Shown: positions 1 to 64,000 of the stretch, one piece after another
Numbering within the stretch: the first letter of the stretch is position 1
How the letters are laid out: each line of letters starts with the position of its first letter
IMG/VR virus record: IMGVR_UViG_3300024346_000003
Length of the DNA stretch: 64,000 bases
Reading direction: 5' to 3' (one strand)
DNA from: a virus
Lineage: Duplodnaviria; Caudoviricetes
Notes under the pieces: generated by a model
The model's input: the letters and a program-made list of their open reading frames with translations, nothing else
Databases searched by the model: none
What the model was told of the DNA's origin: nothing
Made by a program: the position numbers and the translations under genes

Positions 1-744
1 CTTAGCATTTTCAAGTAATAATTGTTTTATCTTATGTGATAGTATTTTACCTAACAATGGTATTGAGTTTGGTGTTACAATATGGTCAAATGGTCCTTCA
101 ACCAAATATATGGTTGCATCAAAATTTATCTTTTTGTGATTGAAAACAATGTATTGCTTTTCAGCTTCTGGGTTTAAATACTTTGGGAATGTTCTAGTAC
201 TAAATGACCTAGCAACAAAAAAGTTAACATCTCCAAATTCGTCATAAGATGGTATTATAACTCTATTCTTATACGTACCTTCATGAGCATACCCAATATT
301 AAATTCTTTTATTATATCATCGGTTATACCTCTATCTTTTAGGTATTTCATAGCAAAATAATACTTTGGTTCGTAACCATTAGATTTAGTTAAAGGTATA
401 AACTCTTTTGGTAGTGCCACATGAACTACTTTGTCTTCGTAAGACTCAACTTCATAATTACTTTCTGGTTTAACTAATATATAATCACGTAGGTTGGTTT
501 TATTACCATATCTACTTATTAATTTTTCAATAGGACCATGCATGTTGTTTTTATATGAACATACCCAACATTTAAATACCCCTTTTTTGTAGTTTATTTC
601 TAATTTAGCTTTACCATCACCATGGTCTAAAAACTTATCAGAACTACAAGCTGGACAATCAAATGATACTTGACATTTGTCTTCATTGTGTTTTTTGTGG
701 TCACCTAGAAAGTTCTCTAAAATTTTAACTATTATATTCGACAT
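1..744 (-). CDS. DNA primase (T4 gp61/DnaG-like), truncated by the window edge; absent from the ORF track
   Basis: Hand translation from ATG at 744: MSNIIVKILENFLG...FDCPAC...FKCWVC (zinc-binding domain), YLKDRGI, RVIIPSYD, FFVARS, KYLNP, YLVEGPFD (TOPRIM). Open to position 1. Confidence 0.9.
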   Translation of the reverse strand, partial: MSNIIVKILENFLGDHKKHNEDKCQVSFDCPACSSDKFLDHGDGKAKLEINYKKGVFKCWVCSYKNNMHGPIEKLISRYGNKTNLRDYILVKPESNYEVESYEDKVVHVALPKEFIPLTKSNGYEPKYYFAMKYLKDRGITDDIIKEFNIGYAHEGTYKNRVIIPSYDEFGDVNFFVARSFSTRTFPKYLNPEAEKQYIVFNHKKINFDATIYLVEGPFDHIVTPNSIPLLGKILSHKIKQLLLENAK

Positions 745-748
745 ATTG

Positions 749-780
749 CAAATATACAAACAATATATTTAAAAACCAAA
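749..780 (-). promoter_or_regulatory. Bacteroidota sigma70-type promoter for the primase gene (-33 TTTG, 20-nt spacer, -7 TATATTTG)
   Basis: Minus strand reads TTTG-N20-TATATTTG-CAAT-ATG, an exact match to the established Bacteroidota consensus TTTG-N19-21-TAnnTTTG. Confidence 0.8.
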
Positions 781-792
781 TTTTAAAGTGAG

Positions 793-1458
793 TTATTTAG
801 TTTTTTGTGACCAAAAACCTTCTTTGTACATATAACCAAGACAACACGCATAACTATCAGCCATATCGAAATTCTCTTTCTTTAGTTTTTGATTTTTATC
901 ATGTAACCACATTATTTGTGGTTCGAGTTCGGATACTTTTTCCCAAATAACTAATTTCTTATCAATGTCCCACTCATAACCACCAAATAAAACAGGATTA
1001 TTTTTAAGTAATTCCTTTTCAGTATATGGTTCGTTCTTTTTATTATGAGTTCTAATTTGTTTTAATTCTGGAAACGCATAAGCTCTAGAATCATATGATG
1101 AGATATATTCTGGAATAACACCTAGAATATCATATATAGCTTTGCTTATAATACCATTAAATCGTAATAAGGTTGCAACTGTATTTACATTATTTGACCT
1201 TAGTAATGGTTCTTCAATGATAACTTTTTTAATACCAACATTTTCGTATTTTTTTAAGAATTCCTCTTCAAATATTTTTGCTTTTTCAAACAACTCTTGC
1301 ATTTTACTTTCGGGCTTTGGTTTAACCACTGGTGTAACGTGGTGCAATAATCTTAATGTCCCACGTTCACCAAAATCTTCAAATAGTGCGATACCTATAG
1401 TCTTAGTTGATATATCTAGACCTAGTACGAAATTATCAGTATGTTTTGTTGATTCCAT
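793..1458 (-). CDS. RuvC-like Holliday junction resolvase (RNase H fold)
   Basis: LGLDISTKTIG, VIIEEP and DMADSY supply the D/E/D catalytic pattern; adjacent to primase. Confidence 0.75.
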   Translation of the reverse strand: MESTKHTDNFVLGLDISTKTIGIALFEDFGERGTLRLLHHVTPVVKPKPESKMQELFEKAKIFEEEFLKKYENVGIKKVIIEEPLLRSNNVNTVATLLRFNGIISKAIYDILGVIPEYISSYDSRAYAFPELKQIRTHNKKNEPYTEKELLKNNPVLFGGYEWDIDKKLVIWEKVSELEPQIMWLHDKNQKLKKENFDMADSYACCLGYMYKEGFWSQKTK

Positions 1459-1514
1459 AATTATATTTAATTTTATTTAAATATAATACATAGGAATAAA
1501 AACTAAATACTATT

Positions 1515-2717
1515 TTAATAATCAATAGTTAAATTAAACACAACCATATCATCAGATGGTTTATAGTAAGTTCTATTTGTTTTTGCAATCGCAATTAGAT
1601 TGCCAGCATCATCTAACAAACCAATTTCAGTTATTCTTGGTACATCGCTAGTTGAGAATGTTGTGTTAGTACTAACTGTGAATTCGTTTCTATCAGCAAT
1701 ACATGTTACTTTTTGTGAAATTGAACTAATTACTGAATTAAACGTTAAAGTTGTTGCAGAAGATGTTGCACCACTTATTGGGAAATTACTAACAATTGTT
1801 GGTTCTGTGATAACTATAAAACCTTTATCCAAGTATGCAATACCTATTGCTTTATCAGCTACAGTACCAGAACCTGTGTTAGTTTTAAAATTCCAAAGTC
1901 TTTTACCATTAATGGAATATGGTTTAGGTAGTGAGTAACCAGTTGACCAACTTAATAAACTATTATTATTTGGTTTTTGAATTCCATCACTAAATAATAG
2001 ACATCTATTAGGTCCTAATTGTTGTAAGTATCTTGATGGGTCTGTTATTCTACCATCTTGGTCAGTTAACATTGAATTATTATTTTCGTATGTACCATAA
2101 ATGTTATACGATGCTAATGTTGTTGTTAATTGTAAGTTAATACTTTTACCATCAATTAATTCACCATATTGACTACCATCAATACCAATTACCAAAATTT
2201 CTTCTGATGCTAAACCACTTAATGCTGTATCTAAAAATCCACCTGTATTTGATGTAATACCAGTATATGTTTCAGCAGTTCTAGTATCAGTTGGTAACCC
2301 AAATGAGTAAAATAAATTAGTTAATACATCAGTATTATAATCATTTCTATTTATAATATTTTGAGTTAACGTACCACCACTATAATATAAAACGTTATAA
2401 CCTGTTGATTTTTGAGTGCTAGAAATAATTGATGAGGCTAATTGAACTGGTTTTTTGTTTTGACCATTTCTATAAAGTAACCCACTTCTGAATTGATACC
2501 CAGAACCGCCATTATTTAATGACAACCCGAAATTATCACCAGAGAAATCAGGAATTTGACCTGATGTTAATCCACTATAAACATTATAGTTTGCATCTGA
2601 ATCACCCAATATAAAATTAGTAATTAATGAGCTAGCACCATTTGCTAATCTTTGTCTACCGTTAGGTGTTAATTTACCTTTTATATTAATCGTTGTTGCA
2701 CTATTTATAAATCCCAT
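1515..2717 (-). CDS. Tail-collar/baseplate fibre-attachment-like structural protein (DUF3751-like termini)
   Basis: N-terminal KLTPNGRQRL...FILGDSD and C-terminal ITEIGLLDDAGNLIAIAK motifs resemble the tail-collar fibre family; paralogous termini to 2742..4892. Confidence 0.55.
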   Translation of the reverse strand: MGFINSATTINIKGKLTPNGRQRLANGASSLITNFILGDSDANYNVYSGLTSGQIPDFSGDNFGLSLNNGGSGYQFRSGLLYRNGQNKKPVQLASSIISSTQKSTGYNVLYYSGGTLTQNIINRNDYNTDVLTNLFYSFGLPTDTRTAETYTGITSNTGGFLDTALSGLASEEILVIGIDGSQYGELIDGKSINLQLTTTLASYNIYGTYENNNSMLTDQDGRITDPSRYLQQLGPNRCLLFSDGIQKPNNNSLLSWSTGYSLPKPYSINGKRLWNFKTNTGSGTVADKAIGIAYLDKGFIVITEPTIVSNFPISGATSSATTLTFNSVISSISQKVTCIADRNEFTVSTNTTFSTSDVPRITEIGLLDDAGNLIAIAKTNRTYYKPSDDMVVFNLTIDY

Positions 2718-2741
2718 TTTTAATTGTTTTTTTTTTAATTA

Positions 2742-4892
2742 TTAAAAGTCCATTGATAACTCTAGTAATATTGTATTACCTGGTGTTAATTTAACTGGTC
2801 TTGAAAATTTACCAATCATAACTAATTCACCAGAACTATCATATATACCACATTCAGTAACTTTAATTACTGATGGGTTAGTATTTGGGTCTGAACTTCT
2901 AGTTACATTTGATGTATATTTAAATAAATCAGCAGATACACTTAATTTAAATATTGTTTTGTATACATTAGCACCAATATACGTATCGATATTACCATAG
3001 AAGAACCTTTCATCACCAAATTGTAAAATATTTGGATTTGTATTTGGTGCCATACCTAATGAATTTATAATACTAAACGTTGTATCACCAGATGTTGTTG
3101 ATATATCTAATTTAAAGTTTGTTGATGTTGGATTTTGAGTCTCTAATAATATTGGGTCAATCGTTTCACCAGATACACCTGTAATTAATGCGCTTGTAAA
3201 ATCATGAACTTTCCAAGCATTTGGTAATGGTCTTGTCCCACCAGAAACTATTTGATATAATACTTTGAACTCTCTAGCTGAAAAACCTAAACCATCATAA
3301 GCTGGGTCTTCGATTTTTCTCATATAAGGTAATAAGTCAATTCCACTAATTTTAAATTCAACATCTTTTGAAGCGGATGTATTATTAGGTATGATTATAT
3401 ATTTCTGACATGGTAATGTTGTTGTTAAACCACTCAGTGTTGAGTTTTCAAATGTATATGTTAACCACATATATTGTTGGGATGGTAATAATCCAGTTGA
3501 TGTAGATGGTGCAGCTAAACTTGCATTTAAAGCTGGTAGTGTCCAGTTTCTATTTGATTTATAAGATATTGCAGCAACGATTTCATCGTCATGTATTGCA
3601 ATTACTTTTAATTGTGGGAAAACTTTACCAATTACTAATGGTGTTGCACCACTAGGTATCAAAGTAACATCTTCAATTAAATCTATATATTCAATATCTG
3701 TATTTGTAATATATTTTGTTGAACCACTAGCCAGGAAAGTCATACCCATAGTTGTCCCACTACCAGTTGGGTAGTCTCTTCTATGGTACATCAAATCTGG
3801 CATATAAACATTTACATTTTTACCGTTTGCACCATCAACGAATAAGAATTCACCGTAGAAATTTGAAATGGTATTATTTGTATAATGAATAACTGATATT
3901 GATTTACTAACTGTATCTAATACGGAAGTACCTGGTACATCACAAATATCAATTGTAATACCACTAGCACCTACTGAACAACTATAATCAAAGTATGGGT
4001 ATTTTTGTCCTAAATATTTCCAAGAACCAAACTTTTCATAACTTTCATTAGGTGTTGATAGTGTACTATTAATACTACTACCCGTCATACCAGCTAGGTT
4101 TTCACACCAAATATTATTCATATTCCAAACTGGAACATCAGCACATGATACATAACAACAACTATCAAATGATAATGTATTTGAATTCCAATAAGGTATT
4201 GTTGATGATGAACCAAATGCACTATAAACTTCACCTTGTGGATAAATAATAAAACATGTTGTTGCTGAAAATGAATTTAAGTTTGGTAACTCTCTATCTA
4301 CTATAACATAACTTGAACCACTTGCTTGTATTTTATACCAAAGTGTTGGTATTGGTAATGTATTACCAGTTACTCCTAAATTACCAATAGTATCGTTAGT
4401 TAATTTTAATAAAATATAATCACCAACACTATATGTAAATCCAGTACCTATTTCTAATGTTGTACCACCAGTAAGGTTTACGTTACTAATACAACCATTA
4501 TCAACCGTATATGTTGTACTTAACAATGTACTAAATTCAGTATGTGTTGTGTTAGCACTAAAGAACCCTCTTTCAGCTGCTTTATTATTCACAATAGCTT
4601 TTAATGTGTTTATTTGACTAGCTGTCAATGGATTTGTTGGTGTAACACCGTCAACACTAACAAATGAACTTAAGTTTGGTTGTCTATCAACTGGTCTAAG
4701 TATCATACTAGTTCCAGATAATTCTGGGTCGGTTTGATAGTTATCTACTATCGATTCTCTGTTGTAATTTAACTCAGAATCACCAATACCCCAAGCGGTA
4801 AAGTTTAATTTACCCTCGGCTAATTTTCTTCTACCTGTGTCTGTTAATTTTATGTTTACAAATGCACCTGAATTGTTAATTATGTAGCTCAT
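2742..4892 (-). CDS. Tail-collar/baseplate fibre-attachment-like structural protein, paralog of 1515..2717
   Basis: N-terminal KLTDTGRRKL...WGIGDSE and C-terminal VTECGIYDSSGELVMIGK; S/T/G-rich, beta-rich middle region. Confidence 0.55.
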   Translation of the reverse strand: MSYIINNSGAFVNIKLTDTGRRKLAEGKLNFTAWGIGDSELNYNRESIVDNYQTDPELSGTSMILRPVDRQPNLSSFVSVDGVTPTNPLTASQINTLKAIVNNKAAERGFFSANTTHTEFSTLLSTTYTVDNGCISNVNLTGGTTLEIGTGFTYSVGDYILLKLTNDTIGNLGVTGNTLPIPTLWYKIQASGSSYVIVDRELPNLNSFSATTCFIIYPQGEVYSAFGSSSTIPYWNSNTLSFDSCCYVSCADVPVWNMNNIWCENLAGMTGSSINSTLSTPNESYEKFGSWKYLGQKYPYFDYSCSVGASGITIDICDVPGTSVLDTVSKSISVIHYTNNTISNFYGEFLFVDGANGKNVNVYMPDLMYHRRDYPTGSGTTMGMTFLASGSTKYITNTDIEYIDLIEDVTLIPSGATPLVIGKVFPQLKVIAIHDDEIVAAISYKSNRNWTLPALNASLAAPSTSTGLLPSQQYMWLTYTFENSTLSGLTTTLPCQKYIIIPNNTSASKDVEFKISGIDLLPYMRKIEDPAYDGLGFSAREFKVLYQIVSGGTRPLPNAWKVHDFTSALITGVSGETIDPILLETQNPTSTNFKLDISTTSGDTTFSIINSLGMAPNTNPNILQFGDERFFYGNIDTYIGANVYKTIFKLSVSADLFKYTSNVTRSSDPNTNPSVIKVTECGIYDSSGELVMIGKFSRPVKLTPGNTILLELSMDF

Positions 4893-4950
4893 ATTTTATA
4901 AATATCTTTATTTCTTTTTATTTTAATAATAAATACACCAAAGTAAATAA

Positions 4951-6426
4951 TTAGTAAGATTTAGTTGAATTAATCCCTAATGTTATTGGTATGATTTCAC
5001 TATATTTTATACTTTTAACAACACTATTACATAATGTGTTATATTGTTTCTCGTTTTTAATTCTATAATAAAAATTATCACCATAATCACCACTCAATGG
5101 TATTGTTGCGTAATAATTAAGTTCACCAACTGCATACTTAGTGGTAGCACTTGAGGTTATAATATTAAATGTTGATGCTGAAGAAACTTCAACAACAAAA
5201 ATACCACCAGTATTTGTTGGTGGTGTTGATATTGACCATGATATTGTTGGTACTGGTGTTGTTATATCACCAACTAAATTTGTAAATCCATTATAGTAAA
5301 CATTAATAATATCACCAACTACTAAACCACCTTCTAATATGATTCTTTTTAAATCAGATGTTGATTGGTAATAATCAATATTATTAGCTAATATGGCCCC
5401 ATTGACAGTTATCATTATGTCATTAGAATCAATCGGTGTTGTATCAACAAAGATTTCATACTTACTAGTAGTTGTATTATAATAAACACTATTAGAACCT
5501 TGATTACCAGTTGTACCACTTGGAATTGGTGATGATATATCAATAATTTTATTTATAATTTCATTTGAACTACCTATTGAGACATATGTTACTGTTAAAA
5601 TGTCACCCGATTGTGCTGGTGATACCAGTTGTATTATAGTAGTTGTCACTGACCCACTAGTTAATGTTGTTACAGTATAATCATAAAAATTAGCTAATGT
5701 AAGTCCATTTAATGCAACAATATATGTTTGAAATGTGTCCGCAACAATTATTTGCGTTTGGTTTTTAGTTAATTCAATTGAACTAACCATAAAAGCACCA
5801 ACGGGTAATGGTGTATTTGTACCTTGACCAATTTGTGGTATTTCAGCTTCTTTAAGTGATACAAAATAAAAATCTCGGTCAGATTGGTATATAGCATATT
5901 CATCACTAGTGATATATCTTTGTGTATCATATTGTTCATTTAATAAAGTACCAAATTCGGTTGCAATATTATTAACATAATGACCTTTAACTATATAATC
6001 ACCATCTAAGTTGATTGATGCTATTGGTATTGTTTGAGTTGTTGCACTTGTTGCACTGAAAGATGACCATTCAATAAGTTCTGATGTATATATCGCATTA
6101 ACACTAAACCCAGATAGATTAGTATTATATTTATGTACAGTGTATTTAAATTTTGATTGATTTAAATCAGTAAATGATTGTGTATTTGCTGTAAATATAA
6201 AATCAAATGTAACACCAGTTTGTGATGATATGATGTAAACCCCAGTATCACCACTAGTTAAACCACTATTTGGTGGTGTGGTGCAATCAACCTTTGTTGA
6301 CCCTGTTATATCATAATAAGGTCTGTTAAAAACATAAAAATCAGAGCTCATATTGACTGAGTGTACAGTTTGATTTCTTTCTGGACAAAATCCACATTGA
6401 CCATATATTCTTTCTTGGTAACTCAT
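4951..6426 (-). CDS. Putative virion structural protein with repeated beta-sandwich-like modules
   Basis: 491 aa, T/S-rich. Internal repeats VALNGLTLANFYDY / ITVNGAILANNIDY and GDILTVTY / GDIINVYY. Lies in the baseplate cluster. Confidence 0.5.
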   Translation of the reverse strand: MSYQERIYGQCGFCPERNQTVHSVNMSSDFYVFNRPYYDITGSTKVDCTTPPNSGLTSGDTGVYIISSQTGVTFDFIFTANTQSFTDLNQSKFKYTVHKYNTNLSGFSVNAIYTSELIEWSSFSATSATTQTIPIASINLDGDYIVKGHYVNNIATEFGTLLNEQYDTQRYITSDEYAIYQSDRDFYFVSLKEAEIPQIGQGTNTPLPVGAFMVSSIELTKNQTQIIVADTFQTYIVALNGLTLANFYDYTVTTLTSGSVTTTIIQLVSPAQSGDILTVTYVSIGSSNEIINKIIDISSPIPSGTTGNQGSNSVYYNTTTSKYEIFVDTTPIDSNDIMITVNGAILANNIDYYQSTSDLKRIILEGGLVVGDIINVYYNGFTNLVGDITTPVPTISWSISTPPTNTGGIFVVEVSSASTFNIITSSATTKYAVGELNYYATIPLSGDYGDNFYYRIKNEKQYNTLCNSVVKSIKYSEIIPITLGINSTKSY

Positions 6427-6674
6427 TAATATGAAATATTCAATTCTTTAAATGTATTGTTATTATTAACTATTAAACCATAATTAACATTAGTTGTTAA
6501 ATTTTCAGTACTAATTACTTTAGAAAAATTAAAAACAAAAGCTTCAAATCCAGGAGCTTCAATATGATTACAAGTTGTATCATACACTGATGTTGAAACA
6601 CCCTGTATCCCTATTAAACTATCTGATATTGGTTCAGTTAGTGTTGCATTTATATTTTGTATTAATATCGACAT
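6426..6674 (-). CDS. Small hypothetical (structural-cluster) protein
   Basis: 82 aa; TATTTATA motif 3 nt before the ATG; stop overlaps the next start. Confidence 0.55.
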   Translation of the reverse strand: MSILIQNINATLTEPISDSLIGIQGVSTSVYDTTCNHIEAPGFEAFVFNFSKVISTENLTTNVNYGLIVNNNNTFKELNISY

Positions 6675-6686
6675 ACTTATAAATAG

Positions 6687-9563
6687 TTATATATGGTTAT
6701 TATTATTTCGATATATGAATAATCTACTTATTTCACAATTAAATTCTGGTTCTGTAACTATAACTATAGGTACAACATCCCAATTCGGTAAGTCTAGTGG
6801 TGGGATACTTGTTGTTTGACTATAATTTGTATAATAACCAGAACATGGTGTTGCTAGTGGGTCCATTGAGGCTAATGGTATAGTCCAATCTAATCTAATT
6901 GTATTAGTATCTAATTTTATAACTGATATAGTGATACCATCCATATTGTTACCATATGGTATAACATCATAATTATATTCCGTTGTTACTGGTACAAATG
7001 ATGTGTCTGTTATTTTTAATGTTTGACTAAAAATTCGATTAATTGAATCCCAAGTTTGATTAAATGCATTACAACCAGGTACTGTTATTAAACTCATGTA
7101 TAATGGTACTTCTCCAATCATTAAATTATCTTCACAGTATGCTTGATATTCTTCATCACCAATTATTCTACCTATAAATTCTGAATCACAATAATTAGTC
7201 ATTGTCCACACGCAATCACAATAGGTATATTGATTACAGCTAAAGAAATTAGTACTATCAAAAGGTGTTGAACCACTTGCTGGTGGGGTGTCACTTGATA
7301 AATCGACTTTAATTACTTGTGTGTTACAATCACTACTGATTGCTGAAAACGGAAAATAAGGTGATGGGTTTTCACATAACCATAATGTATTGCTTTTATA
7401 TGCATATTTTTGAGTATCAAAAACACTATTTCTATAAATAAATGTAGAACCCCAAATAGTTGTGGCTGGTACAAACTGTTCAATTAAATCAACCCAATAA
7501 TCACCAACTAATTGTGATATATTTTGCATTGAATCATAATTATATCCATTACTAATGCCGTTACAAAGTGTATTACTTAAATACCTTTCATATAATAACC
7601 TAAGTAATGGATACGCTGTAATACTTTGTCTAGTTTTCGCATCTATTAATTCACTATATACTATTCTTTCAAATTCTTCAACAGTATTAACTTCGGATAA
7701 TGGTGTCATTAGTTTTGAGCTGATATCAGTATAATCACCACCACAATATCCAGATAAACTTATACTACTACCTGTATAATCAAGTACACATGGGTTATTA
7801 TATGCATACTTAAATACATCACCCTCAATTGCTTTAGCTGGGTCAATATTTAAATCAATTTCCTTTGTGTTAATAGCTAACCTATGGTCATTGATTGGGT
7901 ATTCAGTATTTCTCCAATCTAATAGATGTAATCTTTTCTCTGGTAATTCATTCGATACCCAAGATTTCTTATTGTCAACAAATTTTTCAAGTTCAAACCC
8001 AAAAGGTTTTGATATTTTAATAAAGGTATTATCAATTGATTCACAATTTTGTGTTACCTTTATTTTATCTAATAAAAGTGCAAAATCTAAACAACATGTA
8101 TTAACCTTGATGCTAATTCTTATCTTTTTATTTTTTATCTGTTCAATAACCGCTGGGTCATTGATTGTTACACCATAGCTTAGCCAAGCTGAATTATACC
8201 AACCACCCATTAATTGTAATAACTCAGTATTTTCTAAATTATTTTCTGGGGCACCAAAATTTGGTAAATATTCTGTTAAATATAATTGTCTTATAAATTC
8301 ATCACGTTTAGATTTGCAAATCTCATCATAAGTACATGTTGTTTCAACTGAAAAACCTGGTAAAACACCAGTTTCACCACTAATTATAATACCTGTTAAC
8401 CCACCACTATCAATTATGTATTGCATTAGATTACCCTCACCAATACCAAATATTTGTTCTTCATATACGGTTTCATATAACATTGGTGTGTCAGTTTCAA
8501 CATCTAACGAGAAAGAAGCTGTAAAGTTCTCTAAATTAGCAATAGGGTCATTACATAAAACACCTTCAGTTTCTAAATTTGCTAATTCATTTTGTAAATC
8601 TCCAAGTTGAGTTTGTAATTCAGCAATTATATCTAAACATGCTTGGTATTCACCACAAACACTTAACATTTCTTCATATGCATTTTGCTTATCACAAATA
8701 CCATCACTTGTTTCTGAAAAATAAGGATTTGGTGAATTGGTTTCTAAAGCAATGTTGTTACCGTCTGTATATAAAGTTTGTGATTGTTGATTAGTATAAA
8801 TCGTTGTATCGCAACCATTCGATGCTAACCAAGCATTATACTTAACATCTCCTAATATCGCTTGCCAGGCTATTAAACCTTCTTCAGTTAAACAACATAC
8901 TGTTGGACGTGACGGTAGGGCTAACATATCACCTGAAAGTGGTGTTGATACGCTAGTTGTACCATCTGGAGTTCTAAGTCGTGTTACTGAATTATAATAT
9001 GGATTCGCATCATAATCAGATACGTGGTTAGTGACTAGTATTGTATAACACATAGCAGTATAAATACTATTGTATTCAAAACATGCACCACTTAATGCTG
9101 CACATTCAAGTTGAGTACTTTCTATTTGGTTATTTATACTTTCAATATCACTTTCTATTGCTATTGCATTTTCATTTATCGTTTCACCACTTGCTAGAAT
9201 TGAACAGTCGAATTTAAATGTATAATCTAATGTGATATCTAATGAACACTCTGAATTTTCATTAACAGTAAAATAATCACCATCATCACCATTTGGGTTA
9301 ATAACGATTTTCATTTCACATGTGTCACATGTGACTGGGTCACTCCATAAACATTTTTGATTTTCAATATCAAAGACATACCCTAAGTATTCACAACATA
9401 TTTTAGTATTTGCATTGTTGTATGGTACCAAGCCAGAATCAGTATTAATCCATACCGAAACAGACCCATCTAATTGATGCATTATTTCCCCACCACCATT
9501 AACTATTTCATCAGCAGTTAAACATGGGTTGTCTATTGTTGGTTGGCACTTATAAGTTTCCAT
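6687..9563 (-). CDS. Cys-rich putative virion protein with coiled-coil segments
   Basis: 958-aa intact ORF with many Cys and heptad-like acidic helices (IESDIESINNQIESTQLE; IAELQTQLGDLQNELANLE). Confidence 0.5.
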   Translation of the reverse strand: METYKCQPTIDNPCLTADEIVNGGGEIMHQLDGSVSVWINTDSGLVPYNNANTKICCEYLGYVFDIENQKCLWSDPVTCDTCEMKIVINPNGDDGDYFTVNENSECSLDITLDYTFKFDCSILASGETINENAIAIESDIESINNQIESTQLECAALSGACFEYNSIYTAMCYTILVTNHVSDYDANPYYNSVTRLRTPDGTTSVSTPLSGDMLALPSRPTVCCLTEEGLIAWQAILGDVKYNAWLASNGCDTTIYTNQQSQTLYTDGNNIALETNSPNPYFSETSDGICDKQNAYEEMLSVCGEYQACLDIIAELQTQLGDLQNELANLETEGVLCNDPIANLENFTASFSLDVETDTPMLYETVYEEQIFGIGEGNLMQYIIDSGGLTGIIISGETGVLPGFSVETTCTYDEICKSKRDEFIRQLYLTEYLPNFGAPENNLENTELLQLMGGWYNSAWLSYGVTINDPAVIEQIKNKKIRISIKVNTCCLDFALLLDKIKVTQNCESIDNTFIKISKPFGFELEKFVDNKKSWVSNELPEKRLHLLDWRNTEYPINDHRLAINTKEIDLNIDPAKAIEGDVFKYAYNNPCVLDYTGSSISLSGYCGGDYTDISSKLMTPLSEVNTVEEFERIVYSELIDAKTRQSITAYPLLRLLYERYLSNTLCNGISNGYNYDSMQNISQLVGDYWVDLIEQFVPATTIWGSTFIYRNSVFDTQKYAYKSNTLWLCENPSPYFPFSAISSDCNTQVIKVDLSSDTPPASGSTPFDSTNFFSCNQYTYCDCVWTMTNYCDSEFIGRIIGDEEYQAYCEDNLMIGEVPLYMSLITVPGCNAFNQTWDSINRIFSQTLKITDTSFVPVTTEYNYDVIPYGNNMDGITISVIKLDTNTIRLDWTIPLASMDPLATPCSGYYTNYSQTTSIPPLDLPNWDVVPIVIVTEPEFNCEISRLFIYRNNNNHI

Positions 9564-9636
9564 TCATATATCCTTTATTATAATTATTCAATCTTTCAAT
9601 TATTCATTAATATAATCTATTTTTTTTTAAAATAAA

Positions 9637-12600
9637 TTAAACAGTTGCAATATATGTAGCATTTGTACTAGCCTTACAACCTTTTGAGTCAGTTACTGTT
9701 AATTTAATTTCAAAAGTACCATTTGTTAAATTAACCGTTGTTGCATTTATTGGTCCAATTTGTGGCGCTGCTGATGTATTACTAGTTAAAAATCCATAAT
9801 TAGAATATTTACCAGTTTGTGTTATAATTTCCCATAAATAAGCATATGGTCCTACACCATTTGATATTTGTGGTACTGAAACATTTATATCACTAACTTT
9901 AGTTACTATTCTAGGTATTGGTCCTAATGATATATTACATAATGGTGCTGGATTTGTTCCTGTACACCCAATTAAGCCAATAGATTTTTGATAAAATAAT
10001 TGATATAATAAGCTATTATTTGTTCCGTAAGTTGCATTTGCTTGAGCCAATGTTAATACCGCTTTACCTGTAGCTGTTAATCTACAAGCATATCCAATTT
10101 TATTTGTATATGGGTCTAAAATACTTTGGGGTATTGTATAGTTTAGTGGACAAAAACATGAATCTGATTGAACAGTAACTCTATATTGTGGTGTTCCAGT
10201 TGTTCCCCAGTTATTTTGTGGTGTTACAAATTTCAAATACATTTCATTATTTGTTGTATACATCTGACCTAATAATGGTCCAGCCAATCGCCATTGACAA
10301 CCTATATAACAACCACAACCCTTACCCCTATAAGCTGGTACGGTTGAATCACCTTTAATCGATGATTCTGCTGATACTTGAACCGTTGGTGATAATACTA
10401 GTGTTTTTGGTGTTGCTGGTGTTGCTGGTGTTGTAAAACCAAAGTTTGTAAATGTTGCGTGAGTTCCTGTTGGTATTGGTGTTGGGTTAATAGTTGGGGC
10501 TTTGCAGCAAATATAACCACTATTTGATAGTGTTGGTTTACCAGTTGTTGAGTTAATAATGTATTCATCATATAAATATGATGCACCGTTAACTATATTA
10601 TTACAACAAGTTGGTGATATAAATGGTGAAACGTAATATTGACTATTTAATGAACCATCAACATTATATGTTAAATAATTCCAATTAAAGACATATGGTG
10701 TATTATAGAAATTAGTATTTGTACTATCAACATATGTATAACCACTAATTCTTATACTACAATTATTAAATTGCTCAGCTTCTGTTAATTCATCTCGTTT
10801 AATATCAATAATTAATGATAAATCTTCAGTTGGTAAATCACAACCACAATCAGTTAATTCCGCTGTTGGGTGTGGGTCACTTATTATATCAGCAACATAT
10901 AAGAAACAATCATCTAATGTAACACCAGAATATGTTTCAATACCCACATAGGTATCACCACTATAATTGTTTATTAAACCATTATTATAATTTGTAAACA
11001 ACTCAACTACACTTGTTGTAAATGTTGATGTTGTTAACACAGTTGGTTGAAAATCAGGTAATAAACTTCTAAATTGGTTTATATATTCAACACCACCATC
11101 ATAAGGTCCGATGTGTGGGTTATTACCTTGATTGATTTGAGTCGCAGCATTTGCCCCACCAGTTTCTCTATACCATAAACCACCTTTTTGAAAATACATT
11201 GTTGGTGTGTCAGCTATTGTTTTTGGGAATCCGTCTGAATCAACATTATAAGATATTAAATCAGTATCATAATTATTTTCTAATAATACTGATTCAAATG
11301 AATCAATATCTATTTTATTTTTTGCGGCATATATATACTCATTCAAGTTTATTAAACCTTCTGGAGCACCAATAAATTTAAATAAGAATTCAACAGCTTT
11401 TCTAGTCCCTTTAGATTTGAATAACCAAGCTGAGTTTAATATAAGTCTTCTCCATAATTCAATTTCAGCCTCAGCTGCTGTTAAACCACGACTATAACCA
11501 GAATAAGATGGTGCTGGTACATTTAAATATGCTTTTAATAAATCATTTTCAATAACTGAACTAGTTAATTGCCAACCCATAACTCTGGCAATATATTTAA
11601 TCATTTGGTCAGGTGCATTGTTTTTCTTATCATAACTAACATTATTAGCATATGCAATACCATCTATATATTTTTTAACTTCATCAAATTCTCTACCGTA
11701 TATTTTTAATGTTTTGTTCATTTTTTGACCAGAAGTTTCTTCTTCAGTACCATCACATCTAGGTATGGTATCAAAATTTGAAATTGATTCACTCACTAAA
11801 AATCTGCTCATTAAGTCTGAATGTGTTTCATCTGTTGATATACAAATTTTTAATAATTCATTTACATAATTTACATATGCATTTGTACTAAAATCTAAAT
11901 TATAACCGTCACTTGTCGGCCAAACTACACTTGTGCTAGTATTATATATAAGTCCAGTATCAGTTAAATATTGATAATCAAACGTTGATTTGTATTTGGG
12001 TGTTGTTAATCTATTTAATAAATAATCTTCAAATGGTTCTAAACCCGCAAAGAATTTTTCACCTTCAGTATTATTTGGTTTTATATGATATGTTATATAT
12101 TGTGGTTGATTAACCGCTGTTGGGAATGGGTTACCATTAACAAGAATCATTACATAATCATCATACAAATTTGTTGAGCCAGTAAAATTTAATATTCGAT
12201 ATTCCTCATTATTATATAAAATGTTATAACTACTATAATTTACAACTAAATTTCTTAATTCATTACCATATGTGTTTAATAATATACCACCAGTGTTGTA
12301 TATAACATCATAATTATTAGCGAATGTATTAGTTTTAACTTTAAAATTAGAGGTGTTATTATAGAAATTATAAGTATAGTTTTCAATAGTGTATACCCCA
12401 TCATATGTTTGATTATCTATAGGTTTGACATGTATAGATGCTGGCCACTTTGTAATTATGGATTCTAATGTGACTCTCATGAATTCAGTTGATGACCCAA
12501 AATATGCAAAATTTGATAATTTTGTATTATCAATATTTAACTTGATATTAACATTTGCACTAAATACTAAATCAATAACTTCTGATGTTCCACCAATACT

Positions 12601-12828
12601 ATCTAACGTAAGGAAATCACTATAAGGTTTACTAGGGTAATTAATAACATCCCTACCTTCGGTATTTTTTGTTATAGCAAAATTACCATATGTGAATAAT
12701 GCGGTATTACTATCACTAGTAATTTGATTCCCCACTAAATCTGGTGTAAAATTTCTATATTCTATACCATTATTGTAAAAAACTCTTTGGGCATACCCAA
12801 CTACTTTTATTTTATCGTTTTCAGCCAT
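9637..12828 (-). CDS. Baseplate wedge protein (gp7/P2 gpI-like) with Cys-rich region and C-terminal SprB/Ig-like module
   Basis: WRRLILNSAWLFKSKGTRKAVEFLFKFIG resembles the P2 gpI/gp7 motif. C-terminus has GVGPYAYLW...FEIKLTVTDSKGC. Confidence 0.6.
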   Translation of the reverse strand: MAENDKIKVVGYAQRVFYNNGIEYRNFTPDLVGNQITSDSNTALFTYGNFAITKNTEGRDVINYPSKPYSDFLTLDSIGGTSEVIDLVFSANVNIKLNIDNTKLSNFAYFGSSTEFMRVTLESIITKWPASIHVKPIDNQTYDGVYTIENYTYNFYNNTSNFKVKTNTFANNYDVIYNTGGILLNTYGNELRNLVVNYSSYNILYNNEEYRILNFTGSTNLYDDYVMILVNGNPFPTAVNQPQYITYHIKPNNTEGEKFFAGLEPFEDYLLNRLTTPKYKSTFDYQYLTDTGLIYNTSTSVVWPTSDGYNLDFSTNAYVNYVNELLKICISTDETHSDLMSRFLVSESISNFDTIPRCDGTEEETSGQKMNKTLKIYGREFDEVKKYIDGIAYANNVSYDKKNNAPDQMIKYIARVMGWQLTSSVIENDLLKAYLNVPAPSYSGYSRGLTAAEAEIELWRRLILNSAWLFKSKGTRKAVEFLFKFIGAPEGLINLNEYIYAAKNKIDIDSFESVLLENNYDTDLISYNVDSDGFPKTIADTPTMYFQKGGLWYRETGGANAATQINQGNNPHIGPYDGGVEYINQFRSLLPDFQPTVLTTSTFTTSVVELFTNYNNGLINNYSGDTYVGIETYSGVTLDDCFLYVADIISDPHPTAELTDCGCDLPTEDLSLIIDIKRDELTEAEQFNNCSIRISGYTYVDSTNTNFYNTPYVFNWNYLTYNVDGSLNSQYYVSPFISPTCCNNIVNGASYLYDEYIINSTTGKPTLSNSGYICCKAPTINPTPIPTGTHATFTNFGFTTPATPATPKTLVLSPTVQVSAESSIKGDSTVPAYRGKGCGCYIGCQWRLAGPLLGQMYTTNNEMYLKFVTPQNNWGTTGTPQYRVTVQSDSCFCPLNYTIPQSILDPYTNKIGYACRLTATGKAVLTLAQANATYGTNNSLLYQLFYQKSIGLIGCTGTNPAPLCNISLGPIPRIVTKVSDINVSVPQISNGVGPYAYLWEIITQTGKYSNYGFLTSNTSAAPQIGPINATTVNLTNGTFEIKLTVTDSKGCKASTNATYIATV

Positions 12829-12836
12829 TTCTATAA

Positions 12837-13748
12837 TTAAACATTACTAATATCATTAAAAACTTTGGTGAAATCAATATTCACTTTTTGTTCTTTAATT
12901 TCATACAACGGTTTACCTGTAAATCTATCTTTAATCTCATAAAGATTGTATTGTTTATAAATATCATTATTAAAATTATATAATGTATAAACTCCATCTT
13001 CAAGCGATTTACTTTGATTTCCAAATAGACCAATAGCTAATGTTTCTATATCATGTTCAACAACTTCAACTTCCAATACAAATGGATTAAAATAAGTATT
13101 GGTTATTATAATTTCTTGATTTGGTTGACCTATAAATGGGAATACATTCGGTGTAACGTTCGATTCTGAACTAGGTGATACAGTACAAAAAACTAATGTT
13201 GAATTGTCATTAAATCTATATCTAATTGCTTTTTGATTAGCATTTGTTAAATTTTGGTTGACTGGTTCAGCTCTATTGTTTGAGGTAACAACTCTAAAGA
13301 AATTTCTAAGTTTTAAATCAGTAGAACTTGGATTTGGTGTTAGATATTCAATTCTATAACCAGCTAAATTATTATTTTCAAATTTATCAGCAAATGCTGA
13401 AATAGCTGGGTCGGAACCATCAAGTACAATACCTTTTATATCTGGTGATGATGATAATACACCACAATCCACAATTGTTGTTCTTATTTCAACTGGTTTT
13501 ATTGCAATTGTATAAATACCTACAGCACCAAAATCACCAAGTGGTAATTTTAATGTATATAACCCGCCAAAAATTTCAAAACCAATACCAGTTTTATTTG
13601 GGTTGTCTATTTGAATTAAATTAGAAGATGCTAATTTAAAACTTCTAGTAGTTTGTATATTCCTATTTGGTGAGTAGAAAACTGTAATTTCTACATCACT
13701 AGGGTTAACGTCTGCTGGTCTAACTATACCGTATGCTCCTGTTGCCAT
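12837..13748 (-). CDS. Hypothetical protein, baseplate/tail cluster
   Basis: 303-aa ORF tightly packed in the structural operon; no recognisable catalytic motif. Confidence 0.5.
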   Translation of the reverse strand: MATGAYGIVRPADVNPSDVEITVFYSPNRNIQTTRSFKLASSNLIQIDNPNKTGIGFEIFGGLYTLKLPLGDFGAVGIYTIAIKPVEIRTTIVDCGVLSSSPDIKGIVLDGSDPAISAFADKFENNNLAGYRIEYLTPNPSSTDLKLRNFFRVVTSNNRAEPVNQNLTNANQKAIRYRFNDNSTLVFCTVSPSSESNVTPNVFPFIGQPNQEIIITNTYFNPFVLEVEVVEHDIETLAIGLFGNQSKSLEDGVYTLYNFNNDIYKQYNLYEIKDRFTGKPLYEIKEQKVNIDFTKVFNDISNV

Positions 13749-13754
13749 GTCTTT

Positions 13755-14621
13755 TTATGTTAATATATTATAATATCCGTTTCCGTAATTTATTAGGTCA
13801 CCCAACGATGATACTTCACCCAATTGTAAATGGCTTTGTATTACTGTTGTTGCACCTCTATCTATAAATAGTTCGTTTTGTACTTTTGGTGTCTCTGTTA
13901 TATGTAATAAATATTCTTCAATAGTCAATGCTGATAAACTAGAATTAGTTTTATTAGTACCTTGACCATGATAATACATCTGGGTTATTGGTATTTCGTT
14001 AATATTATCAAGTCTTGTGCTACCTGAATAAGTTTTAAATAAAATACCATCACCCTGTAATGTTGTACCCAAATTTGGGTCATTTAATTTAGCATCCTCA
14101 GTATAAATTATTGGGTTGAAGTCATTTAAACTAATAACTCTAGTTATTCCACTTACCATTGAATTAACATAGTTAAAATAAATACCTTTTTCTAAATCAA
14201 AACCTGGTATATATTTAGTATTACCAGTATAACCATAACTACTAACATTTTCTAACCTATCTTCAGTTAATCCAGTTACAATTATATTATTAGTAAAATA
14301 ATCTGAAACAATTCTGTTTTTATATCTAACATCACTAAAATTAGTACCACTTGGGAAAAAGTTTGCTCCTTGTTGAGTGATAAAGTTAAAATTACCACCA
14401 CCGTAATAATTTAATTTTTCTGGTATTGGTGCGTAAGTTAATGTTGATGCATTTTTATCAAAAGTAATATATGGAAAATCCATAAACTTACCAATATCTT
14501 TAAGTTCTTGCGTTAAAAATATATTAACGTTAAAAGATGTTGCAGTTATTGAACCATAACCGCTATCTGGATTTTTACTAATATAATCTTCTAATAATAT
14601 TTTTATTTTTTTAGTTTCCAT
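13755..14621 (-). CDS. Hypothetical structural protein
   Basis: 288 aa; start overlaps the upstream stop; four [ST]GxT motifs. Confidence 0.5.
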   Translation of the reverse strand: METKKIKILLEDYISKNPDSGYGSITATSFNVNIFLTQELKDIGKFMDFPYITFDKNASTLTYAPIPEKLNYYGGGNFNFITQQGANFFPSGTNFSDVRYKNRIVSDYFTNNIIVTGLTEDRLENVSSYGYTGNTKYIPGFDLEKGIYFNYVNSMVSGITRVISLNDFNPIIYTEDAKLNDPNLGTTLQGDGILFKTYSGSTRLDNINEIPITQMYYHGQGTNKTNSSLSALTIEEYLLHITETPKVQNELFIDRGATTVIQSHLQLGEVSSLGDLINYGNGYYNILT

Positions 14622-15481
14622 TAAATTGCAGTTATTTGGTATAAATCAATTATATAATCGTTAGATATAACCTGAACATTTGTTGAGTAATTAGTATCTA
14701 TCTCATAATAATGTTGACCATTATTTGTTTTTAATATATATTTTGTAAAAATATTATTTGTCGAATTTTGACTAGTAGATACTAAATTGTCAATAGTTGT
14801 TGTTGTACTACTTGTTGACATTAAACCAACCGTTTTACCATTTTTAGCATTATTAAATTCAGCTCGCATATATAATTCTTTAGGTGCATCAACTGTGACT
14901 TCATCTTTAAAGTTATATATAAAAAATCCTTCACCATTTAGACTTCTATTTGCTATTGAATTACCTAAAATAAATTGAGTTTTTAAATTATTAACGGGTG
15001 TAATTGTACCCCATGGTGTTAAACCACCAGTTGAATAATCACTTGGGTTTATCTTAGTGAATAATGTTATAAATGATATTAAACGCTGTGTTATTGGTGA
15101 ATCACTATCATAAAAATTTAATCTTAAAAATGTTTTAGTAAAAGCTTTTTTTCTAAATTTAATATCAAAATTATCAAAACCAATATCACCAAAATAACTA
15201 GATGGGTTAAATTGATTACTGCTAGTTAAAAAATGAACCTTGTATATAATATTATCAATAAATGACATTGAGTCACCATTTAATGTTACTGGGTTAAATC
15301 TAACTTTATCATAATCTAAAATAGTATTTATACTTTTTTGTATTTCAGCATTAACGAATTTAGTTTGAATTATCTCATCTTGGTCAACCAATTGGTACGT
15401 CATATTTACAGGTATACTAATGGTTGCACCAGTAGTTGTTGCAAATTTAGTAAAATTTATAGTATATTTATTAACAGACAT
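14621..15481 (-). CDS. Hypothetical structural protein (start revised from 15526 to 15481/15484)
   Basis: ATG-ATG at 15484/15481 (MSVNKY) overlaps the end of the upstream gene, consistent with translational coupling. Confidence 0.5.
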   Translation of the reverse strand: MSVNKYTINFTKFATTTGATISIPVNMTYQLVDQDEIIQTKFVNAEIQKSINTILDYDKVRFNPVTLNGDSMSFIDNIIYKVHFLTSSNQFNPSSYFGDIGFDNFDIKFRKKAFTKTFLRLNFYDSDSPITQRLISFITLFTKINPSDYSTGGLTPWGTITPVNNLKTQFILGNSIANRSLNGEGFFIYNFKDEVTVDAPKELYMRAEFNNAKNGKTVGLMSTSSTTTTIDNLVSTSQNSTNNIFTKYILKTNNGQHYYEIDTNYSTNVQVISNDYIIDLYQITAI

Positions 15482-17249
15482 CATCAGCTTGTTTAGTAGT
15501 AAAGTTATTTTGAATACCGTCACCATTTACATCATATGGGTAATCCTCATTGAATTGTAAACCGAAGAATCCAAATGGGTCTTGTCTTCTAGTATAAATA
15601 CATAAGTTTTGATACATATAGTGACAACCATTTAAAAATGGGTAATTAACAGTTTCTTCTTGACCATCATTAACACCTATAGGTAATAAATCTCGCCAAA
15701 GGTATCTACCATCGCCTAAATTTTCAGCATATTCTGGAATACCAACAACACTTTCATCACCTTGTTCAACATAATTGGAGTATTCTTTAATTTTAATTTT
15801 ATAATGTGGATAATAAATATAACCTTCATTTCTAGGTCCTTTTAAAAGTCCACCATCAATTGGTTTTGAAGTTGTAGCTTCTCTATCAACAGTATTGAAT
15901 CTATGCATAATATTGATTAATGGTGTTTCTTTAGCTTCATATTTACTATATTCACAAATATCACCATAATAATCTTGATTTGTTATATTAACATCATTTT
16001 CCACTGGGGTTTGACTTTCAAATGGTGCCAATGGTAATGAACTTGTATGCATTTTTCTAATATTACTTACCTTCCTACCATCAACGGTATTTGTAATTAC
16101 ATTACCTGATTTATTTTCTAAATCAAAACCAGATATTGTTTTAGTGAAAATAGTTCCAGATTTAGTTTTAACCATCGTTAAATATAATTCACTTAATGGT
16201 CTACCTAGGTTATCTGCTAAATCACTTATATCAATATCATCATTAAACGTTATTTGGTAATTTTGGTCATTATATATGTTTTGACTAAATGCTAATGGAT
16301 ATGATTCATAACTATCTTGAGTTAATTCAGTTTGAGAATCGAAAGCTTTAATCTTTTTAAATTTTCTTAAATAATAAGTTACCTCTTTACCATAGTATAA
16401 CCTTTTCATTCTACCATCTGTAAACGTAATCCCAACAACAGCGGTGGTTGGGTCTATTTCAACAACAAAAAATGTTTCTTTACTGTCACCATTATCTAAC
16501 CCTAGTGCTATAACATTAAAGTCACCATTCATACTAATAGTTGGCATATTAGTTAACCTAACTGTGTCACCAACTATTAAGTTGTGTGGTACTGCTGAAC
16601 CTAAAGCTACCATACCAACACCACCCATATCTCGAACTTCAGCACTTGTGATTAATAACCCATTTTTAACTAAATGATGTTGATTATTTGAAGCATATGG
16701 GTAAGTAATTGTGAATTCCCAATTTCTAATATCATTATAACTATTTAGGTCAAATCGATGTCTAGTTGGTTCCATATCATAGAATGAACAAAAACCAAAT
16801 GTTTTAATATCTGGATTATAAAACCCAAACCAACCATCAATTTCCTTTAAATGCTTTTCAAGTGATTGTCTATATGTTAAATCATTAGCACCAACAAAAT
16901 CATTATCTAATGGGTCAGATTTAAATATATAACCATCAAACGTTTGATAACCATATGATTTATCATAACTAATACCATTTGTAACACCAAACGAGGATGG
17001 TCCTTTGTCACCACTAATGTTAAACAATACATTACTAAATATTGGTGATAGTGTATTTACTATTCTATACCTAGTTGAAACTTGTCTTTCACCATCAAAA
17101 ATATCACCGACATTAACTATTCGATTTATTTTACCTGGTGGTAATAATTTAATTTCAGATTCTAAATTAACATTAAAATACCCGTCAACATTAGCTGCAC
17201 CTTGAAACTTTGTTTTATTTAATCTATATTTTACTCGTCCTATCGCCAT
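15471..17249 (-). CDS. Hypothetical structural protein
   Basis: 592 aa, coupled to its neighbours; the segment HNLIVGDTVRL resembles a beta-barrel module of phage tail proteins. Confidence 0.5.
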   Translation of the reverse strand: MAIGRVKYRLNKTKFQGAANVDGYFNVNLESEIKLLPPGKINRIVNVGDIFDGERQVSTRYRIVNTLSPIFSNVLFNISGDKGPSSFGVTNGISYDKSYGYQTFDGYIFKSDPLDNDFVGANDLTYRQSLEKHLKEIDGWFGFYNPDIKTFGFCSFYDMEPTRHRFDLNSYNDIRNWEFTITYPYASNNQHHLVKNGLLITSAEVRDMGGVGMVALGSAVPHNLIVGDTVRLTNMPTISMNGDFNVIALGLDNGDSKETFFVVEIDPTTAVVGITFTDGRMKRLYYGKEVTYYLRKFKKIKAFDSQTELTQDSYESYPLAFSQNIYNDQNYQITFNDDIDISDLADNLGRPLSELYLTMVKTKSGTIFTKTISGFDLENKSGNVITNTVDGRKVSNIRKMHTSSLPLAPFESQTPVENDVNITNQDYYGDICEYSKYEAKETPLINIMHRFNTVDREATTSKPIDGGLLKGPRNEGYIYYPHYKIKIKEYSNYVEQGDESVVGIPEYAENLGDGRYLWRDLLPIGVNDGQEETVNYPFLNGCHYMYQNLCIYTRRQDPFGFFGLQFNEDYPYDVNGDGIQNNFTTKQADDVC

Positions 17250-17250
17250 A

Positions 17251-20200
17251 TTAATTAGGTTGTGTTAATAATACCCCTTGTGGTGTTGAACCATTAACTG
17301 CGGTTCCGTTATTATTTTTATATGAATAACATCCATAAGGGCTATTAGTCCCGTAATTAGAATCTTGTGCACCACCATTTGTACCAGTATTAGTCATAGC
17401 AATTTTACCTCTAAACATGGCATATGTATTTTGTTGATTACCATCTGTTAAATAGTAATCAAACTGTAATGGATAAATTGGAACGCCACCTGGTGCGTCA
17501 CTAGCCCAGAATTGGAACTCATATGTTGGTGAACTATTTATTTGTGTTGTTGATTCATATAATGTATAATTTGGTTGGAGTACTTGGTATGTACTCACTG
17601 GTAAGTTTTGAGTATATGGATTACCTAAATTAATCCAGTTACCATTTGGTAATCTAAAGTGGTACGGTCCACCATGACCACCATTAAACCTAATTATTAT
17701 TCTACTAATTGAATCACCATTCGAATCTGTATAAGTTTTAGAGAACGCTCTAACATATAACTCACCATATAGTGGGAACGGTACAACATAATTTTCTGAA
17801 ACTTGACAATTGTTTTGGTCAGTCACTGTTACTACATATGGTATTTGTTGGCCCGTTTGTGGGTCAACAATACTAGCCTTCAATCCATCTACATTGATAA
17901 TACCATTTGGTTGGTTTAATAACATTTGATTTACCTCACCAATAACCTCTACTGAGTATGGTGGTGTTTGACCATTAATTGTTAATTGAATACTACCACT
18001 TGGACTTAATGCACAACCAGGTGGATATGTTTGTGCTGAAATTAAAGTCTCTGGTGGTTCGTTAATCACAACTGTAGCACTTTCAGTATTACCAGCTAAA
18101 TCAATAATATTAATTGTATAAGACCCCGCTGGTAATTCATTTGCTAATATATTTGTACTTACTATTGATGAAACTAACCCTTGATTATTAGGGTTGTTAC
18201 TAGCTGTTAATATCCATTCGATATCATATGGTGGTATACCACCAACCAATGTGACTTGACCATTACCAAACCCATTATAACAAGTTGCATCAGAAACAAC
18301 TGGTTGTATTGTAATATTTAATGGTTGTGTTATTAACACATAATCTGAACACTCAGTATTAATTGTTGTTTGTTGACCACCTATAATCGCTTGTATGCCA
18401 CTATCTGTTACTGTAACGATATATTCACCTGGTGGTAATAGATTTGTCGCATTTGGGATATCATTTGGACCTGTACAATTACCATAACAATATGTATTTT
18501 GTGGTGTGCTCATTTGTTGGTTAAATGAACCATCAGTCACACCTTGGATTTCAATATTATATGGGGCAACACCACCATTTATAGTTATTGATATTTTACC
18601 ATTACCGCTTGCGTTACTTGGTGATGGGCTTATTTGACATTGTACACCATCAATACCTGAAACCGTTACCGTTGTAGTGGCATTTAAACCACCAGCATCT
18701 GAAACAACTAAGGTATATTCACCACCTAATAAATTATCTAAACTAAATTGACTACCATCTGCGTTTCCACAATCAGTTTGTGATAATGTTCCGTCTGGAC
18801 TTGGACATTGGTATTGTAATCCACTGTAATTTGGACCTAACCACTGATAAGTATATGGACCAACACCACCTTCAATATGAAATTCTATTTGACCAGTACC
18901 AAGTCCAATGATATTATCATCAAGAATATTATCTATTATAATCGCTAAATCTGATTTTTCACTTTTTATACAAACTGGGAAATATCTCAGTAACATTTTT
19001 TGTAACGCACTATTACCTGGAATTAACCCAAAATAGAAATAAAGTGAATTTTTAAAGAACCATAATGATGGGTTTTGTGATGTTAAAGTATCATAACCTC
19101 TAAATGTTTTATAATATTGGTCTTGATAATTGATACTTCCACCATTATCTATAAAAACTAATGGTATATTATTTAATACTGTTGGGTAATTTAAATATGT
19201 GAATGCACCTCTAACCCATGGGTTTTCGATATCAGCATTCGTTATTCTATTATCAACTGGTGTTCCAAGACCAGTTGTTGGGTCTCTTCTATCTTCATCT
19301 GTACCCATTCCTAATTCACATAACCTTTTAATATTATTACAATTATCTGAATCAGTTCCAACACCTAAACATGTTATTTTCGCAATTAAAGAACCTGAAC
19401 TACTTCCAGGTGTATCCCACCCAGATTCTTGTATTTCATTTGGATATGGTTGTTCGTTTGGTAAATAATACTCTGGTGTTAATGGTGGGATGTTATACGT
19501 TGTGTCAACCAAATATCTATAAAATTTAGGGGCACCTTGCCAGTCACAATCGAATACAGCACCTAGACTAACTATCTTTGTTGAGTATAATCTTATATTA
19601 TTTTTTGACATAGCAGCATAATATAATTCACCTTCAACATTATCTTTTTTGATTAAACCTTCACGTATTTCATCATCTTTTAAACTATTTACATCATTAA
19701 ATGGTGCACCCACCGTACTCGAACTTTGTGGTGTTGCTACTGTACATGTATCAACTATTGATATAGTTCTACATCTATTGTCCTCAACCCCATCTTGGTT
19801 ATTATCTACACCGTTTATATCATCTTCACAATCATAATCACAAAAAACTTCCCTACCTTTACCTTTTCTTTTTGTTTTGTATTTTAATAAATAAGCGTAT
19901 AATGTTCCATTAACCCAATCATTATAAAAATCAAATTTTAGAAGACCTAATGCATCAGCTAAAACAGTGGTTATACAGTTTAACCATATCTCATTATCTG
20001 GGTCTGGTATATTAGGTTGTTCAGTTGCTGGGTAACCAGGATTAGCAGTATTACAACCAATACAATATTTATCATCATTACAACCTATTAATATGTAAGC
20101 TATATAGTTTATCGAGAATATTGAATTAAGTATTTCAATTATATTATTTATTAACCCTATTACTTTATTTATAGCATATAAAATAGTCCCAAATATACTG

Positions 20201-21612
20201 AATACAATGCATAATATTGAAAATAGTGGTGCAAGCACACTACCCGCAGTTGTTAACTTATTAAATGGAAATGGTGATTTTTCACCATCATCTACATTTT
20301 TAATTCCTAAAAAATTCCTATTTGTTGAGCAAGCTGTACTGTCTGCACAATTTTTTTGAACTCTAGTTATGTGGTTAGATACTGTGTATATTTTATTCCA
20401 ATATAAATTAGTAAAACTAGTGTCTTTAGTTCTTTCATCAAACGTATAGTCAGCTTCTAACGCTGTATCTGGTGCGTGTGGGATTAAATAACTAGCTCTA
20501 GTTCTTAATCTACCTTCACCACCTGTAGTATTCATTTTAACTCTAAATCTTACTTTAGCTCTAGTTGGTAAACCTTTCGATTCATCATCGGTTGGTACTA
20601 GGTTACCAAATTCATCTGTTATGATATAATCTAGATTCATTGGTACTTGGTAAGCCCAAGTCCCATCTTCATCAATAACATCACCACCAAGGACATCAAA
20701 TCTTTCGGTAGAACCATCTGACGCTTTTCTAATCATTTCAACCCTTCCAGAACCAGTAACCATATCATCAAGGTTACCCATATTTTTCTTAGGTCGACAT
20801 TTCTTATTTATTCCTTTTTTTTCACTATCACTAATTATACTACCCATGAAAATAGCATGTGGTTTTATATTAGTGGCTAAATCAATATCTAATCGATTAA
20901 TACCAATCTGACAATTATCAACATCACCCCAAAATGGTTGTACGTTAATACTTACTGGTGTTCTACTCTTTAATTGTGTTAATGTATTTAAATTAGTACC
21001 TTCTTTATATTTTGATGTACTCTCAAATAATTTTTCATTATAACCTTCTCGTATAAAATCATATGGTTCTTGTGTTAATATACCAATATCTGACATATCA
21101 ACATCAGCGTGTGCTTGGTAAGCACCTAATGGTACTCCAAAAAACATATAATCACCAGATTGGTTTGTTGTTGTTGTAAACTTATAGTATTTACAATAAA
21201 CATATAATAAATCATCATTATCCTGAACTTCCCTTTTATTTGGGAAAGAACCTATTGGAGCATAACAATCATTTTTAGTTTCATTTGTTTTTGGTAATAA
21301 GTTATATCTTAAACCATCTGAGTTTCTATCACTAACTTGTTCGTATGGGTATAACCCAAATATTTGTGAATTTTCTTTATCAATATCATCAATTGGTATG
21401 AATATAGAAACCTTAGCGTTTGGTACACCAAAGCCATTATTAACTGTAACCCTACCAACTACAACACCATAATCAGAACAAAAATTCTGATATACTTCTT
21501 CTTGCCTTAAAGTTAGTGATAATATTTCAATAAAATCAAACTTTTGGTCTATGTTTAAATTTAAAAATTTATCCTCACCACCTGGCGTTGTTCTTAATCT
21601 AATATTTGACAT
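17251..21612 (-). CDS. Large baseplate-region protein: N-terminal beta-sandwich, central hydrophobic segment, about four SprB repeats
   Basis: GRVTVNNGFGVPNAKVSIF (carboxypeptidase-regulatory-like). Hydrophobic LAPLFSILCIVFSIFGTILYAINKVIGLI. Repeats G-x-I-x-x-x-I-x-GG-x-x-PY...L-x-x-G-x-Y-x-V-x-V-T-D. Confidence 0.65.
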   Translation of the reverse strand: MSNIRLRTTPGGEDKFLNLNIDQKFDFIEILSLTLRQEEVYQNFCSDYGVVVGRVTVNNGFGVPNAKVSIFIPIDDIDKENSQIFGLYPYEQVSDRNSDGLRYNLLPKTNETKNDCYAPIGSFPNKREVQDNDDLLYVYCKYYKFTTTTNQSGDYMFFGVPLGAYQAHADVDMSDIGILTQEPYDFIREGYNEKLFESTSKYKEGTNLNTLTQLKSRTPVSINVQPFWGDVDNCQIGINRLDIDLATNIKPHAIFMGSIISDSEKKGINKKCRPKKNMGNLDDMVTGSGRVEMIRKASDGSTERFDVLGGDVIDEDGTWAYQVPMNLDYIITDEFGNLVPTDDESKGLPTRAKVRFRVKMNTTGGEGRLRTRASYLIPHAPDTALEADYTFDERTKDTSFTNLYWNKIYTVSNHITRVQKNCADSTACSTNRNFLGIKNVDDGEKSPFPFNKLTTAGSVLAPLFSILCIVFSIFGTILYAINKVIGLINNIIEILNSIFSINYIAYILIGCNDDKYCIGCNTANPGYPATEQPNIPDPDNEIWLNCITTVLADALGLLKFDFYNDWVNGTLYAYLLKYKTKRKGKGREVFCDYDCEDDINGVDNNQDGVEDNRCRTISIVDTCTVATPQSSSTVGAPFNDVNSLKDDEIREGLIKKDNVEGELYYAAMSKNNIRLYSTKIVSLGAVFDCDWQGAPKFYRYLVDTTYNIPPLTPEYYLPNEQPYPNEIQESGWDTPGSSSGSLIAKITCLGVGTDSDNCNNIKRLCELGMGTDEDRRDPTTGLGTPVDNRITNADIENPWVRGAFTYLNYPTVLNNIPLVFIDNGGSINYQDQYYKTFRGYDTLTSQNPSLWFFKNSLYFYFGLIPGNSALQKMLLRYFPVCIKSEKSDLAIIIDNILDDNIIGLGTGQIEFHIEGGVGPYTYQWLGPNYSGLQYQCPSPDGTLSQTDCGNADGSQFSLDNLLGGEYTLVVSDAGGLNATTTVTVSGIDGVQCQISPSPSNASGNGKISITINGGVAPYNIEIQGVTDGSFNQQMSTPQNTYCYGNCTGPNDIPNATNLLPPGEYIVTVTDSGIQAIIGGQQTTINTECSDYVLITQPLNITIQPVVSDATCYNGFGNGQVTLVGGIPPYDIEWILTASNNPNNQGLVSSIVSTNILANELPAGSYTINIIDLAGNTESATVVINEPPETLISAQTYPPGCALSPSGSIQLTINGQTPPYSVEVIGEVNQMLLNQPNGIINVDGLKASIVDPQTGQQIPYVVTVTDQNNCQVSENYVVPFPLYGELYVRAFSKTYTDSNGDSISRIIIRFNGGHGGPYHFRLPNGNWINLGNPYTQNLPVSTYQVLQPNYTLYESTTQINSSPTYEFQFWASDAPGGVPIYPLQFDYYLTDGNQQNTYAMFRGKIAMTNTGTNGGAQDSNYGTNSPYGCYSYKNNNGTAVNGSTPQGVLLTQPN

Positions 21613-21963
21613 TTATTTAATTGTTTCTAAATTGTTAACAGTATCGACATCTGTTAATTCGTAATCACTGTTATCATATAATTCATAATCCAATTCATCA
21701 TCATCGTCATCATCATTATCCTTTTCCATTAATTTTTTAGCAAACTTTAAAAATAAGCTAGACATATTTACAGTATTGTCTCTCAATACAATCGATTTGA
21801 ATAAAACATAAATGACAAATGGTATAACAACTACTATTGCTATACTAAATACTAATAAAAAAGTAATGAAATTAAGAATACTATTAACTATTTTATTTTT
21901 ACTTTTAGTTTCTATTTTTTGACTTTGTAAGTCAACTGAAGTGTTTTTACAATTACAACCCAT
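21613..21963 (-). CDS. Small membrane protein with acidic C-terminus
   Basis: About 30-residue hydrophobic stretch ILNFITFLLVFSIAIVVVIPFVIYVLF; MGCNCK N-terminus; poly-Asp tail. Confidence 0.6.
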   Translation of the reverse strand: MGCNCKNTSVDLQSQKIETKSKNKIVNSILNFITFLLVFSIAIVVVIPFVIYVLFKSIVLRDNTVNMSSLFLKFAKKLMEKDNDDDDDDELDYELYDNSDYELTDVDTVNNLETIK

Positions 21964-22005
21964 ATTTTTTTATTTAAAAATAAGCTTTTTTACTTAAAAA
22001 GTAAA

Positions 22006-23826
22006 TTACTTAACCCTTACTTTAATGTCAACTTCTGGTTTTTTAATTTCAAACATACCATTAGGTTCACCATATATTTTATATTCACCTAATAAATCGA
22101 TTTGTCTAGTTGCGTCATCAATATACGCTTGTGAAATTTGATTTGATGAGTAGTCTGCTCCACCAACTTTATTATAAGCTCTAATTTCGACTACGTTTAA
22201 AACCCCACCTATATTATTTATGGTTTCAACTAATTGAGCCAAATATATATCATCACCCATATTCCACTTATTAATATCAAAATATGACTTTGTTTTATTA
22301 ATAGCTTCACTTATAATTTGAGATTGTGGGAATTGTTTATCAATTACTAAATCAATTTCAAAACCTAGATTTATAATTTTAGAATTACTAACTTCAATGT
22401 AGTCATTTATCATTCTATAATCTGATAAGTAAGTTGCAATATTATTTTGTAGTGTACTAGTTGATTGACTCGTTAATTTACCCTTACTATCTAAGCCACT
22501 AATATAAATTTTAATTTTATTTTGTTCTTCAAATACACTACATCTAAAAGGTGTTCCAAATTCACCAGGCATTAATGCAATTCTAGTTTGGTAATCAGTT
22601 ATTGTTACAGCTCTATTTTGACTTGAGAAATTATATCTAACTAAATTTCTTAATTCTTCTACTGATGGTTCATCTTTACCACCTAAAGCTGGTATTGGGT
22701 TATTAACTCTTATTGAATTTCTAACACTGGTATTCATAGCCGCTGTTGGTCCACTAATGTTTATGCTAGCAACACCCAATGAAGTTAAAACATTAGAACC
22801 AACATTAGTTGTTGAACCACCACCTGTTCTATATTTGACAAACATTGTTCTGTTGGCTGTTGGTGTTATCCCTAATGATGAATTATTAATAAAATCACCA
22901 ATTTTAGATACTAAAGCTGGGTCAACACCGAATTCAGATAAAGAACTAATATCTTGTGTTCCACCACCAAAAATAAGTTTCATATACCCATTATCTGTAT
23001 ATTCAGTAATAAATTTCTGTATAACTCTTTTATATTTACCTGGTTTAATACCTGGATTATCACTTATTGCACCATTATCTGGTATAAAAATTAAATCATC
23101 AGCTAATGCATCCATTTCGAACCATCTAAAATCCTCGTTTAAAAATTGGTCTAGTGATGGTATACCATTGTAATTAGTACCGTCTAAAGTTATTACCGAA
23201 CTAACTGATAATACATCTGTTTCTGGTAATATTATTTCAAAAAATGGTTTTACATCTGATGCTGTTAAAACTCTTTTAAAATATCTAGTTATACCATTTA
23301 TAACAATTTCTCTTTTGGTTAACTTATAACTACCAATGTTACCATCAGAGTCAATATTTGGTTCTATTAATCTATTTGGTATTCCTCCAGTTGTGAACGG
23401 TGATGAAAAATCTATATCATCTTGTGCTTCAAATACTTTACCAGCACCAGTAACTTGTGAACCCTGTCTTATAATTGGTGCGTATCTAACGTCAAACCCA
23501 TTACCTAATGGTGGTACAACACATGTGAAGTCAACAATACATACTGATGGTCTTTTACCTGGTACTTTTAAACCATAAGTTCTAGCCATTGATAAGATTG
23601 AGCTTCTTTCTTGTGCAAAATCAATTTGCGTTTCTTGAAACATTCTATCTGTGTGAAATGATAATATATCACCAACAGCTGCATTCAATTCTATTAACAT
23701 CATACCTACAGATGCATCATTATAATCACTAAAGATGTCTGGGTAATATTGTTTTACGAAGTTTATTAATTCACTTCTTACATCTACGAAGTTTCTAGCA
23801 TTATATGATATTCCTTGATTTGCCAT
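22006..23826 (-). CDS. Baseplate wedge subunit (T4 gp6 / baseplate J-like)
   Basis: YNARNFVDVRSELINFVK...YPDIFSDYNDASVGMMLIEL; KYRTGGG; ALGGKDEPSVEELR...SQNRAVTITDY. Confidence 0.85.
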   Translation of the reverse strand: MANQGISYNARNFVDVRSELINFVKQYYPDIFSDYNDASVGMMLIELNAAVGDILSFHTDRMFQETQIDFAQERSSILSMARTYGLKVPGKRPSVCIVDFTCVVPPLGNGFDVRYAPIIRQGSQVTGAGKVFEAQDDIDFSSPFTTGGIPNRLIEPNIDSDGNIGSYKLTKREIVINGITRYFKRVLTASDVKPFFEIILPETDVLSVSSVITLDGTNYNGIPSLDQFLNEDFRWFEMDALADDLIFIPDNGAISDNPGIKPGKYKRVIQKFITEYTDNGYMKLIFGGGTQDISSLSEFGVDPALVSKIGDFINNSSLGITPTANRTMFVKYRTGGGSTTNVGSNVLTSLGVASINISGPTAAMNTSVRNSIRVNNPIPALGGKDEPSVEELRNLVRYNFSSQNRAVTITDYQTRIALMPGEFGTPFRCSVFEEQNKIKIYISGLDSKGKLTSQSTSTLQNNIATYLSDYRMINDYIEVSNSKIINLGFEIDLVIDKQFPQSQIISEAINKTKSYFDINKWNMGDDIYLAQLVETINNIGGVLNVVEIRAYNKVGGADYSSNQISQAYIDDATRQIDLLGEYKIYGEPNGMFEIKKPEVDIKVRVK

Positions 23827-23872
23827 ATTTTCTTTTATTATAAATATAATTAAAAGAAAATTTTAGAAAATA

Positions 23873-23904
23873 CTTGCACACTTTTTTATTTTTTATTATA
23901 TTTG
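23873..23904 (+). promoter_or_regulatory. Bacteroidota-type promoter for the inverted + strand gene
   Basis: CTTG-N20-TATATTTG, 17 nt upstream of the ATG at 23922. Confidence 0.75.
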
Positions 23905-23921
23905 TAGTAAATTTAAATAAA

Positions 23922-24221
23922 ATGGGGTTAATAACTGTATATCACCTTAGTAATGTTAAAAATAGGGAATCTATTTTAAAAAATGGTATAATACCAAAGT
24001 CTTATAGTGGTAATTATATTAACTATAGTTTAAGAATTTTTGTTACTAAAGTACTTGATTCAGCAGTTTTTGATTATGTGGGTTACGATTGTGTTGACTT
24101 ATGGGTGTTTGATTTAGATGAAAATTTATTAATTACTGATTCATTTTCATCATCTGATAACCATTTTTTTATTAATGAAATAGTTTACCCAGATAAATTG
24201 GAGTTATATAAATCTTATTAA
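23922..24221 (+). CDS. Small ADP-ribosyltransferase-fold (KptA/Tpt1- or DarT-like) protein; start revised from 23874
   Basis: VYHLSNVKNRESILKNGIIP...RIFVT...DLWVFD...HFFINEIVYPDKL follows the YH..SI..GL.P / L-S / ILxID / VPP pattern of the KptA NAD-binding domain. The track's start lies inside the promoter. Confidence 0.5.
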   Translation: MGLITVYHLSNVKNRESILKNGIIPKSYSGNYINYSLRIFVTKVLDSAVFDYVGYDCVDLWVFDLDENLLITDSFSSSDNHFFINEIVYPDKLELYKSY

Positions 24222-24910
24222 TTTAAGATATCCATTATTTTTTCCAAATATTCAATAGGTGCATCATCAACATTAATTTTTTTATTAATATCTTTAGTCG
24301 ATATTAATTCATTATTATTTTGGTCAAAATACCACACATCACCATTTACCTCAATGGTTGGTAAGTCCAATTGTTCTAATTTACCAACCTTTACTTCTGG
24401 TTTAACTAAATTATCTAAATTTTTAATTATATAATCAACTTTAATTTTATCTGTTGTTTGTTGGATATAACTTTTAGCAAAATATATTGTATTAATTTCA
24501 TTAGCTCTAACTACAGCATAAATTAAATCACCATTACTATTAGTTTTTGAATCTAAAATAACTAGTTTTTTACCTTTAGATTCATTCCTTAAACTATCAT
24601 TGAAAAATGATACATTGATTGGTTCTATTCTCAAGTCACCAATTTTTATTGCATAACTTTTACTTTTTTGAAAATTATAATCCTCTACTATTTTAGCATT
24701 TTTTAAAATGTTATTTTTTTCATCCGATGTTAATTGGTAAGTCCCAACTTCATTATATTCTCCAACTGAACCAGGTATTTCATACCCAACAGTTAAGATA
24801 CTTTTATTTAAGAATCTATCATATAACCTATCTAAATAATGATTACTTTTTATAGCTTCTAATAAGTATAATCGTCTAAGTGATATTTTAACATTTTTAT
24901 TAATTAGCAT
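24218..24910 (-). CDS. Hypothetical protein
   Basis: 230 aa; its stop overlaps the convergent stop of 23922..24221 (shared TTAA). Confidence 0.55.
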   Translation of the reverse strand: MLINKNVKISLRRLYLLEAIKSNHYLDRLYDRFLNKSILTVGYEIPGSVGEYNEVGTYQLTSDEKNNILKNAKIVEDYNFQKSKSYAIKIGDLRIEPINVSFFNDSLRNESKGKKLVILDSKTNSNGDLIYAVVRANEINTIYFAKSYIQQTTDKIKVDYIIKNLDNLVKPEVKVGKLEQLDLPTIEVNGDVWYFDQNNNELISTKDINKKINVDDAPIEYLEKIMDILN

Positions 24911-24917
24911 ATCTAAA

Positions 24918-25307
24918 TTATAAAGTTATAATAATAAAATCACTCTCTTGGAATACATCGTCAGTTATAGTGTAATCTATCAACACATCTGCCTTAGATT
25001 CATTATCTGGATTAGCTGTTACAGTAATATTATCAACATTTAAACTTGGTATATATTTTTTAACCGTTGTTTGAATATCTAACTTAATATCTGAATAAGT
25101 TAAGCTATCATTTGGTTCAAATATAAACCTCATTAAATCTGTCCCAAATTCTGGATTGTAAAAACGCTCACCTTTTCTGGTTAATAACAAATGCATTAAA
25201 TCAGCTCTAATAGCTTTTGCATCAACATTGTTTAAGTTTAAGAAAAACCCTTCTTTACTTTCTTGAAATGGGAAGTCAATATTTATAAATTTATAATTTT
25301 CTGCCAT
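24918..25307 (-). CDS. Baseplate wedge subunit, gp25-like (GPW/gp25)
   Basis: INIDFPF...AIRADLMHLLLTRKGERFYNPEFGTDLMRFIFEP is the canonical gp25 signature. Confidence 0.9.
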   Translation of the reverse strand: MAENYKFINIDFPFQESKEGFFLNLNNVDAKAIRADLMHLLLTRKGERFYNPEFGTDLMRFIFEPNDSLTYSDIKLDIQTTVKKYIPSLNVDNITVTANPDNESKADVLIDYTITDDVFQESDFIIITL

Positions 25308-25362
25308 TGTAATTAATTTATTATAAATATCACATAAAAATAAAAATTATAAATACTAAAAT

Positions 25363-25387
25363 AAAAAAGGGGCTCAAGGCCCCTTTT
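25363..25387. terminator. Intrinsic terminator after nrdA (possibly bidirectional)
   Basis: AAAAGGGGC-TCAAG-GCCCCTTTT hairpin with A/T tracts on both sides. Confidence 0.8.
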
Positions 25388-25388
25388 A

Positions 25389-27911
25389 TTAACTACCACA
25401 TGCAATGCAGTCGTCTGGATTATCTATTGAACAGGTTAACCCGTTCATCGCCTCAATTTCTTCAGCACTCATTGATGAACTAATTGGTTTCGGAATTGTT
25501 GTTTCGATTTTAGGTATCTCAGTAATTGTTGAATCATCAACACCTAATGATTGTCTAGCTTGTGTTTTAGAATTACTTCTCAAGTAATACATTCCAGTTT
25601 TTAAACCTTTTTTCCATCCGTAGAATAATGCTTTATTTAATTTAGCAACATTTGCATCTCTCATAAATAAATTCATTGATTGAGATTGACAAATGAACTT
25701 ACCTCTATCAGCAGCCATATCAATTAAGTTTGCAGATTTCATTTCCCAAACTGTTTTATATACTTCTTTTAGACTATCTGGAATTTGTGCTATATTCTGG
25801 ATTGACCCATTTTCTTTAATCATTAACAATCTAATCTCATCGTTCCATAAATTTAAATCAATAAGGTCTAAAACTAAATGTTTGTTAACCATTACAAATT
25901 CACCAGATAAAACATTTCTCTTATAGATATTTGATGTGAATGGTTCGAAACATTCATTGTTACCTAAAATTTGAGCTGTAGATGCTGTTGGCATTGGTGC
26001 TAATAGTAATGAATTGGTAACACCATAAATCATAACTTCTTTTTTTAATGAATCCCAATCCCATCTTCCTGATAACTCATTAGATTTAAAACCCCACATA
26101 TCAAATTGGAATATACCTTCTGATAATGGTGAACCGTTAAATGATGAATAAGCACCAAAGGTTTTGTCAACAACTAAAATAGAATCTTGTTCTTTTAGTC
26201 TTTTAACTTCAGCTCTATATTGTCTTTTAGCCATATCTTTTGATGCGGTCATAGATGCAAAATAGATAGTTTCAAATATATCATTATTTAATTTTTTAGC
26301 CAAATCATCTTCAAATGGTAAAGCCATCATTGCAAATAAATCAGCTAAACCTTGTACACCAATACCAATTGGTCTATGTCTCATATTTGAACGTTCAGTT
26401 TCAACAGTTGGGTACCAGTTAACGTCAATTACTCTATTTAAGTTAACCGCAACCTGGTAAGATACTTCATATAATTTATCAAAATCAAATGTTCTTAAAC
26501 CTTTATCTCTAGATTTAGTTTTACCACTAGGTATAGTAACGAATTTAGGTAATGCAATTGATGCTAAATTACATACGGCAGTTTCTTCTGGTGATGTGTA
26601 TTCAATAATCTCAGTACATAAGTTCGATGACTTAATAGTTCCTAAATTCTTTTGGTTTGATTTATTGTTTGCTGCATCTTTATATAAAATATATGGAACA
26701 CCTGTCTCAATTTGATTTTCTAAAATGTGTAACCAAAGTTCTCTTGCGCTAATAGTTTCACCTCTACCTTCTGATTCATATTTCTCATAAAGTGTTGTAA
26801 ACGCTTTATTTGTTTCAGAATCAACAGCATCAATTAAACCTGGAACTTCAGCTGGGTCAAATAATGTCCAACTACCATTTATTTCAACTCTTTCCATAAA
26901 TAAATCTGGAACCCATAAAGCCAAAAATAAATCTCTAGCTCTAGCTTCTTCTTTACCATGATTCTTTTTCAAGTTAATGAAATCTTTAATGTCAGAATGC
27001 CATGGTTCCAAATAAACAGCTATAGAACCTTTTCTTTTACCACCACCTTGGTCAACGTAACGTGCAGTCTCGTTAAACACTTTAAGCATAGGTACAATAC
27101 CATTTGATTCACCATTAGTTCCTTTAATATAAGAACCTTTAGCTCTAACTTTATGAATGTTTAATCCAATACCACCAGCTGATTGTGAAATCGCAGCACA
27201 GTCTGCTAAAGTCTTGTAGATACCATGAATTGAATCAGAATCAACATCAAGTAAGAAACAAGATGATAATTGTGGTTTTTTAGTTCCAGCATTAAATAAT
27301 GTTGGTGTTGCATGTGTAAATACTCCAGTTGATAACATTTCATAAGTTTTTTGAACTTCTTTTAAATTATCACCCCAAATACCTATTGAAACCCTCATAT
27401 ATAATTGTTGTGGTGTTTCACCAATGTTTCCATCAATTTTTAATAGATATGCTTTCTCAAGTGTTTTAAATCCAAAGTAATCAAAATTAAAATCTCTATC
27501 GTGAACAATCATTGACTCAATTTTATCTGAATGTTCCATAACTACCTTATAGACTTCATCTGAAATTAAACCAGCATTTTCACCAGTTTTTTTATTAACA
27601 TATGTATACAACTTCTCAATTGTATCTTTGAAACTTTTATTAGTTTCTTTTTTTAACGATGTGATTGCTATTCTAGCTGCCAATATAGAATAATCAGGAT
27701 GTATTCTAGTTAAAGAGGCCGCAGTTTCAGCCGCCAATTTATCTAATTCTTTTGATGTAACACCATCATATAAACCTGAAATTACTTTTTTGGACACTTC
27801 CATAGCATCAACATAATCTCTATCTAAATCGTAAGTTTGTTTTTTTACTCTAGATGAAATTTTGTCAAATCTAACTAATTCATCAGTACCGTTTCTTTTA
27901 ATTACTCTCAT
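25389..27911 (-). CDS. nrdA: Ribonucleoside-diphosphate reductase alpha subunit, class Ia, with ATP cone
   Basis: N-terminal ATP cone (MRVIKRNG), THATPTLFNAG, QLSSCFL, SNLCTEI, APMPTAST, YYLR, C-terminal CIACGS. Confidence 0.97.
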   Translation of the reverse strand: MRVIKRNGTDELVRFDKISSRVKKQTYDLDRDYVDAMEVSKKVISGLYDGVTSKELDKLAAETAASLTRIHPDYSILAARIAITSLKKETNKSFKDTIEKLYTYVNKKTGENAGLISDEVYKVVMEHSDKIESMIVHDRDFNFDYFGFKTLEKAYLLKIDGNIGETPQQLYMRVSIGIWGDNLKEVQKTYEMLSTGVFTHATPTLFNAGTKKPQLSSCFLLDVDSDSIHGIYKTLADCAAISQSAGGIGLNIHKVRAKGSYIKGTNGESNGIVPMLKVFNETARYVDQGGGKRKGSIAVYLEPWHSDIKDFINLKKNHGKEEARARDLFLALWVPDLFMERVEINGSWTLFDPAEVPGLIDAVDSETNKAFTTLYEKYESEGRGETISARELWLHILENQIETGVPYILYKDAANNKSNQKNLGTIKSSNLCTEIIEYTSPEETAVCNLASIALPKFVTIPSGKTKSRDKGLRTFDFDKLYEVSYQVAVNLNRVIDVNWYPTVETERSNMRHRPIGIGVQGLADLFAMMALPFEDDLAKKLNNDIFETIYFASMTASKDMAKRQYRAEVKRLKEQDSILVVDKTFGAYSSFNGSPLSEGIFQFDMWGFKSNELSGRWDWDSLKKEVMIYGVTNSLLLAPMPTASTAQILGNNECFEPFTSNIYKRNVLSGEFVMVNKHLVLDLIDLNLWNDEIRLLMIKENGSIQNIAQIPDSLKEVYKTVWEMKSANLIDMAADRGKFICQSQSMNLFMRDANVAKLNKALFYGWKKGLKTGMYYLRSNSKTQARQSLGVDDSTITEIPKIETTIPKPISSSMSAEEIEAMNGLTCSIDNPDDCIACGS

Positions 27912-27933
27912 TTTTTTTTAACAATTTTTTAAC

Positions 27934-28905
27934 TTAAAAATCACTATCATCACCTTCGAATGATAGCTTATTATCAGAACTAGAATTTCCAACACCAGAC
28001 TTAGAATAATCACCCACTCTCTTTTCAAAGAAGTTGGTCTTGTTCTCCAAGGCTATGTTTACCATGAAATCAAATGGGTTCTTACTATTAAATATCGGCT
28101 CACATTTTAAATCGATTAATAATCTGTCAGCAACATATTCTAAATATTGACTCATAAGATTAGAATTCATACCAATTAAATCAACTGGTAACGATTCCAA
28201 TATAAACTCTTTTTCAATGCTCAATGCAGAAGTTATAATTTCTTTAATTCTATCTTTTGGTACTTGATTAATTAAGTGTTCATTATGTAAATGGACAGCA
28301 AAATCACAATGAAGTCCCTCATCTCTAGATATTAACTCATTTGAGAATGATAAGCCTGGCATAAGACCTCTATTCTTTAACCAGAAGATTGAACAGAACG
28401 AACCTGAAAAGAATATTCCTTCAACCGCAGCAAAAGCAATTAACCTTTCACCAAAGTTATCTGAATCAACCCATTTTAAAGCCCACTCAGCCTTTTTCTG
28501 AACAGCTGGTATGTTATCTATCGCATTAAACAATTTATACTGTTCTTCCTTATCTTTAACGTATGTATCGATAAGTAATGAATAAGTTTCAGAGTGTATG
28601 TTTTCCATCATAATTTGGAATCCATAGAAAAACTTAGCTTCAGCATACTGAACTTCATTAATGAAGTTTTGTGCTAGATTTTCATTAACAATACCATCAG
28701 ATGCCGCAAAAAAAGCTAAAACATTTTTAATGAAATATTGCTCATTATCATTTAATTTAGCCCAGTCTGATAAGTCAGCTTCTAAATCTATTTCTTCAGC
28801 AGTCCAAAAGTTTGCTTCTGATTTTTTGTAATACTCCCAAATATCATGATACTTAATTGGGAAAATAACGAATCTATTAGGATTCTCTTTTAAAATTGGT
28901 TCCAT
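27934..28905 (-). CDS. nrdB: Ribonucleoside-diphosphate reductase beta subunit
   Basis: [53 protein letters not shown]. Confidence 0.97.
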
Positions 28906-28926
28906 AATTTTTTATTTTATTATTTT

Positions 28927-30333
28927 TTATTTATCTTGATTGTCCATGTCATCTTTTCTTTTAATGGCAACATCCATTAAATGATTAACTCGGTCTTGAC
29001 CTTTTTGTTCTCTTGCTTGACCATGGTTTGAGAATGAAACCCCTTGTGAATTTTGACTCATGTCAATTTGTATTGTTGAGTTATCAAATACTATATCTTC
29101 GAAAACTACACCAGACTTACCAAATCTAGATTTAAGAATAGCCATATTAGCAGTATTATTCTCTTTTTGTTCTAATGATTTTGCAATAGAAACTAAGAAG
29201 TGACCAATTTGTGCTTTCTTAATTGACCCACCCATTTGGTCACCTTCAACTACTTCAGCTTTAATTGCTGAACGATTACCTTGTGTTGCTGTCCAACCAG
29301 CAATATCTAATTCAGATAACATTGATTCAAATTCTCTCATCACAGCACCTTGACCTTCATTTACGTCAGTATAGTTTTTAGATGGTTGAATACAATCAAT
29401 GTAATCAATAAGTACTAAATCTGGTTTAAACCCTTGTGCAATATTTTTTCTAATTATTTGTTTTATTTTAGCGACAGTAGTATTATCACTTCTCATTTTA
29501 ACCAATTTTAACTTACCTGGTCTATTCTCAAATGATTTAAATTCTTCAATTGCATTAACTCTATTAGCTTGTAATTCATTTAATGGTATTTTTGTCCAGC
29601 ATGATATATGTTTTCTTTGGATTATTTTTGTTGTATCTTCAAAGAATATCTGCATAACATTATTACCAGTTGCTTTAGCGTGGTTAGCTAACTTGGTAAT
29701 CATGGTTGTTTTACCAACACCCCATGCGGCTAATATGATTGCTAATTCACCCTTAGCTAAACCACCATCCATTATTTCATCTAACCCCTCAATACCAGTT
29801 GCTATTGGGTCTCTATAATCATCTGATAGTACATCTTCCAAATTATCACAAACATCGATTATACCATCTGAGTTTTCACCAAACTCCAAGGCTTTTTTCA
29901 ATATCTCCTCACATTTATCATAATCATCGATACTGCCTTTTGTGATGATTTCATTCATTTGTTTAATTGCCTTAACAAGTTCTTGTCTTTTACAAAACTT
30001 TAAAGCAGTTTCCTGAATATAAAATGTATCGTTTAGTTCAGCTTCTTCAATTCGTCTTATGTGACTGAATATTGAATTTCTATCGATTTCATCTTTAACA
30101 TGTTCTAACAATCTACTTCTTAAACTCCCAATATCTGGAATAGCTTCATGTTTTTCAAATGCATCTTTTATAGTACCAACAATAATTCTAACATATGAGT
30201 CTTCGAAGTAATTCGGATTAACCATATCTAAGATTGCGGTACCGAACTTTCTATCGGTTATTATCTGTAATAATAACCGATACTGAAAGTCAAGTCCTAG
30301 GTATCCTAGATTATCTTTATTTATTTTACTCAT
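28927..30333 (-). CDS. dnaB: Replicative helicase, DnaB/T4 gp41-like
   Basis: GGLAKGELAIILAAWGVGKT (Walker A), LVLIDYID (Walker B), WTATQGNR, ILKSRFG. Confidence 0.9.
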   Translation of the reverse strand: MSKINKDNLGYLGLDFQYRLLLQIITDRKFGTAILDMVNPNYFEDSYVRIIVGTIKDAFEKHEAIPDIGSLRSRLLEHVKDEIDRNSIFSHIRRIEEAELNDTFYIQETALKFCKRQELVKAIKQMNEIITKGSIDDYDKCEEILKKALEFGENSDGIIDVCDNLEDVLSDDYRDPIATGIEGLDEIMDGGLAKGELAIILAAWGVGKTTMITKLANHAKATGNNVMQIFFEDTTKIIQRKHISCWTKIPLNELQANRVNAIEEFKSFENRPGKLKLVKMRSDNTTVAKIKQIIRKNIAQGFKPDLVLIDYIDCIQPSKNYTDVNEGQGAVMREFESMLSELDIAGWTATQGNRSAIKAEVVEGDQMGGSIKKAQIGHFLVSIAKSLEQKENNTANMAILKSRFGKSGVVFEDIVFDNSTIQIDMSQNSQGVSFSNHGQAREQKGQDRVNHLMDVAIKRKDDMDNQDK

Positions 30334-30360
30334 ATAAAACTCTGTATATATTAAATATTA

Positions 30361-30840
30361 TTATGCTACCGCTTCGTACTCTTTTCTTGTGAAATATTCT
30401 GAAATTTCCTCTATAATGTTAGGTATGATTGGTTTGATATTAACCTGGTATCTAACCATAGTTGGGAACCAATTACCTGAGAACGTTGACTTTGCAACTA
30501 TGTTTCTATCAACTTTAATTTCAAAAGTGAAGATATCTTCATTCTTAAAGATATCTCTTTCAGAAGCATCTTCTTCTCTTCTGGTTTCACTATATGGGTC
30601 ATAACGGTCCCATAGGTAATCTACTGATTTATCCTTAAGGAATTTCGGTACTATACCACATGAACCAAAGCTGCCATTGTTCATACCACAAAGCGAATCA
30701 ACAAGCTCTTTAAGCTCGACTGATGTCAATACTCTGTTATTGTAACCATCAATACTAAAATATCTCTGACAGATAATATTATTGTTGATTTTAAGTAAAA
30801 ATTCAAATTTTTGACTTGCGAAATTTGTGTTTTTTTTCAT
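30361..30840 (-). CDS. Hypothetical protein in the replication operon
   Basis: 159 aa between the exonuclease and the helicase, tightly packed. Confidence 0.6.
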   Translation of the reverse strand: MKKNTNFASQKFEFLLKINNNIICQRYFSIDGYNNRVLTSVELKELVDSLCGMNNGSFGSCGIVPKFLKDKSVDYLWDRYDPYSETRREEDASERDIFKNEDIFTFEIKVDRNIVAKSTFSGNWFPTMVRYQVNIKPIIPNIIEEISEYFTRKEYEAVA

Positions 30841-30845
30841 AATTA

Positions 30846-31904
30846 TTAATTTATTGTTTGATTATTCTTTTCTCTTTCTATTAATCTTTTAAATGGCATA
30901 AAGTATTCGATACTATAGTTTTGTATCTCTCTATCCATACCATCCTCTTTCATTAATTGATAAGCGTTCTTTACATCCCTACCTTCTGGGTTTATTGGTA
31001 ATTCAATTAAATCTTTTAATTCATTTATTACTGATTCAGTAATCATTGGATTTCTTAAGTTAACTAACTTATCATTTATCTCATATAGTTTATCACCTTG
31101 AATACCGTCAGTGATACTCATTACTATATTATCAAATATTTGTAATGGTTTTTGTTTATTATTGATTCTATCAATTTGTAATTGTGCTGATTTTACAATT
31201 ATATCACTAACCTTTACTGGACCTTTAGTAATCTCTGGGAAGTGTTTAACCATGGTATCTTCACCAAGTCTTCTAATTCCTTTGATGCAATCACTATTAT
31301 CCCCACAAAATATTTTTATTAAAGCGGCATTGCTTTGATGATGTTTAAAGAATTGATTATAATTTTCCAAAGTAATGTATTGTTTTAAATCACACATGTA
31401 TATTCTAACATTAGAATCTATGAGTTGACAAAGGTCTCTGTCACTAGTACAGATAGTTATTTTCTCATTTGATTTTTTGTTATTGCAAACATACGCAATT
31501 AAATCATCACTTTCAACTATTTTATCTTCATATTGTCGAATAAATAATTCTTCTAAGTATCTTTTGATTTGTAATTTTTGTGATAACTCACTTTCATCTA
31601 TAGGATGAGTGCCATTCACATAATCTTTATTTCTATTAGATTTGTAGTCGTGGTATATATTATACCTTAGCTGACCACTAAGTTTACCATCCCAAAACAC
31701 AAAAGCTTTATGGTATAAACCATCATCTAATAATTTTCTTAATACCGTGATGAATTGGTAAATACCGCCGATATGCTCTTGCTTTTGATTGTAAACATCT
31801 TTGGCTCCGAGAATACTCCTTTTAAATAGAGCATTCCCATCAACCAATAGTACATTTATTTCTTTTTCTTTTTTCTCACCATGTTTAGGTGGTCTTCGAT
31901 TCAT
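30846..31904 (-). CDS. 5'-3' exonuclease / T4 RNase H-like flap endonuclease
   Basis: LLVDGNAL, VFWDG, YKSNR, ESDDLIAY, TSDRDLCQL, GDNSDCIKGI. Confidence 0.9.
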   Translation of the reverse strand: MNRRPPKHGEKKEKEINVLLVDGNALFKRSILGAKDVYNQKQEHIGGIYQFITVLRKLLDDGLYHKAFVFWDGKLSGQLRYNIYHDYKSNRNKDYVNGTHPIDESELSQKLQIKRYLEELFIRQYEDKIVESDDLIAYVCNNKKSNEKITICTSDRDLCQLIDSNVRIYMCDLKQYITLENYNQFFKHHQSNAALIKIFCGDNSDCIKGIRRLGEDTMVKHFPEITKGPVKVSDIIVKSAQLQIDRINNKQKPLQIFDNIVMSITDGIQGDKLYEINDKLVNLRNPMITESVINELKDLIELPINPEGRDVKNAYQLMKEDGMDREIQNYSIEYFMPFKRLIEREKNNQTIN

Positions 31905-31984
31905 TTCTTAACCTTATAAAGGTTAATACTCTTTACCCATGATTTTAGGGTTTCCAATTTTTGTTTTGCGCTTGTTTTACTCAT
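31901..31984 (-). CDS. 27-aa upstream ORF (MSKTSAKQKLETLKSWVKSINLYKVKK) coupled to the exonuclease gene
   Basis: Fills the recA-exonuclease gap, has an A-rich context before its ATG, and its TGA overlaps the exonuclease ATG (ATGA). Confidence 0.55.
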   Translation of the reverse strand: MSKTSAKQKLETLKSWVKSINLYKVKK

Positions 31985-31998
31985 ATCTATTATTTAAA

Positions 31999-33108
31999 TT
32001 ATTCTCTAATATCATCACCTTCAAGTATACCTTCTTCGGCAGTATAATCAATAACCGTATTGTAATCAACGTTTAGTGCTTCATGTATGAATTTTCTATG
32101 TTTAGTCTTATATTCATCCAATTCATCTGGATTTACGTATCCATGAGGTGTTGATGCAATTGTACCATTTCTTTCAATACCTGTTACGTGATTTTTTTCA
32201 CATCTAATTTTAGCTTCAGTACCATATTGGAAATCTTGATTTAATGCTTTCGCTGTTAGTTTTTTAGTCCCATGTGTTAATATACCACCTAAGTGTACGA
32301 TAATTCTAGAATTAAAGAACATGAATTCACCACCTTTATGTTTAACAACTGTACCATTCATATTATCTAACCAAATCTTTTGAACACAAATCATTGTGTT
32401 AGTATATTCACTATCAATAGCCCTAGTAGATGGTATTTTAAAATTAACAATTGCTTGGAAGGCACCCATAGCACCAGCATTCCACATGTTATTACTTGTA
32501 TTTGAGCAAGCTGATTTATAACAATTAAGTGTACCGATAGAGTCCCATAGAAAAACCATATTCATAGGGATAATACCATTTTCTTGTTTTTGAATCATCT
32601 CACTAATAAATAATGATACATCTTCAATGACAGGTTCACCTCTTGTTGGTTTTGTCATTGTTTTACTATCTTGATGATTGTAATTTTTATACATGTTGTA
32701 TAAATCTTTATTTCTAACTAACATGAAGTTATCTGGCTTTTCAGTAATTTCACCAGTTTCTTCATTAATAACCTCTTTAAATTTAACACCAATTTGTTTA
32801 GCATGTTCAGCATTCCAGTTACCTTCAGTTTCAATTACAACTGCAAAGTCACCAATTTTTTGAGCTCCAGCTATTGCTTCATAAAAAGCGGTAGACTTAC
32901 CAGTATTAGAGTAACCTCTAACCAAACTTACGTAACCTCTAGGAAATCCAGGTAATTTTAATGCATCGAACCAGCCTTTAGATAATGGTACCCATGATAA
33001 ATCTTTATCTTTTGGTTCTGAATTTAAATTTTCACTTTCTAGGAAAGCATCTAAATCAAATGTCTTTTTTTGAATTGATTTTTTTGGTAGTTTTTTGTTT
33101 TCGCTCAT
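31999..33108 (-). CDS. recA: RecA/UvsX-like recombinase
   Basis: VRGYSNTGKST (Walker A), VIETEG, FLWDSIG, GGEFMFFNSRI, EKNH. Confidence 0.85.
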   Translation of the reverse strand: MSENKKLPKKSIQKKTFDLDAFLESENLNSEPKDKDLSWVPLSKGWFDALKLPGFPRGYVSLVRGYSNTGKSTAFYEAIAGAQKIGDFAVVIETEGNWNAEHAKQIGVKFKEVINEETGEITEKPDNFMLVRNKDLYNMYKNYNHQDSKTMTKPTRGEPVIEDVSLFISEMIQKQENGIIPMNMVFLWDSIGTLNCYKSACSNTSNNMWNAGAMGAFQAIVNFKIPSTRAIDSEYTNTMICVQKIWLDNMNGTVVKHKGGEFMFFNSRIIVHLGGILTHGTKKLTAKALNQDFQYGTEAKIRCEKNHVTGIERNGTIASTPHGYVNPDELDEYKTKHRKFIHEALNVDYNTVIDYTAEEGILEGDDIRE

Positions 33109-33126
33109 AATTTTAATTTTGATTTT

Positions 33127-33153
33127 AAAAAAAGGGTGAACGAATGTCCACCC
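33127..33153 (-). terminator. Intrinsic terminator or stabilising hairpin between the SSB gene and recA
   Basis: Minus strand GGGTGGAC-ATTC-GTTCACCC followed by T7. Confidence 0.75.
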
Positions 33154-33183
33154 ATTTATAATTATTTATTTTTATTTTTTAAC

Positions 33184-34089
<906 letters not shown>

Positions 34090-34118
34090 AATTTTAATTT
34101 ATATTTGTTTGATTATTA

Positions 34119-34185
34119 TACTATTTAATTCTACTATTTAATTCTACTATTTAATTTCCCTATGTCAATTTTACTATATTAATTT
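34119..34185 (-). repeat. Three tandem 13-nt repeats plus one variant in the SSB gene leader
   Basis: TACTATTTAATTC at 34119 and 34132, TACTATTTAATTT at 34145, variant TACTATATTAATTT at 34172. Confidence 0.85.
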
Positions 34186-34192
34186 ATATGTA

Positions 34193-34223
34193 CAAATGTA
34201 CTACTAAATTGGTAAAAAGTAAA
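34193..34223 (-). promoter_or_regulatory. Bacteroidota-type promoter (proximal) for the SSB/replication operon
   Basis: Minus strand TTTA-N19-TACATTTG. Confidence 0.65.
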
Positions 34224-34265
34224 GGGGTTTTTTAAATATTTTGATTAATTTCGAATTATGTTTTA

Positions 34266-34297
34266 CAAAAGTACTAGGTTTATAATCTTATAACAAC
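34266..34297 (-). promoter_or_regulatory. Bacteroidota-type promoter (distal) for the SSB/replication operon
   Basis: Minus strand GTTG-N20-TACTTTTG, immediately downstream of the 34321 terminator. Confidence 0.7.
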
Positions 34298-34320
34298 TTT
34301 TTTTAAATATTTTTAACTAT

Positions 34321-34354
34321 AAAAAAGAAAAACAAGGCTAATGCCTTGTTTTTC
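34321..34354 (-). terminator. Intrinsic terminator
   Basis: Perfect 12-bp stem GAAAAACAAGGC/GCCTTGTTTTTC with a 4-nt loop, followed by T6 on the minus strand. Confidence 0.85.
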
Positions 34355-34376
34355 AATATATTAATTATGTATTATT

Positions 34377-35168
34377 TTACATATTTTCTTCTTCGTATTC
34401 ATCACCATTGAAACTATCTTCAATATCTGACTCACTATAATCATCATCAATATCTTTTTGTGTTAACACATATTCCTCTGGTTTATCATCATCAGCTCCA
34501 GTATCATAACGGTCACCTTTTTCATCCCAAAAATCAGTTAATTTAACACTATATGGGAATGAATCTAATGAACGCATTTCTAATTTTTCTTTTGGTGTTG
34601 GATTTCTTCTTTCGATTTCTTTTTCCAAACCATCAATTTTATCTGAAATTGAGCTCATTGATGATAATTGACTTTCTAACTTATCAACCATACTCATTAA
34701 TTGTTCTATTTTAGAATTTGCAGCATCTGCTGATTGTTTTGCAGCTTCAGAACCTTTTACTAATTCAGTAACATCTAATTCTACAGCATCTTCTTCAGGT
34801 GCTGGTTCTTCGATTGGCATTTCTTCAGCTGGTGCAACATCGTCAACTGGTAATTCAGCACTTGCATCACCCATTGGTTCTGTTGGTTCTTCAGCGTTAG
34901 CTTCAATATCAGCAGTGATATCTTCAACATCAGCATCTAAATTATCTTCTGCTGGTGCATTTGCTTCATCACCTTCAGCTTCGGCCATACCTAATATGAT
35001 ATCTTTACCAGAATACATAGGGTCTTCTGGTCTTTCTTCTTCCATACTTACGATTGGGAAGTTTTCAGATATAGTAGACCTATCATCATAGTAATTATAA
35101 TTCGTAAGTGATTTAAACTTTTTAAGTTCTTCACTTAGTAATGCTTTATTTATAGTTTTATTTCTCAT
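34377..35168 (-). CDS. Acidic hypothetical protein with coiled coil (possible scaffold-like assembly factor)
   Basis: 263 aa, E/D/P/A-rich linker followed by a heptad helix (SKIEQLMSMVDKLESQLSSM). Function is inference only. Confidence 0.55.
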   Translation of the reverse strand: MRNKTINKALLSEELKKFKSLTNYNYYDDRSTISENFPIVSMEEERPEDPMYSGKDIILGMAEAEGDEANAPAEDNLDADVEDITADIEANAEEPTEPMGDASAELPVDDVAPAEEMPIEEPAPEEDAVELDVTELVKGSEAAKQSADAANSKIEQLMSMVDKLESQLSSMSSISDKIDGLEKEIERRNPTPKEKLEMRSLDSFPYSVKLTDFWDEKGDRYDTGADDDKPEEYVLTQKDIDDDYSESDIEDSFNGDEYEEENM

Positions 35169-35169
35169 C

Positions 35170-35346
35170 TTAAAATAATAATTGTCTTCCGTCTTCTGTT
35201 ATTATTTTTTTATTGATTCTTTCAACTAAGCTTTTATCAGTTTTAATGATACAACCTTCGTCATTACAATCTACATTTACATTTTCACTTGTTAAAAACT
35301 CATCTAAGTTTTTTTCTAAGTTTATTTTTTTATCATTATTTTCCAT
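35170..35346 (-). CDS. 58-aa hypothetical protein (MENNDKK...ITEDGRQLLF); absent from the ORF track
   Basis: Hand translation; TATTTATA motif at 35380-35387 upstream; stop lies 1 nt before the next start. Confidence 0.7.
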   Translation of the reverse strand: MENNDKKINLEKNLDEFLTSENVNVDCNDEGCIIKTDKSLVERINKKIITEDGRQLLF

Positions 35347-35397
35347 AACACCTGTTTTTAATTTAATTATGTATTTGTATATAAATATCTGATAATA

Positions 35398-35796
35398 TTA
35401 TAAAATTCGCTTTATTGGTGTTATAACCAGATTATTATTTTTGATTAATAATAAATTATCCTGGTAATTTGACCAGTCAATAATTACTGATTTATAATTT
35501 ATATTACCAATGTTATCGACATTATATGTTTCGATTAATTTATTTAAAGCATTTATACTATAGATTGCATTACCTTTTTTATGTATTAAGGTTGCGTTTG
35601 GGAATACTTTTTTGAAGTTTATATGAGTGTCAGCTTTTATTAGCAATTTAAAAGTAACCATGACTTTAGTGCCATCCTCTATATCATATAGGAATACTAC
35701 ATTTTTATTGATTTGGAATGACGATTCTAGATAAGTTAAAAACCAATCTAATCTGTCCTTAAATATGAAAGATGCTAATAATACTGTCTTATCCAT
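35398..35796 (-). CDS. Hypothetical protein (start revised from 35850 to 35796)
   Basis: MDKTVLLASF start overlaps the stop of 35789..36385 (ATGGATAA). Confidence 0.65.
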   Translation of the reverse strand: MDKTVLLASFIFKDRLDWFLTYLESSFQINKNVVFLYDIEDGTKVMVTFKLLIKADTHINFKKVFPNATLIHKKGNAIYSINALNKLIETYNVDNIGNINYKSVIIDWSNYQDNLLLIKNNNLVITPIKRIL

Positions 35797-36385
35797 GCTC
35801 AATAGAATACAAAAAGGGAACATACTTAACCTCGTTATTAAGCATGTCAATTATGTCCTTGTATTCTATAAGTATTTCATCATTGTCCAAAAATACTGAG
35901 CAATATGATTTTATTTTATTTAATGTTTCAAGTAAATTATAATCTAAATAATTAACTAGGTTTAAATCAAGACCATATACTATATTTTCAGTATAAATAT
36001 ATAACATATTTTGATGTATATATCCAACAGCGTTGGTGCTTTTTTTAATAGTTTTAAACGTAATTTTTAGTTCTGATTCTGTTAATTGGATTAAATCTAT
36101 AAATTCATAATTAATATCCTTAATCAATAAGTTGTAACAGTAGTGTACAAAATCATATAAATCATTTTCAAATATATCCCTTCGTTCAGTTTTTTTAAAT
36201 GTCCAAAAAATATCATCTGATAGTTTTCTATTTATAAAATCGACATCTGGATTAGTTGTTTTAACTATATCCCAACCAACTATTAAAGTAGGTAACCCAT
36301 GGATGATACCATCCATGGATTCAACTACATTGAAATATTTATCAATATTTATTTTACTCTGTACTACTATATTTCCAACAAACAT
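35789..36385 (-). CDS. Hypothetical protein with its own host-type promoter
   Basis: 198 aa; preceded by TATATTTGCAAT-ATG, identical to the primase start region. Confidence 0.65.
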   Translation of the reverse strand: MFVGNIVVQSKINIDKYFNVVESMDGIIHGLPTLIVGWDIVKTTNPDVDFINRKLSDDIFWTFKKTERRDIFENDLYDFVHYCYNLLIKDINYEFIDLIQLTESELKITFKTIKKSTNAVGYIHQNMLYIYTENIVYGLDLNLVNYLDYNLLETLNKIKSYCSVFLDNDEILIEYKDIIDMLNNEVKYVPFLYSIEHG

Positions 36386-36389
36386 ATTG

Positions 36390-36421
36390 CAAATATAACC
36401 AAATTATTTTAAAAAAACAAT
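36390..36421 (-). promoter_or_regulatory. Bacteroidota-type promoter, probably leaderless transcript
   Basis: ATTG-N20-TATATTTG-CAAT-ATG. Confidence 0.75.
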
Positions 36422-36426
36422 ATTAC

Positions 36427-39400
36427 TTATTCGGATATATACTTTAAACTTGCATTTTTATCTACTAAAAATAATTGAGCCTCTTCTATTCTTCTTTTAA
36501 TCAAACCACTTAATACACCTGATTGTGCACCACTTATTGGTCCGTTTAATATACCTTGAGCAGCCTCTTTAAAATCATTTTTTTCAATAGCATTTTTTAT
36601 TTGTTCACCATATTCTCTAGCTGAAATATAATAAGCACCAGCGTTATAACCTAAACTAACTAATGCTGCCTTTTGATATTTATTTAACTTATTCCAATTA
36701 GCACTACCCAAATCTTTTTCGATTTGTTTACCGTATGTATTTTTAATTTGATAAACTAATGTATTTTTAGCAACTTCTTTCGTAAATACAGTACTAGATG
36801 TTACTTTTACTAATGAACCATTCTGTAATATTTTATCAGTACCGTATCCAGCTCTTAATGTACCTTCATCATTACCAGGTGTTGCTGTAAACGTTTCTTT
36901 TTTAGCAATATAATTACTAGTTACCGCTAACCAATCATTTTTATAATCGCTAATGGCTACACCAGCATAATTACCATTAGTAATTATACTTTTTAACTCT
37001 GCACTGAATGGTGTTAACTTATCTACTTTCATATCTTCTCTACTTGCACCAACTAAACTATTACCATCTCTAGCTTTAATGTATTTATCATCACAACTAT
37101 TTGTTGGGTATACAGCTTCTTTACCGTCTGGTGTTTTTGGATTTTTAACTATTGAGTCTAATGGTTTGCTAGTATCATATGCTTGTCCAAATATAGTTTT
37201 ACTTTTTGCGACTATACATTTTGCTTGTGTCCCATGATATTCCCAGTGCCATACTTCATCATAACTACCCTTATCATGGGCCCAGCCTGGATTTAAAAAT
37301 CCAAATCTATATGAATTATTAAATAACCATCCTACTATTGGGTCTGTATTAAAATCAAACTCACTTGGCCTACTACCTTCTTTATAAAGCCTTGTAAACA
37401 TGACACCGTCTGGACTAACCCAATTCCAATCTACAGCAAGGCCCCATCCATGAAGTGATGTTCCAGCTGCTGCTGCTGTTTTTTGACCTTTTGCCAATTC
37501 AACTTGTTTTGCGTAAGTTCTATAAAACGAACCAGCTTTTCCATATGTTTCTTTTTCTTTAAAACGACCAGCTTTAACTTCACCCTCAACCCATTTACTT
37601 AATTCTTGTACCATTTTTCTAAATGCATCTGCCGCTTCAGTAACCATGAATCCGATATCTCCAGCACTATTTTTAAATTTAGTACCACTTAAATCAACTT
37701 TTTTATTGGTTATTTGACCAATTGGTTTACCAAGTTCCATAAAACCATTAGTTACACCATTTTCAATTAATGTTGCTATTATAGCTGAATAATAACCAGC
37801 GGATACACCTCTATCAGAACCAATTAGTGCTCCAGAACCTGTTGTTCCAATCAAATTCATAAGCATTGTTGCTTTGTCCATTAATGGCGTTTTAGCTTTT
37901 TTAACTCTATTACCTTTAAAGGTTGTTGTCATTGAATGCGGTTTGATAGAGTGTGTTACCTTGTAAATTAAATAAGCACCTCTAAACATTGGTATATTAT
38001 TTAATTGGAAATACATCATTGGTTGAATCATTGCTGAACCTAACATTTCCACTTCAGCACTATATGACCTAGTTTGATAAACATTAAATAAATTATTACC
38101 AGCATACGTTGGTTTACTTTTATCACCAGTTTGTGATATACTTTCAATAACTTGGAGTGATTCCATTGTTTCGGTAAACTCTCTTTGGTCTAATTTAATA
38201 CTTCTAAAGTAATTCTGATTTTGTTGTCCATAGTTAACCGCAAATACTGGTACATTACCATCTAAACTATCAGCTTCTATTGGTGAATTTAAATCACTAG
38301 CTTCTACTGGTAATTCTATGGTTCCAGTATCACTATCCATTGATATCGATAGTCCATCATCTGGATAAACAGAGCCAGTACCCAAATCTAAGTTTGTTGA
38401 GGCTTGTCCAACATATACACAAACAAACGCTGGACCCGTACCTTTAAATGTAACTGGGTTATTATATGTGTATGCAGTAAACACCGTTTTTAATTCATCT
38501 ATATTGTTAAAGTTAACGAAGGTTGGTAGTGGTATAAAGTTAAAATTATTATCAGATAAAATTTTATTAATTATATCAAAATAACTTTGATTATAATTTG
38601 CTCTAATCAAATCTGTAACTGAATTTATATTTAAATAAAATTTATCACCAATATCAGCAAAGGCCCTATCAACAAATCTAAATGTATCAATTAAAGACGC
38701 TTCCGTTGCTGATGCTCTAAATTTTTTGGCATGTTTTAAATCTATTTCATTTTTAGTTGTTTCACCACATTGTGAAAATGCACTTTTATTTTCTGAACCA
38801 TTTAACCATTTGTCATTAATCGATGATAATATTCTATATATCATCAAGTTTATAGTATCATCATCACCAGTTCCAAATATTTCTTGTTGCGCTTCATCTT
38901 CTGGGTCTGGTATTACTTCTTTTTGATATGCTTCATTTAATGTTATTAATTTACTATAAAAACCAGATAAATATATTCTAAATTTATCAGCTCTAACTCT
39001 AATGCTTTTAGATGATGTACCATTTTGATACCCAGCCTCTGATGCTTGTTTTTTAAATTTATTACCACCAACATAACCAGCAGCTTTATCATAATAATCA
39101 TAGTTCCAAATATTTGGATTAACATTTTGTATTACTGTTGGTTGTGTAAGTAAAGATACCATATAGTTCATGACTGGTGTGTTAGGTTTAAATATTGTAT
39201 TTAAATTACCAACCGTTGATGCACCGTCATTAACAATATCTTTTACACCAGCAATCAATGCATAATTATTAACAACTGATTCAGTAAATAATTTATTTAA
39301 TTCAGTTCTTGATATTCGTTTTTGTAACCCCGTTTGATTTGAATTTGGTGCTTTTGCTAAATTTCTAACTTCTTGATTTTTAGTAAACCAATCGTCATAA

Positions 39401-42400
39401 TTACTTTTTGATTTATATAATTCTAACTCTTTTTGTATAAATTTAAATCCAGTATCATCCTTAACCCATTCTTCAAAATAAGAAATAAATTCATCTCTAA
39501 CTTGTTTTGGTAAATTCATTAATGTTAAATCTAGTGGTACATATGTTTCATATGCTGTAGCAGCACCTCTTATTCCATATTCCAAATCCCTTGTTACTGC
39601 ATACCCATCAGGGGCATCACCAAAAAACATACCCCATGGGTTATGTTCAGCATAAGCATCACCATATGGTGCTGATAAATATAAATATTCTTTTGATAGT
39701 GGCGTTCTTACGTTTGCTGGTATTAGTGTGTATTTTTTACCTTCCCTACCAGAATATACTATAGGGTCGGTATTATTGTGTGTTGCTGTATATCTTACTC
39801 TCCAAAGCATAGCACCAACAAATAATACCCACGCTTTTGGTGCGTGAACAAATGCTCCATTAACTTGAAATAATGTTCTAATACTACTAACTCTTGTATA
39901 GTTACCTTTAGTTTCTTCTTCCTTAAGGCGTTGCCATGATGTCCAGTCAAGATATTTATCTAACATCATCATTTCTTGAATATCAGCCCCGAAATTTTTA
40001 ACACCTTGCCATGGAATTGTGTGTAAGAATAAAAGTGCTCTAACTTCATCTAATGGTTGTCTATAATAAAAATAACTACCAAATAGTGATACTGATAAAT
40101 TACCTGTATTATTTGAACCAGATGTTCGCACGTCTGCGTTAGAAATACCAAATTCTATAAATGGTAAATAAAGTTTATTCCCCTTTATCCCTAAACTTAA
40201 TAACCCCTTTTGTTTTAAATAGGCACCGTTATCTGCCCATGTTTTTCTGAAAATTTTAGAATTAGTGTTGATTTGTGTTCTTTCTAATTCAGGCATAAAA
40301 TATATATTATCACTAAATTCACCATCACCAGCGTATAATATTGCATCGTCATATAATTTCTTATCAATTGGGTATGATAAGTAAGTACCAACAACTGGTA
40401 AGTTAACATTATCTCTATCACCATTAAATTTAAAATTATTAAATTCTGTATAAAAACCTATTAATGATGAATCTACTTTAGTATCGTTTTTCCACATTGG
40501 CTCACCCATATAATAATTAAATTCATCAGCAAAATCTGCTTCCGTTGCATCATAATTTAAAGTGTTCATCTCTAAAACTGAATAATTACCATTATATGGG
40601 TTTAAACCATCAATAATTTCATCAGAATCATTTGATTTAGTATCTTGATTATTAACAATACTTCTATATACCGAATCAACACGAGGTACTGAATTTGCTT
40701 CATCTAAGTTTCCTTTATGAAAATCAACAAGTTCTTTCCCAAATTCTGGAATCATCGATGATGCTGTATACTCGCTTAATTCGTATAACTTAACATGTAG
40801 TGAACCATCATCTTCATCTTTGAATGTATCTACATTATCTGTACCTTCATAATTTTTAGGGTTACTAACAAATATTATACTACTAGATAACTCTTTTAAA
40901 TCATCTCTTGATTTAAATGTATTATCATTATTATAAAATCCAGAACCGTCAAATCCTGTGTTTACTGGTATATAAGCGGCTTTTGCATCATCATCTCTAA
41001 TATATACGTATTTATAATAGTGAGATTTAAGCTGGTCTCCTGGAATTGTCTGCACAACATTATCAACACCAACCGTAGTTTTAATCAGTATTGGTTTTTT
41101 ACTAACAGCGCCTGGGTTGGTTATTTTAGATGAGCCTTCTGCACCAAATTCTGTAATTTTATTTATAAAGGCAGTAATTCGTTTTTCTTCATCCTCATCT
41201 TTAACTTCCTCCAACATTGTTGCTAATAAATCTTGACCATGTTTACCTAACTTTCTACAAGCAGCGACTAAAGTTTCAGCTTCTAGCCCACCCATTGTTT
41301 TTAATAATGCACCGCCTTTTGATGATTCAATCTTACTATTGAATGTACTAACACCTAATAACATAAAAGTCCTAAGTAATACTAATCTTTTTACTTCGTC
41401 AGCATTATTAGCATCTGTTGCTTCAATGTATGGATTTTGTGTCATTAATGGATTAATTGGTGTGTCAGCTGGTGTTAACGGAAACCAAGCATCTGCTGGT
41501 GCTATCGCATTTGTATCAACATCTGCACCAGCATCTGGATTATCAATTTGCTCTTGTAAATCTTTATCAAATTTTGCAACGTTTAATAACTCAGTGTGTA
41601 ACTCTTTAACGAAAACAACTTCATTTATATTTGTTGCTATAACGGGCGCTTTTCCTAGCCAGGTTTCAACATAACCTTCACCAGCTTTTTCTTGTCTATA
41701 TTCTGGCCAAGGATATATTGTTTTCTTTTCAACATTAACTACATCAGCTTGATTAACATTTAAAAGACCAGATATTTTATTAAATTCAACTGCTCGTTTA
41801 CCACTAGCGTCACTTTGTGCTTCTACTGATACATCTTTTAATACCTCTAAAAATATTTCAGCATTTACTGATAAAACTCTAAATATATTTCTAATTGTTG
41901 GTTCAAAACCAATAATACCTTCAGCAGTATCTGCTAATTTAGCGTTAAAGTCTGTTTCAGTTTTTGTTTTATTTTCAGCAAGTTTTGTTTTTATATCATT
42001 AAAATGGTATTGTATTCTTTTTAAATTATAAATATTAAGTTTAGTATCATCAGTGGCTACTGATGTTCCTAAATTACCAATCACTTTCAATAACTCTTTA
42101 ACATAATCTTTGTTAGTTTCATCACTCGTGTATTTACCACCAGAATGGTTAATAATTTCATTAATATTATCAGCACTAGTTAATTGTGCTTTAGTAATAT
42201 CGGATATTTTAACAACATCTTTCAATAAGTTTTCATTTAACTTCAAAGTATCATCTGAAATCTTATTATTTACCGCATTAACTAATCCTGTAATTGTTTC
42301 TTCATAAGCTTTAAGTGCGGTTTCATATTTTTTATCAGAGTCAGCACCATTTGGTACACATAAAACTACACCATCTGGTGATTTAAAATAAGTATTAACT

Positions 42401-43278
42401 GGGTTAACACCATCATATATTGCAGCGCTAAATGTATCAAAGGCAACTCTTATAGACTCTAAATCAGCAGCTATTTCATCATGCCCTTGTAGCTGTGCAG
42501 CTGAATTATCTTCTTGTGATATTTTTTGTGTGGTGTTAGCTAATTCAACAAATTTAGTTAACATCTCATCTATTGTTATGATTAAATTTGAGTTTTCACC
42601 ATATTCATCTTGTTTTAAAATTAATTTAGCTTGTCCTTTTTTTGTTCTAACTGCCGCTCTAATTAACCCAATTAATAAATCCGTTAATAAGGCATAAGTA
42701 AATCCCATAAAATCGGCTTGTATTTCAAAGTTACCAGTTTCTGAATTAAATGATGCGTTCCATCTTTGCATATGCAAACAATAGTTTACAGTGCCACCAT
42801 AAAAACCTTTAACTTTTAAACTAAAGATTGGGTATGGTAATTCAAAAAACATTCTATATTTAGACATACTACCTTGTGATAGTATTGCATTACCTCTTAC
42901 ATCTATAAATTTTATTTTAATTAATGGTGTATTTGCAGTGTCAAATTCAATATCAATACTTTCAATACCTAAACTTTCAAAATCATCAGTTTGTTGTTCT
43001 GATGCGTTCATTACATCTAAAGCAATCGCATCAGTATATCTGGTTGTTAAAGCTGGTAATAAACCATTATCAACTTTTGACCCCTCAATAAATGTAACAT
43101 TTGCATTACTATCAACGGTATTGATAGTTTCGGCACCTGAATAAATTATACTTCTACCTTTTCGCTTAGTACTAAATTCAACTTTAATACATAAATCTTC
43201 TGGGTTAACCATTACATTGTTAGCCTTATTAGGGTCTAACCACAATATTCTATTTTGTGAAACACTAGATTTATCCAT
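36427..43278 (-). CDS. Giant baseplate hub (gp27-like) fused to M15 peptidase and GH24-like lysozyme domains
   Basis: Hub-like N-terminus (LGIESIDIEF...IKFIDVRG) and YSAEVEMLGSAMIQPMMYF...YKVTHSI. M15 motifs SFYRTY, SLHGWGLAVD, EVWHWEY. C-terminal ETFTATPGNDEGTLRAGYG...AALVSLGYNAG...GLIKRRIEEAQLF. Confidence 0.8.
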   Translation of the reverse strand: MDKSSVSQNRILWLDPNKANNVMVNPEDLCIKVEFSTKRKGRSIIYSGAETINTVDSNANVTFIEGSKVDNGLLPALTTRYTDAIALDVMNASEQQTDDFESLGIESIDIEFDTANTPLIKIKFIDVRGNAILSQGSMSKYRMFFELPYPIFSLKVKGFYGGTVNYCLHMQRWNASFNSETGNFEIQADFMGFTYALLTDLLIGLIRAAVRTKKGQAKLILKQDEYGENSNLIITIDEMLTKFVELANTTQKISQEDNSAAQLQGHDEIAADLESIRVAFDTFSAAIYDGVNPVNTYFKSPDGVVLCVPNGADSDKKYETALKAYEETITGLVNAVNNKISDDTLKLNENLLKDVVKISDITKAQLTSADNINEIINHSGGKYTSDETNKDYVKELLKVIGNLGTSVATDDTKLNIYNLKRIQYHFNDIKTKLAENKTKTETDFNAKLADTAEGIIGFEPTIRNIFRVLSVNAEIFLEVLKDVSVEAQSDASGKRAVEFNKISGLLNVNQADVVNVEKKTIYPWPEYRQEKAGEGYVETWLGKAPVIATNINEVVFVKELHTELLNVAKFDKDLQEQIDNPDAGADVDTNAIAPADAWFPLTPADTPINPLMTQNPYIEATDANNADEVKRLVLLRTFMLLGVSTFNSKIESSKGGALLKTMGGLEAETLVAACRKLGKHGQDLLATMLEEVKDEDEEKRITAFINKITEFGAEGSSKITNPGAVSKKPILIKTTVGVDNVVQTIPGDQLKSHYYKYVYIRDDDAKAAYIPVNTGFDGSGFYNNDNTFKSRDDLKELSSSIIFVSNPKNYEGTDNVDTFKDEDDGSLHVKLYELSEYTASSMIPEFGKELVDFHKGNLDEANSVPRVDSVYRSIVNNQDTKSNDSDEIIDGLNPYNGNYSVLEMNTLNYDATEADFADEFNYYMGEPMWKNDTKVDSSLIGFYTEFNNFKFNGDRDNVNLPVVGTYLSYPIDKKLYDDAILYAGDGEFSDNIYFMPELERTQINTNSKIFRKTWADNGAYLKQKGLLSLGIKGNKLYLPFIEFGISNADVRTSGSNNTGNLSVSLFGSYFYYRQPLDEVRALLFLHTIPWQGVKNFGADIQEMMMLDKYLDWTSWQRLKEEETKGNYTRVSSIRTLFQVNGAFVHAPKAWVLFVGAMLWRVRYTATHNNTDPIVYSGREGKKYTLIPANVRTPLSKEYLYLSAPYGDAYAEHNPWGMFFGDAPDGYAVTRDLEYGIRGAATAYETYVPLDLTLMNLPKQVRDEFISYFEEWVKDDTGFKFIQKELELYKSKSNYDDWFTKNQEVRNLAKAPNSNQTGLQKRISRTELNKLFTESVVNNYALIAGVKDIVNDGASTVGNLNTIFKPNTPVMNYMVSLLTQPTVIQNVNPNIWNYDYYDKAAGYVGGNKFKKQASEAGYQNGTSSKSIRVRADKFRIYLSGFYSKLITLNEAYQKEVIPDPEDEAQQEIFGTGDDDTINLMIYRILSSINDKWLNGSENKSAFSQCGETTKNEIDLKHAKKFRASATEASLIDTFRFVDRAFADIGDKFYLNINSVTDLIRANYNQSYFDIINKILSDNNFNFIPLPTFVNFNNIDELKTVFTAYTYNNPVTFKGTGPAFVCVYVGQASTNLDLGTGSVYPDDGLSISMDSDTGTIELPVEASDLNSPIEADSLDGNVPVFAVNYGQQNQNYFRSIKLDQREFTETMESLQVIESISQTGDKSKPTYAGNNLFNVYQTRSYSAEVEMLGSAMIQPMMYFQLNNIPMFRGAYLIYKVTHSIKPHSMTTTFKGNRVKKAKTPLMDKATMLMNLIGTTGSGALIGSDRGVSAGYYSAIIATLIENGVTNGFMELGKPIGQITNKKVDLSGTKFKNSAGDIGFMVTEAADAFRKMVQELSKWVEGEVKAGRFKEKETYGKAGSFYRTYAKQVELAKGQKTAAAAGTSLHGWGLAVDWNWVSPDGVMFTRLYKEGSRPSEFDFNTDPIVGWLFNNSYRFGFLNPGWAHDKGSYDEVWHWEYHGTQAKCIVAKSKTIFGQAYDTSKPLDSIVKNPKTPDGKEAVYPTNSCDDKYIKARDGNSLVGASREDMKVDKLTPFSAELKSIITNGNYAGVAISDYKNDWLAVTSNYIAKKETFTATPGNDEGTLRAGYGTDKILQNGSLVKVTSSTVFTKEVAKNTLVYQIKNTYGKQIEKDLGSANWNKLNKYQKAALVSLGYNAGAYYISAREYGEQIKNAIEKNDFKEAAQGILNGPISGAQSGVLSGLIKRRIEEAQLFLVDKNASLKYISE

Positions 43279-43289
43279 ATTATTTTAAA

Positions 43290-43607
43290 TTAACCATAAA
43301 GTTGTTTGTATCTATTTACTTGCCCTATATATCTTTCAAGTGCAGAATCAAAAGGATAAGGTACTCTTATTACATCACCATCTTTTATATTAAATTCCAA
43401 ACCACCATATTGTGGATTTGCTAACATAATTAAAAAACCATGATATGGGTTATTATAATAAGTTTGACTGACTTTGTCAAGTCTAGTTCTACTTAATTTA
43501 TAAATAATATTTTTATCAGTAGCTTCTACTGGTATCCTGATATATGGTATGGGTAATATCTTACCTTCATATCTAAACTTTTCGTATCTATCGAAATAAC
43601 TTGCCAT
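43290..43607 (-). CDS. LysM-like baseplate protein (gp53-like)
   Basis: RLDKVSQTYYNNPYHGFLIMLANP...IKDGDVIRVP. Confidence 0.8.
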   Translation of the reverse strand: MASYFDRYEKFRYEGKILPIPYIRIPVEATDKNIIYKLSRTRLDKVSQTYYNNPYHGFLIMLANPQYGGLEFNIKDGDVIRVPYPFDSALERYIGQVNRYKQLYG

Positions 43608-43627
43608 AATTTATTTTTTTATTAATT

Positions 43628-46600
43628 TTATGTACAACCAGAGATTGGACAATTCACAAGTACACCTTTATCGTTATAAACTGAAATAGTACTTTTACCA
43701 GTTCCATTTGGCCAACAATTACAACAAGGGTCTTTTAAGATATAACCCCACTCCTCATAATCTAACATATCCGCATATTTAATATCTTCCTCTGGACAAT
43801 CAAATTGTGCAATCGCTTTAGATTTATAATATTTATAATCTGGATATGCCAAAACTGAAACAATAAATAAAACACCACCATTTTTTACATCAGCTAATTC
43901 ACCTAAAGCTGATTTCCAACCACCTTTTTCACTAATAAATTCACCCATATTTGGTAAGTCAGGGTGTGAACTAGAGTTTATTGTAAATGTTGCAATATCA
44001 ATATTACCACCCGTTGAACTAAATAACCTAAGTTTAGCTTGATAGTCTTTAGATAAACCATTAACAACCCCAAATCTACCTTTTAATTTATCACCATCAT
44101 AATTAATATTAAATGCATAAGTATTAGTAAACTCAGCATTACTAAATACCGCTTGGTCTGGGTCAGTTGGTACTGGTGGTGCTGTTGGTGGTACTGGAAC
44201 CGTTGTTGCAGTAGTAGCTGTTAAGCTAGTTAATGGTTGATTACCAGCATTTGCATTATTATTTTGAGCAAGTTGATTCGCAGTTGGTGTTATATTTGGA
44301 CTCATCTGCGCTTCTGTTAAATTATTTTTGAAAGCAGAAATACTATCTTCACCATTAACAATACTTCCCTTGTCATCTTTAACTACAATAGTATCAGCTC
44401 TTGGGTCATATACTTCAGTATTTGCAAAGTAATTAAATGATACAGCATTTTGTAATTTATTAATTGGTCCAGTAAGACTTGAACCACCAATAAATGCAAA
44501 TGACATATCTACATTACAAATCATTGGTTGTACACCAACACCCTCTGGGTTTAAATCCCAAACCAATGGGTCAAATGTGAAATTTAAATTTTCAATTATA
44601 ATCTTAGTATGGTAAAAATCACCAATTCTTAATATACATACTGGTGGTCTACCAAATGCTAAATTACTTGGGTTATTTGTAGTACCAGCACCTTGAGTTG
44701 GCCCTTGTCTCATACATTGTTGTAAGAATGTTAATCTAGAATTAAAACCTTCTGGCGTTGTTGAGTGAAACGCTGGTTGGAAAAATTTAATTTTAGTTTT
44801 TAAAGTATCATATACCGTTGGGTCTGAAAGTTCTAATTTCTGAAAATAATCACATTCTGTATAAAATCTAGATGGACTTATTTTAGGTAATAAAACTTTA
44901 GGTGGTGGTACTGTTTCCTTTTCTGTTTTTGGTTTATCTTCAGTATTTAAATTAGGGTCAATAACAAATTTAACCGTAACGTATCTATTAATCTTACAAC
45001 CATAAACATCATTTACAGATTTTAAATAATTTCTTTTTCTTGATGCTGGTGATTCTGGACATGAACTAGTACCATCACCACCTTTATTAGTTGCACCACC
45101 AACTACTGCTGCAACTGTTACTCTTTCTGAAAATGGTGGGTCTGTTAATATATTTGTTAATAACCAATCTTTAACACTATTTGCCCTAAGTTCTGATAAT
45201 TTATCATTTCTATTATCACCAAAAGTACCAACAACACTAGCAAAACCTTCAACTACTACTTTACAATTTTTACATTTTGTAAGTAAATAATTTTGTAAAT
45301 CAATTTTATATTGTGGGTCTCTCCAACCTAAATATTTTTTATCAGCAAGTCTAGTTCCAGTATAATCAACTGTTGTCCCCGTACCATTTAAACCAAAATC
45401 AGTTCTATCTGGTTCATCTCTACCGTCAGTACCCTGGTAAACATTAGGTGTGTCTCCGCATTGGACTGATGACCATGTTTTTTTACCCTCAACTAAAAAT
45501 TGATAGCATGATTCGTTATATCTATCTATACCTTCACCTTTACCCGTAATATTTTTACTATAATCAATTCTACAAACACCATAATTTTTTGTTGCATCCC
45601 ATATTTTAGCGGTATCATCAAATGATGCAGTTACAATTTTAGTATTATCTGGGCTGAATTCAGCTGTTAAAACCCAATCAGTATGTCCAGCTAATGTTGA
45701 TAATAAAGCACCATTTGATACATCCCATATTTTACCTGTATTATCAGATGATGCAGTTACAATTTTAGTTCCATCTGGACTAAAGTTAGCGTCATTAATC
45801 GCATCAGTATGTTCGTCTAATGTAAATAATAAACCACCGTTTGATACATTCCATATTTTAGATGTGTTATCTGGGGATGTGGCGGCAGTTACAATTTTAG
45901 TTCCGTCTGGACTAAATCTAGCAGCATTAAGAAACTGAGTGTGGCCACTTAAATTAAATATTAAAGCACCAGTTGCTGTATCCCATATTTTAGCTGTACC
46001 TTCATATGATGCGGTAACTACTTTAGTTCCATCTGGGCTGAATTCAGAACTTAGTATTCCATCAGTATGGCCACTTAAGATATGTATTAAAGTACCAGAT
46101 GCTACATCCCATATTCTAGCTGTAGTATCATTTGATGAAGTTATAATTTTAGTTCCATTTGGATTAAATTTAGCATCGTAAACGGTATTAGTATGTCCAC
46201 TTAAATTAAATATTAGAGTACCATTGATTGCGTTCCATATTTTAGCGGTATCATCATATGATGCTGTTACCACTTTAGTTCCATCTGGGCTGAATTCAGC
46301 ATAACTAACAGAATTAGTGTGTCCTAATGTAAATAATGAACTACCATTTGATACATCCCATATTCTAGCGGTATCATCATATGATGCTGTTACCACTTTA
46401 GTACCATCTGAACTAAATTTAGCAGTAATGAGAGAATTAGTATGTCCAGCTAATATATATATAGTATCACCAGATGTTGCATCCCATATTCTAGCTGTAT
46501 TATCATATGATGCTGTAACTACTTTAGTTCCATCTGGACTAAATTCAGCATAATGAACACTATCAGTATGACCTTTTAATGTTTCTAATGCATTATCAAC

Positions 46601-48970
46601 ATCACACACACCATCTTCATATTTTGGATATTTATCAATTTCAAAAACATCATTTGGAAAATAAACATTAAATGATGGTGGCGCTAATTGTTCAAGTAAT
46701 GTTTCTTCTGGTTTTGTTTGAGCATTTGCAGTTTCAGTTTTATCACTCTCATTTTTTGTAAGAATTTGTTTTGCTTCTTCCAATGGAATACAACCAGCAA
46801 AAAATGATGCAACATAATCATCAAAATTTGTAGGGTTTATACCTTCAGCACCACCAATAAAATTAAGGTAATTCGGATGGTCAATAATTATTTTCCAACT
46901 TAAATTACCAGTTCTTTCAGTATTATTATAAGTATACATCGGTTCCCCTCTACCTATAAAATTATGTTTATCCCAACTTGCTGATGTTGATTCACTGAAG
47001 CTAATATCATATGGTGGGAACCACATTATTCTACCTTTATGACCACTTAATTGGTCACCAGGACCAATTTCACATGCTAATAAATTAGGTAAATTATCAT
47101 TCCAGGCTAAATTCTCAATTGAGAACATATATCTTTTATTGTCAGTATATTTTTTTGACATATCATCAGTCTTATATGGTGCTATTCTAGCAAAACCATT
47201 ATCTTCTAAAACTGATAATTCAACATTTTTTCTAAATATATTACGATTTGAACCATATAACCCTCTATTCTTTTGTAAATCTAAAACATCATCATATCTA
47301 TCGTATGTTGTCCATGTTCTACAAAATACTTTGGCTGGGTCATCGTTAACACCTTTAATTAAAGCATTATATGATAATACACCACTACCTTTTGAAACAA
47401 AACGACCAACACTAGATACGGCAGTTTGTATTTGAGATTCAGAATCATCTTTAACACCATGACCTGTTACAAGTGTTTGCATTCTATTTGTTTCAAATAA
47501 TTTTCTTGTTTTATATAAAAGTGTTTTTTTATTGTTGAATAATGTTTCTTGATTGAAATCTTTAACACTATCTGGTGTGTTGTTATACTCATCAGTCCAA
47601 CCAAAAGCATCTTTATATTTTTTAATTGTTGTTCCAGCTCTATTTAATTCAGCATCAGACTCTGAAACTGGTAAATCATAACTAGCATAAAAACCTCTAT
47701 AGTCTTCAGCCCAACCATCACCTATAATTTGTCCAGGTCTATCATAGTTACCTGATGATATTGGGCTATTTTCCTTTCCGTTTAAGAAATCTATAATACC
47801 ACCATCACCATCACCTCTTGCATATAAATTATAATTTACACCATCACCAGTATTATCACCCTTTTTAATTCTATCATCTTCGTATCCAGCCGCATATCCC
47901 TGTCTTAATGTTGTTCCATTTGGATTAGAGATAATCATATTAGCTCTCATATGATTAATTAAAGTTTGAACTTGACCCACACCAGAATTTTTAAGCATTT
48001 CATTTGCTCGTTTAATATTTGGTTGACCAATATAATCTAATTTATTACTAAATGAATAAATACTTGAAGATTCTTCTAATAAACTTTTTGGTGATTGAAC
48101 ACCAAGTATATTTGCTGCAAAGTTAAGGATTCTACCAACGGTACCTTTAGGTACTGTAATACTATAATTTAAATTAACTAAACTTTTACCTTGAAGTAAT
48201 GATAATGGATTTAAATTTAAACTACCTAATGTTTCTTGTTGTAAACCAAATGCTGCATTATAACCAACATGTGCTAATAATTGTTGACCACCTATATTAC
48301 CTAAAGGTGTATCATTTATAGTTCCAGTAGCACCTAATACTCTACCTAGTAAAGTTGACCTAATATCTTCATTAGCAACCAAACCACCTGTTGAATTAAA
48401 ACCAACTCCTTGACCACCTACAACACCACCGATTATATCGGCAGCTTGTGTACTAGGTCCACCTATATTTAAATTATTATTCTCATCAATATATGATTTA
48501 AGATTTTGAAAAGTTGGTACTGGTTGTGTATTTAAATCAATAACTGATTGTTTAGGTACATCAACATATATATTTTTAGATGTCATACCTTCTCTAACAT
48601 CAGAACTATTAGTTAAATTACCATTAGCTAAAAATTGACCATTTAATAATTCATTTGAATTTGAATAAAGACCTTGATTACCTATTACACTATTTGTTGA
48701 TTGATTTAATATAATATTAGTTTGAGAGTAATCATCAGTAGTACCTTGAAAAGTATTTAATATAGTATTTAATTCTTGATATATAGTACCAGTATTATCA
48801 ATACTATTTGACGGTTGAACCGCAATTGGTAACGTTTCTACTTCAACTGGATAACCAATACCACCTAATAATGATTGTAAACCATTATCAATTACAGTAT
48901 CTGTTACTAAATTCTTAAGTAATAAATAATCCCTAAAGGAAGGTGATAGTGAATTTATTGAATTTGGCAT
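43628..48970 (-). CDS. Tube-initiator-like baseplate protein with inserted OmpA-like domain and 8 WD40 repeats
   Basis: Tube-fold halves FPPYDISFSE...GRGEPMYTYNNTERTG and AFGRPPVCILRIGDFYHTKI. OmpA-like VVVEGFAS...NDKLSELRANSVKDWL. Eight GH...WD repeats. Confidence 0.75.
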   Translation of the reverse strand: MPNSINSLSPSFRDYLLLKNLVTDTVIDNGLQSLLGGIGYPVEVETLPIAVQPSNSIDNTGTIYQELNTILNTFQGTTDDYSQTNIILNQSTNSVIGNQGLYSNSNELLNGQFLANGNLTNSSDVREGMTSKNIYVDVPKQSVIDLNTQPVPTFQNLKSYIDENNNLNIGGPSTQAADIIGGVVGGQGVGFNSTGGLVANEDIRSTLLGRVLGATGTINDTPLGNIGGQQLLAHVGYNAAFGLQQETLGSLNLNPLSLLQGKSLVNLNYSITVPKGTVGRILNFAANILGVQSPKSLLEESSSIYSFSNKLDYIGQPNIKRANEMLKNSGVGQVQTLINHMRANMIISNPNGTTLRQGYAAGYEDDRIKKGDNTGDGVNYNLYARGDGDGGIIDFLNGKENSPISSGNYDRPGQIIGDGWAEDYRGFYASYDLPVSESDAELNRAGTTIKKYKDAFGWTDEYNNTPDSVKDFNQETLFNNKKTLLYKTRKLFETNRMQTLVTGHGVKDDSESQIQTAVSSVGRFVSKGSGVLSYNALIKGVNDDPAKVFCRTWTTYDRYDDVLDLQKNRGLYGSNRNIFRKNVELSVLEDNGFARIAPYKTDDMSKKYTDNKRYMFSIENLAWNDNLPNLLACEIGPGDQLSGHKGRIMWFPPYDISFSESTSASWDKHNFIGRGEPMYTYNNTERTGNLSWKIIIDHPNYLNFIGGAEGINPTNFDDYVASFFAGCIPLEEAKQILTKNESDKTETANAQTKPEETLLEQLAPPSFNVYFPNDVFEIDKYPKYEDGVCDVDNALETLKGHTDSVHYAEFSPDGTKVVTASYDNTARIWDATSGDTIYILAGHTNSLITAKFSSDGTKVVTASYDDTARIWDVSNGSSLFTLGHTNSVSYAEFSPDGTKVVTASYDDTAKIWNAINGTLIFNLSGHTNTVYDAKFNPNGTKIITSSNDTTARIWDVASGTLIHILSGHTDGILSSEFSPDGTKVVTASYEGTAKIWDTATGALIFNLSGHTQFLNAARFSPDGTKIVTAATSPDNTSKIWNVSNGGLLFTLDEHTDAINDANFSPDGTKIVTASSDNTGKIWDVSNGALLSTLAGHTDWVLTAEFSPDNTKIVTASFDDTAKIWDATKNYGVCRIDYSKNITGKGEGIDRYNESCYQFLVEGKKTWSSVQCGDTPNVYQGTDGRDEPDRTDFGLNGTGTTVDYTGTRLADKKYLGWRDPQYKIDLQNYLLTKCKNCKVVVEGFASVVGTFGDNRNDKLSELRANSVKDWLLTNILTDPPFSERVTVAAVVGGATNKGGDGTSSCPESPASRKRNYLKSVNDVYGCKINRYVTVKFVIDPNLNTEDKPKTEKETVPPPKVLLPKISPSRFYTECDYFQKLELSDPTVYDTLKTKIKFFQPAFHSTTPEGFNSRLTFLQQCMRQGPTQGAGTTNNPSNLAFGRPPVCILRIGDFYHTKIIIENLNFTFDPLVWDLNPEGVGVQPMICNVDMSFAFIGGSSLTGPINKLQNAVSFNYFANTEVYDPRADTIVVKDDKGSIVNGEDSISAFKNNLTEAQMSPNITPTANQLAQNNNANAGNQPLTSLTATTATTVPVPPTAPPVPTDPDQAVFSNAEFTNTYAFNINYDGDKLKGRFGVVNGLSKDYQAKLRLFSSTGGNIDIATFTINSSSHPDLPNMGEFISEKGGWKSALGELADVKNGGVLFIVSVLAYPDYKYYKSKAIAQFDCPEEDIKYADMLDYEEWGYILKDPCCNCWPNGTGKSTISVYNDKGVLVNCPISGCT
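45585..46595 (-). repeat. Eight homogeneous WD40 repeats (about 42 aa each)
   Basis: Consensus L-x-GHT-x-x-V-x-x-A-x-FSPDGTK-V-V-TAS-x-D-x-TA-K/R-IWD; similarity also visible at the DNA level. Confidence 0.95.
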
Positions 48971-49009
48971 AGTATTAATTCTTTATATATAAATACTATG
49001 GTAATAAAA

Positions 49010-49140
49010 ATTTTGAAAAAATAAATAACTTTTATAATATATATTACTTTATTAATTATTATATTATAATATATATTATTATTTTATTATATATATTACT
49101 TTATTAATTATTATATATATTATATTAATATATTATTTAT
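49010..49140. repeat. Almost pure A/T intergenic tract with a 27-nt direct repeat
   Basis: TATATATTACTTTATTAATTATTATAT at 49038-49064 and 49090-49116; very few G/C over about 130 nt. Confidence 0.8.
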
Positions 49141-49220
49141 CCATTTAAGACAATGTAAATAAACTGATTTATTTATTAAATAACAACTTTTTTTATAATT
49201 TTAACAAAAAATTAACATAT

Positions 49221-64000: not shown

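Follow-up and report, generated by a model that had tools for sequence, protein, structure and literature searches.

In Escherichia coli, Aah and TibC are cytoplasmic O-glycosyltransferases that act on the beta-rich surface proteins AIDA-I and TibA, and the reference family to which they belong comprises the bacterial autotransporter heptosyltransferases (TIGR04414; PDB 4rap and 4rb4). For Aah, the acceptor hydroxyl lies where a loop begins between two strands (strand-loop-strand), and no consensus acceptor sequence was found (PMC3835316). TibC was reported to modify Ser and not Thr, and heptosylation of TibA has been mapped to Ser-313, within N-S-G-G-A (PMC4358343). Among phages, mycobacteriophages decorate their own virion proteins by means of phage-encoded glycosyltransferases (Freeman et al. 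2023, as described in PMC12619734), and the glycans are placed there on the C-termini of capsid and tail-tube subunits.

Two homologues of Aah and TibC are encoded by the phage studied here, and its virion proteins carry a motif, [S/T]-G-x-T, in which the hydroxyl residue (position 0) precedes Gly, as does Ser-313 of TibA. The window, by which we mean the whole 64,000-nucleotide stretch of DNA that was analysed, is part of a 109-kb viral record (IMGVR_UViG_3300024346_000003) estimated to be 31% complete. The motif-bearing proteins and neighboring glycosylation genes are given below, with fractions denoting the [ST]G dipeptides that have Thr two residues after Gly, termed Thr(+3).

1515..2717, minus strand: 400-aa tail-fibre-like protein with weak PHROG tail-fibre matches; 4 of 14
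2742..4892, minus strand: 716-aa distal tail protein, conserved and of no known family; the densest carrier, 11 of 21
4951..6426, minus strand: 491-aa protein of FN3/Ig-like beta-sandwich domains; 5 of 12
6687..9563, minus strand: 958-aa Cys-rich (37 Cys) tail protein; 3 of 12
9637..12828, minus strand: 1063-aa tail protein; 4 of 16
13755..14621, minus strand: 288-aa tail protein; 4 of 6 (p=0.001)
14621..15526, minus strand: 301-aa protein; 1 of 2, too few to inform alone
56283..59117, minus strand: tail sheath, 944 aa; 4 of 12
59468..60997, minus strand: 509-aa YadA-head-like fibre adjoining the glycosyltransferase island; 8 of 31
61087..64215, plus strand: 1042-aa polyprotein (GT4-like, FkbM methyltransferase, DXD sugar-binding GT), the first 971 codons of which lie inside the window (61087..64000)
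64212..65360 (window numbering), just past the window end: TibC/Aah-type heptosyltransferase

Also just past the window end are genes for a second FkbM methyltransferase and a DUF6165 protein.

In this phage and throughout its clade, outward-facing tail proteins carry the conserved four-residue motif at four to five times the chance level. Within the nine proteins encoded in 1515..17249, [ST]-G-x-T was seen 32 times versus approximately 7 expected (z ~10); with the nine ORFs pooled, Thr lies two residues after Gly in 32 of 90 [ST]G dipeptides, compared to 9.0 expected from the Thr content (p=7e-11), a 3.6-fold excess. The original prediction had proposed, from hand counts, that the motif is a candidate glycosylation sequon enriched in otherwise unrelated virion proteins and not in replication enzymes. 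Those counts were reproduced for 1515..2717, 2742..4892, 4951..6426, 9637..12828, and 13755..14621, and for NrdA, NrdB, DnaB helicase, and the RecA-like protein taken together (1 of 16), while the sheath, given as 4 of 11, was recounted as 4 of 12. The remaining proteins of the 109-kb record were near expectation (13 of 191 versus 11.6). Matches to S-G-H-T in 43628..48970 were set aside as a WD40 consensus element, which we take them to be.

The enrichment withstood comparison with composition-matched shuffles, whether global or within blocks of 40, 20, or 12 residues. Each gave approximately 7 versus the 32 observed, with expectations from 6.6 (global) to 7.5 (12-residue blocks) and a maximum of 17 in 1000 shuffles. 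Because even the 12-residue blocks returned this value, local composition does not account for the excess, and a composition artefact was discarded. An unguided scan of approximately 48,000 gapped tripeptide patterns ranked S-G-x-T first (22 versus 3.06, Poisson p=2e-12), and the second-ranked pattern reached only p=6e-5, which rules out cherry-picking of the motif. A signal at the level of DNA was likewise eliminated, as the DNA pattern is confined to the coding frame (26 of 27 sense-strand matches). The signal is thus one of protein, and it requires Ser or Thr at position 0, since neither [ND]-G-x-T (6 versus 6.6 expected) nor hydrophobic-G-x-T (13 versus 12) was enriched. Thr occupies position 0 in ~45% of the sites, about as often as Ser, and there is almost no flanking preference around the motif.

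Known sequons were not enriched in the tail proteins. This was found for N-x-S/T, and for the Bacteroidota O-glycosylation sequon D-[ST]-[AILVMT], which is likewise short and hydroxyl-centred and derives from the presumed host phylum, but which occurred 15 times versus 20.3 expected, in keeping with the earlier assertion that the phage motif differs from that of the host. The general O-glycosylation pathway of Bacteroidota works outside the cytoplasm, whereas inspection of the N-termini of the motif proteins revealed no signal-peptide-like segments that could act in export.

The motif is confined to outer parts, namely the distal tail, the fibres, and the outer domains of the sheath. The sheath sites at 208, 212, 540, and 567 all fall in extra domains outside the conserved core (about 657-941). 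The inner tail is devoid of the motif: Thr(+3) followed none of the [ST]G dipeptides of the 1453-aa protein at the gp7 position (0 of 16), the 2283-aa protein (0 of 25), the tape measure (0 of 13), or the tail tube (0 of 2), and the hub held no motif sites. This distribution also departs from that in mycobacteriophages, as here the tube is free of the motif and the sites are internal to distal tail, fibre, and outer sheath proteins; the record holds no capsid gene. The carriers are not paralogs. All-against-all BLAST revealed only one similarity, that between the first 60 residues of the 1515..2717 product and those of the neighboring 2742..4892 product, and hhalign detected no profile-profile similarity between the two carrier families tested (probability 0.3%), by which hidden paralogy or a shared domain was ruled out. 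The assertion that the enrichment spans unrelated virion proteins is thereby upheld.

The motif is common to an entire clade of large aquatic phages (270-380 kb), whose hosts are probably Bacteroidota. Five complete relatives, when pooled, contained 96 S-G-x-T versus 16 expected (p=1e-41) and 83 T-G-x-T versus 19, and their enrichment equals or exceeds that of the window phage. In the complete relative G002, 15 of 363 ORFs were enriched, of which 14 lie by synteny in tail, sheath, or fibre blocks and one, 2532..3938, could not be so placed; the rest of that genome had 55 sites versus 47 expected. In the relatives the motif recurs in fibres of varied length and context, often non-repeat and sometimes in tandem (SGLT-SGDT). 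Outside the clade, the baseplate and fibres of phage T4 had 13 sites versus 9.2 expected, and the tail module of Flavobacterium phage immuto, a cultured myovirus, had 30 versus 20.3, though it is rich in [ST]G. As this excess is weak (1.4-1.5 fold), a generic turn preference accounts for approximately 1.4-fold, not for 3.6-fold. No cultured phage with the 716-aa protein was found among 50,697 phage records.

The original prediction had named the polyprotein at 61087..>64000 as a possible modifying enzyme. The phage genome does encode enzymes of a suitable kind, with two genes of the TibC/Aah family, one of them above the curated cut-off of TIGR04414 (200 bits): that at 64212..65360 scored 292.9 bits, and that at 84285..85334 scored 180.9 bits. 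The former matched TibC (4rap) with E=3e-56, the catalytic Asp and the four iron-finger Cys residues being aligned. These enzymes, the polyprotein (61087..64215) and/or the heptosyltransferase, might read the motif as a sequon and thus shield the virion, and in favor of this are the position of their genes among the fibre genes, the preservation of catalytic residues in the heptosyltransferase, and the mapped TibA site, where Ser opens a loop and precedes Gly (PMC4358343, PMC3835316). Against it, the TibC/Aah-type heptosyltransferase is absent from the five complete relatives, and the polyprotein had no match in three of them, the other two giving weak matches at the level of domains only. All five are equally or more enriched, and so the enzymes are not needed for the motif; the enrichment is independent of both, unlike what would be expected by analogy with Aah and TibC. 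Further, the E. coli substrates have no Thr(+3) excess, as AIDA-I (9 of 68) and a TibA-like autotransporter (3 of 52) are at the level of composition, with S-G-G dominating. The sharp phage tetrapeptide differs from the Aah acceptor, for which there is no consensus (PMC3835316), and the frequent Thr at position 0 differs from the Ser modified by TibC (PMC4358343). Site turnover is not elevated. As a cause of the enrichment these enzymes are largely refuted, and we regard such a role as very unlikely. The TibC/Aah-type enzymes and the polyprotein are, at most, accessories that this sub-lineage has added, and their more probable substrates are the adjoining YadA-like and collagen-like fibres.

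A different type of glycosyltransferase does accompany the motif. A GT2-like glycosyltransferase of the PF13712 (Pfam) type is present in all six complete relatives, so that co-occurrence with glycosyltransferase genes, while failing for the heptosyltransferase and polyprotein, is found for this gene; GT2-type genes occur in every relative tested, and the sample includes no relative free of them. In G002 an island of GT2 and sugar-modifying genes lies beside a motif-rich fibre operon. The clade-wide enzyme has no NCBIfam match, no match to it was found in the partial record of the window phage, and its target could be DNA or something else.

We then considered the conservation and predicted structure of the sites. 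Among 121 homologues of the 716-aa protein, residues 141, 150, 378, 389, and 487 are kept as [S/T]-G-x-T, and the family has approximately 7 conserved sites at which Ser and Thr are interchangeable, Gly is invariant, and Thr(+3) is retained in 88-95%. The excess in this family stems from these conserved sites, with sporadic gains at the chance rate. An uncorrected count had given 56 alignment columns versus 25 in the control, but the apparent elevation of turnover was lost upon merging neighboring columns and normalizing for residue frequency; a fast-changing shield was therefore not seen in this family. In the 491-aa protein, a tandem SGLT-SGDT pair occurs together with an invariant S303-G304. 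The AF2 model of the 716-aa protein (pLDDT 77), whose fold had no PDB match at E<=0.001, places the motif sites in coil beside strands. In the two AF2 models, all 16 sites are predicted in loops or at strand ends, and at this level of secondary structure only some of them fall between two strands; several match the strand-loop-strand pattern, the hydroxyl residue opening the loop. The modelled contexts vary, including coil, hairpin, isolated bridge, and tandem pairs. In some fibres the motif simply belongs to a structural repeat, either one of 34 aa or, in the 509-aa fibre, a YadA-like repeat of 14 residues (..A-S-G-x-T-S-H-A-E-G..).

These data bear on the possibility that the motif is an unmodified structural turn, a favored loop or hairpin element reused in the beta-rich outer tail proteins of this clade and read by no enzyme. 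In such a turn the hydroxyl side chain would cap the turn, the Gly would be left-handed, and the Thr would open the next strand. An example is found in ubiquitin, whose T-G-K-T hairpin, part of T-L-T-G-K-T, illustrates with the shaft repeats of adenovirus Gly-centred turns in tight beta-hairpins and fibrous viral proteins. The phage motif resembles these in having a Gly-centred turn with Ser/Thr flanks that recurs in beta-rich fibres. The invariant Gly and the conserved Thr(+3) at old sites also suit such a structural role. The absence of extra gains, the loops beside strands at every modelled site, the tight two-residue hairpin predicted at site 41 of the 491-aa protein, the repeats in which the motif is plainly an element, the weak excess of like kind in T4 and immuto, and the lack of a link to the heptosyltransferase and polyprotein all point in the same direction. 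The turn nonetheless leaves the clade-specific 3.6-fold excess unexplained. Asn and Asp, the usual residues before a turn Gly and tolerated in the generic hairpin motif, are uncoupled to Thr(+3), whereas the phage motif requires Ser or Thr and is missing from the T4 and immuto tails. Nor does a turn explain why inner tail proteins rich in [ST]G lack the motif, why its contexts vary with so little flanking preference, or why it recurs across families without detectable homology, as the ubiquitin and adenovirus turns belong to one fold or repeat family and the phage motif occurs in unrelated, mostly non-repetitive proteins. We consider the unmodified turn quite possible, and close in standing to the interpretation that we prefer.

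That preferred interpretation, which we hold tentatively, is that a modification shared by the clade, most plausibly O-glycosylation, uses the motif as its acceptor tag. What was observed comprises the enrichment, its specificity and conservation, its distribution over proteins and genomes, and the gene content; modification of the sites, a sugar as its nature, and the enzyme responsible are inferred. The motif may be a tag for sugar attachment, which sequence data alone cannot prove. In its favor, the enrichment passes every control and tops the unguided scan both here and in the five complete relatives, a hydroxyl residue is required at position 0, the excess is clade-specific and limited to outer parts, the motif recurs in unrelated families, and at conserved sites Ser and Thr interchange before an invariant Gly. 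Several of the predicted loop positions fit the Aah rule (PMC3835316), and glycosylation genes are present. Counting against it are the failure of the enrichment to follow the heptosyltransferase and polyprotein, the lack of Thr(+3) excess in AIDA-I and the TibA-like protein, the reported restriction of TibC to Ser, the chance rate of site gain in the 716-aa family, and the location of the motif inside structural repeats in some fibres.

As an acceptor tag, [S/T]-G-x-T would be a short linear element under selection on the outward-facing tail proteins of the whole clade, carried by distal baseplate and fibre proteins and by outer sheath domains. Its most likely use would be to provide a loop that accepts O-linked sugar in the cytoplasm, ahead of assembly; the hydroxyl residue would open this loop, which contains Gly and adjoins a beta-strand, following the strand-loop-strand rule of Aah/TibC. 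The enzyme would have to be clade-wide, and the sole candidate seen is the PF13712-type glycosyltransferase. More doubtful is the fuller proposal that the clade reads a sequon, hydrophobic-[S/T]-G-x-T, by means of this conserved enzyme, sugar-coating only the outward tail, fibre, and sheath surfaces, with TibC/Aah-type heptosyltransferases added by this sub-lineage. Overall, the interpretation given in the original prediction is partly supported.

A tag for something other than sugar, such as another post-translational modification, docking of an assembly factor, or contact with host polysaccharide, would share with the acceptor tag the specificity of the motif and its restriction to the clade and to outer proteins. 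In the tail module, however, no candidate kinase, ligase, or chaperone was found. Thr-Gln ester-bond domains, suggested by two weak fold matches, were rejected, as the motif-bearing tail proteins lack the signature H-x-D-x-x-D-x-x-Q and contain very little His. We find such a tag improbable.

Should the motif be an attachment site, it would provide a sequence rule predicting the sugar-coated parts of the virions of uncultured phages, with consequences for host recognition, for how virions resist proteases and grazers, and for the reading of phage surfaces in the environment, and the orphan glycosyltransferases of large aquatic phages would become testable. The sequon reading, if true, would provide for the first time a glycosylation code of a phage virion that is defined by sequence. 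If the motif is only a structural turn, it would still be useful for marking the clade, and it would warn against believing sequon-like enrichments on phage tails ahead of chemistry. Under either reading the enzyme link proposed earlier fails.

At the codon level, Ser AGT and Thr ACT are preferred before Gly, and this preference is covered by a genome-wide habit of T-ending codons before GGN.

The window comes from a large, uncultured phage whose whole record, 109 kb, is estimated to be 31% complete. Every gene between 1 and 61 kb is on the minus strand. The main features are listed here, with counts given as [ST]G dipeptides having Thr two residues after Gly (the [ST]-G-x-T motif) over all [ST]G dipeptides.

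Minus strand: T4-like replication block (NrdA, NrdB, DnaB-type helicase, FEN-type exonuclease, RecA/UvsX-like, gp32-like)
Minus strand: contractile-tail block (sheath, tube, hub, tape measure, gp6-like wedge)
1515..17249, minus strand: run of proteins without Pfam or PHROG family, downstream of the wedge gene
2742..4892: motif-rich, 11/21
13755..14621: motif-rich, 4/6
4951..6426: motif-rich, 5/12
1515..2717, 6687..9563 and 9637..12828: motif-rich, less clearly
From 61087: glycosyltransferase island

Within the nine open reading frames of 1515..17249, Thr was found two residues after Gly in 32 of the 90 [ST]G dipeptides, where Thr content predicts 9.0 (p=7e-11). The enrichment survived comparison with composition-matched shuffles, as whole-protein shuffles yielded 6.6 motif copies, and shuffles within 12-residue blocks, which keep local composition, yielded 7.5 with a maximum of 17 in 1000 shuffles (z ~10). 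The hand counts of the original prediction were all reproduced apart from that of the sheath, which changed from 4/11 to 4/12. As a guard against a motif picked post hoc, all gapped tripeptides in six spacing patterns (~48,000) were scored in a blind scan, which S-G-x-T topped (22 vs 3.06, p=2e-12), the second-best pattern having p=6e-5. The matching DNA pattern was confined to the coding frame (26 of 27 sense-strand matches), and the preference for AGT/ACT before Gly is an instance of a genome-wide rule that T-ending codons precede GGN. Across the whole record and in all gene classes, Ser/Thr codons ending in T before GGN far exceed those ending in A (TCA, ACA). Paralogy of the carrier proteins was rejected by BLAST, and no profile-profile similarity was detected between the two best-sampled carrier families. 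The otherwise unrelated neighbours 1515-2717 and 2742-4892 are 41% identical over their first 60 residues, which may be a shared attachment domain.

The coupling to Thr at +3 existed only when the first residue was Ser or Thr; neither [ND]-G-x-T (6 vs 6.6) nor hydrophobic-G-x-T (13 vs 12) was enriched. The flanks showed near-zero preference, save for a mildly hydrophobic residue preceding the motif. The motif differs, as had been proposed, from the host-type sequon D-[ST]-[AILMVT], which is not enriched in these proteins; nor is N-x-[ST], and their N-termini show on inspection no export signals. The hydroxyl requirement argues for a recognition tag, most plausibly for O-glycosylation by a clade-wide enzyme, and this is the reading we tentatively favor; a tag of another kind is unlikely. 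Alternatively, and with almost equal likelihood, the motif may be an unmodified structural turn, a reading that draws on a weak effect of a generic kind seen in other phages: the control T4 baseplate and fibre proteins had 13 vs 9.2, and the tail module of the cultured Flavobacterium myovirus immuto, though very rich in [ST]G, had 30 vs 20.3.

Over the whole record, Thr occupied +3 in 80 of 204 [ST]G in the tail/fibre set, and elsewhere in 13 of 191 vs 11.6 expected. The replication enzymes, predicted to be motif-poor, were all so despite many [ST]G. Three fibre proteins past the window end are motif-rich (20/56, 8/23 and 16/30), and in two of them many sites fall within a 34-residue tandem repeat or YadA-head-type 14-residue repeats; membership in such obvious structural repeats favors the turn. 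The 34-residue repeat is common to L001:803-3001 (94077..96275) and L001:7535-11431, on a piece of the record beyond the window, and has three T-G-x-T units per copy (spacing 15, 11, 8); in the latter, larger fibre the YadA-head-type repeats follow. All four sheath sites fall outside the conserved core, and the tube and hub are motif-poor. Despite many [ST]G, the motif was absent from the tape measure (0/13), a 2283-aa protein (0/25) and the 1453-aa protein after the wedge (17251-21612; 0/16). The last has SprB-repeat and Hoc/Ig-like matches and differs significantly from its neighbours, so exposed-type domains do not always carry the motif. Two collagen-like proteins with long (G-T-S)n runs, L002:1801-3396 (73682..75277) and L002:3548-8521 (68557..73530), have 91 and 125 [ST]G with no Thr excess at +3; both adjoin the glycosyltransferase island. 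In 43628-48970, four of six matches are S-G-H-T or S-G-D-T within WD40 repeats; these are part of the WD40 consensus and separate from the phenomenon.

The 716-aa protein of 2742..4892 has at least 1497 metagenomic homologues (55-92% identity), and motif counts in 121 homologues were 4-14 (mean 8.6). Five sites are retained in the family, with Ser/Thr often near 50:50, Gly invariant or near-invariant and Thr at 88-95%. With neighbouring alignment columns merged, sporadic new sites appeared at the rate of control motifs, and the excess therefore derives from ~7 retained sites and not from faster gain. Invariant Gly and sites that are conserved instead of shifting are what a structural turn would give. 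A viral-contig search revealed 539 related loci. In five related phages lacking a gene of the TibC/Aah type, a bacterial autotransporter heptosyltransferase family (G002, G003, G004, G006 and G008; 345-380 kb, three with terminal repeats), syntenic tail blocks held 28-58 motif copies vs 7-16 expected, and the blind scan again gave S-G-x-T (96 vs 16, p=1e-41) and T-G-x-T (83 vs 19) as top patterns. Many of these sites are in fibres unlike those of the window in length and sequence context, and in non-repeat contexts. Across the 353-kb genome of G002, 15 of 363 ORFs were enriched. Synteny with the window assigns 14 of these to blocks of tail, sheath or fibre genes (2532..3938 was not placed); the remaining ORFs had 55 vs 47.

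The window's phage encodes two TibC/Aah-family proteins, one of them above the curated cut-off and keeping the catalytic Asp and four iron-finger Cys of TibC. The second gene (180.9 bits, slightly below the cut-off) is directly upstream of L001:7535-11431. G001 was alone among the tested complete or near-complete genomes in having a TibC/Aah-type gene; the lack of one in the five enriched relatives runs counter to co-occurrence of this gene type with enrichment. The multi-domain polyprotein at 61087, originally proposed as a candidate for the responsible enzyme, had no match in G002, G003 or G006, its matches in G004 and G008 were only weak and at domain level, and it does not track the motif. 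Since neither enzyme type follows the motif, the enzyme-specific version is very improbable, and this independence from locus enzymes again suits a turn. None of the enriched relatives lacks glycosyltransferases altogether: the TibC/Aah type is missing, and GT2-type genes are present in all five. One of those in the G002 island, encoding a putative 372-aa PF13712-type glycosyltransferase (46-69% identity), is kept in six of six complete genomes, the window's own 31%-complete record not being among them. In G002 the GT2 island and a motif-rich fibre operon are divergently oriented.

L088:7444-19728 and L089:376-1494 (G002), minus strand: three GT2-type genes, GFO/IDH/MocA oxidoreductase, hexapeptide acyltransferase, PhoH, sigma-70-like

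A mapped site in TibA is Ser-313 in N-S-G-G-A, and TibC was reported to modify Ser and not Thr (PMC4358343). In AIDA-I and a TibA-like autotransporter, whose genes neighbour aah-like genes on E. coli plasmids, S-G-G occurs often, yet Thr is not enriched at +3, unlike in the phage motif.

AF2 models were obtained for 2742..4892 (pLDDT 77) and 4951..6426 (pLDDT 80), the latter having FN3/Ig-like sandwiches (VIA-align, Z 8-10). The proposed mapping of sites on structures placed all 16 of 16 in loops or at strand ends; at this level of secondary structure only, [ST]G without Thr was likewise in loops, and a loop location thus fails to separate a tag from a turn. Some sites fit a strand-loop-strand arrangement in which the hydroxyl residue opens the loop, a tight two-residue hairpin holds another, others are found in longer stretches of coil, and two are arranged in tandem. 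These varied structural contexts are consistent with the recognition tag. So are the clade specificity, the confinement to outer proteins, the reappearance of the motif both in mutually unrelated families of this genome and in the variable fibres of related phages, and the fact that protein-glycosylating enzymes are present. The 958-aa tail protein of 6687-9563 has 37 cysteines and that of 9637..12828 has 19, numbers unusual for virion parts assembled in the cytoplasm.

Follow-up and report, generated by a model that had tools for sequence, protein, structure and literature searches.

The gene for a split tube/OmpA/WD40 protein occupies positions 43628-48970, minus strand, of the window (the whole 64,000-nucleotide stretch analysed here) and, by the open reading frame list and its translation, encodes a product of 1,780 amino acids, P0001, from a large uncultured freshwater phage. 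The genes run in the order sheath, tube, chaperone-like, tape measure, the P0001 gene and a gp25-like wedge gene, and the same order recurs in a 92%-identical relative (L001), in which the genes adjoining that of P0001 are equal in length to those of the window, and in a marine relative of ~50% identity that has no propeller (L003). P0001 is a baseplate protein, encoded among baseplate genes, and the baseplate placement given by an earlier sequence-only reading is supported, the tape measure and gp25-like neighbours being kept in both relatives. The next large gene near P0001 carries VanY-type peptidase and lysozyme domains, and so points to wall processing at this tail tip.

The sequence-only reading had placed an eight-blade WD40 propeller in an OmpA-like domain, itself within a split tube-like fold, at 44400-47100, which corresponds to residues ~624-1523 of P0001. 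Its five elements do lie in the order it gave within one open reading frame on the minus strand, and the nesting order in the models is tube, then OmpA-like, then WD40; however its list lacked a helix-rich region, two linkers of low confidence and a beta knob of ~85 residues. The parts of the gene, from the N-terminus of the product, are as follows.

47141..48970, minus strand: N-terminal region, aa 1-610, conserved across the family in the alignment and of no known fold or family
46721..47128, minus strand: predicted first half of the tube-type barrel with helices, aa ~615-750, FPPY motif at 651
46673..46720, minus strand: outgoing linker, aa ~751-766, charged and Pro-containing, pLDDT ~42 in both models, variable in the alignment
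46646..46672, minus strand: OmpA-like strand beta1, FNVYFPND, aa 767-775, with N773 and D774 invariant
45587..46606, minus strand: eight-blade WD40 propeller, aa 789-1128, flanked by Cys789 and Cys1133
45326..45574, minus strand: Cys-containing beta-rich knob that separates the propeller from OmpA helix 1, ~85 aa, aa ~1133-1215
44960..45325, minus strand: OmpA-like core alpha1-beta2-alpha2-beta3-beta4, aa ~1216-1337, with S1245, N1255 and R1262
44876..44959, minus strand: return linker, aa ~1338-1365, Lys/Pro/Glu-rich, pLDDT 43-45, variable in the alignment
44351..44875, minus strand: helices and predicted second half of the tube-type barrel, aa ~1366-1540, GRPPVCILRIG at 1440
43631..44350, minus strand: C-terminal region, aa 1541-1780, with a Cys-rich tail, variable or absent among orthologs

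Neither Pfam, searched with 46 members, nor the PDB profiles gave a match to the region of aa 1-610, and the Atlas feature search returned viral hypotheticals only, at 0.79, a chance-level score. The split tube plus OmpA core defines a large metagenomic family with conserved synteny; at E<=1e-30 its representative clusters number 1,321. Neither P0001 flank had a match by tblastn in 50,697 deposited phage records, and a PHROGs search with the flanks gave nothing significant. Since the core is abundant in aquatic viromes and unmatched among the deposited phage records, it marks a clade of big myoviruses that is itself large and so far unstudied.

The tube-type barrel and the OmpA-like domain

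In the P0001 model the first half of the barrel has strands at 647-650, 654-664 and 684-696 plus four helices, and contains many invariant columns in the ortholog alignment, and the second half has strands at 1444-1449, 1453-1467 and 1483-1494 and is the most conserved part of the protein (99% identity and a dN/dS of 0.04 against P0002). In all, about eight helices flank the OmpA insert. The barrel is thus modelled as two chain halves with the OmpA-like domain between them on two flexible linkers, the helix-rich region completing the conserved core.

That the two halves belong to one tube fold, as was first claimed, is upheld by a wide VIA-align search with the model of a propeller-less ortholog, whose strand pattern is that of the P0001 model. 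Tube-initiator chains match both halves, from model residues 5-13 to 558-568, at Z ~8-9.6, and include 9g8s_T (Z 9.6), 9ay5_G (Z 9.5), 8v3w_G (Z 9.3), 9qgl_7A (Pvc7, Z 9.0), 9ki1_0 (Mu gp43, Z 8.3) and 8kea_P (Z 8.3). The matches are moderate, with Z <= 9.6, and the barrel parts of the models stand at pLDDT 55-85. The aligned chains come from phage, tailocin and injection-system baseplates, and for Pvc7, diffocin CD1367, Mu gp43 and A-1(L) gp18 the literature confirms that they are tube initiators (PMC12546770, PMC13324602, PMC11915804, PMC10966104). At the sequence level Pfam CIS_tube matches one of 85 orthologs, weakly (E 0.006), P0001 itself matches neither CIS_tube nor the PHROG tube families, and when the core profile is compared by hhalign with the tube protein of this phage and with the 286-aa neighbour the probability is below 1%. 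With Foldseek against the PDB the matches listed for the core model are all OmpA-like, this one domain occupying the list, and the tube fold emerged only with the wide VIA-align search; an ESM-Atlas fold search returned viral hypotheticals and OmpA, and nothing new. By fold similarity and gene position the best reading is that P0001 is the tail-tube initiator of a large aquatic myovirus, in the class of Mu gp43, Pvc7/Afp7 and T4 gp48.

With the LysM-bearing tube initiators (Mu gp43, Milano gp25, Pvc7/Afp7, the pyocin R2 glue protein, A-1(L) gp18 and T4 gp48) P0001 shows no significant sequence similarity by Pfam, tblastn of phage records and hhalign. Alike are the tube-type barrel (Z 8.2-9.6), genes that adjoin tape-measure and baseplate genes, and the attachment of a helix-rich region and an accessory module of wall-binding type, as in Mu gp43 where a tube-like domain is joined to an eight-helix domain bearing the LysM module (PMC11915804). 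In contrast to these, the accessory part of P0001 lies within the barrel and is not appended C-terminally, is OmpA-like and comes with a knob and a propeller, and P0001 has 610 N-terminal and 240 C-terminal extra residues with no known fold. A literature search did not find the terms 'tube initiator' and 'OmpA' together.

The segments flanking the propeller were also correctly read as OmpA-like. The family profile matches solved OmpA-like domains in a PDB profile search, and Pfam OmpA (PF00691) matches 79 of the 85 propeller-less orthologs with a best E of 2.3e-9; P0001 itself scores 23.1 bits, under the 27.2 cut-off, and ortholog P0013 scores 27.5 bits. With the ortholog model VIA-align places the domain on 3td3_A from the FNVYF strand (Z 9.3, rmsd 2.8 Å, 120/120 residues) and on 9uu2_A (Z 9.1, rmsd 2.4 Å), the structural alignments with OmpA beginning at model residues 156-167, just ahead of beta1, and Foldseek gives an E of 2.3e-5. 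The P0001 model has the same beta-alpha-beta-alpha-beta-beta elements as the model used in these searches.

The peptidoglycan-binding function attributed to the domain is supported in part, in that two of the three residues of the DAP-contact triad, N1255 and R1262, are invariant; in contrast an invariant Ser, S1245, stands in place of the Asp, and so the complete Asp-Asn-Arg set (D576/N584/R591 in PorE) is absent from P0001. Known OmpA_C-like peptidoglycan-binding domains (AbOmpA 3TD3, Pal, OprF, MotB and FopA1 6U83) share with it the fold and the N..LS..RA motif, and FopA1 also the GYAS variant. Besides the Ser that replaces Asp and a Pfam score of its own under the cut-off, the P0001 domain differs from these in being part of a virion protein and in having about 430 residues, propeller plus knob, between beta1 and alpha1. 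In the type IX secretion system of Bacteroidota, PorE (TPR-WD40-CRD-OmpA_C-like) likewise has WD40 and OmpA_C-like domains in one chain (PMC12773672, PMC7192894), and 6TOP is among the structural matches of the core model (Foldseek, VIA-align). In PorE the domains are serial and in a bacterial lipoprotein whereas in P0001 they are nested within a phage tube protein, and the likeness seen is one of architecture.

The propeller as an exchangeable cassette

The eight WD40 repeats of the sequence-only reading are confirmed. Pfam PF00400 finds 8 repeats in P0001 (E 5.8e-72, 235.5 bits against a cut-off of 27), and in TRF the blades appear as a 126-nt period (7.8 copies, 45588-46570); they alone account for the direct repeats in the gene. 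The 32 strands of the model make eight four-stranded blades in a closed propeller of pLDDT ~98, which superposes on the eight-bladed Tako8 (TMt 0.96-0.97, rmsd 1.2-1.4 Å) and ODA16 (TMt 0.95). In the model the first loop of the OmpA-like domain houses the knob, with the propeller at the knob's edge and bracketed by the Cys pair, which is present in all scored insert-bearing orthologs. The knob strands lie at 1149-1213, have equivalents in the propeller-less ortholog model, and by alignment the knob is found in close relatives with or without a propeller. Such a triple nesting with conserved Cys brackets makes a clear natural case of tolerance to domain insertion.

The blades had been called near-identical and recently amplified, and neither description stands. 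Blade-to-blade identity in P0001 is 48-73% for protein (mean 58%) and 64-84% for DNA, and so they are very similar only. Every one of the 21 carriers, all with an intact reading frame, has 7-8 blades, the 58% identity among blades within P0001 is not above the 53-60% between orthologs, and the GC of the propeller (0.33-0.355, against 0.30-0.35 around it) gives no foreign-composition signal. Recent in situ amplification of blades is not supported by these counts, identities and GC values and was rejected, and by the same three features the propeller arrived or arose whole and is long resident.

The propeller is confined to one subclade of the split tube plus OmpA family, where by alignment it is a clean insertion relative to propeller-less orthologs; other members have at the same site a degenerate propeller or an insert of ~210 aa with no known identity. 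On the flank tree the carriers do not group together (the AU test rejects their monophyly, p 1.5e-44) and at least 4-5 changes of propeller state are required. An ortholog check for a ubiquitous and similarly diverged WD40 block, which would make it ancient and ordinary, found instead close orthologs cleanly lacking the block and carriers that are not a single clade. Between P0045 and P0046 the tube is 100%, the knob 100%, the OmpA-like domain 97% and the WD40 part 55% identical, with 8 blades in one and 7 in the other, and between P0001 and its closest relative the flanks are 95-100% identical and the WD40 part 68%, with a dS of 0.40 in WD40 against 0.07-0.14 in the flanks. The high propeller dS shows recombination, which itself also inflates the divergence. 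Going by these alignments and trees, the propeller is an accessory module that has been repeatedly gained, lost or exchanged; it behaves as a fast-evolving cassette, replaceable while the rest of the gene stays the same.

Variation among blades is concentrated at about 6-10 positions per blade. Positions 11, 15, 16, 18, 19 and 34 reach an entropy of 3.0-3.6 bits against mostly below about 1.8 bits elsewhere, and for two genes compared dN/dS is 1.55 at variable and 0.38 at scaffold positions with dS equal, the variable positions having been picked from data that contain both of these genes. We take the variable positions to be on the top face of the propeller, as is the rule for WD40 proteins and not from model coordinates. 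A binding role fits cassette replacement together with variation at so few positions per blade. As to a diversity-generating retroelement that might target the blades, no reverse transcriptase (RVT_1) match appears in the 109-kb record, which is estimated as 31% complete.

The standalone relatives nearest to the propeller are 51-57% identical and lie on bacterial-size contigs, some carrying caspase-family, peptidase or kinase names or domains. The search for a donor singled none out: with a scaffold so near to consensus, these bacterial WD40 proteins (51-57%) and the propellers of other orthologs come about equally close. A BFVD search turned up WD40 proteins of giant viruses and a few propellers from uncultured phages, but in none of them the split tube/OmpA/WD40 architecture. 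Highly repetitive WD40 sensors of the NLR type, of which the HET-E-type repeats are the fungal example and Nostoc 2YMU a prokaryotic one (36% identical in its match to the P0001 propeller), likewise have blades about 50-70% identical on a fixed scaffold with few hypervariable positions, but are cytoplasmic and fused to effector or NTPase domains, whereas the P0001 propeller is a virion component.

Proposed host recognition and the competing accounts

Somewhat favoured overall is an account of P0001 as a tube initiator of the Mu gp43/Pvc7 class with LysM replaced by an OmpA-like domain and a variable ligand-binding propeller displayed on that domain, the probable role being host recognition. 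The barrel would assemble into a ring-shaped hexamer at the tube base, and so about six tethered OmpA-propeller modules would be present per baseplate. The variable face of the propeller would bind a variable ligand, most likely a component of the host envelope, and hence contribute specificity to adsorption or triggering, and the OmpA-like domain may hold the peptidoglycan stem peptide during penetration or act as baseplate 'glue' as LysM does elsewhere. Tube initiators are usually regarded as conserved and buried assembly parts, and the split tube/OmpA family would then be a predicted case of a tube initiator serving as scaffold for an exchangeable binding module. Exposure of the propeller depends on the two predicted linkers, because in solved baseplates the tube initiators are buried centrally, and there the LysM modules touch the sheath initiator and wedges and not the host (PMC12546770, PMC11915804).

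A stronger form of this account can be put forward tentatively, in which the propeller is a previously unrecognised determinant of host specificity, a consensus-scaffold repeat displayed from the central tube initiator and not from fibres, diversified by cassette exchange and by hypervariation of the ligand face as in NLR-type sensors, and possibly derived from bacterial conflict-system sensors. A precedent for the main account comes from contractile tail apparatuses: RtbM, the receptor-binding protein of diffocin, and a second fibre of the C. difficile phages phiMMP03 and CDKM15 have predicted WD40-fold domains, proposed to recognise a host surface protein (PMC13324602); however these AlphaFold-predicted folds belong to fibres or receptor-binding proteins at the baseplate periphery, whereas the P0001 propeller is inserted in a central tube initiator. 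If the propeller does set host specificity, contractile phages would have, besides fibres and spikes, a third place where host range varies, and the retargeting of phages or tailocins could draw on a compact, stable scaffold whose variable positions are defined.

The partner that a variable propeller follows could equally be a variable phage protein. WD40 propellers are generic platforms for protein-protein contacts, and in the next account, which we consider unlikely yet worth weighing, the OmpA-propeller stays inside the baseplate and cements tube initiator, sheath initiator and wedges as the LysM of Pvc7, Mu gp43 and T4 gp53 does, with the propeller offering a docking platform to another phage protein (fibres, for instance, or wedge extensions) and varying along with that partner. 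The accessory modules of solved tube initiators do contact Pvc4 and Pvc12, or wedges (PMC12546770, PMC11915804, PMC10966104), and the canonical peptidoglycan-binding Asp is lost from the OmpA-like domain. However close relatives have no propeller or a different insert, and so the propeller is not needed for assembly; further the cassette is replaced in genes otherwise 97-100% identical, the genes on either side of that of P0001 have the same lengths in the window as in L001, and six propellers of 37 kDa would be hard to fit between hub and wedges.

Anchoring in the periplasm is improbable. Here the module would cross the outer membrane with the tube tip, the OmpA-like domain clamping peptidoglycan and the propeller binding a periplasmic or outer-membrane host protein, in mimicry of PorE (WD40 plus OmpA_C) or of TolB-Pal. 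The invariant Asn and Arg of the DAP-binding triad, the peptidase and lysozyme domains of the next large gene and the union of WD40 and OmpA_C-like domains in PorE (PMC12773672) are in keeping with this, but the triad Asp is replaced, six copies of 1,780 aa would probably be too bulky to follow the tube through the envelope, and the usually conserved periplasmic targets fit poorly with rapid turnover of the cassette.

That the loop simply tolerates inserts and the propeller is a functionless hitch-hiker is very improbable, for although at least three unrelated types of insert, or none, occupy this loop, the 21 carriers keep their frame with 7-8 complete blades, the conserved Cys pair surrounds every scored insert, the predicted fold stands at pLDDT ~98, and dN/dS is 0.38 for the scaffold, indicating purifying selection, against 1.55 at the variable positions.

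The nested protein and its neighbourhood

The nested protein (P0001, 1,780 aa) is encoded by a single open reading frame, and the genes around it all lie on the minus strand in a contractile-tail module:

56283-59117, minus: sheath
55687-56175, minus: tube
53543-54610, minus: hub chaperone, T4 gp26/51-like
49221-51821, minus: tape-measure-like protein
43628-48970, minus: P0001, between the tape-measure-like and gp25-like genes
43290-43607, minus: wedge subunit, gp25-like, 105 aa
36427-43278, minus: 2,283-aa protein with VanY peptidase and lysozyme domains

This gene order is kept at L003, the locus of a marine member about 50% identical and without a propeller. The source record is a 109-kb IMG/VR virus contig estimated as 31% complete and the protein is found also on a 304-kb contig, so the phage is a large uncultured one. 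The core family is large, with 1,321 representative clusters at E<=1e-30 in a set of 1.84 billion representatives, and the flanks of the propeller have no match among deposited phage records. In the 2,283-aa neighbour the VanY-type D-Ala-D-Ala carboxypeptidase and phage lysozyme domains lie near the C-terminus; its L003 counterpart, of 1,868 aa, has no recorded Pfam match, and the next gene there is a separate Amidase_2 gene.

The sequence-only reading had placed a WD40 propeller inside an OmpA-like domain, itself inside a split tube-like fold, and this nesting is real, with more layers than were listed there, such as linkers, helices and a beta-rich knob:

aa 1-610 (47141-48970, minus): conserved in the family, no known fold
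aa ~615-750: barrel strands and four helices
aa 751-766: linker, pLDDT ~42
aa 767-775: OmpA beta1
Cys789: at the propeller start
aa 789-1128: propeller
Cys1133: after the propeller
aa ~1133-1215: beta-rich knob
aa 1216-1337: OmpA alpha1 to beta4
aa 1338-1365: linker, pLDDT ~44
aa ~1366-1540: four helices, then the rest of the barrel strands
aa 1541-1780 (43631-44350, minus): variable, Cys-rich tail

The first 610 residues, about a third of the protein, have 39 invariant columns among 46 sequences and no Pfam, PDB-profile or Atlas match. The tail, with its C-terminal Cys-rich motif CC.C...C...C, is common to some orthologs (P0004, P0009) and swapped or missing in others; it could be a variable distal domain, the second in this protein.

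Chance cannot account for the WD40 block: Pfam WD40 finds 8 repeats (235 bits, E 5.8e-72), TRF a 126-nt period of 7.8 copies at 45588-46570, and the blade HMM eight units bounded at aa 789-1125. When aa 601-1540 were folded with a 119-sequence alignment (mean pLDDT 79.7) the propeller had 32 strands at pLDDT ~98, and it superposes on the eight-bladed Tako8 (TMt 0.96-0.97, rmsd 1.2-1.4 Å) and matches the eight-bladed human ODA16 at TMt 0.95. The count of eight repeats given earlier therefore stands, and "near-identical" was too strong for blades sharing 48-73% of residues (mean 58%; DNA 64-84%), values that are nonetheless very high for WD40 repeats.

Tube-type and OmpA-like parts of the core

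The core of P0013, a close propeller-less ortholog, was folded (pLDDT 70.5) so that the propeller would not dominate searches, and an exhaustive structural search with it gave two interleaved sets of matches. Tube-type baseplate proteins align from model residues 5-13 to 558-568, over both halves but not the stretch between them (phiCD508 9g8s_T, Z 9.6; P1 9ay5_G, 9.5; diffocin CD1367 8v3w_G, 9.3; Pvc7 9qgl_7A, 9.0; phi812 9euf_M, Mu gp43 9ki1_0 and A-1(L) gp18 8kea_P, each 8.3; pyocin R2 6u5b_h, 7.8), and ordinary tube proteins and Hcp come further down the same list. P0001's own model agrees in its pattern of strands and helices, in the first half as in the second. With Z values that are moderate and a pLDDT of 55-85 in the barrel parts of both models, a tube fold for the flank halves is well supported but not certain.

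OmpA-like structures form the other set, aligning to model residues ~156-400 (3td3_A, Z 9.3, rmsd 2.8 Å over 120/120 residues; 9uu2_A, Z 9.1, rmsd 2.4 Å). They start just ahead of the FNVYF strand, so its earlier assignment as OmpA beta1 holds structurally; the HMMER local sequence alignment, unlike the structural ones, sets the canonical beta1 against a segment further along the chain. P0001's own match to Pfam OmpA is 23.1 bits, under the 27.2 cut-off. At family level the assignment is solid by profile comparison, PF00691 being matched by 79 of 85 propeller-less orthologs (best E 2.3e-9) and the family profile matching solved OmpA-like domains.

Tube initiators sit on the hub as a tube-like hexameric ring, and in Pvc7, Mu gp43, Milano and pyocin R2 carry an appended LysM-like module that touches both the sheath initiator and the wedges (PMC12546770, PMC10966104, PMC11915804); in Mu gp43 the LysM is embedded in an eight-helix domain beside the tube-like domain (PMC11915804). 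A tube initiator with a wall-binding-type module is already a known kind, and the P0001 core is organised alike except in three respects: the helix-rich and wall-binding part interrupts the barrel, an OmpA-like domain takes the place of LysM, and that domain displays further modules. No precedent was found in the literature searched for the OmpA replacement, the nesting or the exchangeable hypervariable WD40 cassette. In the Asp-Asn-Arg triad of DAP contacts (PMC7192894) Asn and Arg are invariant and Asp is replaced by an invariant Ser, and with two-thirds of the triad kept peptidoglycan binding is plausible, if unproven; a purely structural role as "glue", as for LysM, is a live alternative. 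The GYAS variant of the family is common to Francisella FopA1.

Presence, absence and exchange of the propeller

Whether orthologs lack the WD40 block or vary in its repeat number had been put forward as a check, and both were found, 7 or 8 blades among carriers and clean absence from close orthologs (core 72-74% identical), in which ...YENGLQNP runs straight into GTDPILYKDN.... Among the best 119 matches, 21 have a repetitive WD40 propeller, four a degenerate propeller at that site, four an insert of ~210 aa (P0023, P0029, P0030, P0052) with no Pfam or family match, one (P0067) a short insert of ~85 aa, and 89 no insert. On a flank-only tree all insert-bearing proteins fall within one 52-member subclade, in which the WD40 state requires at least 4-5 changes; a tree constrained to unite the propeller carriers is worse by 271 log-likelihood units (AU p 1.5e-44, for a group named after the tree was seen). 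These comparisons make the propeller an accessory, mobile part. In every scorable insert-bearing protein the insert has a Cys close by on each side, and most insert-less relatives have neither Cys, which suggests a disulfide staple at the insert stem.

The degenerate propellers (P0037, P0039, P0041, P0042; ~380-430 aa, at the site equivalent to window 45587-46606) have weak WD40/PQQ-type Pfam matches and low internal repeat similarity, and their carriers are a single clade whose sister group is two repetitive-WD40 carriers. P0023 and the insert-less P0020 have almost identical flanks, and so insert turnover there is very recent. In many distant members from the representative search the core profile is matched in 2-3 stretches with breaks around profile positions ~185-260, so the wider family seems often to have inserts near the OmpA beta1-alpha1 region.

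Region-wise comparison of P0001 with its closest relative, P0002 (DNA from locus L001)
Region; aa identity; dS; dN/dS
Flanks; 95-100%; 0.07-0.14; 0.04-0.24
Propeller; 68%; 0.40; 0.59
Knob; 77%; 0.27; 0.57
OmpA core; 81%; 0.12; 0.96

Judged from these sequences the propeller evolves much faster than the gene carrying it, and its raised dS suggests that it recombined with a more divergent allele. In all pairs of propeller carriers whose tube halves are 97-100% identical, the propellers share only 53-94% of residues (mean 65%), and in the extreme pair, P0045 and P0046 (tube and knob 100%, OmpA 97%, propeller 55% identical) they have 8 and 7 blades of visibly different sub-types, at sequence level a cassette replacement. 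Blade-by-blade positional orthology is seen solely between close alleles. A recent amplification, as had been proposed, is not supported for P0001, since identity among its blades (58%) is no higher than across blades of different orthologs (53-60%) and propeller GC content is in line with the rest of the gene. Some other lineages do show recent blade conversion: in P0033 the blades are 62-95% identical (mean 74%), far above P0001, which suggests that they were lately duplicated or underwent gene conversion.

The nearest standalone relatives, 51-57% identical and on bacterial-size contigs, include some with caspase-family, peptidase or kinase names or domains, which by similarity groups the propeller with the highly repetitive WD40 domains of prokaryotes; Nostoc 2YMU is a match at 36% identity. 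These relatives do not identify a donor, as propellers of other orthologs are at least as close. Among bacterial domain combinations PorE, a type IX secretion system protein, comes closest; its WD40 and OmpA_C-like domains follow one another along the chain.

A variable face and its possible ligand

In a set of 166 blades, entropy is 2.9-3.6 bits at six of 42 positions (11, 15, 16, 18, 19 and 34), ~2.3 at a few others and mostly below about 1.8 at the remainder; positions 16, 18 and 34 we take to be the three canonical WD40 top-face contact positions, relative to the GH and S-x-D landmarks. Between P0001 and P0002 dN/dS is 1.55 at the ten most variable positions and 0.38 at scaffold positions, with equal dS, the variable positions having been picked from data that include both proteins.

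The main rival to host recognition is a docking role, in which the propeller would bind another phage protein within the baseplate. A dispensable, swappable and face-hypervariable propeller fits a ligand that would itself vary, most simply a host-envelope component, and each baseplate would carry about six tethered OmpA-propeller modules. Of the earlier interpretation, then, the nested fold stands and the recent amplification does not, and from sequence, models and analogy the propeller remains a candidate receptor- or host-binding module. WD40-fold domains have likewise been predicted in a diffocin receptor-binding protein and a C. difficile phage fibre, where they are proposed to recognise the S-layer protein (PMC13324602).
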